From positions 7,526,234 to 7,590,233 of the forward strand of contig OZ316894.1 of NCBI GenBank assembly GCA_973895155.1: DNA of 64,000 nt. Reading direction: 5' to 3'. Source of the stretch: Marsupella aquatica. Its lineage: Eukaryota > Plantae > Marchantiophyta. This document shows positions 1 to 64,000 of the stretch, piece by piece. The notes under the pieces are model-generated. The model was not told the origin of the DNA, did no database searches, and saw only the letters and a program-made list of their open reading frames with translations. Positions within the stretch are counted from its first letter, which is position 1; each line of letters starts with the position of its first letter. Position numbers and translations under genes: made by a program.

Positions 1-3000
1 TTAGAAATTAGATCAAGAAGCAACAACCATGATTGTGCAATTTGGTGGCAAGATTGTTAAGTACATCCTTAGTCGTTTGACGCCTTATGGGATGCCCTGT
101 CATATTCTTCACGGCTTCAATGTATGTAATGACTTAAATTAATTCTATTACAAACTTAGTTCACTTTGGCTATTGGTGTTTTTACAGCTATGGTTTGGCA
201 ATCTAACTCAGATGACACCAAATTAGGAAGGAACTTAGATTCAATTGTTGAATGACAACAAACACTTTACATATCCTCCAGCAAGAGCAAAGGTAACATT
301 TCCATTAAAGAGACAACTTCATATGTACAAGTAGCTGACTTGATTGAATTGAATATCAAGTCAAGAGTGTGAGGAAACTATTTCTCTACACTTGTCATGG
401 AAAAAGGCTTTGGATAAATAAATTCCTAATAGGAACCAAACTACAATAAATTAGCCAAACAATCTTATGGGAACTAGAACTAGTATCCAAACACAACTAC
501 CGAGTTCGTTGAGCATTACTCACATGGTGTTAAAGCTGGTGGAGGTGTATATACAAGATTCATCAGCTTCTCCACCTCACCTCAATTCAAACCTTCCACT
601 TATGAATTATAGCTCTATAATAATGCGTTGAGTGTGTAATGACTCTTAGTGCACATAAAGTTTTTGCCACCATGAGGTTTGTGCAAGTGTGTAAGCTCTA
701 TTTGTTGCAATTTTAGCCAACTTTAAGTTGTATAGCCTTATGATGATCTTCTATGTCAGCCCCTCCAGGCCTCTATTTCTCCTTGCTCCCCATTAGGTCC
801 CTATGGAAATTGGTCTTATCCTTGCACTTCTCAACGTATAAAGTTGCCCAACAAACAAATTTTGGATGTTTTAATCATATCTAGTGATGCCCTCTCCTTG
901 GTGTTGGATGTAGCCCTTGTTTGTCCTTGTGTTCTTAGTGAATTGGGTGTTGTTGTAAGGCAAGTTGGAGGATTATCTTGTTGTTGTGTTGGAACAACCT
1001 TCTGGTCGTGAGCAAGAGAAACTATCTTTAAACCATTCAAGATCCTCCTCAACATTTTTATTACGGATCCCATGAGAGGTCCCTTCCAAAATTCCTGGCA
1101 CCACAGTGTGCGACGTCAACAACAACCGCAACAAGCAAGACTCATCAGTTTTGTGAATCAAACTTATAACTTTCATTCGTGTTTGTGTCAATTTGGGTGT
1201 AAATTTTGGGACGCCATGCCGTAAAAGGAAAAGTAAACAATTAGAAATGCAAAGAGCAAGACGATTAAAACTGTCACTATGTAACCGTTTTAGTTATTTA
1301 TCCAATTTTAAAACTTAGATTCAAATTTTTTTAAAGTTTTTTTCATATAATAAATAATGACTAATAACTAACTTGATAACTTCCTTGTTAAAGGGCAATT
1401 GGCACCTGGAGTAAGATTTCCGGCCCTTTGGAATTAAGGTAAACTGCAAGCCATGGTCCAAACTTGAACTCAACAAACTGATACAATTTATTTGATTAGA
1501 CATTCACTAATTTCAAATGGACTTGCCATGGATTGAATTCTGACTCTTGTAACTTGAGAATTTGGTAGCATGTGGCGGAAAGGCCTGATTTTGACAACTG
1601 CTTGTGATAACCATGCTATCAATTAGCCAAGGGGTCCACAAACTAATTACATTATCTATGGAGTACCGCCACAAAATGCTGTAAGTGAGGAATGAATTGG
1701 CACCTTGGAGCACTACTTTGCCCACATCAACATCTCATTCATAAGAGCATTGATAAGTTGTAACGACAATGTCAATGATAAGCAATTGATCTCATAATTT
1801 ACGTTCAAAAATCTTTAACAAACAGAAGAGGCAATTAGTTCAAATTGATATGCGCATTCTCCCATCCGTGGTTTCACACAGAATAAAGTGAAAATTTTAA
1901 AAATAAAATTTAAAAAAATAAAATAATTCAATAAGGCATATCATCCATATCTTCAAGAAGATAGATGAGGTCCTTTAATTTGCACGTTGCACAGAAGGTT
2001 AAGGCATAAGATGCCTTGCCCACCTGAATTTGGAGTAGCCATTGCTAAATCTGATAACAAATCAAAGATGAATGAGTCTGGCATTTTGTCAAATCAACAT
2101 AAGACAAGACCACGAAATCAAGGTTGGCAATAACAGTTCAAGCCATTGGATTGTCCATGTTTGTTGCTCTCGTCACCCTTGTCACTCTTGCAAGCACACT
2201 TTTGTGTTTCAGCTGTGAGACATTTCAAAATAGTTTGCTGTTATTTGAATGGCAAGGACTGGAAGCCTTCTTTTAAATTGAGGAAGAGGGAATTACACTA
2301 GAGATAAATGAGGGCATTGAGAGTTGAGACGTGTTGTGAAGGAGGGGCACCGTCTGTGAAAACCCTTTGTAGAAGGTAATAACCAGGGTTTTCATGCATT
2401 ACCCTCGGTAGTACCATGAATGTACTCTTATTTGTCTTAAATGAATTTGTCTAGGTAACTACCTTTAAAATTCACTTCATTTAGAATCCTCCATTTAATT
2501 TTTGTCCTCTCATCTATCTATCCAATGTGCACCTCTTCATGGCTCCAAATATTTCAAATCAAAACAAGCTTACATAACCAAGGGGTCACCTAATTTCCTA
2601 CTTTTCAATCAAAAGTTTGTTTTTTTAATGCTTGCAGTCCACAAAAGATTCAATTTGAGGGGGGGGGGGGGATTTTAGAACAATTGCACAAAGTAAATGG
2701 CACTACAGTATCCCTATCAAGACATTATATTATTTACTTTGTCTTACCCCTTTGCTTGTTGTTTTAAAATTTACTTCTCAATTTTTGATCTTCTTACAAT
2801 TACTAGGCTCAATTGTTTTCCTTTGCTTTGTATCAAAGGCAGCATTGTTACTTTTCTTCTTGTTGAAAACTTCATTATTCCGTTTGTGACCTGTTTAGGG
2901 TAATAAGAGCCCTGCCGGTAATAACCAGGATTTTCATGAAAATTGACAAGGTCATCCTCGCAAGGTGGTCGCCACTCTCCCGTTGCCTAGAAACGTGGCT

Positions 3001-3330
3001 TTCGTGAGAGAGACAGCCTTATTTCTCCTGGAAAAAGGCTTGGGAGCCCAGGTTTTCATTCGAATCGAGGCCCTGCTCAGTCCACTACCACCCAGCCTGG
3101 GGCCGACCGATGGCAACTACCGCTAGTCCCCGGCTACTGAACCTGGCACATTCGAGCAAAGGACAGCACTTGTGGGCTACTAACTAAATCCAAATTAGCA
3201 GTAATTAGTGTGGGCATAAACTTTCATATTTAGTAAATTTTTGATCGCTGCATTAACTGTTCATTTGGAAGGATTCCCTGTCGACCTCAACCCCTGGCTG
3301 TCCGCCGGGAGGAGGAGGGTACTTACGCAG

Positions 3331-3612
3331 TACGTAAATCCTGTCAGGAGAAGAGGTTACCGGTGTGTAACCATTTCTACAAGGGACTGCTATAGTCATA
3401 ATCTGGTGTCCTGAAAAATTGAGTCGGTAACCTCTTTCCGGGCAGGAGTTACGTACGCTAATGCAGGGCAGGGCCGGGGTTATAGGCTGTAACCTGCTCC
3501 CGGAATATTCAAAGAAACTCCCTGACTACCGCCGGTCAGTTTCTTTTCATATTCCGGACGTAGGGTTATAGCCTAGTAACCCTGCGCCCAGACCTGCATT
3601 ACCCTATACGTA
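3331..3612. repeat. Two adjacent imperfect inverted repeats (fold-back hairpins) bounded by TACGTA palindromes
   Basis: Arm 3331-3362 (tacgtaaatcctgtcaggagaagaggttaccg) pairs with 3425-3455. Arm 3450-3519 pairs with 3538-3612. TACGTA occurs at 3331, 3450 and 3607. Confidence 0.8.
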
Positions 3613-3790
3613 TGGTCAATTGTACAGTCCTTTCTGGCCGTTGCTCGCCCACCATGGATTCCTTTCTGGCAAACGGTCTCGATTGTTTCCATGAAAATCC
3701 TCCCGAGTCTATCCGCCAACCCTTTCTCCGTAAGATTTCGGCGAATATTCGCCCCCAAAATCAATGGCCCCGTCCTGCCCGCTCCCCGAC

Positions 3791-3997
3791 GTCCCCAGGG
3801 AATGAAGTGCAGTACCTACGGAGCCCCTCGTTAAGGACAGCGTTGTGCAAAATGGGACGCCCTAGCGAACTCTACAATAATAATAAATCATCGAAGGTTT
3901 TGCCCACTGCCCAACGTCCCAAGGGAATGAGGTGCAGTACCTACGGAGCCCCTGGTGAAGGACAGCCCCTAGCGAAGGGCACACGCTCTACAATAAA
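3791..3997 (+). repeat. Direct duplication (about 125-bp period) in the putative E(z) promoter
   Basis: The block gtccc(c/a)agggaatga(a/g)gtgcagtacctacggagcccct...aaggacagc...cctagcgaa...ctctacaataa occurs at about 3791 and about 3916. A CT-rich leader-like tract follows at about 4030-4110. Confidence 0.8.
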
Positions 3998-4869
3998 TCT
4001 AAGGTTCAAAGCGCCCCCTAAGTAAAAAGTCATTTCCCCACACTCCTGGCTTCCTTCCCCTCTCCAGTCTCCTCTCCTCTCCTCCAGTGCTCGCTCGCTC
4101 GCTCTCTCTGCGAGTGCGGGAACACCACCGATCGAGAGCGAGCGCCAGTCTAATAACTCGAAATCCACTTTTCCGCTGCCTTCTTCCTCGCTGCCCCCTC
4201 ACTCAGTCTGCTTCTTCGCCATGTAAAATGCTCTGGCCGCGTCGTCTGTTAGCACGATTTGGAACTGCTAACGAGATGGCGCATTCGCGATGCGGAAAAC
4301 GAGGGCCGATTGTCGAAAACGAGACGGAGCATTCAAGCATTGCGTCGTCAATGCTGTTGTGAGCCCAATCGGGACCGCTGTACTGTGTAATGAGCGGAAA
4401 AGTTTGGGCAGGATGCGGAAAACGCAGAGTGTCGACGACGACGAAGGGAAGGGGCGTTTGAACAATTGGCCGTCATTGGTGTGGTGCCAGTCGTGACCTC
4501 GCGGAACCTTTCTGAATTAGGAGTTTTGAAAAATCGGAGCATTGGCGCGGCGCGGCGCGGGCGGTGCGGTGCGGTGCTCCAGGGTATGTCGAAACCCGTC
4601 GCTGACAAATCCTTCCATGTTTGTCCGCTCTTCTTCGGCTGACGTGAGATGAGCGTGCCCTGATTTTTTGGAATGTTTTAGACCTGTTTCGGATTTTTTG
4701 GAGTCTGCTTACACGGCATGGGAATCCCTTGTGACGGATGGTTCGGCTGTTTTGAAAATTGTATCGGAAATGCGTCGGGCTTTGAGATACTCTTGATCGG
4801 GCATATGCACAACGGGATGAATATGTGACCGGCGGAAACTGACAATGCGCACCAAAAGTTGCAGGAACG

Positions 4870-7800
4870 ATGGAAACCAGCAGTTCCAGGCATAGCGCCC
4901 CTGATGACGACGACGACTTGTCAAATAAGTCGGCGCTGATTGCAATCGTGACGACTTTGTCGAAGTTGAAGAGGAAGGTTTTGTGTAATCGGGGTATCGA
5001 TGTCACGGTATGTGGAACTCGTCATTGATGAGCCTCTCATTTCCTCTCCTGTGCTTCAACCTCATGATTAATGCAGCTGGGTTTGTTTTATTTGGAATTG
5101 TCGGAATTTGTCTAAGATTACTAGAAGTTCTTCAGAACGGAGCATGGACATTTCTCGTAAGTTGATTTCGCTTTTCTGGACTTGTCATTGATAAGACGTC
5201 CCATTTCCCGTTCTGCGATTGAATGTTATGAATATTCCCAGGGGTTTATCGTTTAACTTGAGCATTTCCTTTGACGATTCCGAGTAGTTGTCCGAACAGA
5301 GCTTGGACATCCTATTTTCCGGTGTTTCAGCTTTCTGGGCTTGTTATTGACAAATCTCTCATTTACTCTCCTGTGATTGAAAAGTTAACATGTTCGCAGT
5401 TTCATTTTATCTGACGTTGTAGACTTCATGTACTACGTCAAGAAGCACTTGAACATGTGTTCCGATTTTCTTGGAAAGGTGTGGCAAATGTATGGTTGAC
5501 AGTGAGTTACTTTTGTTATTTACATGGGCAACTTGTGCATCAAACATCGCAGGAAAAGATGCGGAGCAATAGTGCAAAGCTACGCAAGTACACAAATGGT
5601 CTCAATGAGTCAGCCAAGGAGTGGGGTACCAATTCTGTACTTGGAGAGGATAAATTAACGTTCCGAAAGCAAAAGGTGCTCCACAACTTCAGTAGCACAG
5701 ACAGTGGGAGTGGGAGCAAAGATGATTTACCAGCCCCCATCATCTTTGGTGGTTCTGGTGGAAAAGGCGGGCTCAGGCCTAGTAAGCTTCCACCTCAGCC
5801 GAATGTGCCTCCTTACACGACGTGGATTTACTTGGACAGGTAACTCCTATCCTCGCTGCTCATCAAATGGTTTTTGACGTAACCAGTTGTCAAAGTTGGT
5901 AGGAGCCTTCTTAACTGTTGCATGTCAAAAGCGAGGTATTAATTCACCTGACTCATAGGTCTCGAAATGATGTACTACAGTTCTACGCAGTTACCATTCA
6001 TCCCACGCATAAATCGTGTTTAATGACCTAGGTTTGGGTTGTCTTTTGTCGATATTGCTTACTTAGCCGGATGAGAAATTCAACATTTCGATTAACGTGT
6101 CGCTTTCCTGGTGAATTAACGTGTCGCTTTAGCCGCATGTATTGAAGTTAGTTTCCCAAATCCTCATTTGCCTTTTAAGGCAATTTTTCCTTACAGAAAG
6201 GACAGTCTGTATGTCAGTCAGAATGACTAGTGATAAATGCACCCTCTCACAGAAATCAACGTATGACTGAGGACCAGTCAGTTCAAGGGCGCAGACGGAT
6301 CTACTATGATCCGGTTGGAAATGAAACATTAATTGCCAGTGACAGTGAGGAGGAGGAACCCGAGGAAGAGGAACCCAAACATGATTTTAGCAAGGGTGAA
6401 GATTACATTATATGGTACATAACGTTGCCCATATCATTCAGATTCTTTTCACAGATATTGTTGCATTTTCTCGAAATGAACCAATATCAAGTATTGCTTT
6501 TTTATGTACTGCTGCGATGCTGCATCTGACCCCAATAGCAGTTGTGGTCGATTGCTCATTGACTGCCAAAACTAAGATGGATAGTTCTGTTTCTGCTGTA
6601 CTCTGACATTTATGGTTGAAGGTCTCTCCTAGTTGTTTTTTCAAACCATTCAAATATGTACAGGACGGCAGTGCAGGAGCGTGGAGCTAGTGGTCTTCTT
6701 TTTGATCAGATTGCACAGTTCTTCCATGTGAATCGTGATGAGGTTCAGGTACGTTCCTCCTTCCGCGTCTTTCCTTCAAACCGTCTTTCAGAGCTGGGTC
6801 TGGGACGTTCATCATAGATGTCAAATGTCTAGCGAGCGCAAAAATTATCATTTGAATTTATTGCGCATTTGTTCAATTCTGGTTCATTTGTGTCAATCCA
6901 TTTGGTCATGAGGCTTCAAACTGGAAATGTCATCAATTAAGGGATGCGCTGTCAATGGCTATCGATCTTTTGTCCTCATTGAGAAGCAATTTTTACCGCA
7001 GGCAAGGTACGAGTTGCTTTTGAAAGACGTAGATAAACAAGCAAAGTGTGAAGCTCACGGTGAGGGTATTCGTTTTAAAGTACCTTCCCCTGTTGGTAGG
7101 CGCAAAGTGATAAGGGACGTCGGTCGCCTAACTTATAAAGAGACAATATCTGGTTCAAAGGAACATATGAAAACTGATGGTAATGGCAAGACTATGAAGC
7201 CGGACGACGAGAAGGTCGAAGCTAAGGATTTGGTTGCAGCGATGGATTCATTTGACAACTTATTTTGTCGCCGCTGCCTGGTACTGTTTTGATGGTGGCT
7301 TGTTTCAGTTCAAAATCTTTGATTCACGGTTTTAGGTCGCATAACGTAACATGACAAGGGAAAAGATATGAAAAAGTTCATGCATTGTCCTCAGTGCTAA
7401 TGCCAGATACTATTCTCTGTGCTGGGGCTTTCTAAGCTTCTGTTGTAGTTAGTTTGACGAAGTAAATCTTACAGGCATGTGGATTCTGTTTTGGTACCAG
7501 GTCTTCGATTGTCGGTTACATGGATGCTCCCAGCCTCTTGTCCATCCTGTAAGGTTAACTTCACTCATTTTTGCTTCTTTTGGTGCCCTTACTCTGTCGT
7601 GAATGATAGTGTCAGTTTTCGTGAAAGAGCAGTTTATGCCGAATGACTCTCGCATTATGCTCCTGATGCTGCGCAGAGTGAAAGACAACCCGCATCCAAC
7701 ACCGATTCAGAGGCAACGTCGCCTTGTGGCCCCAACTGTTACATGCTGGTATAGTTACTCTTCCTATCTGCGCTCATAAGAACTCGAATTAGAAAGCCAA

Positions 7801-10800
7801 GAAATTGTACTCCTTGTAAATTCTTTGCTGCCATGGAACCCCCGAGAAGTTTTGTGAGGAAACAAATAGTGATTTGAGAACGGTGGGATGTGGATTAAAG
7901 TCCTTCAAAACGAGCTTGTAGTGCTGGTGGCCACAGCTCAGCTTTAAAGAGAGTTTCCATCAGCTTCGAGGCTATTGAAGGTTCTTACATAGATTCTATC
8001 ACCTCGTGATTTTGCAGTAGTGAGGGAATTAATGGATTGAGATGAAACTACACAGATCTCCAAATGAGGAGCAAAGGATAGACGGTACGGCCAGACGGCC
8101 ACCAAAACGAAAAGGAGTAGAGGAAATCAAGATTTTTGTTATGCCTCTTTTAATTCTATAAAAGGTTCAATGGGAATGCGTCTAACCGTCTTGTCGTATG
8201 GTTCACGTCGCAGCGCGCTCGAGGTGAAGTCTCAAATCCTTTGATGCTAGGCATGGTGGAGTCAAAAGCTGGAGAGTTAGCTCGTTTGACAGAGGGTGCA
8301 GATACAGCAAGGCTTGCTAAGACACAACAGGAAGGTGAAATGCCCGTCGGCGGTGAGAACCTGGGGTCTGCAATCGCAATTTTTGATCGAACAGCCAAAG
8401 TTTCCCCTTGTGCTGCGGACTTGGATTCCCTTCCTGATAGGGTAGCTGGGAAGTTAGCTTGTTCTACAGAGGGGGTAGACACAGCAAGGTTTTCTAAAAG
8501 GCAAAAGGAAGGTGAAATGCCAGTGGGTGGCGAGAAACTGGGGTCTGCAATCACAAGTTTTGATCGAACAGCCAAAGTGTCCCCGTGTGCTGCGCAATTG
8601 AATTCCCTTCCTGATAAGGTAGCAAAGTTATCGGTCAAGAGTCATGACATTGACATCACGTCCGGCCGAACTGCAGACTCACCGATCATCCTGGGTTTGA
8701 TAGAAGAATCTACTGCTTTGAAGAGGGAGCCACCTTCAGTAGCTTCTAGACTTACTTCACACAAGAAACTCGCAAGGAGTACTACTAGAAGAGCAATTGA
8801 AGAGAACGGTATAATCGGTGGTGAACCACAGCATCGTCAGAAACAAGTGACGTTCATTGATTTAACTGGAATGGATGGAGAATTCTCCAGTGAAAATGGT
8901 AATGACCCTCCGAAGAACCTTGTGGGAGCGGTGACGGGCATGGTGGTAGATGGCATGACAGGATCAGAGCTGCATGAAGTTAAACAAGTGTTTAGGGAAG
9001 GTCATGGAGAGGAGGTAGTTCTCCAACAAGAGAAAACCAGATTCTCTTGTACGAAGAAACTAGCTAGGAGTACCAAGAGGGTACTCGAAGAAAATTTGCA
9101 GTCACCTGCTAAGAGACAGCAGAGCCAACCTCAAGGAGATCGAATGGAGGTCGATCAGGTTGAGCTAGGCACTGGACCGCACCAGTGGACGCTTGCAAGG
9201 AACTCAAAACAAGAACCGTTTACAGGTGATGTAAATACGCCACCCAGGTCGTCCGAAGGGGTGAAAACGGAAAATCGTTGGACAGGAGCCGAATTTTTCA
9301 AAGAGAAAAGTAATGTTACATCACCTAAGAAACTGGCCAGGAGTGCGAGGAAGCCGATTGCGGGAAAACAACTGTGCACTGTTGAGGGACAGAAGCCCCA
9401 GACTTTAGGAAAAGTACTGGTATCAAGCCCGGCAGGCGATGGACCAGCTAACGACGAAAACATTAGAAATAGCGCAGCTAGAAAGCTTGCAAGGAGTGCA
9501 AGGAAGGCTTTTGCAGAGAAGCTTGCGGGTGCTATTCAACAGCGCCAGCTTCAATCACAGATAGACCTCGCTAGTAAAACCCGTGCAGAAAAGGAAAATG
9601 CGAAAGAAGAAAGGTTTGAGACAAGTGGTCCTCTCCAAGTTTCAAACATTGGTGGTGCTATTGTTCCATTCACTGGGGGAGAAAAATCACACACCCAGTT
9701 GAACAGAGGTGACAAAGCCTATGGGGTTAACAGCAATCACCTCATGAACAACAGCAAGCACATTTTGGCAGACAGTCATGAAAACTCTAACAACGATGGA
9801 GAAAACCAAGTATTGGTTTCCAGGACCGAGGATGCTCACAAACCGGCTGAATTCAAGGACGATTGGACAGCTTTAGAAAAAGGCCTGTACGAAAAGGGCC
9901 TGCAAATTTTTGGAAAAAACAGGTAAGCAGTCTTTCTGGAGACCTAGCTTGTTAGTTCATCGTCGTATTTGATTGTGTTGTCTGTCAAGGTAAGTTTTTG
10001 GCAGGTGCTTGAAAACGCATGCAGTACTTGCCGATTTTTCCTTCTGGTCTGAACCTCTTCGATTGGTAGGCGTGGATGGAAGTAGAAGCCCAACTGTCAT
10101 CAGTAGTGTTGAATTCGAATGTCCATTTTGTTCGAGATGGAATGTTGGCCACGTACTTGGGTTATTCATCTCTTAAGACGCTAGTTCTAGACTTCCAAGT
10201 AATGTTTTAAATCCTTTTTTCGTTCTTGATGTCACGTCTCACTATCTGTTTTGTCGTCTCCTTGGAATTTTGAGTTTGATTTTCCTAGTGGCTAATGAAA
10301 AGGTAGCTATACTGACATGTAGTTTTCTTATTGCTGCAGCTGTAGGATTGCAAACAATATGCTTAAAGGATGCAAAACCTGCGCAGAAGTTAGGGAGTAT
10401 TTAATTGCGCAAGAAGCAGCTGCTAAGCGAGGATCAGAAGGTGGCCTCCACCAGTTTCCTAATAGTTTGGCTTGCGTCCTGAAGTGGGTAAGCTTTCAAT
10501 TGCTGGTGTCTGTAAGGCTGAGAAATCAGTGGAACGTATTTATTGTAGTTACTGTTAGCCTAGATTTAAAAAATGGATAGTATTAAATCTCTTGTTTTTA
10601 AGCCAGCAGCTCATAAGGCTGTCGGTCCTGTGTTGTTTCTTCAATCATTTTAAGTTCGTTTGTTACGGAAAATTAACAGGATTGTGGGAATCCTTCGTAA
10701 CAGGATGTAGCACGAGCTAGAGCGAGGTTCTATGGAAGGAGAAAGGGGAGTCGAAAGCTGAAATTTACTCTCAAGTCAGCTGGTCAATCTGCAATTCGGA

Positions 10801-13800
10801 AGAGAATGGTCAATGGGAAGGATGCGCCACACAAACAGTTCACACCCTGTGGTTGTCTTTTTACTTGCGGGAAGCAGTGTCCATGTCAGCTTAGTGGCAC
10901 CTGTTGCGAAAAGTACTGCGGGTAGGAACCCTTGGCCCTTCGAGCAGATTTTATACAAAAAGCTTTGATTGTGTTCCTGAGATTGGTAGTATGATTGAGA
11001 TTCTAGATCATACTAGGTCGGAGTTTTTTGTTCAATCTACGAAGTGATGGAGCAGCCGATTAGTCTTCCCTGTTATAACAGAACTTCACTGGTTACTGTT
11101 CCTGGCAAATATTATGCCAGTATGTTGTGGAGATATTTTGGAGCTCTAGGTTGCTACGTGGACCCAGTGTTCATTGCTCTCCGTGGCTCTCAAAGTTATG
11201 GTTGTCCCTGCAGGTGTGCGAAGAGTTGCAAGAATAGATTTCGTGGGTGTCACTGTGCAAAAAGCCAGTGTTGTAGCCGGCAGTGCCCTTGCTTTGCTGC
11301 AAACCGAGAGTGTGATCCTGACGTTTGCCGAAACTGCTGGATAGGGTAGGTCCTGGTTCCGCCAGCATTCATGTATCCTGTAATGGACCAAAGTGAAAAC
11401 GCTAATCTTAAGCTTTTCAGAAAGCGCAACGAACAACGTAAAACTGAAAAGAACTGCGCGGAAAACCCAAATGTGTGATAATAAAAAATATCTGTCGTAT
11501 GTAAATTTCCATCCGACCAGAGGACTTGTTAGCCCTGGAATAGTGAACTGAAATGCATGCTACGTGCACCAATCCATGATAGTGCTTGAATATGTCATGC
11601 CTTGGATCACTGTAGCCAGTAAGTGTCATGAGCCGTGGAAAGATCTTCCCTGTCTCTCGTTTCATAAGTTTTCTTTAAGGTCAAGTGTTGAGTCGTAATG
11701 GTCCTTGTCCATTGATAATCTAGAATACCCTTCTGATTTCCATATTTGGCCGTCCAAAGCGTTATGCTCTAAATTCTATACTGCAAAATTAACAGACATG
11801 ACGTGTGAGCGAGTTTCAGGTTAGACTTATGTGAGGGAAATATATAGGGCCGCTGTGCAGTTCGGAAACAGTCAATAGGTGGATTATGATCAGAGTTGAA
11901 CGATTGTGCTCGCCGACAAGTGTTTGTTTTGGTGATGTTACGAGCAGTAGTTTAAGATCGTCATTGTATCCTAATAACTTGTTTTTTATGATGATCAAGA
12001 TGTGGGGATGGTAAATTGGAGGGTCCTCCTCAAAGGGAAGACAAAGACAATTATCAGTGCCACAATATGAAGCTCTTGCTGAAGCAACAGCAGAGGGTGT
12101 GTACAGCTTGCCTTTAAGCGTACTGTCAAGTAGCTCAATGACTTTTGCTTTTGTCAAGTGGCTGAATGCATTATGTGGCCAAATATTTAGTAGTGAAGGG
12201 TTCTTAGTTGTTAAACAAATTGTCTTTGAGGTTAAGAGATAAGGTTCTGTGCGCCCTTAATCTTCTCGTAATGCTGGACTCAAGCAGGTGCTACTAAGCA
12301 GGTCTGATGTTGCTGGATGGGGCGCATTTTTGAAGGTTGGTGTAGCTCTGCTTTTCAACTTCACCACCTTCGAGCCAGAATTCGTTCTGTCCAAGTTGTG
12401 GTTTTACAGGAACCATGTCCTATGTCGTGAGATTTAATCATGTCAGACATTGAAGGTCTAAGTGTTGTTCATCATGCAGAACACAGTTAGCAAACATGAA
12501 TATTTGGGTGAGTACACCGGAGAGCTAATTTCACATCGAGAAGCTGACAAACGCGGCAAAATCTATGACCGTGAAAATTCATCGTTTCTTTTCAACCTTA
12601 ATGACCAGGTACATTGAGTATCTTTAACACTAGCCCCTTGTTTATGTACGCAGTTCGCCCTGGAAGTTATTGCTGTTAATTTGAGAACTAATCTGTTTGT
12701 ATAAACTACAGTGTCGAAGGTGAGGGAGCAATTGTCAGAGTAAATGTCAATTCCCCTCGTGTAGCTGCTTTCTTCTCGTTCTTGAGTGTCTCGATTGTAG
12801 AGGCTTAGATTGGAGGAATTCGTTTAGGATGATGGGCTGTCGTTCTGAAGATTTTGTGTGCTTCTTCGGTTACCAGATTTTGGAACAATAAGGCAGCCTC
12901 ATATGTATAAGAAAAATATTTCTTGTCTGTCAAACGTGCAATAACACAAGAATTGGAGTCAGATGGAGTTTTTGATTTCTTTTTCTTATTACTGTACAGA
13001 TTGCTTGTAGGATTGTAATGGCTCAAACTGATACGCTTTGTGTTAATATTTTTGAACACCTACATAGGTCACCGAACTAAGCCACAGTGATAATTAGTTG
13101 GACACTACTGAAATCGAGAAGGGTGAACAACGAAAGTTATAGTGTATTCTCGACGATGGTTTGAGTTGTAATTTGACGCATTGCCTTGTGCAGTATGTTC
13201 TTGATGCATGCCGAAAGGGAGATAAGCTCAAGTTTGCCAATCACTCTCCAAATCCCAATTGCTACGCGAAGGTAATGTAGCCTCAAAACAGAGTTAAGAT
13301 CATTTCACGGTATTGTGCCAATTGCTGGAAAACTAGCTCCAACTCTTACTTACTCTGAACTGGAATAAAACAAATAATCTCAGATAGAATTTTGCTGATG
13401 TGTGAATCAGGAGTCTTGGTTAGTATGGCGAAAGAGGTGCAGAATGGCTGAAGAATAGATCTAATCTAGAGTGCTAGTATGGTTTTTGTGATGTTGCTGT
13501 TAGACACTAGGACATCCAGGGGCGAGAAAAGCTTGTGTCCTGGTTTGATTAGTCGTGAATCATGTTCTTGCAAATGTGATGCCATTGTCACCGATGCTTG
13601 ACATTTTCTGTTACTATTGTAGATTATGATGGTAGCTGGCGATCACAGAGTAGGCATCTTTGCCAAGGAGCGGATTCTGGCAGGTGAGGAACTTTTCTAT
13701 GATTACCGTTATGAGGCTGATCGAGCTCCCGCGTGGGCCACGAGGGGGGAGGACAGCGGCAACGGTAAGAAGGATGACACAGGACCAAGTGAGCGTCGAT

Positions 13801-13817
13801 CTAAGCAAGCCTCTTGA
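4870..13817 (+). CDS. CLF: Enhancer of zeste / CURLY LEAF-family histone H3K27 methyltransferase (PRC2 catalytic subunit), about 1,274 aa
   Basis: Hand-assembled GT-AG exons: 4870-5007, 5553-5839, 6253-6414, 6664-6748, 7002-7280, 7501-7548, 7677-7748, 8214-9922, 10340-10487 (donor uncertain), 10704-10921, 11214-11345, 12000-12096, 12288-12335, 12480-12608, 13194-13271, 13623-13817. Phases are consistent. Hallmark motifs: [48 protein letters not shown] ([21 protein letters not shown]), CXC ([15 protein letters not shown]...[10 protein letters not shown]), SET ([46 protein letters not shown]). The exact E(z) paralogue cannot be determined without a phylogeny. Confidence 0.95.
5016..5385 (+). 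repeat. Degenerate tandem repeat of about 160 bp (about 2.5 units) filling E(z) intron 1
   Basis: A recurring ct(c/t)gt(c/t)attga...(c/t)cattt...tg(c/a)tt..aa block at about 5018, 5180 and 5340, and gaac(g/a)gagc(a/t)tggacat at about 5135 and 5294. Confidence 0.55.
8268..8621 (+). repeat. In-frame 177-bp (59-aa) tandem duplication inside E(z) exon 8
   Basis: [59 protein letters not shown] (8268-8444) versus [59 protein letters not shown] (8445-8621). Confidence 0.92.
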
Positions 13818-15478
13818 GAAATTTGAGGATACTAGATCTGTACGTCTTGTATTCAGAATCAGAGTCCTGCCAGGATCATTTAATTTTTAGCGTCATGTGA
13901 CCATTGCAATTTGAGAGTTAAGATCTGAGAATTTCATTCAATTTTCAGAGCCAACATTTTGACAGCGGCATCTATTTCAGAGTCAAGGTCCTGAGAGCAT
14001 CATCTAATTCGTTCAACATTATTTTTTCAAATAAAGTGGGAAGTGTGCATGCTTTACCACATCTATACGTCATTCATCAGTTACTAGTCCTGTGCTGTGT
14101 AGTGTTGAAAATATTATAGTGAATGGGTTCCACCTTGAAGTTGCGACTCATTCTCACCTCTTTTGTGGATACACGGAAAGTCTCTATGGTCAGATTTGAA
14201 CTTACCTCAATTGAGTCACCATATTCAACTTTTGCTTCAATTCTTCTTGGAAGCCTTGTAAGTTTCTTCAGAGTCTAATTCTCAGGATATCTAGCAGCTG
14301 TTCCAAGTTGATTTGACACATAATAGATGAATTGATCTTAAATGGCCTGAATCTCCAATGAAGGAAAATATGAGGTGCAAAGCTGCAAATATATCAAATT
14401 ACAGTTTCACGAGCTAAATGTGCTCCCTTTGGTGACGAGTTATTCTAATTGTGACGAATCTGTTCTTGCGTTTGTTCACTGATTGAATAGTAGAGGTAGG
14501 GACAGCTGGTGAACAGGAATTGAGGCTGTACCTATGACACTTGATTTTTCATATTTGTGTAAATCTCTTTTTGCCAATGTGGGATTTTCTCTGAATTTTA
14601 GGAAGGAATGTCAATTTCTGCAAGTGAGCATCCTAAACTGTAATGATGAGTGATGAGATGGCCATCACAATATGTCAACCATATCCAAGGGCAGCACATA
14701 TTTGAGTGATTAGAGTCTGACATTGATTCATTGGACATTTTACCCATCATTCAGTCGAACAAAATCTCCAGTTTCGTTTTCAAAACCAAATCACCAACAA
14801 TCTTAGCTATTCATTTTCAACCACATAGAATCTGACCTGATTTCTCCTTTGTTTGGACATTCTAGGTTTTTGTCCAACTACCAACAATCTTAGCTATGCA
14901 TTTCCAACCATATTTACTCCTTTCTCTCATAATGTATGAAGATCCCAGGTTTTATGTCAACCACTAGTAATCTCAGCTATGTATTTCCAATCTCAGCTAT
15001 GTATTTGTAATCACATTTAATCGGGCTAAACCTGATTTCTCCAAAACTATAGTAAACCTGATTTCTCCAAAACTATAGTGAATATTCAGTTCCTGACCTT
15101 TTATTCATATGTATGGACACCCAAATTTATGTTCAGATTTCTTTGCCCTACTTCTGAGTGCAACACTTATGCCTTGATTTTCTCTACAGCTTACTCAATG
15201 AACCTCAAGTGCCAATCCAAAAAACTTTCTTGATGAAGATCTATATTATTTGCATATCCAAGCTTGCCCAATGGAAACAACATACCTTCATTTGTAGGTG
15301 GTAACCTCATAGATTAGAATCATCTTATTATTACTTTCTTAGCACTTATGTAACCCAATAACCTCATGGATGTAAAACCAATAAACTCATATATAAATCA
15401 GCATATAATTACTTTCTCAATTCTTATAGAAATTTAATAATCTCTTAGATTAGTATCATCTGGTTTTTTTACCTTCTT

Positions 15479-15698
15479 AATGCTTCATTCAAGGAGAGAA
15501 CCTTGTAAGTAGAAAGTGCATCATAAATTTAAGAGTACCTTATGCAGTTGGTGGAAATATCAAAGATTATGCATAGTGTGCCAAATGGTAATGCTTCAAT
15601 CAAGGAAAGAACCTTGTAAGTAGAAAGTGCATCATAAATTTAAGAGTACTTACGCAGTTGGTGGAAATATCAAAGATTATGCAGTGTGCCAAAATGGT
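15479..15698 (+). repeat. Tandem duplication of about 111 bp
   Basis: aatgcttca..caagga.agaaccttgtaagtagaaagtgcatcataaatttaagagtac.tta.gcagttggtggaaatatcaaagattatgca...gtgtgccaaa occurs twice. Shorter duplications lie nearby (26 bp at about 15027-15079; about 82 bp at 16480-16640). Confidence 0.85.
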
Positions 15699-17129
15699 GA
15701 TGTTATCCTGTCAGGATGATATGTGATGATTATCCACTAATAAACTCCATGAAAGGACATGAAACACTTAAGTTACAAAATGTTTGGGGATGTGGAGCTC
15801 TGAACCAATCATGTTGCTGAATATCAATTTTTGAATAACTAACAACAAGCGTTTTTCAGAGGATACATCAACCAGATTACTTGACCCATAATATTCCTAA
15901 CTTATGCTCTACTGTGGGTAAATTTAGTTTAATATAACTGCATGTACTATGGTTAGAAACTAGCCACAGCTGACCTAAAAAAACAAGATAAAGCGATTGC
16001 TGCCCATATGTCAATTGTATGACCATTTTCCCCCAATTTTCCTAGTCCTTAAGGTAAATAGTAAATCCTATTTAATACAGACCGATATTCTATGCAAACA
16101 TCAACAACACAAAGTAGGATACATGGATTTTAGCATACAATATATATATTTTTGAAACAAATACAAAATGGGCATTCAAATATCAGGTAAAACATTCAAA
16201 AAGGAAGAAGCTGAAGCCTAGGTTAGGACACCAATTGAGATCTGTGTATCCCATTAAAGTCATATTCAAACATGGGGATTCATGGACCGGAAATGAAAGA
16301 ACTCACCAATAGTTTACTCGACAACTTTAATTTGGAATTTACAGAGGGATGCATCAAATAATCCTCTTTTGCATTCAAACAAGGACTTTAGTGCACCAAA
16401 GATGATATTTAGAGATTAGAGTTTACTCATACATAGTGAGATTCATCAAAGAATCATACTTTGTATTGACATGTTTTATTTCAAGGATAAAAAAAGTGGC
16501 CATGTGAATGGAATTTTAGGAATCTCAAGTGGGATCTGTGGGTCCCATAATTTTGGTTTTACTTCAAGGATAAAAAATGTGGCGATGTGAATAGAATTTT
16601 AGGAATCTCAAGTGGGATCTATGGGTCCCACAATTCTGGCATTACAACATTTATTTTAATTAGAGATTCTGAAACATTTTCTTAAATTAGAACTTCCATT
16701 CAAGAGCGTGATGAAAACCGTACGAATACCAAGTGACGGACCCCATGGAAAGTTCTTTAATTATTCCAAAATCCTGGCACAATGTGCAACCACAACATCA
16801 AGTACTTTTGGTCACAAACAAGAGTAGTAATGATTCTAACAGAAAACAAACACAACTGTTCATGTTTGATGCAAGGCAAGCAAAAATAGTTAGACACAAT
16901 AATGGTCACCAGATCAACAATCAATGGGGTAAAACAAAGTAAGTAGTTTGATGTCAAGATTATCAGGGATATATCCATGTTTTGATTTTTGCAAATTTCT
17001 GAAAAGCCAACTGATAGAAATGTAAATAATTAGAATCAAGAACCCTTAGTACCCTTAATTCTAATTATTGATCTCCTTAGCCAATCGATCTCCTTAGTGC
17101 TTCATGATCTTCATAAATTTATAATCACT

Positions 17130-18000
17130 TTACTACTTGACAAAATCTGCCAATATTAAGGTCATTAGGAAGTTCAATAAATTCAGAATCTCATGATCTC
17201 TTGAGTATTTGACAAACTCTGGTGATCATTGGCAAGCTAAGAAATTCCTGACCAAATCTATCAATGTAAGGCTCATGGGAAACCTAGAAAACTCTCTTTA
17301 GACCTGGAGTAAATCTCTCAATGTCACACATTGGAAAGCTAGAGAAATTTGGAGACTTATCATCTAACTTGTTAGTAGTAGACAAAATTTTCAGACATGA
17401 AATCTATCAATGTCAGGTTCATTGGGAAATTAAAGAAATTAAAAATATATGGTCTCATCAGTACTTGATGGAGCCTCCCAATGTCACATTCATTGGAAAG
17501 CTAGAGAAATTCAACACTCATAATCTCCTTAGTATGTGACCAAATTGTCAATGTGAGGCTTACTTATTGGAACCTAGCCAATTCTAAAAGTCATGATCTC
17601 TTTAATTAGTACTTGACAAAACCTGCCAATGTCTCTGATTGGACTGCTCTTTCCAAAACATTTCTACAAGTCTAAGCACAAATGGTTTCATTAAAAGATG
17701 AGTGAAAAATTCAAATAATTATTCCTAGTTGACAACATAGCTAAATTTTGGAGCAATTTAGCAATTCGTGCGCTCTTCAATACTTGGCAAAATCTGACAA
17801 TGTTAGTCTCATTAAAATATATGTTTTCCAACAAGGTTCTAAAATATCTAAGCATGAAATGTTTCATTGCAACATCGGGGAAAATTTTGGAATTGTTATT
17901 TGTTGGCTCTAGCTAGAGTGTAAAATTTTTATAATCTCTTTGATACTTGATGATATCAATTTGACAATGTTAAGCTCATTGGAAAGCTCTGTCCAAAATG
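17130..18000 (+). repeat. Degenerate AT-rich minisatellite-like array
   Basis: The motif acttgacaaaatctg.caatgt.aggctcattggaaagctagagaaatt recurs with variation at about 17135, 17207, 17250, 17320, 17400, 17463, 17537, 17610, 17782 and 17960. Confidence 0.6.
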
Positions 18001-18879
18001 TTTTAAGCATTGTAAGCAAACCTTGGAAAGGTTTCATCTATAAGCTAAGGTCATAGTTAGACAATGATTTGGAGGCAAGTAGGAGATAAACAATGAAGCA
18101 AAACATGGAAAAGATCCAAGATTGAAGTTGATATCTAGGCAATTAGCTCAATAGAAGTGACTCAGAATTAGGGGAAAACATGATGAGCACTTATATGGAG
18201 ATCCAATGCTTTATATATCTTATGTTTGAGGCCTGGACCCCCACTCTTAATTAATATGTGGAGGATGTGCAAACACTTGAAGGCTAATTTTTATTATATA
18301 TCTTGAAGTAATTGTCTAAATAATTATTGGTAACAAGGGAACTTCTTGTAGTAATATAAAGATAACAAGGGGTAAAAGGGAAGGGGTCATTATTGCAAGC
18401 GGACAATTTTATTTAACTCAAAGTAAGGGCTCACAAGTTACTAAGTAAGCTCATTCAAATGTGCTTTACCTTTTGGGTCTCTCTATGATAGGTGGTCATT
18501 TAAGACTCACTATGGGCTTTACCTTTTGGGTCTCTCTATGACTTCTCTCCCCTAGGGAATCACTTAGAGTAAAACACCTAAAACACATGAGAACAAACCA
18601 ATGAAAGTTGAAAAAATTAATTAAAAGATTAATTCAACTAAAAATACCCTTGTACCCTTTATTATACTACTTGACAAATTCTTAAATACCTTGCTCAATC
18701 TAAAAACTAACATTTTTACCAAAATTGGATTTTAAAATGCCTTTAGTATAAGTTCCTGATTATGATTATTACCCCAACAAGATTAAAAATAACCTTCATT
18801 TGTTTGCACCGTGTTCTAATAATCAGTGTCTCTCTTGTTGAATTTAAGAACCGCTATTAGTAGGGAGGCGAGGGGATAA

Positions 18880-21800
18880 TAGTGGTGGACCTAACCACCC
18901 ATCGCTCCCTCGAGCTCCCTCACCAATCCCAGCAATCTTGCCTAAGTGCCCTTGGTGCCCAAACGCCTAGTACACCAAACTCCTTGAGCAAGCAACTTGT
19001 TACCTCGAGCACCACTAGCGGCAACTCCCATGTACAAAACCACACTTGCTCCCTAACACGACCGTCACTCAACAATCGTCACTGTGTGCACAAGCAACCA
19101 AACACCTTGGTAAGTAACCCATCCGGATCTAGGAACTCCATTCAAGACTAGTGTCTCGATTCAGCTCAATAGATGATGGTAAGTAGGTCAGCAAATAGAA
19201 TCTCCCGGGCCTGCGCAGCCTTGCCATAAGCCAAAGCCATAGTTGACACCCCACTGTTTTTTCATAATAGCCCCTCTATAGGGTGTTTCCGCCTTTGTTT
19301 CCCCACTTCTTATTAGTGGTAGACCAAGCCACCCAGTGCCCTCACCAATCCCAGCACCCACGCCTAAGTGTCCTTGGTGCCCGAACGCCTTCACGAAATA
19401 CCTTAAGCAAGAAACTCAATGCCCCTTGCACCGCTTAGTACGGCTTTCCCATAAGAAGCCGTACTTGCTCCCTAACGTAACCATCGCTCAATGGTCTTCA
19501 CTGTCTGCACAAGCAACCAAGTACTTCGGTAAGTAACCCAATAGGATCTAGATCTCCCCAAGTCTAGCATTCTAACTCAAGCTCAGCAAACGTTGGTAAG
19601 TATGTTAGTGATAGGTACTCCCGATGCCATAACCCAGAACCAGAACTGACACCCACTGTTCGTCTAGAACCGCTCCTTACTTGGGTGCAGTCTGGGTTCC
19701 CCCTCGTACCTATCCATCACCAACTGACCGCCTTGCCCCCAAGAATGCTCATGGCCCAAGTAGCGTAGCTTGTCCTAAAGCTTGTCGCAAGCTTGTCCCA
19801 ACACGTCCGGGAACACGTTGGGACCAGAACGGCCCTGACTCTAGCAACCAACTTCTGGTTCTCGTCTGCTGGTAGCCTAGGAGCCAAGTGCACTTGGAAC
19901 TCATCCTCCATGCCTACTTGGCCTTGCCTCCCCAACGCAAGCTCCCTTGGGAGACTGAATGCGGCTTGGCTGCTGTTTCGGTAGGATTTGGCAAGCTGGT
20001 GAGCTAGCCCCCGCAAACCCCAAAAATCCATGGCACCCCTAGTAGACCCAGCTGAGCTCAGGATGATGTAGTCCTCCTTGAGAGCTTTCCAATGCACTCA
20101 AGAAGTCTTCCGATTCTGTTTGGTGTTTTCTCTTAGTGTTGCGACCGCCGTGGCTCACGACTTCGGCTTGCCCTTAGCCCCCAGGGAGACATCACTCCCC
20201 TCATATATGCTTCTGGAGACCTGCCACCCCCGGACCTACTTTGGTCCCCAAAATTTTGGCCCCCAACCTAGACCCCAACCCGCATGTCTAGGCGCATCAC
20301 CAATTGGCAATGCCCATAACTTTCTAGTTATGTGTCCGTAAGCAAAGTGCCTTAGCCCGTTGTGATCGGGCCGATGCTCATACCTAGGTCCTCAGATCCC
20401 GTTGCCGCCCAAGACCCCCGATCAGCCAAACCTAGATTGGGCCATAACTCGTGCCCCAAGCGTCCATTGCCCATGAAGTGAACTCCATTGGCCTTGGGCC
20501 CAAGAGGAGCTCTAACTCAAGCCCTCAAAACTCAATGTCCGTTTGGGAGTCCGGATGGTCGACCTTGAGCTCCGAGGCCCTTTCCTCTTGACCCAACCAG
20601 CCCTCCACTAGTCTGAGTCTTTAGTGTGTGTCACCAACTTAGCGCCTTGCCTTTGCCAGTGCCACACCCCATTGCCCACAAGTCTCCCCATGCTAAGTCC
20701 TCTCCGGATGGCCGTTCCGGGCCTGTACCATAGGGGAGCTCGTTGTTGGAGTCAGCAACGCTGGAGCTAAGTGTTTAGGTACTCAAGTTCCACAACTTTA
20801 TTTGTCACTAGCTGACCGCCCTATCCCCAACACATGCTCATGGCCAAAATAAGCTAGCTTGTCCCCAAGCTTGTCCTAAACGTAGGGACCAGTTCGACCC
20901 AAACTCTAGCAACCATCTTCAAGGTACCAACTCAACCAAGAGTCTGAGGGCCAAATGCACAAGTTTGGACCTCAACATCCATGCCTACTCTACCATTGCC
21001 TCCCCAACGCAAGCCCGAACGCAAGCTCCATTGGGAATCTGAACGCGGCTTGGCTGTTATCTTGGCAGGATTTGGCAAGCGGGTGAGATAGCTCCCAGAA
21101 ACCTCAAGACCTAAAGGCATCCCTAGACCCAATTAATCTCAGGAGGATTTAGTCAAACTCAAGAGATTTCCAATGCATCCAAGAAGTCTTCCAACATATT
21201 TCATATTGAGAAGATATTGTTGTTTCAGTTTGACTTTTCTCCTTAGTGTCGCGACCGCTGCAACTCTTGACTTGGGCTTGTCTTTGGCCCCTAGAGAGAC
21301 ATCGCTCCCCTCATATACCCGCTCATATATACAAGTTCTGGAAACCTGCCACCCGCAAACTAGCTTTGGTCCCCTATGTTTGGCCGTCAACCTGGTCTCC
21401 AACCCAATCGTATGCCTGGACACACAATGAACTTGCTATGCCCTTAACTTTCTAGCTAGACGTCCGTAAGTGAAGTGCCATAGCCCGTTGTGATTGGTCC
21501 GACCCAATAATCATACCTAGGCCCTCATATGCTCTTGTTAGGCGGGGGTCCCGAACGGCCACACTTGAACAACGTCGTATCTCATGTGCCAAATGTTTGT
21601 TGCGCATGAAGTAAATTCCTTAGCCTTGGGCCCAAGTGGAGTTCTCACTTAAGCCCTTAATTAGAACTCAAAATATTTCTAGGGGTCCGGATGGTCCTTT
21701 CTGAGCCCGGCCCTTTGCATGACCTGACCAGCTCCCACGCTAGTCTAAGTCTTTAGTGCGTGTCATCAACTTAGCATAACTATTGCCCTTGCTAGTGCAA

Positions 21801-21885
21801 TGCTTTGTTGCCCACAGTTAGTCTAGCGTGGGACCATAGAGGAGCTTGGCATTGGAGTCAGTGATGCCAGAGCTAAGTGTTAGGG
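18880..21885. repeat. GC-richer block built of two diverged tandem duplications (about 0.37 kb x2, then about 1.08 kb x2); probable decayed TE
   Basis: 18880-19258 resembles 19314-19660 (ccctcaccaatcccagca...gcctaagtg.ccttggtgccc.aacgcct). 19717-20779 resembles 20804-21885 (tcac.a.ctgaccgcc...atgctcatggcc ... ttggagtcag...gagctaagtgtt). No recognisable protein motif. Confidence 0.75.
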
Positions 21886-24800
21886 ATTGCTAAGAGATGG
21901 AAAATTAAGTGATTGATCCCCACTTAACTTGTGAGATAAAATATATAAATTGACTTACTTCAATATCACACCCATTCTTCAACTTACTGTTTTTAGTAAT
22001 TTATAAGGTAACATTTGTTAATTCATAATTGTTAGACAAAATGCTTTGGATATTTTATAGCCTCATATTTACATTGCAGCCCACATTGAAGTGTGGCTTT
22101 ATGTTTGTGCTTTCTAGAATCTCTTAGAAATCACATGTTTACAGGCATGACAATGCAAGCAATATTAATTTGCTGACATTCCCTTCTTGTTGAGCATGGT
22201 AAAGTAGCATTCATCATGTCAGAATTAGAATGTTGCATTAAGATGCAATGGAACTTGTGCTAGTTGGGGTCATTGAGTTCTGGTGACAATAAATTACTCG
22301 GTGGGTAGTGTGTAGTGTAGCAACGATCAATTTAGATCGTCCACTATTTTGGAGTTTGTTGGTGCATTGAGTGAAGACTGGGACAGCAAGCTAGGTGGTT
22401 TTAACTATTGAAGCTTAAAGCAAAAGGGTAGAGTTTCCATGGAGCTAAGTCTAGTAGGAACAGCAGACATAGAAGTAGAGTACTGTTTCTGTTTTAGTAG
22501 ATTGAAAGGATCACTGAAATTGGGTAAAAAATAAGATAACTGTAGGTGGTTGCAAGGAAGCCAAACTCACAATTTGATGAGTGAAGTGAGAGTCATCATG
22601 ACCATCAGAAATATTTCTGCTGTAGCCAAAGTGACCAGTAGACATTGTCACTGGATTTGAATGTTTTGTTGCATACCTCAGAAATGCAAAATGGATAAGG
22701 TTTGGCTCCTAAAATGAAGCTATAATATATAACAAAGTTATAGTCAGAGTTACTTTCTGAGGTTTAGCAACGCAACATGGTTGAGTTTTATGGGGCTATG
22801 AAGTTCCTGTCCAATCCTTGGAGAGAGAGTCAAGACTTAATAAGTTACAGGACCATTAAGCTAGACAAAATTGAAGGGGGCAAACAGGGATCCCAAACGA
22901 ACCCAAAGAAAAAACAAAGATAACACATGACCACTAAAACCTGAGACAAGCCCACAGACCATTAAAAGCAAAGAAAAAACAAGTTCAACAGACAATCTAA
23001 AAAACCTGAGAAGAGCAAACATATTGTAGAATGGGCTTCAGATTGGGTCGGCACCAAATAATATTGAAATTTTAGGCAGAGTAGGATAAAGCAAGTTATA
23101 TCCATCTACCACCTCACAAAATGATTTTCTGGACATAGTCATGTGAGAGTAAAATTTTATGAACTCAAATCCAACAATCCATGGATTTAGGTCAAGTCAA
23201 AACGCACGTTTCTGAGATCACAATCATGCAAACCTTTAAGAACTAATTTCTTAAAAGTCGTCGACTCCAATTCGTGCGAACAAGCCCTCTTGTACGTTTC
23301 ACTCAATCGTGCGAACAAGCCCTCTTTTACGTTTCATATACGTGTCTGATTGCATGCCTCATCCAAAGCGTGTGGGATTGAAGGTAGACCATAGTCGGGA
23401 GAAGCAAGCAAGGGGGGCGGTAGGCAAGCAAGCAATTAACCAAGCCGGCAATGCCAAAAACTACGCCAAATCTGTTATAAAATCGTTGAATTTCCACAGC
23501 TGAAGAACAAACCGCGTGTTCAACAAGTTGTAGAGCACCCAGTCTTTCTCTCTTTCGCAGCTCACTCACTGCATTCGATTGACTTGGACTGGATTGTAGC
23601 TAGAGTAGCAAGCTCGGCAGAATATTTAGACGGAAAGGGACGTGAGATGAGTCATCGAGTGGCGAACTGCTGCTATTACGGCAGCTACAGGGACTCGATC
23701 ATTCTGTAGTAGTTACGCGCGCCGAGTGGTGATTAATGCCGAGTGTGAGCGAGGTCTTTGTTCTGGTATGGGTACTGGACTACTGGTACTGTAGTTACTC
23801 GACCTTCTGAATGGCTTGAATAATGAAAAGAACGAACTCATTGGAGATCAGGAGTCGGTGGATATTCAGAGTCATAAAGTATATGTTTCTCTGCATGATC
23901 GCTAAAGCCAGCCGGCCCGTGAGTACTGTAGCTTTCTCGTTAGATAGGCAGTACCTGATAGAATATGGGGTCGGTCTTGAACTAATCGATCGTTTTATAT
24001 AATGTTTCGTGCAATACAGTGAGTCAGCTCTCATGGTCGCTTTTGGTGTTGACCACATTGTCCGATGTGTTCAATCAGAGCCAGATTTCAAAGCATCGAA
24101 TCAGTGATGAGTCTGATTCCATTCTTGTGAGTACACATCTGTAACTTATGAGCAGGTCGGAGTTCGGTGCTGGGTCAAACATTCATGAATGGTTATTTAT
24201 CGCGCCTTGTAACAGTAAGTTAGAGAAGTCGAAAAAGCCGGGAGTAATACTAAACCCTAAACTTGAAACCCCAAGTCGAAAGTAATACTGCAGAACACAT
24301 CGGATAGCTTTCTGTGCATTTGAAAGAACTGTGTCTTCAATGAGGAACATAGCCTAATTTCTGTATGAGGAAAGTCAGATAATGAGTGCAAATCCAATTG
24401 CTCCAGATCTGGCTGCATACCTTGTACGGGACCTTGTAGCTATGTATGACCTAGCTTCAGGTACGAATTGCTCATGATGAACTAACAGTGTTCCTAGAGA
24501 TAAGATTGAGAAGGGGGTAGCTAACAAACCTTTCAGGTAGCTCAACTATTGAAGCGAGCCAGCAGAGTTCTCGTTCACGCAAGCTTTGGCTTTTGCTTGG
24601 TTCTATCGGGACAAAAAAATTCCCTCTTCTTGTTGTCCTTACTTCGTTTGCACTCTGTCAGTGAATTTGTTGGTTTTTCTTCCCCTTACATCAACTCAAT
24701 ATGTCTACTTCGTACGTGTTGTGTCTTAACAATCATTCATGAACTGCAGCACATGCAAGACATTTACTACATGTCACGTTTTCCCTCTCGTACTTTATAT

Positions 24801-26837
24801 TACCAAAGCATTTCTTTCTAACTATCTGGCCGTCGACATAGGCATTGTGAACCACTGTCTATTGTAGATGAAATGTATTTGATTTTGGTGTAGTCACTGT
24901 AGTTCCATCCAAAGGTAGTGCCTGAGTGTATAGTATGCAAAGGTAGATGTGCAGGTTACTCAGCAATTTCTTGTGAAGCTCTGTAGGAACTAATATGAGT
25001 TTTTCCGACCTGCCTTTAAGGCAAGCCAGCCAGGAAAGAGTGAGTCAATTGCGTCTGCAGGTTTCAGTTGAACTTTGCTAGCTACAGTTTCATGATCGAT
25101 GTTAACAGGATGCAAAAGCTGCTGTAGAAAAGTTACTCCTCAATCTAACTTGTCTTTTCATGAAGCTCTCATCCCTTAATTTGTAGCCTGCACAATGCAG
25201 TACAGATCCTGCAAGTAAAAGAAATTCCCCTTCTGAATTTAGACCGTGTTAATGTCTGATTAAGCCAATAACTTAGCCAAAAACTTACTCATGGACTGTA
25301 GACATAGATCATTCAGAATTATATTGGTTGTTCATAGTTTCTATTGTAGCCATGGCCTGCCTGGACATATGTACCCACGCTTGCGGTCTGAGTCCGCATG
25401 GAAATAGTGGACGAAACCTCTTCACGGTTCATCAGCACATTGGCTATCATATTCTGGTGTTACCTTGTTAGGGAAACTACTTTTCTAAGTGAGATTTTTA
25501 TCTATATAATTGTTTCTAGTTCAATTTGTTAGACAAGGTGCATCTTTATATCATTAGACTTTATTAGAAATTGTTTTTTGTCTCGTGTTTTTATCAGTAG
25601 TAATCACTAAACCCACTGGAATCTGAACTACCATTCAGATTGAGTCTGACTGAAATCAGAGTAGTAGATCTATCCTAGAACCTGTCGTTAGTTTTATATT
25701 TAATTTTCAAAATTGGCTTTCAAGGGAATGCCAACTTACCCCTCCCCTCTGAATTACTCTTCACAGTTTGTTTTCATTTCATTACTAGGCTTATTAATGG
25801 TTTGAATTGACTAAGGTGTCATTAACTAAAGTCATTATTGAGTATAAGAAAGGCCTGCCCATTGGTTTTCAAAATGGATTCGCTATCTTTTATTGTGTCT
25901 TTTTACCTTGAGATCTGTCTCCAGGTTTGGAGCTTTTGTCCTTTGGCATCACTAGAAGAAACCGGCCCATTCTGAGACCCTGCCTTAAGTGACTCTAATG
26001 AGACCTTGCAAAATTTGTGACTCCTAGGTTTTGGGTGTCATTATAGTTACAAGTTGTGGACTGAGTTTTGGAGAATTCTTGGGAAGTCATTTCTATAACT
26101 ATTGGGGAAGTTGCAACTATAACTAAGTTCAGCCAACAAGAATGAAGTTGTATAAGTGACTCCCTCTACAATAGAGCGTTATATATGTAAGAGAGCCTTA
26201 GGGTTTAACACCACAATCTAACCACATTTGACCCCGCCCAACACATACCATTTAGGATATATCCTAATTTTCTTAGTTGTCAATGGGACTAAAGGAGATG
26301 CCCTCGGGATATTGTGTGAGTACGCAACTCTACAAGGTAAGTAAAGGTCCTTGGTCAATGTCAATGCTAACAGATCTCAAATATATACTCTACATTAGAG
26401 TAGACTGAATTACAATATATGTATGCCACAAGTTTACAAGTGTTACAACATAACAAAATAATCCCAACTAGCTAGGGTCCCACAATGGCATGCATGTAAT
26501 ATTAATTGGACTCATTTTTGTGTCTAAATGGGTACATTTGAAGTTATCTCCTTGGTTATCTCTAACTCTCACATATGCAAGGGCAGGTTATTTTTACTTA
26601 TTGCACGCCATGCCATGCATACATACCGTCATGTACCCCCTCCACACATTGTTCCATCTAGATTCCTTTAATTAAAGGTTCAAAATCACCAAGAACTGGG
26701 AATGCAGCTGGAACCTCCATGTACTTGGCATGTCTACATGTTATAATTAGACATATCTGATAATGGCACCCCACACACTATGCTCATGGAATGAGCATAA
26801 GAACTTGTGACAGTCCTTACCTTAATTAATCAAGCAA

Positions 26838-26921
26838 GGATCTGACGGTCGTAAACTTAATCAAAGGATGATCTGACGGTTGAAAACAAATATGGGCACA
26901 TTAAACCAGGTTTAGGGTTTA
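26838..26921 (+). promoter_or_regulatory. Putative internal promoter of the CACTA element
   Basis: GATCTGACGGT twice (about 26838 and 26870), then TGGGCAC and a telo-box-type TTTAGGGTTT (26911-26920), at the switch from AT-rich subterminal DNA to a GC-richer leader-like region. Confidence 0.4.
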
Positions 26922-29618
26922 ATGGATTCCTTCACGCCAACTCCCATTGCGCCGTGGATTCCTTTGGATTTGCGGACGAGGAGCTGATCGCGCATTCTTT
27001 GCGAGGGAAAAAAGGGGGCAGTTTGTCGATCACTAAGGCTGAAGCTGCATTGACAAATTGCAATCCCGACTGCAATGGGAGTAGTAGGAGGCAAGAAGAG
27101 CGAGTTTAGGGTGTTGCATAGACAAAACAGAATGTGAGTCGTAGGCAACATTCAGCCATTGTATGTGTTTAGCATTGATCATAGGCACTGTGGGAGGCAC
27201 TGCAGGAGGCGTTTGCCACTGCGCAAGGCACTGTAGGAGGCACTTGTTCCTTCAAGCTGGGAGAGTCAATTTGACGTTCAGCTGCAACCTGGGATCGAGA
27301 ACCAGGAGCTTCTCATTGCGGTTTGGTGTGCATTTGGACTGTTCTTGCAAAGTGGGACTCCAGGCCTGGAGACATTGCATTGATCGCCTTTGGATGTACA
27401 TTGCAGTCCGACTAGGAGGCTTTCAAGTGGAGCTGGGTTGGAAGTGAGTTGAAGATTGAGTTGCCATCACATTGCAATAGCGGGGGATTGTTGCTCAGCT
27501 TCACATACTGCTACGGATTACTACGCAGCTTCAGTTTGAGCGGCTTGGTGCTGCATCAGCCCATGTAAGGCTGCAATCCCCTATCTTTGCTATGTGACCT
27601 CGCGGCTGCAAGTTTGGTTGACTTCTTTGTGCTGTGAAGCTGTTTTTGACTCAGGTTCCGGCCAAGTTTCACCAGCGCAAATTTTTCTAAACATGAGTGT
27701 GGGCTACAACTGGTGAGGTGGAAGGGATAAGAAAATGCGCTACCGTCATTGACAACATCTCAACCTTTTACAGTGAGCGCTATTGACATTCGGCCGGCTG
27801 TAAGTGTATTTCAAGCTTGACTTTAACTTGCCATCTGCATGAACCGGCTTGCAATAGATGTTGTAGCTTTTGCTTAGCTGCATTCACCTCCCAAGATGCC
27901 CCGTGACATCCAGGTTTGCACAATGAGATAATAAGGCTGAAATGATAAGGTAGTGATTGCCAATGGATAAAAAGCTTTATGAGAGTTGCTTCAACGTTCA
28001 GCTGCAAACTAGGATTAGGAACCAGGAACTTGTCGCGGCAGTCCAGCTTGTTTACTTGGAGCCGGAGCTGGAGTCAAGTTTCACATGTTTCTTGTTTAGT
28101 GACAGAGTACTTCTGAGAAATGTGACAGCCCCTGTGAGAGCTTTCGGCACCAGTGAGGTAAAGGGTGTTCTTACTCATGCAATAGTCACTTTGACCTTCT
28201 GAGTTTCAGCAAATTGAGTTTCAAGTGCGGGCACTGAGAGTTGACCTGTTTGAGCTGGGGTCACTGAGAGTTGAGCTCTTTGAGCTACGGTTACAGAGAG
28301 TTGAGCTGTTTGAGATGCGGTCTCATAAGTGAACTAGATCCTCCCCCGTGTAAACGTCTAGCATAGTCACATGTCCAAGCTTTGCTTTTGACTCTGAATA
28401 TATTCACTGTCAACCATTGAAGGAGCTACGTGCATGAATTGTCTACTTATTGGGTTGTTTAGGGATTCAATATACAAAAATGACAACTTGAGTAAGGCAG
28501 TCTACGGAGGCGCGAAAGAGTCGCGAGGAGTCGAGTTCAGCTACGGCAGTATTCACTTCAGTTGTCTCAATGTGGTTGGCGTGAGCTGCAGGTGAGCTTA
28601 GCTGTGTGCACATTTCATGTAAGTCAGGTGGTCGGTGTTTTAGGCATTGCGGAACTTGATTGACCACCCCATGGCTAAGGTTTAAGGTGCGGACTACAAC
28701 AAATATGTGTTGTTGCTGAAAGTGTTGGTGGTGAGCGACAACTGGTATTGTTTCAGCTAAAGGGAGCACATTGGAGCTTGTGTATCCATGACCTGCGACC
28801 GATTGCGGTTGCCTGCTGTTACAATTGCCGAATCAATCACGCACCCAATCTTGCGGGCAGACACAACTTTGCGGGAGTGTTGAAGGTTTAGGGTGAGCAA
28901 CAGCGGAGAGCTCATTGCTTGGTGGCAGGGTTGAAGGTGGATGATCGGGCTGCAAGGCCAACCGGGGACTTGTTTTGCATTGAGCGATTGCTGCGGATTG
29001 CTACGCAGCTTCAGTTAGGGCGGCTTGGTGCTACATCGGCACAGGTAAGGCTGCAATACCCTATCGATGCGGACTCACCTCGTGACTGCAAGTATAGTTG
29101 TCTAGGTGATGTATGCATTGCGTGTTTAGGGTCTAGGTGACATCGCTGCTAAGCAAAATTTGTGAGCTGCCTAGGTCCATTGCCGAATGTTGCTTCCTTT
29201 AAATTACCTGGTGCCTGCTGTTACAATCGCCTGCTCAATCATGCACCCAATCGCCTGGATCTCATTTGCCTGGAGCTTCATCCGTCAGATTCAAACTGTT
29301 ATTGCTGCTCTGCCCTTTTGCCATGGGTTGCCGGCCTACCGGATGCTATCAACAGATTAAGAACAAGTCATATCCTAAGTCCCGGTGTTGCAGTGATGTC
29401 CCCGACCCTAAGATGCTTTCCAAACTCATCTTTCTTGTTTCCTGTTGCTGCTGATGTATGTATGTTCTCCCCTATTTTTGCTTACAGATTGGTCTCTCCA
29501 CACTTCTTGCTTGACATGATTGTTTTGCTCCTCCCTGTATCAGAACATGCCTTGTGCCCGGCGGTGGGGTGGGGGGGTGAACAGACGACCTTAAGGTTCA
29601 CTACATTTCTAGGAACTG

Positions 29619-29775
29619 TGCATCTTTCAGCTGATTTTAGCCGCAAGTTCCCTTGCTTTCCCCTGTTTTTGCTAAGATCCCTCCCACTAATCACATGCAT
29701 CTTTCAGCTGATTTTAGCCGCAAGTTCCCTTGCTTTCCCCTGCTTTTGCTAAGATCCCTCCCCACTAATGACATG
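29619..29775 (+). repeat. 77-bp near-perfect tandem duplication inside the CACTA leader region
   Basis: tgcatctttcagctgattttagccgcaagttcccttgctttcccctg.ttttgctaagatccctcccactaat occurs twice. A repeat of about 29 bp (cactgagagttgagctgtttgagct) also lies at 28230-28325. Confidence 0.9.
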
Positions 29776-32320
29776 CATCCTTTACTTTTCTCGGTGGCCC
29801 GTGCGCCTGCCTTCCTACTTTCGTTCTTATGGACTCTCCTTAGGTTTTCATTCACCTGGTTTTGGACTTTTTGCTCCGGTGGAATCTGTCTTGACAACTT
29901 GTGTTTGTTCTAATTGTTAATATCTCAAGAGGGTCGTCAACTAAGCTGAAAGGAGTCAAAGCTAACTACAAGCTAGCAAAATAATACAGAGAATGCTCCC
30001 AAGTCGAGTCAGGAGGAAGTTACTAAAACTAGACCTTCACAACTCTCGAAACTGGAAAGTGAAATTCAGCGTGAGACACGTAGCTGAAGGCCACAAGGAT
30101 AACTATATGGCCACGCTGTCCCCCATTCAAGTCCAAAGTCCTCTTCAGATTGTCTGAACTCCTATTGAATGTATTGAATAATTATTTCATCACAGAAATT
30201 TTCAGAACAAACACGGAAGCACCAGGGGGCTGAGGATTAGGTATTGAGGCTGAAGACATTGAGGTCATAAACTAGGTGTGGTTCGGGTGACAATGTTAGC
30301 AACTGATGCTTCTTCAGGGGAACTTCCCATGTGTAGTTTATCCACACATGATTGACTTTGGTTCTTGCTGTTTTTCTTTTGGTGTACTCTTGAGTTTGGT
30401 GTCACTCTATCCTTTCCTGTAGCCTCGAAATAGGAACACACCTGCTTAGTGGTCCCCAATCGCCCAATGATTTATAATGACTGTGTCTAGGTGATGTATG
30501 CATTGCGTGTTCATTCCAGAAGAATGAATATGTACACTTTGCACAAACCTGGACAGATTTTGAATGTTATTTATCTGAGTTTCTGTTTGTGAGCTCTGAC
30601 TTGGAGCCTTAACATTTGTGTTTCTGTGGGGCTGAGCAGAGTTTGTTCAGTCTAGAAGCTGCTGTACTGAAGTGATCAGCCTCCGGCTTGGAGGTGAATC
30701 TTCAATTTTTTGTGGATCCGAGTGACTTCTGTCCAACTGAGTTTTGCTTTGTCGGGACGATTGTGTTTGGCTAAGATGCTAGATTGTGGCTTGTCTTCTT
30801 GCTTCCAGCTTGTGTATTTTCAATTAATAGAAGTTGGGAACGAAGTGATAATTGAATTTCCTTATATTAAGCATCTTCACCTAGAAACTCAATACATAAA
30901 CTCCAGGATTCCCTCGGGACATAAAATGAGCCAAATTGTCTCAAAATTGGGAACCTGCACCCGCACTACTCAAACAATTGTGTTGGGCTTGGTGGCCTTG
31001 TAAGTCTTCTTTAGCTTTCGCAATGGAGGTTGAATCTTGCAGTACGTCAAGGGGAACTTGATCTTTGAATCATGGAACTGCTTGGTACTTTCTCGCTTGC
31101 ACAGAGAGACAGGGACTATCGTAGTCTTCATGATCTGGATGCAAGGGAACCGAACTCTATGACAAGAAGCCATCTCATCATACATCTGCTCTGCAGCTCC
31201 GTTTCTTGTGGTATCACAATATTCCTTGTACATGTTGTGATAACCTGTACGACTCTGATACGTGGACCCAGATACCGAAGTTCTTAATTGTGGTGGGCTT
31301 CTTTTTGAAGATCTGGTAGACACATTATTCAGCATTTGCTAACTTCGAAACTAGAAGGGTAACACATTAAACAACAGAGAAACTCACAACATCCTCCTTT
31401 GGTCCTTCAGAGTCTGTACTTTGATTCTGAAGTTTGACTGAGTTTTTGTTTACTAAAAGAATGTGACTGTGTAAGAGTTCCGTTTGGCAGTGGATTGGTT
31501 GAAGCACTTCATGCTAGTGTGTTGTCCACAGCTCTTCAACCAGCTTTCGTCTTCCTTGTCTTTCACCACTTACGATGACATCAATTCAGCTAAGACCATA
31601 GAAGGTTCCAAAGCATCTAACTTGTAAAATCGCATTCTGTTACATCAAGGACTAAGGTGTTGGGTGCCAAAGGAGACATCACAACAAACACGCTGAAAAG
31701 ACTTCAGGACTGGGTTCAACAAGGTAGTGAAGGTGCTTAGAGCCATAGTAAGTATGCATTCTGTATCTTTCTCTATTGATGTGAGCTTGTGCATAATGGG
31801 AGTTGTAGTTGGCAAGAGTTCCAAATATGAATAGATCCAGAAGTATGTGATCATGTACTTGCTCTATAAAGTTCTGAAGATATAAGCATTTTCTGTTAGA
31901 CCAGGCAACTTGGGAGTTGGTAAGTGTCACCTGCATCTGAGGGGCTACACCGGGGCATCAGTGGAGGTTCACTTGCACAACACGACAACCAGTGAATTTT
32001 CTCTCTGCTGCAACCTGCAAGGTGAGACTTTCGGTCTTTCTGGATGAAAAAACAGGAGTTTAATATGATTGATATACATGTCCGTCGAGAATATGGGTTT
32101 ATCACCAAGCTCTTTGTCTTAGGAAACTCATAAACTCAGAATCAAATATGTACTATGCACGTTTCATGCTATGTGTATACTATGACCTGTAGTTGGAACC
32201 AAGACAATGAGTGGGAACTGATTAGTTTAGGTGGTTGCTGTTGGCGAGGCAAGTCGACCTCCTGCTCACCTTGCTCATCAAAGGACGTGAACAGAGGACA
32301 TCACAACGAAAGCAACACTT

Positions 32321-32770
32321 ATGGTGAGGACCCGCAACGCTGAACATGTGCGACTTGCACGCAAGGCAGAGATGTTGCGCCTTGAGTATGTCAGACTTGG
32401 GATCCTTCCAGCCCAGTCTGCATGGTACTTTGAGTACCCTGTTGTTTCTAGGAACAACTACAGCCGGCCTCTACCTGCTTCAGTACCCTTCCCGACATCC
32501 TTGGTATTTGTGTCTCTTGTACATGACCCGCCACAAATTAGGTGCCAAGGGTGTGTACACAGTTGCCAATATGACTGTCCTGCCTGTAGGGCTTCTGGCC
32601 CAGAATTGGATGACCGTTCTCTTGGATGCCGATTTTTGCACAGAGCACAATGTATCATCTGGAACCACTCGCCATCCTGCAGTGTGCCTGGTGATGTCAC
32701 TTGTCCTGCCCTCCCAGACCCCACCACCGGTGACTTTGGTGTCTACACATGTTTGGATCACATGCTCTAG
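32321..32770 (+). CDS. CACTA cargo ORF1: 149-aa Cys/His-rich protein, divergent PHD-like zinc finger
   Basis: ATG-initiated intact ORF. Pattern CQGC...C...CPAC...GCRFLHRAQC...GVYTCLDH resembles an atypical PHD ending in CxxH. Confidence 0.5.
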   Translation: MVRTRNAEHVRLARKAEMLRLEYVRLGILPAQSAWYFEYPVVSRNNYSRPLPASVPFPTSLVFVSLVHDPPQIRCQGCVHSCQYDCPACRASGPELDDRSLGCRFLHRAQCIIWNHSPSCSVPGDVTCPALPDPTTGDFGVYTCLDHML

Positions 32771-33385
32771 AGGACCACTTGTCACACCGCATGCACAGAC
32801 CAGATACCATTGACCTATAGCTTAACACTCTGACTTCAACACAGAGGATATTTACTTAAAATTTTGATGTATGAGCAATTTTGGGTCCAGGGTTTAGGGT
32901 CAACAGTACATAACTTATATCCTATTATGCCTGCACTAAGCAAAATATCCTAATTTAAGAGGCTAGCAAACTCGCATAAAAGTCTCTATTGAAAGACTGC
33001 TTTCATGACTGCTTTAACCTGGTGAACATTGCAACGTTGAATGAATTAATGGGCCATGTGATAATATGCAAAATGATTTATGCCTCACTTATTTGTCTCA
33101 GCCACTATCATAACCTATTTAGGATGTATAAATTTCAACCCTTATGACACTGCTTCATACCAATCCTCTTCGAAGAATGCCTGTTTTACATGTCACGACT
33201 ATTGTATGTGATTCAAATGCATGAAATGTTGTTGCAGATCTCCTTTGGTGAATCATAGCCACAATTAAAATTGAGGTGTTGGTGGAGAAATTGTATTAGG
33301 GGATCAGTTTTGTGTGTGGGCTCAACATACCAAAAGTATGTGTGCTCTGCATCCTTGTGTGGCCATTCCAATTCATTGCAGTAGC

Positions 33386-33528
33386 AAATGCCTTTGTACC
33401 TTAAATGCTAAATATATTTTACTTTCTGTGCAGTCTGCTAAATTGTAGAGTCTATCTAAATGCCTTTGTACCTTAAATGCTAAATATATATTACTTTCTG
33501 TGCAGTCTGCTAAATTGTAGAGTCTATC
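33386..33528 (+). repeat. Tandem duplication of about 72 bp immediately upstream of the PHD cargo ORF
   Basis: aaatgcctttgtaccttaaatgctaaatata..ttactttctgtgcagtctgctaaattgtagagtctatct occurs twice, followed by an acceptor-like tgcgcag (ending 33538) just before the ATG at 33541. Confidence 0.9.
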
Positions 33529-33540
33529 TCATGCGCAGGC

Positions 33541-34221
33541 ATGGCACGGCCTAAAATTCAAGCCAAAAAGCGTGTGACAGAGGTGAGAAACACAGGTGTA
33601 CTTGGGGCAGATGCTACTAACTTCTCTGCAAGTCAGATTTTCCAGAAGGCAGCTCATTGTTGTGCCATTTGTGACGATGGTGGGGGCCTGGTCATTTGTG
33701 AGGGCCCTTGCATGAGGCATTTCCACCTCAACCCGGAGTCTGACCTTGCTGCAGAAAACAACTGTCCAGGGGTGGGCCTCCCGTCAACACACCAGGGAGA
33801 CTGGATGTGCACTGATTGTTTGGAGAAGCAGGCTAAGTGTGCACAGTGTGGGAAGTTGGGGTCCTATGAGGGCTCTGTTGATGCTGCAGCAAATGTTAGG
33901 AAATGTCCAGACCGTTTTTGTGTGAGATTTTTCTGTTTTGAGTGTTTGCCTGCTCATGCCACAGCTTGCCCACTTCATAGGTGCAAGGCATGTGGTGAGC
34001 ATGATGATGACTACTGGACTGACATAGTCCACTGTGCTAGGTGTCCCACTATGTGGCACTATCATTGCCTGAAAGATCATCAAGCAGAGGGTTATGCTTG
34101 TGACAGAGAAATCTATGATCACTCTGCACATGGTGTTGATCGATGGATATTTTATTGTCATCGCCATGCCATTGATCCTACCTCGCGCACTCCTGTGAGA
34201 GATCACATATCTTGGCTGTGA
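33541..34221 (+). CDS. CACTA cargo ORF2: stand-alone EDM2/NSD-type triple PHD-finger protein (226 aa)
   Basis: CAICDDGGGLVICEGPCMRHFH...CTDC...CAQCGKLGS...CPDRFCVRFFCFEC...CPLHRCKAC...CARCPTMWHYHCL...FYCHRHAIDPTSRTPVRDHI. The order of ligands and the terminal TPVRDH match the composite PHD of plant EDM2 as recalled. No other EDM2 domain is present. Confidence 0.85.
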   Translation: MARPKIQAKKRVTEVRNTGVLGADATNFSASQIFQKAAHCCAICDDGGGLVICEGPCMRHFHLNPESDLAAENNCPGVGLPSTHQGDWMCTDCLEKQAKCAQCGKLGSYEGSVDAAANVRKCPDRFCVRFFCFECLPAHATACPLHRCKACGEHDDDYWTDIVHCARCPTMWHYHCLKDHQAEGYACDREIYDHSAHGVDRWIFYCHRHAIDPTSRTPVRDHISWL

Positions 34222-34813
34222 AGCTGAACATTGTACATGCACAGTGCACCTGATGTGGATGTACTATTTTTTGAGATTGCAGAGATTCCAATTTTGAAAA
34301 GGAGTTGGGTAGGCGAGTTTATATAGGCAGCACTTATCTTGTGCTCTGGCGTCAGTGGCTGGGTACATGCCTATACAAACTTATCCTTACAAGCCTTCTT
34401 GGAAGTATTTAGGCTGAGTGGTCATTTTCATAAACACTTTCATCACACTGCTAAATTAAAACAGGACTTCTAAGTTGTAAGCGTATAAATTATCAGGCAT
34501 GCAATTAATCAAATTGCCCTATAAGTTTGTCATTGAATGTATCCTCCTTTACAACAAAATATGTATGTGCCATGACAAGTTGGTTGCACTTCATTTCACC
34601 ACGGATATGGATTTTGTAGTATATATTCAAACAATGTCCTGCATCCGTGCAGGTGCCTAGTACGTATTGTTCACATATCCCTTGTACCTATCAAAATCGG
34701 ACCTGAGCACCAGTGGGCCAGATCAACTCAAAAAGCAGGAATTTTGTTGTCCTTGTATTGTCAGGTGAACCCATTCTTCCAAAATTCACTGTCATCACGT
34801 AGGGTGTGTGTAC

Positions 34814-35686
34814 ATGGAGCCTGGTAAACGTAGAAAGTGTGACCACCCAGCAGTGTTTACAGGGGTCAGAGCGATTTTGGTCCATGGCCAGCATGGGTTG
34901 ACCAAAGTGCATTGGCCAACTGTACAGAAACGATTCTCTGAGCTCCATGGCACTGTAGTTCAGGACATCACTCCAGAGACTACACATGTTGTTGCAGGGA
35001 CATGGCTATCAGTGATAAAGAAGTGGTCATGGTCCTACATGAATTCTGCAATTACTAAGCAAGGCCTAAAAGTAGTTGAGGCCTCTTGGATCATAGATTC
35101 CATAGCACATAAGATTGTACAGGATACTGAGCAATATGAGTTGTGGGAGGATGAAGAAGCTATTGCATCAGCTTGGGCTGAACAAGAAGTCTGGGAAGCA
35201 AAGGCACGGCTTGCTGATCTCCAATATGGACCTGTACTCAACAAAGGACAGAGCTCTACAAGGCTGAAGAGTATGTTGGCTGAGGAGACGAAGCAACCAA
35301 CCCCCATTCTGAAAGGGCTGAGCATGGTATTTGTGGAGGCGGGAATTGGAGAGGTTAAGTGCAAAGTGTACAAGTCCACAGTGCTTGACCTAGGTGGGAC
35401 AGTGGAGGAGAATATAACAGAGGACACCACTCATGTCATTACTAAGTCATATCCCAAAGCCTGCCGCAAGTTTGGGAAGGGAGACATTCGCTTTTATGTC
35501 ATGTCCCATAATGTGTTTGTGGTTTCATATGCTTGGCTTGTGGAATCAGTAGCAGCTGGGAAGCGTCAAAACCCAATGGACTATGATCTTTTTGAGGCCT
35601 GGCCACGGAAGGGTCAGGATCCTTACAGAGAGGACTATGAGACAACAAGTGAGGAATGGGTCATTAGCGATTCTGAATCAGAGTGA
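34814..35686 (+). CDS. CACTA cargo ORF3: tandem BRCT-domain protein (290 aa), Pol lambda-like BRCT
   Basis: Two repeats with BRCT signatures (F/LxG...GTV...TTHVV/I...VV..SW/AW..DS/ES....Y.L). The second has VExG, KFGK and YxWLxxSxxxG...NxxxYxL, as in the plant Pol lambda N-terminal BRCT as recalled. Acidic C-terminal tail; acceptor-like cacgtag ends at 34802. Confidence 0.85.
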   Translation: MEPGKRRKCDHPAVFTGVRAILVHGQHGLTKVHWPTVQKRFSELHGTVVQDITPETTHVVAGTWLSVIKKWSWSYMNSAITKQGLKVVEASWIIDSIAHKIVQDTEQYELWEDEEAIASAWAEQEVWEAKARLADLQYGPVLNKGQSSTRLKSMLAEETKQPTPILKGLSMVFVEAGIGEVKCKVYKSTVLDLGGTVEENITEDTTHVITKSYPKACRKFGKGDIRFYVMSHNVFVVSYAWLVESVAAGKRQNPMDYDLFEAWPRKGQDPYREDYETTSEEWVISDSESE

Positions 35687-36119
35687 GGAGTAGTAGCATC
35701 AGTTTGGACACAAGTTTTTTTGTATAAATTAGATCATTGAAATAAATGTGATCTTTGAACTAATGTACCTTGTTATGGTTGGTGGCAGTTGGGCTTATTT
35801 TACTGTTGGCGGATTGTTGTTTCCTGCTGCCTGGGGGTGTCACTGTAAACGTACATGCAGAGGCGGTACATTTGAGGACAGCGGAGGAGGTGGTGACACC
35901 CTCCAACATTTAGAAATTTTGTGTCATTCACTTGACAATAGGTACACTACTTGCGAACCTGTTTTTTTCTTTTGGGGTGGTTTAGGGTTTGTGAGAATTT
36001 AGTACACGTTATGTTAACTCTTTTGGCAGATACAGTCAGGGATATATGGAACACAAATACCACCATTAGGCATCCTTGTTCACTGCTGTCCATGACTGCA
36101 GAGCTCCTAGCCTGTTACA

Positions 36120-39100
36120 ATGCACCCTGGTCACCACCCTCCCCAGACCCAGCCCAGGGCACAGGCACTGCCTTTGCATCATCCCACAAGGATATCACGC
36201 CATGATAATAAGCTTTGGCAGCGTGAAAGGTTACGAACCAGACTTTCAGGAGCCAGTAGGATGAGATGTCCTTGTGCAATCTGCCAAGGATCCCGTACCA
36301 GGGGTCTGAATGAGGTTTGGCGGCATATCGCGGTTCATGGAAGAGATCCACGACATCGAGTTTGGAATGATCCTGCAGAGGAAGATTCTTCCGACGAGGA
36401 GTGGAGGTTAGAATTTGATGCTGCCAATGCTGCAAGACGGGCAAGTGAGGTTCTGCCTGGTGCATTTGAAAATGTTGTAGCTGGTCTCTGTGGGTTGTCA
36501 GCTCTCCAACGGGATGGTGCTCAGGCAGCACCACGTGACGAAGGAATTCATGTGGAAGAGATGGTGAGAGACATCTTCCAAGACTTGGATGCATTTCATG
36601 ATGGGCTGGACAATGAAGAGGATACGGCTGCAGATGCAAGTGTGCCCCCTGTCGAAGAGCCTCTTGATGAGTTTGAGATAGGGCAGGAAACCCCTGGGCA
36701 TGATGGGATGTTTGGCTCTCCCCTGCAAATACAGGAAGGCAGGAAGTCTTTGTACCCCGGTAGCAAATGTTCTAAACTGGGATTTGTCATCATGTTCCTG
36801 AACATTTGCGGCAACCACAATGTCCCCAACGTTTTGGTTTCTGAGTTGTTGGCATTCTTGCGAACAACTGTGCTACCAGATGGTAATATTTTGCCCAAGA
36901 ACATGTACGAGGCAAAAAGATGCATATCTAATCTTGGATTGAACTATGATTCGATCCATGCCTGTCCTGATGGGCATGTTCTTTTCAGAAAGGAGTATAA
37001 AGAATCGTTGACATGCCCTAAGTGTGGGAAGCACAGGTATCGGAACTCAGGAAAGTCTATGGTTCCCGCCAAGGTACTTCGTCATTTTCCACTCATTCCC
37101 AGACTTCAGCGGATGTTCAGAAGCCGTGCCATCTCGGAGATGATGACTTGGGCAACTGACAAGAAAAGTGATGATGGGCTACAACGACATGCTGCAGATT
37201 CAAGGCAATGGAAACTCATAGATGAGATGTATCCCGAATTTGCTGCTGAGCCGAGGAATGTCAGACTTGGGCTGTCATTGGATGGGGTAAACCCATTTGG
37301 AGACAAGAACAACAAATTTTCATGCTGGCCTGTAACTATTTTGAATTATAACCTTCCTCCTTGGATGACTACAAAGCGATTTTTTGTTCTGATGGTCCTA
37401 CTGATACCAGGGCCAGACAGTGCTGTATCTGCCAACATAGATGTGTTTCTGGCTCCCCTAGTGGAGGAATTGAGAAAGCTTTGGGAGGAAGGAGTTCTCA
37501 CATATGATGTCCTACAGAGGCTTGGGAGGTTAAACCCATTCATCCTTAGAGCCATTGTCATTCTGACTATAGCTGACTACCCAGCCCATGGGATGATATC
37601 AGGCCAAACAACAAAAGGATATTGTGCTTGTACTATCTGTGGGCGCAATGTCACCAGTGAGTACTCCAGAGCCCTGCAGAAAGTGATATACATGGGCCAT
37701 CGTCGTTTTCTGAAGACAGATCACCCTTACAGAGAAAGACAGGCACTGATTGCACACTTTGGCAATGAGATTGAGCAACGTGGACCCCCGGCACGAGTGA
37801 CCAAAGAGGAGATCAGGCAGTGGGGAGCACTGAGGGATGACTATATCAAACGAGGGGGCAGGGAAGATGGAGTGAGTGATCCAATAAAGCGATATGGTGT
37901 AAAAAGACTGAGCATATTGGACTTGGAGCTCAAGTACTGGAGGGTAAGCCTCTTGGAGTTGATGCTAATTGGGATACATGTTTTGGTTCAGAGCATGTGC
38001 ATTCATTTCGAAGAGAGAGACTAAACTTGAGGCATTTCCTGACGCTTTTGCATTGCAACGATGCAGGAGTTTGAGCCAAGCAAACATAACATTGATGTTA
38101 TGCACATTGAAAAGAATATTTGTGAGAGTCTACTCAGATTCTTGTGTGGAGAGAAAGACACTGGTTCAGTGAGATTGGATCTTGAACAGAGGGGAATGAA
38201 ACCCCATCTTTGGTTGAGGCCACATGCCCACAGAGCTGATGTGCTCTTGAAGTACCAAGCGCCCTATGTTCTGACAGACACAGAGTGGGAACTATTTGTG
38301 CAGAGGTTGAGTTCTTTGAAGGTTCCTTCAAACTATGGCAGTGCTTTCAAGAAGCATATCATGACTAGAAAGCTTGGTAGTATGAAAAGCCATGACTACC
38401 ATATGTTGATGCAACAGGTGTTGCCTTTATGCCTGAGGGGCCTGTTGCAGAAGCCTGTTCGTACTGTGATCATGCGACTCAGTGATGTGTTTCATCGTAT
38501 TTGTGTGAAGGTTTGGGATGAAACACACTTCCCACAACTGACAGAAGATGTCGCTCAGGTGCTGTGTGACCTGGAGATTTATTTTCCTCCCGCATTTTTT
38601 GATGTCATGACCCACCTACTTGTCCATGTTGTGGAAGAGCTACACCAATTTGGGCCTGTGAGTGCTCGTTGGTTGTACCCTTTGGAACGGTACATGAAGC
38701 TACTCAAAGGTCACGTGAGAACATATTACAAACCTGAAGCAAGCATGGCTAAAGGTTACATCAAGGATGAGACTCTGGGATTTCTGACCGAATACATAGC
38801 ACAATATGAGCATGTGAAGACCAGGGTGTGGAATTCTGATGAGGAGGAAGGGGTGGTAGGTGAAGTACTGGAAGGGGCTGCAACCACAAAGAACCTGACC
38901 ATATCTATGAGAGACTTGGCACATGACTTTGTATTGCACAACACTGTGGTGATGGAACCCTGGATACAGTGAGTGCATACATGTGCTATAATCCAGTTCA
39001 TGAGCTTAAATGTTGTGTTCGTGTGGTTTTCTCCTTCAGCCTGTTCATGTTTACCCAAGCTAATGCTGTGTGGTTGTTCGTTCAGGGAGTATGAGTCATT

Positions 39101-39851
39101 GAAGGCGGCCCATCCCACTGCAGGAACAACTTTTCCAGGTTTCATGGAGTGGATCAGAGTGGCAATTAGAGAGCATCACGAGACCCACCCAGACATGGAT
39201 GCAGATGTTTACCTACTGTCTAATGCCCCTAGCCTGAAAGTGAAGACTTACAAACGGATGAGAGCATATGGGAATCACTTCCGAGTGAAGGATGGTGACA
39301 GTGCCTACAGGGTGACGAATGACTGCGGGCTCATCACTGTATTTGAGCAACAGAGCCACAATCACGACAGGGCCTGGATGGAGATGGGATATGTGGGAGA
39401 ATTAGTTGACATATGGGCTCTGGACTATGGGGCGGTGTCCAGTCCTGTGATTCTTATGAAAGGTTCATGGGTGCGGCAGGATTGGCTTGGTAACAGGGCT
39501 ACCATGAAGAGAGACAACGACGGTTTCTTGCTGGCCAATTTCAGAGGGAAATTGCCCGAATGGTCTGAGCCATTTGTGTTTCCTAGTCAGGTGGAGCAAG
39601 CTTTCTTCCTGGATGTGGAAGACTCCCCAGGTTGGCGTGTAGTGTGTCATAAACAGGCCAGGCAACGCCGGATGGAAGGATCAAACCTTGAGTTTCATTT
39701 ACACTCTCATAGTGCCTTTGATCGTCGGCGTTCAGACCAAGTGCCTGTAGTTCATGATAGCGGGGACTTCATTCCTGTGACAAGGGTAGATGCATTTGCT
39801 GAAGGAGGCGAATTCAGAGATGCAGATGCCAACAGTGTGCCTGTGCCATGA
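36120..39851 (+). CDS. CACTA transposase Tnp2/TnpD (transposase-associated, Transposase_21, DUF4218 and DUF4216-type domains), about 1,163 aa
   Basis: Exons 36120-37943, 38067-38968 and 39086-39851 (GT-AG, in phase; true start may be a later ATG). Motifs: CPCAIC...HIAVHG, IHACPDG...CPKCG..RY, RNVRLGLSLDGVNPF, DYPA, DVMHIEKN, MKSHDYH, FPPAFFDVMTHL..H, WLYPLERYM, EPFVFPSQVEQAFF. Catalytic D-D-E candidates are intact and there are no stops. Confidence 0.95.
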
Positions 39852-40007
39852 GTAATGTGAATTGTTTGCATAGACATTAGTGAGGGGAAGGATGTGTAAT
39901 AAAGTAATTCTGAAGCAACACAGATGTATGGATGGATGCCTGGTGATTGTGGTTGCATTGTGTTATACGGGGTGACCATAGATGACATGTTTTTGTGGTC
40001 CAGTAGG

Positions 40008-43000
40008 ATGGAACAGAGTGACACAGAGATGTGTGAGTATGAAAGGAAAGCTATGGAACAACGAGCATACGTGAAAGCCAAAATCGCAGAACTGGATCTG
40101 GTAAAGGATGTGGCTGAATTGTAAGGGAACGATTCTCAACTACACCCCTCCGCTGAGTTTGTGTGACATGAATAGTTCAATGTGGCACTGAAATTGTGAC
40201 TGTATTCTCATATTGGAATGTCGCAGAGCCACAGCATTTTCAAAGAAACAAAAGGAGTACGCAAGAAGGGTGACCAGCACTATCTCTGGGCCTGTGCGTC
40301 GGAGTGACAGGTTGAGCAAGAAGGTCGTACCTACAATGGCAGAATGTGGAGATGACATTGATGCTGCACAGGTGGGTGCAGACACTAGACAAGAAGATGC
40401 AGATGATGAGTATTTTCCAGAGGAAATGGATGAGGATGGGGGTTATGAAGATGAATACATTGCAGAGCAGCCCCAAAAGAAACATGTAAGTAGTTTTCCC
40501 AACAAGGTTTTGAGTTAAAAACTCTTGTTTAGAGGTTTCATATGTTCAGTACTACACATATGTACCTTGCTTAGTTCCTGACATTGTAGTTGGTGATGTG
40601 ATGCAGCGTCCTGCCAGTTCTGTTTTGCCTTCGAAGCCTGTGCATGCACCATACCAGCAGGGGGGGCTGACCTCTGATCAAGGTTGGCGAGGTGGTAGTA
40701 GTGGTAGATCCCAGGCTGGTGCCCAATACTATGGCAGGGGGCAAGCTCTAGGTTATGCCCGTGGTAGAGGCAGAGCAGGTCCAAACCCACAATCTCGTGG
40801 GTATGGACGTCCACCTCAACCGTGGGGATGTGAGTATATATCTATATGCCAGTTCTTTGTGAAGGCATGGCACTCCTGAATTTCAGACTGCATATCAATT
40901 TTTGACATTGTTTGGGATGTATTGGATTCAGACAACATGAAATTCTGTCCACCTGCCATTGCATGCAGATTCTGCCCAACCTGATTGGGCAAATGCTAGT
41001 AATGATCAGTTCCAATGTCCACAAGGACAGACATGGGTTGAACCAGGTTGGGAGGATGGTGGTGGGTCGTGGAATGAACAAGGTTGGGAAGGTGGTGAAG
41101 GTAATTGGCAGGGATATCAAAATTCAGTACCTACAAACGCTGGAAGAGGAGCAGGTAATGTCTGATCTTGTCAGCAATGGAAGAACTCATTATATGTGGA
41201 GTCCATTCACGTGGGGGGGACTCTGCACATGTATAATGATAGAAAATGTATGTGTGCAGGTTGGACAGTCGAACCATCGACTCAAGTATTCACTAATGCC
41301 CCTATGCAGATGCAGCACGGAAGGGGGACAGGTATGTCGGTGAATGTTCAGTTGTTTTCCTACAGTTTGTACTTAGTTTTCAGTACATATGTTTGCACAC
41401 ACATACCTAGAAAGTGACATCATCCGGCCCCTGTACTAGGCTGGACAGGTGGTCCAGGGTCGCAACAATTTCAGAGTGCAGTCCCTGCACAGGCATCTAC
41501 AGGCAAAGCTACAGGTATGTATGTTTGAAGAATTTTTCTTGAAGTGAAGCATTGAATGTTGCCGTCATCCATTCTGCTATATGTAGTTCTCAAGCATGAA
41601 TGGCATTGTATTTTCCCAGGTGGCTTCAGAACCCCAGGTAGGGTGAATGAAGGGGTGGCCAATACAACGCCCAGTACTACCGAGAGCAGTGCACGAGGGG
41701 AGGTGACAAAGAAAGGGAACGTAAAGTTGAATGAGAGACAATGGGTGGATGCTGAGTGTCCTCGCAAGAACCGATGGCATGCTGATTTGAAAGCTGAAGT
41801 ATTGCGTTGGTTAGATGTGAGTGTTATTAATTTTAAAAAACAGCATCCAAAAGATTGGAAGACTGTATGTGAAAATGTTGCTGCCAAATGGAATTATGTG
41901 GGCAGTGATGATGGCGTGGACATAGGTTGCCTAGAGAGTACAGCAGGTAAAATTATCAAGCAAGAGAGGTGGAGAATGCATAAGGCTTGGAAGGAAGGTG
42001 GGGAGAAGCCAGATATGCCTCCACCAGCCAGTTGTGATGATAAAGTGTGGGCAAGGTTAGTAGCTTATTTTGTAACAGATGCTTCAAAAAAGAAGAGTTC
42101 ACAGATGACCGAGGCCAGGTTGAGTGTTCAGAACCCTAATCTGACAGGAAGGACCGGCACTGCACCGACAGCTAAACGTTTGGTAAGAATGAATGGCCTA
42201 GCTATGTAATTTATGCTACACTATGTACTATTTTTTAGTGTAAACCCATACATGTAAACTTTGTTTTTTAGTGTACGTTCCCTGAATATTGATCGATAAC
42301 TTGTGTTTGCCATGCATGTGCAGAAAGCCCAATTGGGGCAAAGCCCTTCAAAAGAAGAGTTGAGGGCTGAAATTGTGAACACCCGGGCTCAAGAGGGTGC
42401 ATCTGAATCCTCCAAGCATGTAAGTTATATGAGTTCTGATTGGTAATTGAATGACCTGCGTTGAATTTCAGGTGTACACTGTATATAACATTGATTGTGC
42501 ATATATTGCCCAACATTTCATATGGAGTGATTGAACCTATACCCCTGTGTCATGTAGGGAGGTGGATCTTCACTTACAGAGATAAGTGGTCGTTTGAAGG
42601 CTGTCGAAACATGTCTTCCAGAGATCAATGAACGTTTGAATTCATTGACTGACTTGTTCCATGTGAACTTCAAGACATTAATGGAAGCTGTTGTGTCGGT
42701 GAGAGATAAAATTGATTCCAATTCTGCAGGAGTTCCACCATCACCACTTGAGGTGGCAAAGTCGATGCACTCTTCTGGCATGCCAACGACATGTAGGCTT
42801 GAAGGTAAGGCCTTTACAACTGTGTGGGATATGATTATTAAATGTATAGTTTGAATTGACATTGTTTGTTGAATGTGTTATTTTCAGTAACATATATTGT
42901 GGTTGTTGTGTCCATAGAGAATAAGACAGGTGCTACAGAGAAGAAGTATGAGAACCTGGCAAATACTCGCTGTAATTTAGAGGCAACAAAGTTGCAGTCT

Positions 43001-43714
43001 GTACAAGCAACTTGTTTGACAGAGGGCAGTCAACCATGTTTGGATGAGGATGACATTGGCAAGGGAGTGGATGATATCAATGTTGGGGCAAATGAGGATA
43101 TCAGCAAGCATGACAATGATACCATTGAGCCAGATTCATGCTATGTAGATCTTGACTCCATTGCAGAGATAAATGATTTGCAGAATGTATCATTCTCAAT
43201 GACAGGTGTGCCTCTTGTTGAGATAAATCCAACCAAAGAGTTAGTTGGTATGACACTCCCAGGTGATGAACCTGCTACTGTGACAGTCCTAACAGAGGAA
43301 CCTACTGAGCCTAGCTTCACTACTGTGAAGAGAGGAAGCATGCGCACACGAAGCAAGTCTGCTGGTGGGAGCAGAGCCACGTCAAAGGTTTCATACAAAC
43401 CTCCAAGAACAGTGCTGGCAGAAAGATCTAAGGTGGAAGTGGGGAAAGCACCTAATGCTGAGGGACAAAGTGGCTTGTTAGCTGTTGATGAGAGTGGAAC
43501 ACGAGTAGGATTTGCCAGAGTGCAGGTTGGTTCCACAACGTTCCATGGCAAGAGGATTCCCCCAGGTTATTCAGTAGTGTTAGTCACATTACTAGTGAAA
43601 CCTAAAGCTGTCCTTCCCATTCCAAACACAAATGATGATCCTCCTCAAAAGACACTTGGAGATGCTGCAGGTTCTTTGGTATTATGGCCAAGCAAGTTCA
43701 TAGAGGATCCATAA
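40008..43714 (+). CDS. CACTA ORF2 (TnpA-like / Transposase_24-type) protein, about 876 aa, with a GW/RG-rich segment
   Basis: In-phase GT-AG exons: 40008-40120, 40227-40485, 40607-40829, 40969-41154, 41260-41331, 41440-41514, 41620-42182, 42324-42419, 42558-42804, 42918-43714. Motifs: CEYERKAMEQR, WARLVAYF...KSSQMTEAR....NLTGRTG, and C-terminal FHGKRIPPGYSVV...TLGDAAGSLVLWP typical of CACTA ORF2. Confidence 0.8.
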
Positions 43715-44214
43715 CAATGTCATGCCATTATTTGTTTGTAGTGTGAGTCATGTTATGTAGATTTTAGATGTCAAGAAGCAGTACAAGAATCATGTCCTCT
43801 TGGAGATTCATAGTATCATGCATGTGCTTTCAGTTATCTCATCCTACAGTCATCAATTATGAGTTCCTGTTTTGTCTAAATTACATTGATCACATTGTAA
43901 ACTATTCCATTGGAATTCAAATGATCTTCATTTTTTAGCAAGATTGTGATTGTGTTTAATTCTTATGAATGTTTTATGTAGGATCTGCTTATATGATGCT
44001 TTGTTTCATGTGGATGTCATTCATGCTATGTTCATTTCTTGTATTCAATGTGTTATATTTCTAAAGTTAGAACATCAGGTTTCTATGTATTGTAATGTCG
44101 AGTGCTCTCTCTTCTTATGAACTGTCCCTCTGTGTTCATTAGTCATGGTTATAACTTGCATGTGAACCTTATTAGTTATAAACATGAGTATATAGAGTCC
44201 CAAATGGTTCTGTT

Positions 44215-44545
44215 GTGTGACGCGGGCCAGGGTCTCCATTGGTCTCTCCTGTGACACTAAATAGTCACACGCTAGTTGTTGTTGAATGCGGGTAAGTCAT
44301 GTATGTGACTTACGATGTGACTCGCTGAAGTCATATTGCAGTCACGTCGAAACAAGGCTAGACTCCACAATAAAGTCACAGATCAGTCACAAATGGGTAT
44401 CAAGCAAGTTGCAAAGCCCAGTATCAATAGTGACTTCCATTTTTTGGTCTCAACTTTTGCAACTCCAAGGGTCACAGCGTGGGTCAAGTCACGTTGAGTC
44501 ACAATGAAGTCACATGAGCCAAAATGAGTCATATATTGCGGTCTC
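44215..44545. repeat. Right subterminal repeat cluster of the CACTA element (AGTCAC/GTGACT motifs in both orientations)
   Basis: More than ten (a)gtcac/gtgac(t)-like motifs within about 330 bp of the right TIR, with sparser counterparts at 25985-26165. En/Spm subterminal repeats are known TnpA-binding sites. Confidence 0.75.
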
Positions 44546-44649
44546 AGTTCACCTCGGATTCTTCTAGTGCATTGTGTCTTATATTTTTGCAAGCTAAACA
44601 ATTATTTATTAGACAATGACATGGGAAGAGGGCTTTAAAGATGATTATG

Positions 44650-45200
44650 ACAATATACTTAGAAAAGGGCTAAACAAAGTACAATGAAGGACAAACAAAA
44701 GTGGTCCAACAAACATCAAAATTAAAAGAAGGGAACAACTGGAAACCCCAAACACTTCGAAAGAGGAAAAGAAACTACAGGGGAAAGAGCCAGTACCAAT
44801 GCCGTAGTGTGAGTAGCTAATGGGCCACAGGTAGGCCATATAGCAGGATGAGCTAATGGTCTACCTCGAGGATTGTAACTAAGTCTGCAAGGGGGGTCAA
44901 GGGGGGCAAGCAGTTGTGGAGGCACACTGGTCTGGATGTCCTGTAAGGGGGGCAAGCCGCTGTGGAGGCACACTAGTGCCCACGACTACAGATAGAAGAT
45001 AGATTGCTTGAGCCCCAGCTTGAGCTTGAGCAAGTTGTAGCATCACAAATACCCACTGGTGAAAGTGTCTGGTCAAAATGGACAATGGTGGTCCAACTGA
45101 ACCTGCTGCTTGTGAATTTTGCGACCTGCAGCTTTAAAGTTGGCCAACACTCTGTAAGGCCATGAGTGGTGCATGAGCAGTGAGGAGACCCGCAAGCACA
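44650..45200 (-). pseudogene. 5'-truncated, degenerate 3' fragment of a CRE-like non-LTR retrotransposon
   Basis: The minus-strand translation GPPLSILTRHFHQWVFVMLQLAQAQ...AIYLLSVVVGTSVPPQRLAPL aligns with the C-terminus of the element at 58963-61410 (GPPLSVLTTHFRQRISVTLQRAQARAVYRRSLTVGASVTPQRLAPL). A T-rich 3'UTR-like tract follows. Confidence 0.8.
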
Positions 45201-48200
45201 TCACCTAAAATTAATTTGTTCTTGCTTTAAGACACCTCTACAAAGATACAAGACAAAAATCAAACAATTAAAAAATGAAAAACAATGATTGAAACAGAGG
45301 TCCAAGTAAGTAGGAGATAGTGGCAAAAGGAGACAGATGCTTGTGGTAATTTACAACTTCCTCTTAGTTATTATCTTTGTGTGTATTATAAGTGACCCCA
45401 ATTAGGAGTCCCTTGCAAATTCCTGGCACTAGAGTGTGTCACATCAGCAAGGATATCTCTAGCTCTAGTTGCTACCTCAAATGAATTCACCCTCTTGCTA
45501 GTTCCATGATGAATATATGAGCACATTGATCAATACAATGCTTCAACAAAATTGCTAAGTGACTATTTTCAAATTACCAGAAGTGGTTACAAATAACTGT
45601 GGTGATCAAACTGGTATTGGTTCAAACACCACCCAAAAGACATTTGGCCGTTTACCGCTAATACCTTTCAAATATGTTTTTGAAGCTTTTTCCAAAGATG
45701 CACTAAAATTTCAGGTCACGAGGAACACATTCCTTGAAGACATTCATTGATTTACTAAATCAAACTAAGCTCATGAATCTAGTCTTCCATTTCAAAGGTC
45801 GCAATGACCCGGGTCCCCCACGTCTTTTCTTTTGACCCATTGCATTAGAATATCCCATAAAGCTAGAGGTAAAACTAATAAAAAGCTTATTTTCTTATAT
45901 TGTAGGGTTTTTCTTACCCAAAAACATTTGTGCGATGTGGGATCTCCCTTGGAGTGAGGCACACAAGTACAATGAGAGAAATTAGACAATAAATTAAGAC
46001 CTCTCTTGGAGTGAGGCACACTGACAAGCACAAATGTGCTTAAAAGCATGTTTGATAAAATCTTCTTTCTCTCTTCTGAATCTTTAAACAATTGTATTCT
46101 GTACCAGCCCATTGATGGGGAAAACCAGCAATGGAAGCATAGTTACCAACATCCAGTAGGGTGAGACAGGCCAAAGCAGCCCCAAAAACAGCAACAAAAA
46201 TTGTGGGGGGCCCAGCCAAATGACCCCAAAGAGCACAAGCAGACTGCAACACCTTCACAGCCTCACAGACAAGAGCAATTAACAGGGGATTGACCCCTTA
46301 TGTCAATGTCAAGAAAAGTCAGCAGTGGGCAATAAGCAAGAGTTTCAGACATGTCACCAAGTGTCATTCCAAGGATTCAACAATCAGGCACTGGGGGCAG
46401 CCTACCGGTAGTGTGCAAGAGTACCAATGCTTACTGACATATCCTACTAGTAGTACCAAAAGCCAGTTGTAATTACACTAATGTGACCCTAAGTAAGTGG
46501 AGTTAGAGCAAAGAGGACCAAAACTAAAGCCCAGATGGACCTCCACTTTGTCTACGAAGCCCAGATAGACTGGCAACGCTTGGATGGACTTGTTTAGAAC
46601 ATTTAAACTGACTCACATAACATTGCTTACACTTTTGACTGCAACGTGATCTGTAATCAGTTTTCTTATTGTTTGCAGCCGGTTTCAATTGCTTTATCAA
46701 ACTGGTTTCTTTGGTAACTTGACTACCTTGAACCTGAAGGACGTCAAGATGTCATAGCATTACTCAGGATCACCATGAAATCTTGACTACTTTCTCCCCA
46801 AGGTAGTCAAACTTGCCAACTGCGATCTGCTACCGGTTCTTTTCCTTTTTGTAGTAAGAGCAACAATAGCTTTAAATGCATTGCATGGGGATAGGATGGG
46901 ACAATGTGTACATAAAACAAGCATCAATTGTGTACATAAAATGATGTTATCTGAATAAAAACAACTATAGCAAGCTATTTGCAGGCATATGAAAATTTAA
47001 CTAGACATCTTGTCAAGCATTGTGAACACATTATTAGTTTTGGATGTTTAAGAATACTTCTTTGGGTTAGAATACTAAGATATACATTGTGATCCATCTA
47101 AATTTCAACTTGATGACGGTGTCGATGTGTAGGGATTTCTCGGACTTGTCCTTCTCCCTTATGACCTGCTCAAGTCGTATTCTTTCAGTGATATATATCA
47201 AATTTGCCTTTTTTCTGTGACTTTTCCCTTAATGTGACAATCACTTAAGGGAAACTTATATGACTTTAATTTACATTTCTCCCTTTCAGAATAATTTCTT
47301 TGGTGTTATTTTTGTGAGGCCCACTATATGGCATTGCACATGGCTATATACGAGAGACCCGTAAGCGAGCCCATAAGGCATAGGATACAACTTTGAGATC
47401 CAAGGAATCCTCTTAAATCATAACTTGCCTGATAAGAGAGATACAGGTTATATCCATAGCTCTCATTATAAATTCAATTTCAATAGGAGTGGACTTGCAC
47501 TGTCCAGGAGTTGTCTGGTAAGCATCGACAACGTTGCCTGCAGCATCGATCAACCCTCTCCAACTCGTGAGGTGGAGGATGAGTACTTCATATACGCTCT
47601 GCACTTGGAGAGCAAGTGTTGGAGTACCAATAGCATTCGGCAGATCAACGTCGTTGCCACTAGTATCAATTTCAATAGGAGTGGACTTGGGACTCCACCT
47701 TTTATGGTGAGTACAGTGTTCATCACATTTCAAGATTGAGCAGTAGTGAAGCAAGGAATGAGGCTATTATGTTGGCAGATGAGATTTAAATGTCTTAACT
47801 AGAAGGATATGCTTAGTGGACACTCTAGCAGAAAATGTTTGCTTGATCAGCCCCATGCAACTGGTGAGGGGGAGGTGGAGAGGGGCGGGGCCGTGCATCA
47901 AGCATAAATTATGGAAAACAATTGGTATTACTTATTGAAGAAGCATATATCTAGTGGAAAAAGATTTGATATTAATTATTCAAAACCCTTCATACTTCAG
48001 TGGATATAGGATTTGTATCTCAATACACTAAACCCTACTAGAGTGCACAATTTTTTGGATTATATATTAATTATTAATGATAAATAAAATAAAATAAAAT
48101 AAACGATAAAAAATAATAATAATGATACCAACTACTAAACTCTATAACTTACGATTGCAAATAATGCACCATACAATTTGACTTTTAAGTTTCCTTTGCT

Positions 48201-51200
48201 CCACCCGAGATACGATAAAATACATTAAAGGATCAGTCCAAAACACAAAAAAATAAATTTGTCTTGGCAAGAATATTCCTTATGTCCCTCAAATGCAAGG
48301 AAATGGGCAACACGACGATACAATCACGGGTACAATCATTTTTGGTTGGGACTGACCCAGACATAGGTTATGTTTTATCTGGTAAACATTTGCCAAAATC
48401 TTACCTCTCTCTAAGTTGTAGCAAATGAACTAACAAAAATGAGGAGAAGTGTGAAATTGTCCATGAAAGCTAGAGCCTGTGGTCTAGAGCGAAACCTGTA
48501 GACGTTGACTATGGGTTGCCTGCAATATTAGCATGAGACAACAAGTGGGCACGGCAACAGTGAGGTTGAACAAAGGCTAGCGTATTTTGATGAGTCAAAT
48601 TTGCGAATATCGCCCTTTAGTTGAATTTGTAAAAAACCTGAATTTTTTTCTTTAAACCACACCTGCCCTTTCAAGAGTCACATGTTACCCATGGTATTTC
48701 AATTTCACTATTAACAATGAAAAATTTCCCCAATGGCGGAACAAACTGGCAGGTTAAAGGAAAAAGGTGACTGAAATGTATAAAAATGGAGAAAGTTTGG
48801 ACATTTCCCCTTATCTTATATACATATACAATTGTGAGTTAGAATCAAGAAAGATCTAACAATTTTCGACATAGTATATAATTTTACCCGGGTCCCACTT
48901 ATTTTCCGTCCTACACAAAATACTGAAAACAATCTATTGGAAATCACGACTCTGATCAGAGAGGCAGAGTACGGCACCGTGTCGTCTCTGAGGTACTGAC
49001 GTACAGCACCAAACAATGACGTTGGTACAGTAAAATTTAATGGCATACCCTGAATCGCCGGAAGGTCGCTGCTGCTTGCCAGAGATGCGGTGTGTCCCTT
49101 TTTCGGAAACCGCGTGGGATCAGAGTATCATCACTTTATCAGAGCTTCAGACTTCAAAGTTCAAAGGGCATCGCATCATCTGATCATCCCCGACAGCCAC
49201 ATACTGCCGGCATTAATTAATGAGAGGGAGAGAGAGACTGTGAGAGAGGGAGAGGCAGCACTCCAAAAGGTTGCGTGCGTGGCGCACTACCTACAGCAAA
49301 CAGAAGCAAGAGGAGAGACTGTGGTATGGAGGAGAATGGAGGAGAGACTGTGTGTGTCCTACCGTCCTACACTAACCTCTATGGGACCTGCCTGACTTCA
49401 TGCAAGTTCACGGTAGCGTCCGGAAAGCAGGCAAACGTTCAATTAATGGTGACGACGGTTGACTTGGGCTCAATGAAATGCAATGCCTGGTGGATTCTTG
49501 CGTCCGTCCAGAATTCCAGATTTCATTCGAGCCGTCAGTGCATCTCATCGACTTGTGAAGTACTCGTTATCTAACGGTAGCAGTATCGTTCCCACGGGCT
49601 GGGAACAGCCCTGCTTGGTTACTGTAGCTTTGGGAAATTTTGGGGAGAGAGTTTTCTAAACATTTATGAGAATCACTCCATACTGCGACCAACTCGGGTA
49701 TTCAGGGAGATATTTTTGTAGACTTTGTCCTGGAGTGTCCTGGATTTGGCCAAAACTGGGTAGCCCACAAGAAAATTGAGAAGGGATCGTGGCAGTAGTG
49801 TAAAAGTTCAGGTAGGATTTGAGGTGGGCTAGTTTTTACTGTACTTGACAAACAGTCCCTACCGTAGTACCGTAGTTGTTCTGTCATAGAAGAAAAGCGA
49901 ATACGATCTGCTGGTTTAACCCGCTGTCATATATCTGTAGACAGTGGTCGTGCTTGACTGCTTGTATCTGTAGCAAAGATTTCATGGCAGAAGAGCCATG
50001 AAATCTAAACTCATTGCAAGCGAAATTTGAGCTATGGATACGGCACTGCCAGGACACATAGGTAAATGCATTAATAGAAGGCATGTTTGGCGTGCAAAAA
50101 ATATCAGATCAACGAATAGTCCGAATGTGATCGTCGGTACGGACCGCATTAATTTTTCCTTTGCGTTGTGGCAAGTGTACCTACTGTAGAAGGGAGAGCG
50201 CGCGTACTACAAGCTTGGCGGTGCAAATTGTGTCATTGTGCAACGATCAGTACCTTGGTTAGAACCCATTGTAGCATTGGCTCATCGCTCATCACTTTCC
50301 TTGAGGAATGCAGTAACCACAGTAAGTTATAAGCACTGACACAATATACCCAAGGGGCGTCCTCACTAATGTAATTAATGCGATACACAAGTTATAACTG
50401 ACAAAGACGAACAATTCTTGGCGAGTACACAGTGGCGACCCACGGTAGTGGATTACACGTCAGAATGCGTACTTTACATGCATTCTCGTTTTGCTTCTAG
50501 CTTGTGACTGGCCAGCAGGTGGTGAATTATAGGAGAAGGAACCTTTGAACACAGGAAAAATAATTCCATACAAACAATAGCAGGGATTATCACGGCAATC
50601 AAGAGGGTTTGACTTGCGAAAACTAGAGCGAGTGGGCCGATCAACTGCAGTGAGTCCAATGCGAGAGAGGCACATCTACTTTTCATGCTTGCCCAAAGCA
50701 TGACCAGCTGACTAAAATACAATTTCGAGTGAAAGTGAATGACGTTGAGATTATATCAACCCTCGAAAGCAATGTAACCTCAAACTTCAACTATATTGTT
50801 GGTCCGAGACAAAGACGTAAGTTGTCCCATTAACTCAGTTTGCTGACGTGACGGCTGAGGAGGATGGGCCAGCCAGGCTGCAAGCGTAGATGCCCCAGGA
50901 GACTTTTGGGGTACAGGGATGCACAAGGTCGGATACTGGTGAGGTGAACCTAGCTGTCCTCAACGACTGTAGGATTGAATGGGTCAAGAGCCGGATTAAA
51001 AGAAGATAAACGCATGTAAATGGAGCAGATAAATGTGACAACATTGCTTTTGTAATCGAATCGGCAAATAAATGGCGTCAGATAGTCAAACGCAGCTAGG
51101 GTCAGCCCCTAAAGCATAAACACACAGAAGATAACGAAACGATAACGACTGTACAGAACCCAGAAGAAGACAAAGAGTAAGCATACAGTAGGCCGAAGAC

Positions 51201-52853
51201 CAATGCCACCCAGGCACGGAAGAGTAGACAAGATTTTTTCTTTCCATTAGAAATAAATGATGCGTCGACGAACGTGTTCACTCGAGTATTCAGCACCTTC
51301 TCTAGTATAATCGTTCAAATTTCTCATACGATTTGCCCACGACTGGATTTCGCAGGATGGACGACCTTGTAAGCAAGTGGGGAACTCAACTACAGTTGCT
51401 ATGGCAGCTTTATCAGCGAAGGGCAATCTTCAATCCTTACATAAATCTTAATATATCACCATAGAAGTACTAAAGATGGGAAAATATTGAAGCAATCTCG
51501 AATGTACCATGTCTGCCAATAGGGGAATATGGAAAAATCAAGTTCTTAAAAGTACTGAACAACTTGAAACTGTACTAAGTTTTGTTACTGGAAATACCAA
51601 CTCAAATCTAGAATCTGCCATCAGTGGTAAGCCCGGGTGGTAAGTCAGTTTTAATTATTAGATTGTTGCCTCAGTAAGTTCTCATCTAGAACCGCACTGA
51701 ATGGTTAAAAGTTCTCGTGACCCATACTTGATACAGGGCCCACGACGCATGTACATGTATCGTTCTGTCCGATGGAATTTCGTATGGCCAGGAAATATTC
51801 ATTTATTTACAGTAGGGATACCGATCTCATATATCTCTTATAATATTGATCAAGTGCCGCAGCCTGTCTGGGCCCCAGCAATATTGGGTAAGTCAAGACG
51901 TGAGAAGAACCGTACCAACTTTTCAGGCCTTTTCGTACTGAGTTCCTTTCTGGACAAATCACTTCTCTCCCATTTAAATTGGCAATAGGGCTGTAGGTTC
52001 AGTTTTGCTCAAGTGCAGTTTCGTGATCAATTGATCTGTTGAATTCCTCTTTGTACCGTGATTCTGCAGGCGGTCATTCTTTAGTCCGGACATGTATAGA
52101 AGTGGTTAAGAAGAGGTGGATGAGAGAGGCCCTGGTGTAAATCTGAAAAATCCATCGCAATCGTTACGGCTATTGATACACGGAGTGCAATATTGATGAT
52201 CGTCTCGACTCTGGGACAGCCAATTTAACACTGTCAGCTTGCTGGAAGAGTTTGTGGATTACGCTTTCTTTTGGCTCTGGTTGTACTTCCTCAATAAGTA
52301 AACTCTTAGTTGAACTACTTGCGGTTGCGTGCAGTCAACAGCGTTCCATCTCGGACACATGTAGAGCGGCTACAGGAACTGGCCATCAAGATTGTATTGT
52401 TAACCTTCCAATCGACAGTCCTCGCCTTTCTGTTTCTTTACATGTCTAATCTATTCTTTGGAGCTATTACCACTCATTCAATGCACCTGCAGATTCGTTA
52501 CCCCGTCGTGTACTGTAAAAAAGCAAGAGAGTGCGCGCACGTTTGTAGGTTTCATTCCCGTCTCTGATTCTCTCTATCTGCACGGTGGAGCACCATCGCA
52601 CAAAGTCGAGCTATCGCCGAGGTTTGCTGCTTCGCACTCCCTGCGAGCAGGCCAGGCCTCCTCTACTGGCGTACTGCAATTCATGTCAAACCTTCTTAGT
52701 AGCCCATGAACCTTGCCATCGATCATCGTTTGATATTCATTTTCAACGGCAGCCTATTTCGATAGCCTTCGACTGTACCGTGTCTGAATCTGCGGGGTTA
52801 AATTAGGCGAGCTGGTGCAGAGGAATCCTCAGAACAACAGTGCACGGTTGAAG

Positions 52854-53207
52854 ATGAAGGTTGGGAAGGATTTCAAGTCGACAGTTCTGGTCAGTATTGT
52901 TGTTCTGACAGTATTTCTGTTGTGCATACCAACAACTTCCGAAGCTTCACGGACGCTCAGACATCTTCAAAGAGGGGAATCTCAGCCCCGATCTCAGCAA
53001 GATGTATCGGCAACAGTACTGGAGGGCTTTGAGAATTTTAGGAGATATATCATGGAGTCCGAGGTCGCCACCGCTCAACACGACTCCCCTGAATGCAATG
53101 TGGACCAATTGCAGGAGTGTGCACCTCCAGCCAAAGGGACCTCCCACTTCCCACCTTTTGCGTCCAAGAGGGCGGTCCCGAACGGCCCCAACCCACTGCA
53201 CAACTAG
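52854..53207 (+). CDS. CLE: CLE (CLAVATA3/ESR-related) signalling peptide precursor, R-type, 117 aa
   Basis: N-terminal signal peptide (MKVGKDFKSTVLVSIVVLTVFLLCIPTTSEA), variable middle, and C-terminal dodecapeptide RAVPNGPNPLHN (53169-53204) preceded by K and followed directly by a stop. Confidence 0.93.
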   Translation: MKVGKDFKSTVLVSIVVLTVFLLCIPTTSEASRTLRHLQRGESQPRSQQDVSATVLEGFENFRRYIMESEVATAQHDSPECNVDQLQECAPPAKGTSHFPPFASKRAVPNGPNPLHN

Positions 53208-55115
53208 CCGCTCTCCGCTGATATCTGAGCAGCTCGAAGATGAGGATCGAAGGCCCCAGAGATGTGTAAGAAATTCACTCAGAATCTCGTTGGATTCATC
53301 CATATACCAACAATTTCATTTTTCAAGTGGAAACAGTTTAAGCACTTCAACTTGAAGAATGAACTTGGCCGCAGGGATTCGTCTACATATCTGTTAGAGG
53401 CCTCAAGACCTGGCCGAGTCGTCCATGAAGTAGAGATCTTACATTTCAGGCCGGCCTTGAGAGCACCTTTAATTGGGCAATATTGAGACTACTAGTTAGG
53501 TGAATTGATTCCACAAAATTGTAAGTTTCGATGTTACGTTCCTGGACGGTCCTGACAGAAGATTCAATGTTATAAACCCCGTGTTTGCCTTCATTCTTTA
53601 GTCGTTGTAGATGCTCGTGTAGATGTTCCTTCCGCTTCAAGGCTTGAGTAGTAATAGTATATTGAGGAGTTCCCATTGTCGGGAATCCAGGAGGAGATCG
53701 ATGGCCTCAGCTGCGCAGGCAGACCACACATATGCATGCTTGAGAGCTACCCTCATATATCTCAGTACGACTTTCTGGGAACATTTTCTATGTACAGCAA
53801 AGCCTTTAGCTGAAGTTAACACCGCGAATGGGATGTTGGCTAGCTCCGGAAGGCAAAGCAAGGAAAGCTGATGATTATCGAGGGACAAAAGGGATGCCTG
53901 GAGAGGTTGCAAAGAGGCAGCAATGTAATACTCAGAAACTTTTGAGCCAGGGCGCAACGGGGAGAACGGGACATAGAGGGTCAAGATCTTACTTATGTAA
54001 TAAATATGCTATGATCTGTAGTCCAGTACAATGTTCATTTTCGGCAATGCCAGTCCATTTTTCTTGTGTTCAGTCTGTTGTACTCCCTAGGTTTCACACA
54101 TGAATACAAGTCGAGAATTATCAGCTTCCATATGACTCACCTGGGAATCAGTGCGGTATACACTATTCGAGGACTTTGGAAACATTTTCGACTTGGCGAC
54201 CAATTCAATCTCGATTGATCACCTTCGGGTAGGTTGGATTCCAGATTCTGAAGAAGCTTGAATTTTGCGACGGCTTTTGGATGCAGCTGCATCAATTTGT
54301 TCATGTTTTCATAAGCCAGACCAGAAAGGCCTGTGGAAGATTTCATGACTGCAAGTTCCCTGATTCATCATGCACACAGGGAAAGTTGCGGGGTCATGTT
54401 GTTCACAAGTGAGAAGCTCACCACGTAGCCGTATTCATCGATTACCATCTTGGATCGATCAAGACGGCGACTTTTCGAGAATTCCTTGTGTCTAATTGAG
54501 GTCCAAACGGTCAAGCGAGGCTTCAATTGTTAGCATCGACGCCAGGTGCAAGATCATATGCATTCAATCAAAAACATGCACCTCTACTCAAATATACGGG
54601 ATTCATTCATAATAGATATGTATTGAGGCCCACATTTTTTGCTAGTGGGATTTGATCAGATAGTACCCATTTGAATCTTGTACCTGCTTTTATATCAGTG
54701 ACTCTTTCCCCTGCAGTAAAATTAGAGCTCCTTGCTAACTCAGTCTGGTTGAATTGAAGTCTATCTGCTATTTCTAGAGCCCAGAAGCCAGAGTGAGGCG
54801 AAGCTAGATCCTCGCATTGCAGAATATTTATTCAAGTGCTAGAGCAAGGTTGGGTGACCGTAGTCAGAAAGGTGCACTTTTGGACATAGATGTGGAATTT
54901 CAAGTAGTGATGTGAAATGTAAAGCAATCTAGTGTAGATTGCAAAACGTCCATGCTAGCTCTATGAGCACTTGCTAGAAACAGTACTCGTCATCTGGCTA
55001 GACATGATTTTGAAGAAGATACTCCAAACAAGGTTAGCTGACTAGCTCAGTCGCCTTGGAGGTGATAAGATGTACACCCATCGTTTGTACATAACATTCG
55101 GGTCATGCACTGTCT

Positions 55116-55426
55116 ACAACAAGCCACATTAGACTTCATATTGTTTCATGAGTTTCGTTTCGAGCTGGTTTGATCTACAGGAGCAATTCATAGTTTAGTC
55201 AGAAGGAGACTGTTGGACTGCCAAAGACGGCGACTGGTTCGAGCTGACTTCAATGCTTTCCTGACTTGGACAACAAGCCACAGCGGACCTTCATATTATT
55301 TCACGAGTTTCGTTTCGAGCTGGTTTGATCTACAGGAGCTATTCATAGTTTATTCAGAGGGAGACTGTTGGATTGCTAGAGACGGCGATAGGTTCAGAGC
55401 TGACTTTAATGCTTGCCTGGCTTGGA
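55116..55426 (+). repeat. Tandem duplication of about 154 bp
   Basis: acaacaagccaca...ttcatatt.tttca.gagtttcgtttcgagctggtttgatctacaggagc.attcatagttta...ggagactgttgga...gagctgactt.aatgctt.cctg.cttgga at 55116 and 55270. Confidence 0.9.
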
Positions 55427-58028
55427 TGAAAAAGCTTACATGATGATTGTGTTGATCAATGCAATCGGGAGTGATCAACCTCATTCTACTGTAGGTTATC
55501 GATCCGTAGGTCTTCATGGGGTCCTGTTAACTGCACATCAAAATCTTACATATACGTGTACGATATATTTCCATACCATGAGAAACCTCGTTATTTTCTT
55601 TAAATTAATGAGTGATTTTGATGTGTGATTAAGGGCAAGGGTCTTCCTGGATAGTGTTTTATACATTGTTCCTTCTTCTCTGCCTGATCTGGTGAGCGGT
55701 AACAGTGCGCCATTAATAGCTCAATCTCAGTGGTATTATTTTAGTATCGAGCTCGTTGCATGCTGTGCAAGAGAAAGTCTGAGTAAATGACTTCTTCTTA
55801 GATCGATCTCGATGTGAGGTGTCCAGGTCGGAGGCAATCAAGGAAAGAAAATATCTGGCAGTAGATGGCTGTGGACGGTGAATACAGGACTCCCGACACT
55901 GCATTTGCCGTATGAGGATCCGTTTCAGCTTTAATTGAATTTTATACTGTGGCCCGCGCCTTTGCATAAATTCTGGACAGGTTCTTCTTTTTCTGTTTCT
56001 TTAGTTCATTGGTGGTTTGTTTGTCATTATAAGCTTACAACGTCTCCGTTTTACAAAACTATGCATGGATGGACCTCAAAGCGTGCTATATGCTTGGATT
56101 GACTTTCAGAAATAGAATGTAGAGCATCCAAGCATTGAAATTTGTTGGATAATAGGTTTACAATTACCAAAATCTAGAGGGTCTGTGGATGACCATCTTT
56201 TGAATTGGATTATTTTGCAACTACCCAACATCTCCAAGACTCACCTTGGCCTCAAAGAGAGGGCATCAAACGAGCTTCCCAATAGACCAATTTTGCCTGA
56301 CGTAGACTAAAGTTGTGAACATGACGTTATAGCTTAAACACATTGAACATTAGCATTATTCAAAAGTTGATTAGTTACAAAAAATACATCAAGCAATGGC
56401 CTTAGTTTGATTATAGGATTAGTTTATCATTGAATCCATAAACTTTTGGATAGCAAGAGTTCAATTTACAACCCAATCAAAGTAAACTTATTACACTGTT
56501 AACAGTTATTAGTGCAGAATGCATTAGTGTTACTCACACTAATTGTATTCTAAAACTAATTTGGTGCGCATGCATTAGTGTTGCTTGGGACTCAATAGTA
56601 AAAAATGGTGAGATAAAATTATTAAAAAAAATCAATATGAATTAGTGTTACCCTCTACCATTTTCATTAACACATTAGGCTACACCTGCCCACATAGAAG
56701 TCTCATTCCCTACCTCACCGCTGCTCATTATTGTCCAATGGTGAACAGTGTGCTCATGATCATAAAGGTGAAGCACCAACCCGAAAAGATGGAGCCAATC
56801 CCATTCATAGTGAAACTGAACAGTGCGCTTTATAATGAGAGCTAGATAGTGATAACCCATAGCTCTTATAAAGCATGTTGTGCTTTAAACAAAGATTGAA
56901 AAAACTGATTTTTAAAATTGACAATGTTTGGTGTTGCATTGACCTAGTTCTAATTCATTCACAATACTAGTACAGCAACAAGAACCAAGAAAGTTCATCA
57001 AAAGGGTCTCTCTCTCTCTCTCTTGTAGTGTAGGTCTTAGGTCTTTGAGCTCCTGGCTATGGAGTCTAGACTGTAGCACAATTTTGGTGCCACTTTGACT
57101 ACCCTCCCGCACTCAGTTTTTCTCGGAATCCAGTTTTCTCAGTTGCATTAGCTTGCTCTTGCCGAGGCGCATCAAATCGATTTAAAACACGTCCAAAACG
57201 GTGCCGTATCGACATACTTATGATCACATTCGTTTTCGCCGTTTTTCAGTCATTTTTCTGTGATTTTCGTCTTCCTTTCGACGGTCATATCTCGGTCAAT
57301 CTTTCACGGATTTCAGATTTCTCAAGTGCTTTGTATAGCTCTTCTCCGGGAGAATCAGATTGATCCCAAGAGCGGTCCAATTGGTCTCTTATTGCCCCGA
57401 TTGGACTTTGATTAGCTCTCACGTTTTTCCTTCAATTTCCACCATTCTCACTTTCAATTAGCTTTGGGGTCCTGTAGTAGTTCCTCGTTCACGGAATCCG
57501 GCATTCTCATGTGATTTGGCCCGCTCTTGTCCGGGAGTGCAACATCTATCCCTACCGCGGTCCTTTTGGTGACATATCAACCACTTTTGGCTCCGATTAC
57601 GATTCTGATTTACTCCTCCATTTTTGGTGACGGTTTCCCTTGATCAGCTTTGGAGCATTCCTGTCTTGCCACGTTTCTCCTCCGATTGGTGGTTGCCTTT
57701 CTTCTTCAGTTCTGGCAAGGTGGCTTTTGCCAAGTTTAGTGGACCAGTTTGCATTCCACCATCTTCGGGAGCTGTAGCAGCACGCTCAAATCAGCGGAGA
57801 GATATTCACTCGCATCGACTCCTCACCGGACACATCGACGAGTGCTCCAGCTTTGTTCCCGGCTGTGCCTGCACGTGCTCAACGGTTTTCTAGGCTAGCG
57901 GTGGCGCCGTTTCTCGGATTTTGACGCGGTGGGCTCTCTCCATAGCCTTCCCTTTCTTTTCACATGTCTTGGTTGGGCCTTTTGTCGCTTCTTGCTGCGC
58001 TTTTGCTTTTATCGGGTTGCGACCTGTC

Positions 58029-58962
58029 ATGTCTACGTTGAGAGTGTTGGCGCGGGGCAAGCGCCCAGCCCCCCCACACAGTTCTCCCCCCTCCTCCCCC
58101 CCGCCTCGTGGTCGCCTTCGTGTTTGCTCTTCTTCATTGGATCTCTCTCATCTTCGTGATGACCCCATGCCCGATGTTCTGCCAGTCCCCCCAGTCTACT
58201 GCCCACCCCATCGACGCCCTGGCTCCTCTCCCCACCCCATTCCCCCTCCACCCCTCCAGCATCCCCCTCCGGCCTCTTCATCCCCCCACCTCCTGTCCAG
58301 TCGTTCCCTGCTCCCTCCCCAAATGAGCGTCCCCTGCATACTTGTCCTGAGTGTGGCTGGGTTGGCCTCTCCCTTCCTCATCACCGCGGGCGGGGCCGGT
58401 GCCAACGTCGCCAGCAAGCACAATCCCAGCCCCAGCCCCCTCTTGACCCAGTTAGCTCTGCCCCTCCTTCCTTGGAGGCTTTCGAGCAGGCATGGAGTTG
58501 GGTTCGCTCTCTAGACCCCCTTCCAGCCTACCATCCAGGGTACATTAGACCTCGCCTTTATAACCACATCCCACTAGCATTGCGCCCATTAGTTCGGTCA
58601 TCCTTGTTGCAACTCATGCAGCTTATCTTGGCGCATCCTATCGAGGTCTCCTATTGGTCTTTACTCATGCTTTTTCCACAGTGGACTCTTACCCTCCCTA
58701 GTCACGGTGGTCGCGTGGGTCATCGTGAGACTGCCTCTCGTATCCATCGTTTTCTGCGGGGAGATTGGGAACAGCTTCAGGAAGAGTACTTTCTTTGAGC
58801 CCGTTCCTTTACTACCCATGCTTTGTCTGACCAGCTCACCACTCTCATCCTCCAGAGCACAGACGCCTTCGTCGCTCTTGTCGTTTAGCCCAGGCTGGTG
58901 AATATCGTCGTGCGGTCTAGGCCCTTTCTCCCACCACACCAGCCCCCCCTGGCGAGGTCACC
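58029..58962 (+). pseudogene. Disrupted N-terminal part of the retrotransposon ORF (Pro-rich region and zinc finger)
   Basis: Starts MSTLRVLARGKRPAPP (58029). A frameshift in the C-rich tract leads to HTCPECGWVGLSLPHHRGRGRC (about 58337-58402). Then a TGA at 58796-58798, a second frameshift near 58830, and RRLRRSCRLAQAGEYRRAV*AL with TAG at 58918-58920, in frame with the RT ORF. Confidence 0.7.
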
Positions 58963-61410
58963 TTGACGGCCCTTCAGGATCTCCATCCGCAACCCTATGA
59001 TCAGCTCCCTTTGTTCGTGGAGGATTTTGAGCCTGAGGAGGATCTTCAGTTTAGTAGGGACCATTTCACCTATGCTTTCCTCCATGCTCCGTGTTGCGCG
59101 GCTAGTGGCCCCTCTGGCTATGTCTTTGAGCATTTTCGTGATTTATTCCCCCCTGAGGATCCTCAGTCTGGTTTTCCAGTTTTCTTCTCCTTTTGCCAGT
59201 GTATTGCTGCCGGCCGTTTGCCTCCTCCCGTCTCTCGGCTTTTGAGTGCTTCTCGTTTATTGGCCATGGCTAAGTCTTCACCGGGTGTTCGGCCCATAGC
59301 TATTGGAGAGGTTTTTCTTCGTCTGGTGTCTCGCACACTTTCATCGCAATATCGCTCTGCACTATCGGATCATTTCTCTCCACATCAGTTTGCAGTGGGC
59401 GTTCCTGGCGGTTGTGAGACAGTTATTGCGGGTATTCGTACTACCTTGGACCTCCACCCTGATTGGGTTGTCGTCCAGGTTGATGTCTCCAATGCTTTCA
59501 ATACGGTTTCTCGGGCAGCAATTTTTTGTGCTTTGAGGGCAGCGGATCCAGACATCCAGTCCCTTATCCCCTTTGTCCGTTGTTTTTATGGGTTCGAGGC
59601 CCCCCTCTTCTATAGTCATCACACCTCTACAGGAGTGTATACCACTCTTTCTTCTGCAGAAGGTACACGTCAGGGTGACCCTTTGGGTGGGCCTCTTTTT
59701 GCCATTGTCCATTTTACTGCTTTACGGGAAGCCTTTGCGGCCCACCCCCAGTGTATCTTCCTCTCCCTTTCAGATGACACCCACATCATTGGTCCACCTG
59801 TTGCTGTTACTTCTGCCCTCGCCACCCTTTCCACCCATTTGTTGGGCCTCGGTTTACGAGTTCAGCCGGTGAAGAGTCGTGCATGGAGTCCAGCTGGGTT
59901 ACTCTCTGATCTTGCGCTTCCCCCTGGGTTCTTACGTCCAGCCGACGGTCTTCGGGTCCTTGGCTCCCCAGTCGGTACCGCCTCCTTTTGCTCATCTTTC
60001 ATTGCTGACGCTCTCCAGGCTGCCTTAGCCCCTACTCCTATGCTCCCTAAGTTAGCAGACTCTCAGGCAGCATTTGGGTTGTTGTTGAGATGCATCCACC
60101 CTCGTGCGTCCTATTTGGCTCGGACACATCCCCCTACCGAGGATCTTTATCTACACCTCCGAGCGTTTGATGTCTCCATTCGTGAGACTTTGGCCTCTCT
60201 TTTAGGGCCAGGTACTTTACTCTCATCTCCGTGGCTTCATCGACAGCTCAGTCTTCCTATTTCTCACGGTGGTTTTGGGCTTACTTCCACTGAGCGCCTT
60301 GCACCTTTGGCCTTCTTGGGCGCGTGGGCGACCGCCTTCTCATTGTTGGCAGATCGTTTCCTTACTGAGGATCGACCTTTTTTACTTTCGTCTCTCATGG
60401 AGGTCGAGGAGGGTTCCCTCCCATTTCAGGTTCATTTGCGCACGGCGCGGTCATCATTACCCGATCTTGTTCGAGCTGCGTTACCTTCATTTGAGGAGTT
60501 TTTATCCTTGGACCCCGTCCGTCTTCAGGCAGACCTTGCTGGGCGTATGCACGCTTTCACCCTTTCCAGCATCCTCACCGAGGCACCTGACACGGACCGA
60601 GCTCGGATTCTTTCTTCCAGAGGGAAGGGCGCAGGAGGCTGGCTTCAGGCCAATCCAGTCATTCCTCACCTGCGGATGTCTTCAGCGGAGTTTGCGACAG
60701 CCATGCGTCTTCGTATGGGCTTGCCCCACCCACTTCTTGCTGGTTTACCTCCTACTTGCACTTGTGGGAAGCCTTGTGATGCCACAGGTGTCCATCTTCT
60801 TCGATGCAGTTTGGGCGGCGAAACCACTTTTGTTCACGACGTTGTGAGAGATGCGACTGCTCAGGTTCTCTCTGGCTCTTTGGTCTGCGCGTGGCGGGAG
60901 GTGGTGCTCGAGTTACCTGGTCCTCCATCACAGCGGTTACGGGTGGATCTTACCATGGTCCGTGAAGGTCACCGTACTTTGGCAGATGTAGTGGTGGCAA
61001 ACCCATTGCGCCAAGACATCATTGGGACAGCGGCAACAACGGCAGGGGCAGTAGCATCACGAGCAGCAACAACGAAGGAGGCCAAATATGCTGCACGAGC
61101 TTCATCTGATAGCTTCCTGCCCCTTGCTCTTGAGATATTTGGGCGTCTCCATCATCAGTTCGACGGGCTTCTTCGCCAAGCTGCTCGGGATGTTCACGGC
61201 CGGATGGGTCCCACCGGGCCCCCGCTATCTGTTTTGACCACGCACTTTCGCCAACGCATTTCAGTCACCTTACAGCGTGCTCAAGCTCGGGCCGTCTATC
61301 GTCGATCTCTGACAGTGGGTGCTAGTGTGACTCCGCAGCGGCTAGCCCCCCTAGAGGACATTCCTGTCCCACTTGCCGATCTAGTTTCGACACTTGATGT
61401 AGACCACTAG
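58963..61410 (+). CDS. Reverse transcriptase + CCHC + restriction-like endonuclease (CRE-like non-LTR element), open 815-aa segment
   Basis: RT motifs: SGPSG, RPIAIGEVFLRLVSR, QFAVGVPGGCE, VDVSNAFNTVSR, GTRQGDPLG, LSDD, LRVLGSPVG; LPISHGGFGL. Zinc knuckle CTC...HLLRC. RLE HDVVRD...RVDL...ADV...KEAKY...FLPLALEIFG. Confidence 0.92.
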   Translation: MTALQDLHPQPYDQLPLFVEDFEPEEDLQFSRDHFTYAFLHAPCCAASGPSGYVFEHFRDLFPPEDPQSGFPVFFSFCQCIAAGRLPPPVSRLLSASRLLAMAKSSPGVRPIAIGEVFLRLVSRTLSSQYRSALSDHFSPHQFAVGVPGGCETVIAGIRTTLDLHPDWVVVQVDVSNAFNTVSRAAIFCALRAADPDIQSLIPFVRCFYGFEAPLFYSHHTSTGVYTTLSSAEGTRQGDPLGGPLFAIVHFTALREAFAAHPQCIFLSLSDDTHIIGPPVAVTSALATLSTHLLGLGLRVQPVKSRAWSPAGLLSDLALPPGFLRPADGLRVLGSPVGTASFCSSFIADALQAALAPTPMLPKLADSQAAFGLLLRCIHPRASYLARTHPPTEDLYLHLRAFDVSIRETLASLLGPGTLLSSPWLHRQLSLPISHGGFGLTSTERLAPLAFLGAWATAFSLLADRFLTEDRPFLLSSLMEVEEGSLPFQVHLRTARSSLPDLVRAALPSFEEFLSLDPVRLQADLAGRMHAFTLSSILTEAPDTDRARILSSRGKGAGGWLQANPVIPHLRMSSAEFATAMRLRMGLPHPLLAGLPPTCTCGKPCDATGVHLLRCSLGGETTFVHDVVRDATAQVLSGSLVCAWREVVLELPGPPSQRLRVDLTMVREGHRTLADVVVANPLRQDIIGTAATTAGAVASRAATTKEAKYAARASSDSFLPLALEIFGRLHHQFDGLLRQAARDVHGRMGPTGPPLSVLTTHFRQRISVTLQRAQARAVYRRSLTVGASVTPQRLAPLEDIPVPLADLVSTLDVDH

Positions 61411-61467
61411 CTTGTTGCCACATTTGCTAGGTATGATGAGGACCTCCATTTGCGGTAGTTTTCGTTC

Positions 61468-61557
61468 CTCTTTCTTGGTTTTTAGGGGTTTCCTTTTGCT
61501 CACTTCTTTTAGTTTCTCTTTCTTGGTTTTTAGGGTTTCCTTTTGCTCACTTCTTTT
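61468..61557 (+). repeat. Tandem duplication of about 48 bp in the retrotransposon 3'UTR containing TTTAGGG
   Basis: ctctttcttggtttttaggg(g)tttccttttgctcacttctttt occurs twice. Confidence 0.85.
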
Positions 61558-64000
61558 GCGTTTGGTTTTGTCCACTTGGGACCTCTCTTGTTTATTCCTT
61601 TGTACTCTATTTGGCCTATTTCTGTAAAAAGTATGTGTATATTTGGTAAAATAAAAAATAAAAATAAAAATAAAAATGGTGGAGTTCTTTGCTGTGATCT
61701 TTCACATTAAAAGATTTAAATTTGAATCTGCAACGTTTATTCCGGGGAACCTTCAAAAGTGTTTTCTACCTGCAAGAGTACTGTAGATGCTCCCTTTATA
61801 CATTATGTTACTAGTGCTTTAGTGTACCAAAAAAGTCCCTTGTGTGACTCTTGGGGTATCATTATATGGAGGCGGGCCTCCTCATCACCTGTAACTTTTT
61901 GAGGCATCAGACCCCCTAAAATATAATAAAATAAATTATTTTTTTGCCCCATTCTTTGAATATTCCAAAATTTTGATTGAAAAGACTCTAATATTATTAA
62001 AAGTCTCAATATTGGATTTAAAAGACACTAATGTTCTTCCAAAAATTATAAAGTATTCACTTAAAACTAATAAAATAACCTTATGTTTTGTCACACATGA
62101 TGTCACACATGATGTCTTGATTTGTGGAAGTGAATCCCCCCAAGGTGTGATTGGTATGTAGGCATGTGGTATGATACATTCTGGTGGTTCATTGTGTGAT
62201 GGCAAGGTCACTTGTTTGCTTCTAGCTACCCTAGTCTATTTGGTTCTTTGGCTTTCTGGGTTTTCCCCTTGTTTTCTCCTCTTTATTGGGTCTCTTGCCT
62301 TTGGGATCCTATCTGGCTATTTGATTTGGCCCTTAAGTTTGGTATTGCAAATAAAAAAAGCAACAACATATGGTGTATTGGCTAAGTGGCAAATGCCTGT
62401 GCACATTGAGCTTATTTACCATACCACGTTAAGCTTGTTTTCCATACCGTCAACAAACCCAATAAACTATTCTTTTATATCATGCAGTTCAGTGAGTGTT
62501 CTTCCTTCTATGTACCCAGCTCTTGCTGCTTTTTGAATTTTGATGGGCCGGTACCATGACACCTTTTCGTTCGTAGGCATATATGTGGGTTGATCTGCCT
62601 CATCAATCATGCACAATGGCATCTCATCATGACGGTGCCGGTCTCATACTGGCTGAAGAGAAAGTTACCGTCTCAGCCTCTCAGGTCATCAGGTGTGTAT
62701 AGTCACGTAGGGGCGGCTAATAAGTTAGAGTAAAGATCTGAAAAGTTGGTCAATGATTGAGAGTCGAGAGCAGTGTATTCGTGTTGGGCTCTTTGACTTC
62801 CTTCTTACGAGGATTCGGAATGAATTTGTTAACAAATCAAAGCGCTGCAGAATGTGTGTGCAACGAGTACACTCAACAGGTGAAGCTGAGTGCACTTCAT
62901 CTGAAGTCAATCCCCACCTCCTCGTGACGAACTTTAGCTGCTTGAGTACTCCACTCTCGCTCTCACCTGGAAGAATCATGAGCCTTATCCCAACTCAATT
63001 TGAGCAATGTGCTGTACTTGCAGGAGACGTGGGGTCCAAATTCCGTGTTCTCCATTTTGCCATTCTTCCATTTCGCAATTAAGGAGGACTTTACAAGAAG
63101 TCCGGGGCACTTGGGAGTTTTTTTCACCAAAGCAAACTGGAGGGCCATTGCAGACACTAGTGTCCAGGGGCTAAAAGCATTTTTTGAATCCTTTTATTGC
63201 CCCAAAGGTCTTGTAAAGCCAAGAGCAGCCAATGGTGCCAAATTAATTTACTAAAAGATGGATTGAGGACCCACTCCACCTGAATGTCACCTAACCTTTG
63301 ACGAAAGTCTTTCTACATGTGAAAAGAGAAGATGTTATCAAGGACTTGTGGGTCCCTTTTTCATGCAAATGACTTAAAGTAGAAATGGACCAAGAGGCCA
63401 TAAGACAAGACCACCAAGAGAGGTGGTCTAAATTCTAGGACAAAAGAGTGCTCCACATAAGCAAATATTGGGCCCACTACATTCCATGTAGGATTGGTAA
63501 CAGGTTAGGTTGAAAGTGCCTCCAACGTTTTGTAAAGTGAACAGCAGCAGTTTCTCCCAAATGGATGGCCCTGATCATATCTTGGAGTAAAAAAAAAGTG
63601 GAAACTGCCCCAAACGTCTTGTAAAGCCACCCTAAGTTCCAGCCGTTGTTGAGCTGAGAACCTTACTTCTGCAAGACCTGAATATTCTGATTTAATCTAT
63701 CTCATCCATTTCTTTCTGTGAGTTGAAAAGCTCAGATTGTGAGGGTTTAGCCTCTTTTGCCTACTGTAGTTGCTTTAGGTGTTTGTTGGATACAAGGCAG
63801 CTTAATATTCAAGTTTTTCACCAAGGTCGGCTAATGCTATTGTGACTGAGAATATGCTAGGAATATTTATTTTCTAGTTTTCCTGGATTAATTTCTGACC
63901 ATAAGATCTCCCTAAATTTAAGGCAACCGTCAGATTCTGTCCAATGGGGTATGTGGCAAAGGTGGGAAAACTGGATAATGAGGACAAAAAACTTAGCTAA

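Follow-up and report, generated by a model that had tools for sequence, protein, structure and literature searches.

A multi-copy CACTA transposon with three conserved accessory genes, two of them encoding PHD and BRCT proteins

The element and its genes

A CACTA element spans positions 25950..44569 (18.6 kb) of the window, by which we mean the whole analysed stretch of 64,000 nucleotides. Its ends are 11-bp terminal inverted repeats (TIRs) of sequence CACTAGAAGAA, the left one on the plus strand at 25950..25960 and the right one on the minus strand at 44559..44569, and CAT flanks both as target-site duplication (TSD; 25947..25949 and 44570..44572), so that the matching TIRs and the CAT TSD claimed in an earlier note on this DNA are both borne out. 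Among the 8,074 pairs of CACT[AG] starts and ends within the window, this pair has the longest match; 18 pairs match over at least 9 bp, and only this one also has a 3-bp TSD. Subterminal GTGACT repeats follow the left TIR (three copies), and a dense cluster precedes the right TIR (ten copies), the 500-bp bin at the right end having the highest GTGACT density across the window. CACTA/G-start TIRs, a 3-bp TSD, subterminal clusters, a Tnp2/TnpD gene and a TnpA-like second gene, as known from CACTA or En/Spm elements, are all present. No empty site was seen among the 15 joints listed, of 107. The element is a genuine member of the CACTA family and is predicted to be autonomous.

Five genes, ORF1 to ORF3, Tnp2 and TnpA, lie in the same orientation within the element. 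The Tnp2/TnpD transposase gene (36120..39851, plus strand; predicted exons 36120-37943, 38067-38968 and 39086-39851) encodes 1,163 residues with no internal stop and has Pfam matches to Transposase_21 (2e-70), DUF4218, DUF4216 and Transpos_assoc; we take D388, D486 and E815 of this model to be the acidic triad. The TnpA-like gene (40336..43714, plus strand) comprises nine predicted exons that encode 802 residues with no internal stop, and its match to Transposase_24 (E 1.5e-4) lies under the Pfam cut-off. Both genes had been described as uninterrupted, which is true after predicted splicing, but introns are needed, two of GT-AG type in Tnp2 and eight in TnpA. In the predicted TnpA model, residues 76-212 are rich in G and W and contain five GW and one WG, and ten Trp fall within residues 71-220. 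The six motifs of the GW/WG-rich segment reported earlier thus exist, but their total is not above that of composition-preserving shuffles (p 0.19-0.26). The Argonaute-directed arm that had been built on them stays putative, amounting to six dipeptides in a predicted splice model.

Upstream of the transposase, the earlier note had placed three co-oriented cargo genes, and these are found in the positions given below, all on the plus strand and each with its own ATG and stop. They are intron-free, as claimed, in having a single coding exon each, but the statement is limited to the coding parts, since acceptor-like sites lie directly 5' of the ORF2 and ORF3 starts, as well as of the Tnp2 start. 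ORF1 (32321..32770) encodes a Cys/His protein of 149 residues that belongs to no known family. It has no match in Pfam or the Atlas, and a fold search gave a best Z of 4.1 from a low-confidence model (pLDDT 59), too weak to exclude a fold. Two full-length relatives have 55-56% identity; 7 of 10 Cys are invariant across the three aligned rows, and the spacing of the invariant Cys and His, judged by eye, is unlike that of PHD fingers. The former description of ORF1 as PHD-like therefore finds no support in Pfam, the Atlas or the fold search.

ORF2 (33541..34221) encodes a stand-alone EDM2/NSD-type triple-PHD protein of 226 residues with a basic N-terminal tail. The EDM2-type triple PHD proposed earlier holds up: there are three NSD-type PHD matches, every one under Pfam's cut-off, and similarity to proteins of EDM2 architecture reaches 1e-33. 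The fingers are tandem, atypical and of NSD type, with intact ligands, and 18 of 22 Cys are invariant, versus 34 of the 204 other residues. The protein consists of the PHD module only, without the N-terminal RFD and the long C-terminal region of EDM2, and ends one residue beyond the last conserved motif. Together with other stand-alone PHD proteins it falls into a separate clade of 13 rows (SH-aLRT 98) in a quick tree that comes from an unfinished search and has a flagged long-branch join; other short stand-alone EDM2-type PHD proteins, of 255-386 residues, lie outside this clade. Relatives with identities as low as 37% retain the start, the length and the C-terminal end. Immediately ahead of the first Cys of PHD1, an acidic residue is found in 0 of 16 members of the ORF2 family, versus 68 of 69 among the long EDM2-type proteins and 5 of 5 among those of middle length, and because this residue, kept by the host proteins, is absent, the H3K9me2 specificity that had been proposed for ORF2 is doubtful. 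M-[A/T]-R-x-K begins the ORF2 protein as well as 9 of 19 short relatives, versus 2 of 120 long proteins, in a count that accepted an internal Met in short proteins and only residue 1 in long ones; M-[A/T]-R alone also starts 12 of the 120 long proteins. The motif resembles the N-terminus of histone H3. A metagenome scan with the PHD alignment yielded 11 loci among 221 candidate stretches (26-46% identity), which, judging by their identity, we take for host-type genes.

ORF3 (34814..35686) encodes 290 residues with two BRCT repeats and an acidic tail. It passes the Pfam cut-offs for BRCT (3e-13, 50.1 bits) and BRCT_2 (43.9 bits), in agreement with the tandem BRCT recognized earlier, and its Atlas neighbours are mainly BRCT clusters, all below 0.9. 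Two relatives have 60% and 54% identity. The repeats score 45 bits against each other versus at most 21 bits against any PDB chain, suggesting that the pair probably arose by internal duplication; PDB sequence searches returned only weak generic BRCT matches, and neither these nor the Atlas neighbours pointed to a donor. The linker between the repeats has about 50 residues, phosphate-pocket residues are not obvious by eye, and the predicted model has a pLDDT of 34. The N-terminal BRCT of plant DNA polymerase lambda is a hypothetical donor, which the BRCT of ORF3 may resemble. Against viral contigs, the BRCT alignment had 0 matches in 128.

Copies, relatives and selection

Public contigs show that the element family is multi-copy in related organisms. 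In one sequencing run (X3), contigs with exact matches to the left arm have depths of 538-1,189, versus 26-38 for contigs of the flank, and in another (X2) the depths are 1,323-1,597 versus 68; contig depth is a rough guide and not a copy number, and the runs were found by querying with the cargo region. Contig cover of the cargo region is of the same order as that of Tnp2, far above that of the flank, and continues unbroken into Tnp2. In two organisms (C and D), near-identical pieces overlap from the end of ORF3 through the spacer to the start of Tnp2, and in organism D diverged matches of high depth lie on ORF2, ORF3 and Tnp2, with the spacers lacking them. All three cargo ORFs have full-length stand-alone relatives, at 37-82% identity; those at 37-60% come from contigs of 1-3 kb and are only putatively linked to CACTA elements. 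Restriction of the cargo to this one copy, named in the earlier note as a result that would speak against its reading, is refuted by these relatives and by the multi-copy contigs.

Insertions and deletions avoid the cargo ORFs: all 12 that are listed, out of 25, lie outside them, several on one contig. Among the listed pieces with at least four substitutions, gaps occur in 1 of 10 that are coding but in all 6 that are non-coding (Fisher p 0.0009), with totals of 140 substitutions and 3 gap letters in coding sequence versus 81 and 53 in non-coding sequence. Three diverged contig pieces that overlap ORF1 have gap letters (10, 19 and 22) at positions not given. The synonymous excess is weak, with 6 of 13 listed coding variants versus 22-27% expected (p 0.05-0.11). 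The observed/expected ratio of CpG is 0.24-0.39 in the cargo, 0.37 in Tnp2 and 0.28 in TnpA, versus 0.69 in the gene region that flanks the element. This likeness, the separate clade of stand-alone PHD proteins and the diverged matches in organism D speak for an old association of the cargo with the element. All three cargo ORFs look like genes under selection, and the contrast drawn earlier with decayed Pack-type fragments is upheld, as indels avoid the ORFs and full-length relatives persist. It is also correct for the PHD and BRCT proteins that they are isolated binding modules, with no catalytic domains according to Pfam.

Possible roles of the accessory proteins

We give an even chance to a model in which the three conserved single-exon genes of this multi-copy, predicted autonomous CACTA element encode non-catalytic adaptors that work with TnpA and the transposase. 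By analogy with Arabidopsis Spm, TnpA would recognise the GTGACT clusters and switch the element on. ORF2, with a specificity altered from that of EDM2, would tether the complex of TnpA and transposase to nucleosomes, either so that the element can still be transcribed or to choose insertion sites. ORF3 may contact end-joining factors, whether at the break in the donor or at the 3-nt insertion gaps, and thereby bias repair; in plants, the BRCT of Pol lambda binds XRCC4/Lig4, and the polymerase is implicated in excision-site repair. ORF1 is probably a metal-binding partner. The available text of one report (bioRxiv 10.64898/2026.08.24.746577) describes TnpA as sequence-specific and as not removing H3K9me.

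Alternatively, the proteins could be diffusible decoys, with ORF2 competing with EDM2 or other readers of the H3 tail, ORF3 titrating end-joining factors and thereby shifting repair of donor sites to the sister chromatid, with a gain in copies, and the GW segment of TnpA absorbing Argonaute. This is a tenable but unlikely explanation. It would account for binding modules that have lost the catalytic and flanking domains, for the ten Trp of TnpA and for the H3-like start motif of ORF2 and its short relatives, and histone mimicry is documented in other proteins; however, the motif count is laxer for short proteins and M-[A/T]-R occurs in long ones, the GW/WG count stays within composition, and genome-wide action would aid rival elements and hurt the host. 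Broad anti-silencing systems of this kind are described as rare. Because selection on the element easily keeps only a benefit that is specific to the family, we prefer family-restricted action over a genome-wide decoy and regard transposon-tethered adaptors as the best reading, ahead of broad decoys.

It is improbable that ORF2 is instead a read-through helper, which would act like EDM2 and recruit the ASI1/AIPP1 RNA-processing complex, so that the long element with its five genes, or a host gene that holds an insertion, is transcribed through heterochromatin without premature polyadenylation. EDM2, IBM2 and AIPP1 keep cryptic poly(A) sites of heterochromatic transposons from being used, as stated in the available parts of PMC7529245, PMC10241880 and PMC9292364, and the five genes here share one orientation, several of them with an acceptor-like site ahead of the start. 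However, ORF2 lacks the RFD of EDM2, its C-terminal regions and the acidic residues before PHD1, and ORF1 and ORF3 would be left unexplained. We hold it to be no more probable that this land-plant CACTA lineage carries a three-layer kit aimed at the host interface and assembled from stripped host modules, made up of an EDM2-derived PHD protein with an H3-like tail in place of the acidic H3-reading patch, a duplicated Pol lambda-type BRCT and an Argonaute hook in TnpA. If true, the tail of ORF2 would be a transposon histone mimic, and ORF3 would redirect end-joining at excision breaks and raise copy number.

Somewhat less probable still is the idea that the ORFs are passive captured fragments, neutral or serving as silencing camouflage, that look intact because the family expanded recently. 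The element does hold a passive, frameshifted fragment (see below), the synonymous test is weak, and PMC13317346, in the part available, notes that captured sequence usually pseudogenises and that camouflage has been proposed; this explanation does not, however, fit the retention of zinc ligands, the avoidance of the ORFs by indels or the start, length and C-terminal end kept down to 37% identity. That the ORFs are host genes inside chance TIR-like ends, or domesticated genes, is very improbable, even though stand-alone EDM2-type PHD proteins exist beyond the ORF2 clade, given the uniqueness of the TIR pair with TSD, the cargo cover that exceeds flank cover and continues into Tnp2, and the pieces in organisms C and D that bridge ORF3 and Tnp2.

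Known elements and a captured fragment

Among the nearest parallels, En/Spm with TnpD and TnpA (PMC13547354; bioRxiv 10.64898/2026.08.24.746577) shares the CACTA ends, 3-bp TSD, head-to-tail genes and clustered subterminal motifs but differs in that the available text mentions no extra genes 5' of TnpD; the main text of PMC13547354 has no occurrence of "PHD" or "BRCT". VANC of VANDAL elements and the Ulp1 of Kaonashi MULEs (PMC13317346, as far as its text was available) are likewise host domains captured and kept by selection in autonomous DNA transposons, with a proposed anti-silencing role, in a superfamily other than CACTA; VANC has been tested and binds DNA in a sequence-specific way, whereas the cargo here is known from sequence and has no homology to VANC in Pfam. 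Plavaka elements of red algae (bioRxiv 10.1101/2025.02.11.637652, partial text) also belong to the EnSpm superfamily and have three accessory genes (PAG1-3) beside the transposase, conserved for long, one of unknown function and the others chromatin-related. PAG2 and PAG3, however, are predicted enzymes (methylase/SET and 2OG oxygenase), whereas the present element encodes only reader or adaptor modules (PHD, BRCT), including one of repair type, beside Tnp2 and TnpA of land-plant CACTA type. The combination of cargo genes had been thought undescribed; the three-gene chromatin cassette has a precedent in Plavaka, but the version with PHD and BRCT was not found in print.

Literature searches, which covered sources other than Repbase Reports and subscription journals, found no CACTA cassette with PHD and BRCT, and returned nothing for CACTA elements with BRCT. 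Among the matches listed, none was relevant to an EnSpm PHD-finger ORF, judged by titles and the opening of abstracts, or to PHD cargo in CACTA elements of bryophytes, ferns or lycophytes (for ferns and lycophytes, the best 12 of 14). Table S6 of PMC12973397 has PHD for MULEs only and a single RTT107_BRCT_5 match among 775 CACTA clusters. No transposon-encoded GW Argonaute hook in TnpA was among the seven papers listed for it, and no transposon-encoded mimic of the H3 tail was among the matches listed (the best 12 of 194).

Tested counter-measures of plant transposons are few, namely VANC and TnpA, and the EnSpm accessory cassettes described so far are enzymes, whereas here conserved reader modules are found. 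The cassette offers discrete, deletable genes for studying how cut-and-paste elements deal with the H3K9me chromatin that TnpA leaves, and bears on whether elements steer the repair of their own breaks towards copy gain. It also adds two unannotated protein families, ORF1 and the stand-alone PHD clade. ORF2 shares the atypical PHD array and conserved zinc ligands with EDM2 and EDM2-like proteins, as described in the available portions of PMC7529245, PMC10241880 and PMC9292364, but differs from EDM2 in its reduction to the PHD module, its separate clade and the basic tail that replaces the acidic residues before PHD1. It is a natural variant for mapping the histone specificity of EDM2.

The left arm (25961..31900) is a variable mosaic of short internal duplications, which contigs cover far more thinly than they do the core, and is apparently subfamily-specific. 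No Rfam families were found in the window; the scanned left-arm ORFs gave no credible Pfam match besides RPL18a, nor did a further 35 ORFs from the left arm up to ORF1 (of 65 listed). Pack elements are typically non-autonomous, and their cargo decays. The capture by Pack-CACTA elements described in PMC13317346, in the part available, fits a fragment of the 3' exon of RPL18a (eL20) that lies antisense, on the minus strand, at 30970..31312 (Pfam Ribosomal_L18A 3.4e-18) and is preceded by an acceptor-like CAG; the three ORFs differ from it in being conserved. In this copy, the fragment is frameshifted and has a 1-base difference at 31264 relative to other copies; it is passive, decayed Pack-type cargo. 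It had been overlooked in the earlier note.

The element and its family

The terminal inverted repeat CACTAGAAGAA begins at 25950 with CAT before it, and its inverse ends at 44569 with CAT after it. Among the 8,074 CACT[AG] start/end pairs in the window that are spaced 200-40,000 bases apart, none matches over a greater length than this pair, and of the 18 pairs of at least 9 bp no other has a target site duplication, which bears out the earlier description of a bounded CACTA element. The GTGACT motif occurs in three copies near the left end and in ten near the right end. Tnp2 and the TnpA-like gene had been described as uninterrupted; both are open, but only across predicted introns. The transposase, with Pfam matches to Transposase_21, DUF4218, DUF4216 and Transpos_assoc, reads through 1,163 aa without stops over two GT-AG introns in a predicted splice model, and the TnpA-like gene, with a sub-threshold Transposase_24 match, has nine predicted exons, eight GT-AG introns of 105-141 bases and 802 open residues. 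Near-perfect, recent tandem duplications lie at 29619-29782 (about 77 bp) and 33386-33529 (72 bp), the latter doubling an acceptor-like site directly before the ORF2 start. Telo-box-like TAGGGTT motifs at 26199 and 26913, near the left end, and at 35983, just upstream of Tnp2, possibly mark promoters.

An RPL18a exon, overlooked in the earlier note, lies antisense inside the element (30970-31312, minus strand) and is preceded by an acceptor-like site. In this copy it carries a one-base frameshift that is private to a minority of copies. The fragment is ordinary Pack-type cargo and provides an internal contrast to the three ORFs; it could give rise to antisense RNA against a ribosomal protein gene.

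Parts of the stretch 32000-36200 were found in 11 public runs from 9 studies, and half or more of its words in five runs (organisms A, B and C), one of which may be the source sample. Exact-match left-arm contigs have depths of 538-1,189 versus 26-38 for flank contigs in one run (X3), and of 1,323-1,597 versus 68 in another (X2), which suggests some tens of near-identical family copies, bearing in mind that contig depth is not copy number and that runs chosen with a region cover that region by choice. Across the part of the element between about 32 kb and its right end, summed depth is far higher, and it is of one order across cargo, Tnp2 and TnpA; contig cover of the outer left arm is thin. 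The cassette is therefore part of the core of the family, with a variable outer left arm. Organism D has diverged high-depth matches on ORF2, ORF3 and Tnp2, and none on the spacers. Low-depth joints in DNA-type contigs at 32463-33285, 32874-33600 and 40928-43155 point to family members that have lost internal segments.

The three cargo genes

ORF2 (33541..34221, plus strand) had been described as an EDM2-type PHD protein, and its module identity stands: a profile search returned 564 proteins at E <=0.001, short stand-alone proteins scoring best, followed by long RFD-PHD proteins with EDM2 architecture, and the PDB matches are NSD2/3 and AIRE. In a quick tree of 70 of 146 rows (all qualifying short and the first 45 long proteins; one long-branch warning, thorough search unfinished), the stand-alone proteins group as a clade of 13 rows (support 98). 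Of the long proteins, 68 of 69 have an acidic residue within the five positions that precede the first PHD cysteine, as do all 5 mid-length proteins; none of the 16 ORF2 family rows scored has one (18 were hand-picked, two lacking a pattern match). All 16 retain the acidic residue that follows the third cysteine. We take these two positions to be those that touch H3 Lys4 and Arg2 in AIRE-type fingers. In a related finger, acidic residues drive H3 binding (PMC5663869). Judging by these residues, the EDM2-type module of ORF2 has an altered pocket, and the preference of EDM2 for H3K9me2 (PMC7529245) can thus not simply be transferred to it, as had been proposed. An M-[A/T]-R-x-K start occurs within the first 30 residues of ORF2 and of 9 of 19 short relatives, and, counted at residue 1 only, in 2 of 120 long proteins. 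This start is reminiscent of the N-terminus of histone H3, but it may be just a basic localisation tail. Two further groups of EDM2-like proteins comprise members of 620-770 aa whose PHD array sits close to the C-terminus (P0017, P0020, P0022, P0028, P0033) and PHD-only proteins of 320-390 aa (P0036, P0044, P0061, P0097); the latter could be an independent capture.

For ORF3 (34814..35686, plus strand), two BRCT repeats were found as previously claimed, and the Atlas agrees on 'BRCT' and nothing narrower. The repeats score 45 bits against each other, and no PDB chain exceeds 21 bits with them, which suggests that they arose by duplication of one single BRCT. The repeat is presumably similar to the BRCT at the N-terminus of DNA polymerase lambda of plants. 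The polymerase domain interacts with XRCC4 and Lig4, and the enzyme is implicated in excision-site repair (PMC4444747). ORF1 (32321..32770, plus strand) had been described as PHD-like, but it gives no PHD signal and is without Pfam or Atlas match. Its predicted model (pLDDT 59) consists of a helix and a beta-sheet and matches nothing above Z 4.1, a result that argues against no particular fold. Of its 10 cysteines, seven are invariant in three sequences, making metal binding plausible.

All three cargo ORFs look to be under selection. They are unbroken, as reported before, and not private to one copy: searches restricted to proteins of near length gave full-length stand-alone relatives for ORF1 (two; 56 and 55% identity), ORF2 (five; 82, 75, 53, 37 and 38%) and ORF3 (two; 60 and 54%). 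None of the 12 indels listed, out of 25, falls within the ORFs; these occupy 56% of the stretch compared, and several of the indels share a contig. Among the 32 contig pieces listed, out of 328, 18 coding pieces carry 140 substitutions and 3 gap letters and 10 non-coding pieces 81 substitutions and 53 gap letters, with 4 mixed pieces left aside; of those with at least four substitutions, 1 of 10 coding versus 6 of 6 non-coding pieces are gapped (p 0.0009). Two observations count against selection, namely the weakness of the synonymous excess among the listed coding variants (6 of 13; expected 22-27%; p 0.05-0.11) and three diverged pieces overlapping ORF1 that have gap letters (10, 19 and 22) whose positions are not specified. 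CpG observed/expected is 0.24-0.39 in the cargo, like Tnp2 and TnpA, and 0.69 in the flanking gene region.

Precedents and possible roles

Plavaka elements of red algae, like this CACTA, carry a three-gene accessory cassette within the EnSpm superfamily (bioRxiv 10.1101/2025.02.11.637652), transposons carrying SET and TET have been noted (PMC12730594), and MULEs carry Ulp1/VANC (PMC13317346). In rows of Table S6 from a survey covering 1,007 plant genomes, PHD is listed for MULEs only, with one BRCT-type match among 775 CACTA clusters (PMC12973397). A CACTA with an EDM2-type PHD or twin-BRCT gene was not found in the literature outside Repbase and closed journals. The three-gene cassette as such is hence already known.

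We give about an even chance to a model in which the cargo proteins are family-tethered adaptors, all three steps of which we infer. TnpA would bind subterminal motifs and activate the element, ORF2 would couple the TnpA-bound complex to nucleosomes, and ORF3 would connect the complex with end-joining, whether at the donor or at the target ends. Arabidopsis TnpA demethylates the termini and leaves H3K9me (bioRxiv 10.64898/2026.08.24.746577), so there is room for a histone-side helper. The earlier note saw readers or decoys in the cargo; that the proteins act as free decoys is rather unlikely, since broad anti-silencing is described as rare (PMC12973397). The same note singled out a GW/WG-rich segment of TnpA. 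Residues 76-212 of the model are indeed rich in W and G, but their five GW and one WG do not exceed shuffles (p 0.19-0.26), and the data speak neither for nor against an Argonaute hook. It is improbable that the cargo is a read-through helper similar to EDM2 (PMC10241880 and PMC9292364), and somewhat more so that it is passive. That the ORFs are host genes is very improbable.

Other features of the window

An open 829-aa reverse transcriptase ORF of a non-LTR retroelement (58921-61410, plus strand; RVT_1 2.5e-10) looks intact; ahead of it, starting at about 57900, lie proline-rich frames. Exons at about 5400-14000 (plus strand) resemble, we assume, a CLF/E(z) Polycomb methyltransferase gene; two ORFs scanned there had no Pfam match, and among the exons lies an unusually long low-complexity frame of 590 aa (8154-9926, plus strand) with an internal 177-bp duplication. 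The ORF at 52788-53207 (plus strand) is without Pfam match and has a signal-peptide-like stretch and a C-terminal end that we take to resemble a CLE dodecapeptide. A GC-rich, skewed region at 19717-21816 contains a tandem duplication of about 1 kb with 68% identity.

Follow-up and report, generated by a model that had tools for sequence, protein, structure and literature searches.

Why would a DNA transposon carry, as a gene of its own, the zinc fingers of a host chromatin protein, and what could it gain from them? This question is raised by a gene at positions 33541..34221 (plus strand) of the window, the 64,000-nucleotide stretch of Marsupella aquatica DNA that was analysed here. The uninterrupted frame of 226 codons encodes a protein of 226 aa, P0001, that ends in YCHRHAIDPTSRTPVRDHISWL. 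An earlier note on this DNA had described the product as a transposon-borne, stand-alone EDM2-type PHD array that reads heterochromatin. The full three-finger array is borne out by an alignment with host proteins, in which 24/24 ligand columns of P0001 hold C or H in the EDM2/NSD pattern, and three NSD/EDM2-type Pfam finger models match the protein one after another, none of them reaching its curated cut-off. The description as standing alone also holds, such that the frame contains only fingers, and the RFD and the C-terminal methyltransferase-like region of EDM2 are absent. The label "heterochromatin reader", by contrast, is an interpretation.

Is the gene part of a transposon? A scan of the whole window for ends of the form CACT[AG]..[TC]AGTG returned 8,922 pairs, two of which match at 14/15 bases, and of those two only the pair 25950/44569 has identical 3-bp flanks (CAT/CAT). 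The 18,620-bp element delimited by this pair (25950-44569) is complete and encloses the finger gene, which establishes the transposon-borne location that had been proposed. Its left terminal inverted repeat (25950..25979, plus strand) pairs with the right one (44540..44569, minus strand) at 14/15 and 22/30 bases, and the CAT target-site duplications lie at 25947..25949 and 44570..44572 (plus strand). The subterminal motif GTGACT occurs in 3 and 10 copies at the two ends vs 0.36 expected. In runs X1 and X3 the flank contigs terminate at 25979, the end of the last unique 31-mer that spans the left end, as expected for a repeat beginning at 25950. The CACTA-starting terminal repeats, the 3-bp duplication and the presence of TnpD identify a member of the CACTA/En-Spm group, the TnpA-like gene being below its Pfam cut-off.

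The genes of the element are read on the plus strand in the order ORF-A, finger gene, two-BRCT gene, TnpD and TnpA-like gene. ORF-A (32321..32770) is a Cys/His-rich frame of 149 codons and a putative gene, with a Pfam match only at E 0.096 and with neither a usable Atlas match nor a family match; its bin is the deepest-covered part of the element in run X1. The two-BRCT gene (34814..35686, 290 codons, uninterrupted; Pfam BRCT E 3.2e-13) encodes domains ~60 residues apart and has full-length homologues that are 60% and 54% identical to it. TnpD (36120..39851; exons 36120-37943, 38067-38968 and 39086-39851) encodes a transposase of 1,163 aa that is free of internal stops once its two GT-AG introns are removed, and matches Transposase_21 at E 2e-70 and DUF4218 at E 5e-28. 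The TnpA-like gene (41556..43714) matches Transposase_24 at E 1.5e-4 within 41556-42206 and is multi-exon, with a likely start near 40.2-40.3 kb. Ahead of the finger gene, a 72-bp tandem duplication (33386..33529, plus strand) contains an intron-acceptor-like sequence and another AG sits 2 nt upstream of the ATG, such that a 5' leader intron likely precedes this start codon.

Read depth is not copy number, and equal depth is not physical linkage, so the depth values are taken only to mean that the family is high-copy and its copies are close. The depth of the flank contig in run X1 is 15, against 1,540-1,810 for near-identical contigs from 33.5-39.9 kb, and in run X3 the flank stands at 39 vs 4,166 for near-identical element contigs. 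The 5' third of the element (25950-29400) is ~tenfold shallower than 32000-44569 in both runs, and the 5' interior is thus likely to differ in most copies. A further variant of the finger gene, with 31 differences over 234 bases, is present in run X1 at a depth of 1,710-1,980; a diverged transposase contig has the matching depth of 1,912-1,949, and together the two suggest a sister family that may carry the same cassette. Such deep coverage by near-identical copies points to a family that has recently been successful and in which the gene can be studied. The ratio of observed to expected CpG is 0.24-0.37 in the PHD, BRCT, TnpD and TnpA genes vs 0.70 in an E(z)-type host gene upstream, and this depletion fits with past methylation of the element genes.

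The fingers themselves depart from those of host proteins in ways that are common to a family. Finger 1 (C41-C93; 33661..33819) is a C4HC3 PHD that is not preceded by the acidic patch of EDM2; the 10 residues upstream of finger 1 include 0-2 acidic ones in 10 stand-alone proteins vs 2-6 (mean 4.2) in 23 host proteins, and with this loss the specificity of the finger may have changed. Finger 2 (C100-H146; 33838..33978) carries the shortened insert and the replacement of His by Cys that had been noticed before, and both changes prove to be general among the rows listed: ligand 5 is Cys in 12/12 stand-alone rows and His in 21/21 host rows, and the C135-C143 spacer is 7 residues long in 12/12 stand-alone rows, compared with 25-27 in 15/17 EDM2-type rows (16 and 18 in the remaining two) and 15-18 in four NSD-type rows. 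The segment 33982..34218 encodes finger 3 (C148-H209) together with the C-terminal motif of the EDM2 type and lies, like the other two, on the plus strand. Two AlphaFold2 runs fold residues ~26-220 confidently (mean pLDDT 75.7 and 81.0) and leave residues 1-25 at pLDDT < 50, low values that shallow alignments may also explain. Residues 96-208 of the model align with the NSD2 PHDvC5HCH structure (9gbf) by VIA-align over 75 residues at rmsd 2.8 and Z 5.1, the best Z obtained and one in the range rated common. The top Foldseek matches, PZP domains, were discarded as poor (TM ~0.2, rmsd ~13).

From which host protein were the fingers derived? Against four-sequence profiles P0001 scores 94.6-111.8 bits on the EDM2 type and 75.1 on the NSD type, and its C-terminal motif, YC..H.I...TP.RDH, reaches 38.7 bits on a profile of EDM2 tails, compared with 1.7-4.0 for four NSD-type tails. 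The motif is weak in 2/10 family members, and two proteins are exceptions to the profile preference, P0012, for which the NSD-type profile gives the better score, and P0007, which is level on both. The Atlas places P0001 in a Streptophyta NSD/EDM2-type cluster at 0.92. With the profiles deciding the type, the EDM2-type identity that had been assigned at first sight is supported as the probable ancestry of the fingers. P0001 shares its ligand order, three-finger array and C-terminal motif with EDM2 and EDM2-like proteins of Arabidopsis, of the liverworts Calypogeia, Marchantia and Riccia, and of grasses (e.g. rice Os03g0266600); 29% of 239 columns are identical to a rice protein named EDM2. It differs from them in lacking the RFD, the methyltransferase-like region and the acidic patch, and in having the finger-2 changes, an uninterrupted frame, an H3-like N-terminus and a transposon location. 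The best relatives of solved structure are the PHD1-3 and PHD5-C5HCH arrays of NSD1/2/3 (NSD2 profile E 9.9e-13; NSD2/NSD3 arrays; target TM 0.59-0.65), from which P0001 differs in having neither SET nor PWWP; the NSD-type rows in turn lack the C-terminal motif and yield the lower profile score. No EDM2 chain was returned by the solved-structure searches.

The phylogeny allows either donor, and on this point the comparison with EDM2 and NSD-type proteins that had been suggested yields a type and not a branch. In trees labeled by group according to domain content and protein length (source names exist for some rows only), 15 stand-alone proteins form one clade on a long branch (FastTree support 0.998), and SH-aLRT is 99.8 for 8 of them. 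The AU test permits two sister groups for this clade, namely the short EDM2-like proteins of liverworts (p 0.485) and the NSD-type rows (p 0.45), and a grouping with land-plant EDM2 is marginally rejected (p 0.043; the 2,000 replicates are too few according to the program). The closest named host proteins of P0001 are from liverworts. Among 123 candidates there are five full-length stand-alone relatives (217-245 aa, 37-82% identity). A wider search yielded 249 matches at E 0.001 or better, and among the best 150 of these the closest match is followed by six short stand-alone proteins and then by EDM2-type proteins with RFD domains, the best long ones at E 1e-22 to 1e-8. Longer or fused forms of P0001 were not present among 340 candidates, which is weak evidence since the wider search did find long EDM2-type proteins. 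Annotated grass genes also encode stand-alone EDM2-type fingers, so standing alone is not by itself new. With regard to the DNA around the relatives, 319 pattern matches in viral contigs and 94 and 47 in two scans of metagenome contigs included none that was confirmed. We infer that the whole clade may be transposon-borne, and some relatives at 37-55% identity could be host genes.

One hypothesis is that the gene is a passively captured EDM2 fragment, decaying inside the element as Pack-CACTA cargo and serving no role there. The same element does contain a captured fragment of ribosomal protein L18a (30973..31338, minus strand; Pfam Ribosomal_L18A E 3.4e-18), and many database relatives of P0001 are truncated or frameshifted (P0009, P0010, P0014, P0116 and others). 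However, Pack-CACTA cargo is a recent, high-identity and decaying piece of a host gene, and P0001 has its own clade and a silent-site bias, and the nearest among the host proteins found are only ~30-40% identical to it. Members of the clade that are 37-82% identical have in common a start, a stop and finger-2 changes peculiar to them, which counts against a fresh scrap of host EDM2. Among the 40 of 108 differences listed, moreover, no indel falls inside the finger ORF, so the frame is kept and not lost from the copies as the earlier note had considered; 17 of the 39 single-base differences listed in it are silent (21-27% expected; binomial p 0.001-0.019), 0/18 altered codons fall on zinc ligands, and the sole apparent stop belongs to a triple change that gives Ser. 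Passive cargo is therefore very improbable, and the finger gene is very probably a selected accessory gene of the transposon.

What would such a gene be selected for? A feature that was overlooked at first, together with the stand-alone family and the neighboring BRCT gene, is the N-terminus of P0001. Translation is predicted to begin at ATG 33541, and the Met would be removed because Ala follows it, such that the mature protein would begin A-R-x-K-x-x-A-K-K. In these nine residues (33544..33570, plus strand) A1, R2, K4, A7 and K9 are identical to histone H3. Because the Met-Ala-Arg start is conserved, a longer gene of which 33541-34221 would form only the terminal exon appears less likely. 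PMC8166343 gives the H3 sequence, defines the pattern of H3 tail mimics as iM-Z-R-x-K, counts 48 proteins that begin with it among 20,996 human ones, and reports that methylated peptides of seven tested mimics bind H3K4me3 reader domains in vitro. P0001 fits this pattern from its predicted start codon and additionally keeps A7 and K9; a disordered N-terminus, also expected of such mimics, is one reading of the low pLDDT of residues 1-25, which may also reflect shallow alignments. ORF-A begins M-V-R-T-R, one residue away from the same pattern, with A-R-K close by.

Across 20 family N-termini (P0008, which belongs to the cluster of P0160, and P0012, P0025, P0108 and P0162, which begin past the tail position, were left out), iM-Z-R-x-K stands at the start in 9/20 and at a second Met in one more, and [AST]-R-x-K is present in 17/20, being absent from the close relatives P0003 (75%) and P0004 (about 55%) as well as from P0079. 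At positions other than the anchors, A7 is found in 11/17 and K9 in 10/17 of the motif-bearing members, and the position of H3 Thr3 is mostly Pro (9/17). In seven distant relatives, 5-7 of the first 9 residues but only 0-1 of the following 17 are shared with P0001. When the H3 decamer was permuted, 1 of 2,000 permutations equalled or beat the true order with 20 sequences and 5 of 2,000 with 16 thinned sequences, the test being post hoc since the likeness had been spotted before testing; for P0001 alone the shuffle p is 0.027. Among control proteins outside the family 3/138 open with the pattern, all of them short and grass-type EDM2-like. These three, P0032, P0044 and P0093, are nested among flowering-plant EDM2 and start M-A-R-x-K, a start that reflects either chance or a parallel gain. 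In six family members the motif sits behind a short N-terminal extension and so would have no free A1. Taken as a whole, selection of the tail as a mimic of H3 appears somewhat better than an even bet.

An alternative hypothesis is that the fingers tether transposition to chromatin, either through the choice of target site or by holding the transpososome while the BRCT protein perhaps brings in repair factors, and that the basic N-terminus is only an import signal. Basic N-termini are common in nuclear proteins, and residues 2-20 of P0001 include 6 K/R and 1 D/E. The position of the PHD and BRCT genes, in tandem directly upstream of TnpD, agrees with this view, as do the full-length stand-alone relatives of both proteins and the lack of the tail motif in 3/20 members. 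However, an import signal needs neither a fixed position after Met nor an Ala at position 7, and permuted H3 of equal composition scores lower than true H3. With regard to target choice, the sequence offers a single insertion site. A tethering role is, on this evidence, rather unlikely.

The earlier note had proposed that the module, like that of EDM2, may engage H3K9me2 and recruit or titrate the processing complex with ASI1 and AIPP1 so that the long transcript of the element is completed; on this model a multi-gene transcript would pass early poly(A) sites. AIPP1 binds EDM2 outside its fingers. The sequence of the fingers is EDM2-type, and the tandem array of four or five genes is read from a single strand, with acceptor-like AG sites upstream of the PHD, BRCT and TnpD ATGs, an arrangement that agrees with such a transcript. 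PMC7472560, a review, and PMC7529245 describe H3K9me2 binding by the PHD fingers of EDM2 and a preference for distal poly(A) sites conferred by its complex with ASI1 and AIPP1. However, P0001 lacks the RFD, the C-terminal regions and the acidic patch of EDM2, and its long-branch clade lies apart from host EDM2. The functional half of the original proposal thus finds no support, and a role of this kind is improbable.

A different use of the tail is suggested by its location in the same chain as a reader, ~30 residues from finger 1. The tail may bind finger 1 of its own molecule or of a neighboring copy, and thereby form a self-inhibited switch or a head-to-tail polymer on the chromatin of the element, with no baiting of host enzymes. 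Finger 1 is acidic (9 D/E vs 2 K/R in residues 40-96), and PMC5663869 provides a precedent in BAZ2B, whose histone-like linker competes for its own PHD. Against this, both structure predictions leave the tail at low confidence, as if disordered, neither of the two AlphaFold2 models contains a sign of tail docking, and the N-terminally extended members could present no free A1. We regard exclusive self-binding as distinctly unlikely.

We therefore favor, at a probability of roughly 40%, an accessory protein that combines a reader with a decoy and likely weakens the silencing of the element, with both its binding and its expression predicted. The gene would be expressed from the element, finger 1 would bind H3 tails and the fingers would hold the protein on chromatin, where the tail, as a decoy, would engage host readers and methyltransferases of H3K4/H3K9 or, alternatively, would fold back on finger 1 as a switch; the net effect would favor the element. 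Stated for the lineage, and as tentatively, a mimic of the H3 tail joined to a captured EDM2-type reader may bait H3K4/H3K9 readers and methyltransferases off or onto element chromatin, with a BRCT gene in the same cassette. One result qualifies the reader half: H3 binding by BAZ2B requires acidic residues in its PHD (PMC5663869), and with the acidic patch lost the fingers of P0001 may no longer bind H3.

The proposed decoy-and-reader protein would belong to a known kind, in which a host chromatin domain is co-opted as an accessory gene of a transposon, and its H3-like tail could be the novel part. In PMC13547354 and bioRxiv 10.64898/2026.08.24.746577, VANC (from MAIN) and NDX-B in En/Spm TnpA are host chromatin domains that became separate genes of plant DNA transposons, and PMC13547354 provides the precedent of co-option from host chromatin regulators. 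The anti-silencing proteins VANC and TnpA are sequence-specific regulators there, unlike P0001 with its histone-reader fold and histone-like tail. PHD, BRCT and EDM2 are absent from the main texts of these two sources, and their supplements on many Spm proteins could list such genes. No report of a transposon-borne EDM2-type finger or of a transposon histone mimic was found in the open-licence literature. Other histone mimics, in viruses and enzymes, include influenza NS1 (ARSK) and G9a (ARKT); as a candidate mimic, P0001 differs from the known H3 tail mimics in being transposon-encoded and fused to its own PHD array. If the decoy model is correct, a histone-reader fold that bears a copy of the H3 tail and is encoded by a transposon would represent a different route of anti-silencing, one described for viruses. 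P0001 also offers the EDM2 finger array in a naturally reduced form, and as a small and soluble protein it would make peptide tests easy.

Several other features lie in the window. A diverged set of direct repeats at 18917-21502, with ~420 and 1,100 bp spacing, possibly represents LTR remnants, and a non-LTR retrotransposon at 57894-61410 (plus strand) contains a reverse transcriptase frame of 829 codons (RVT_1 E 2.5e-10). A short plus-strand frame at 52788-53204 with a hydrophobic start has no Pfam match and carries a C-terminal PNGPNPLHN motif, which we take to resemble CLE peptide precursors. The E(z)/CURLY LEAF-type host gene spans about 4836-13818 (plus strand), ~12 kb upstream of the element, and is multi-exon, with a SET exon that matches EZH1/2 at E 1e-11. 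Within its 590-codon exon are a tandem duplication of 177 bp and recurrent K-L-A-R-S motifs, which are similar to the ARKS context around H3K9/K27.
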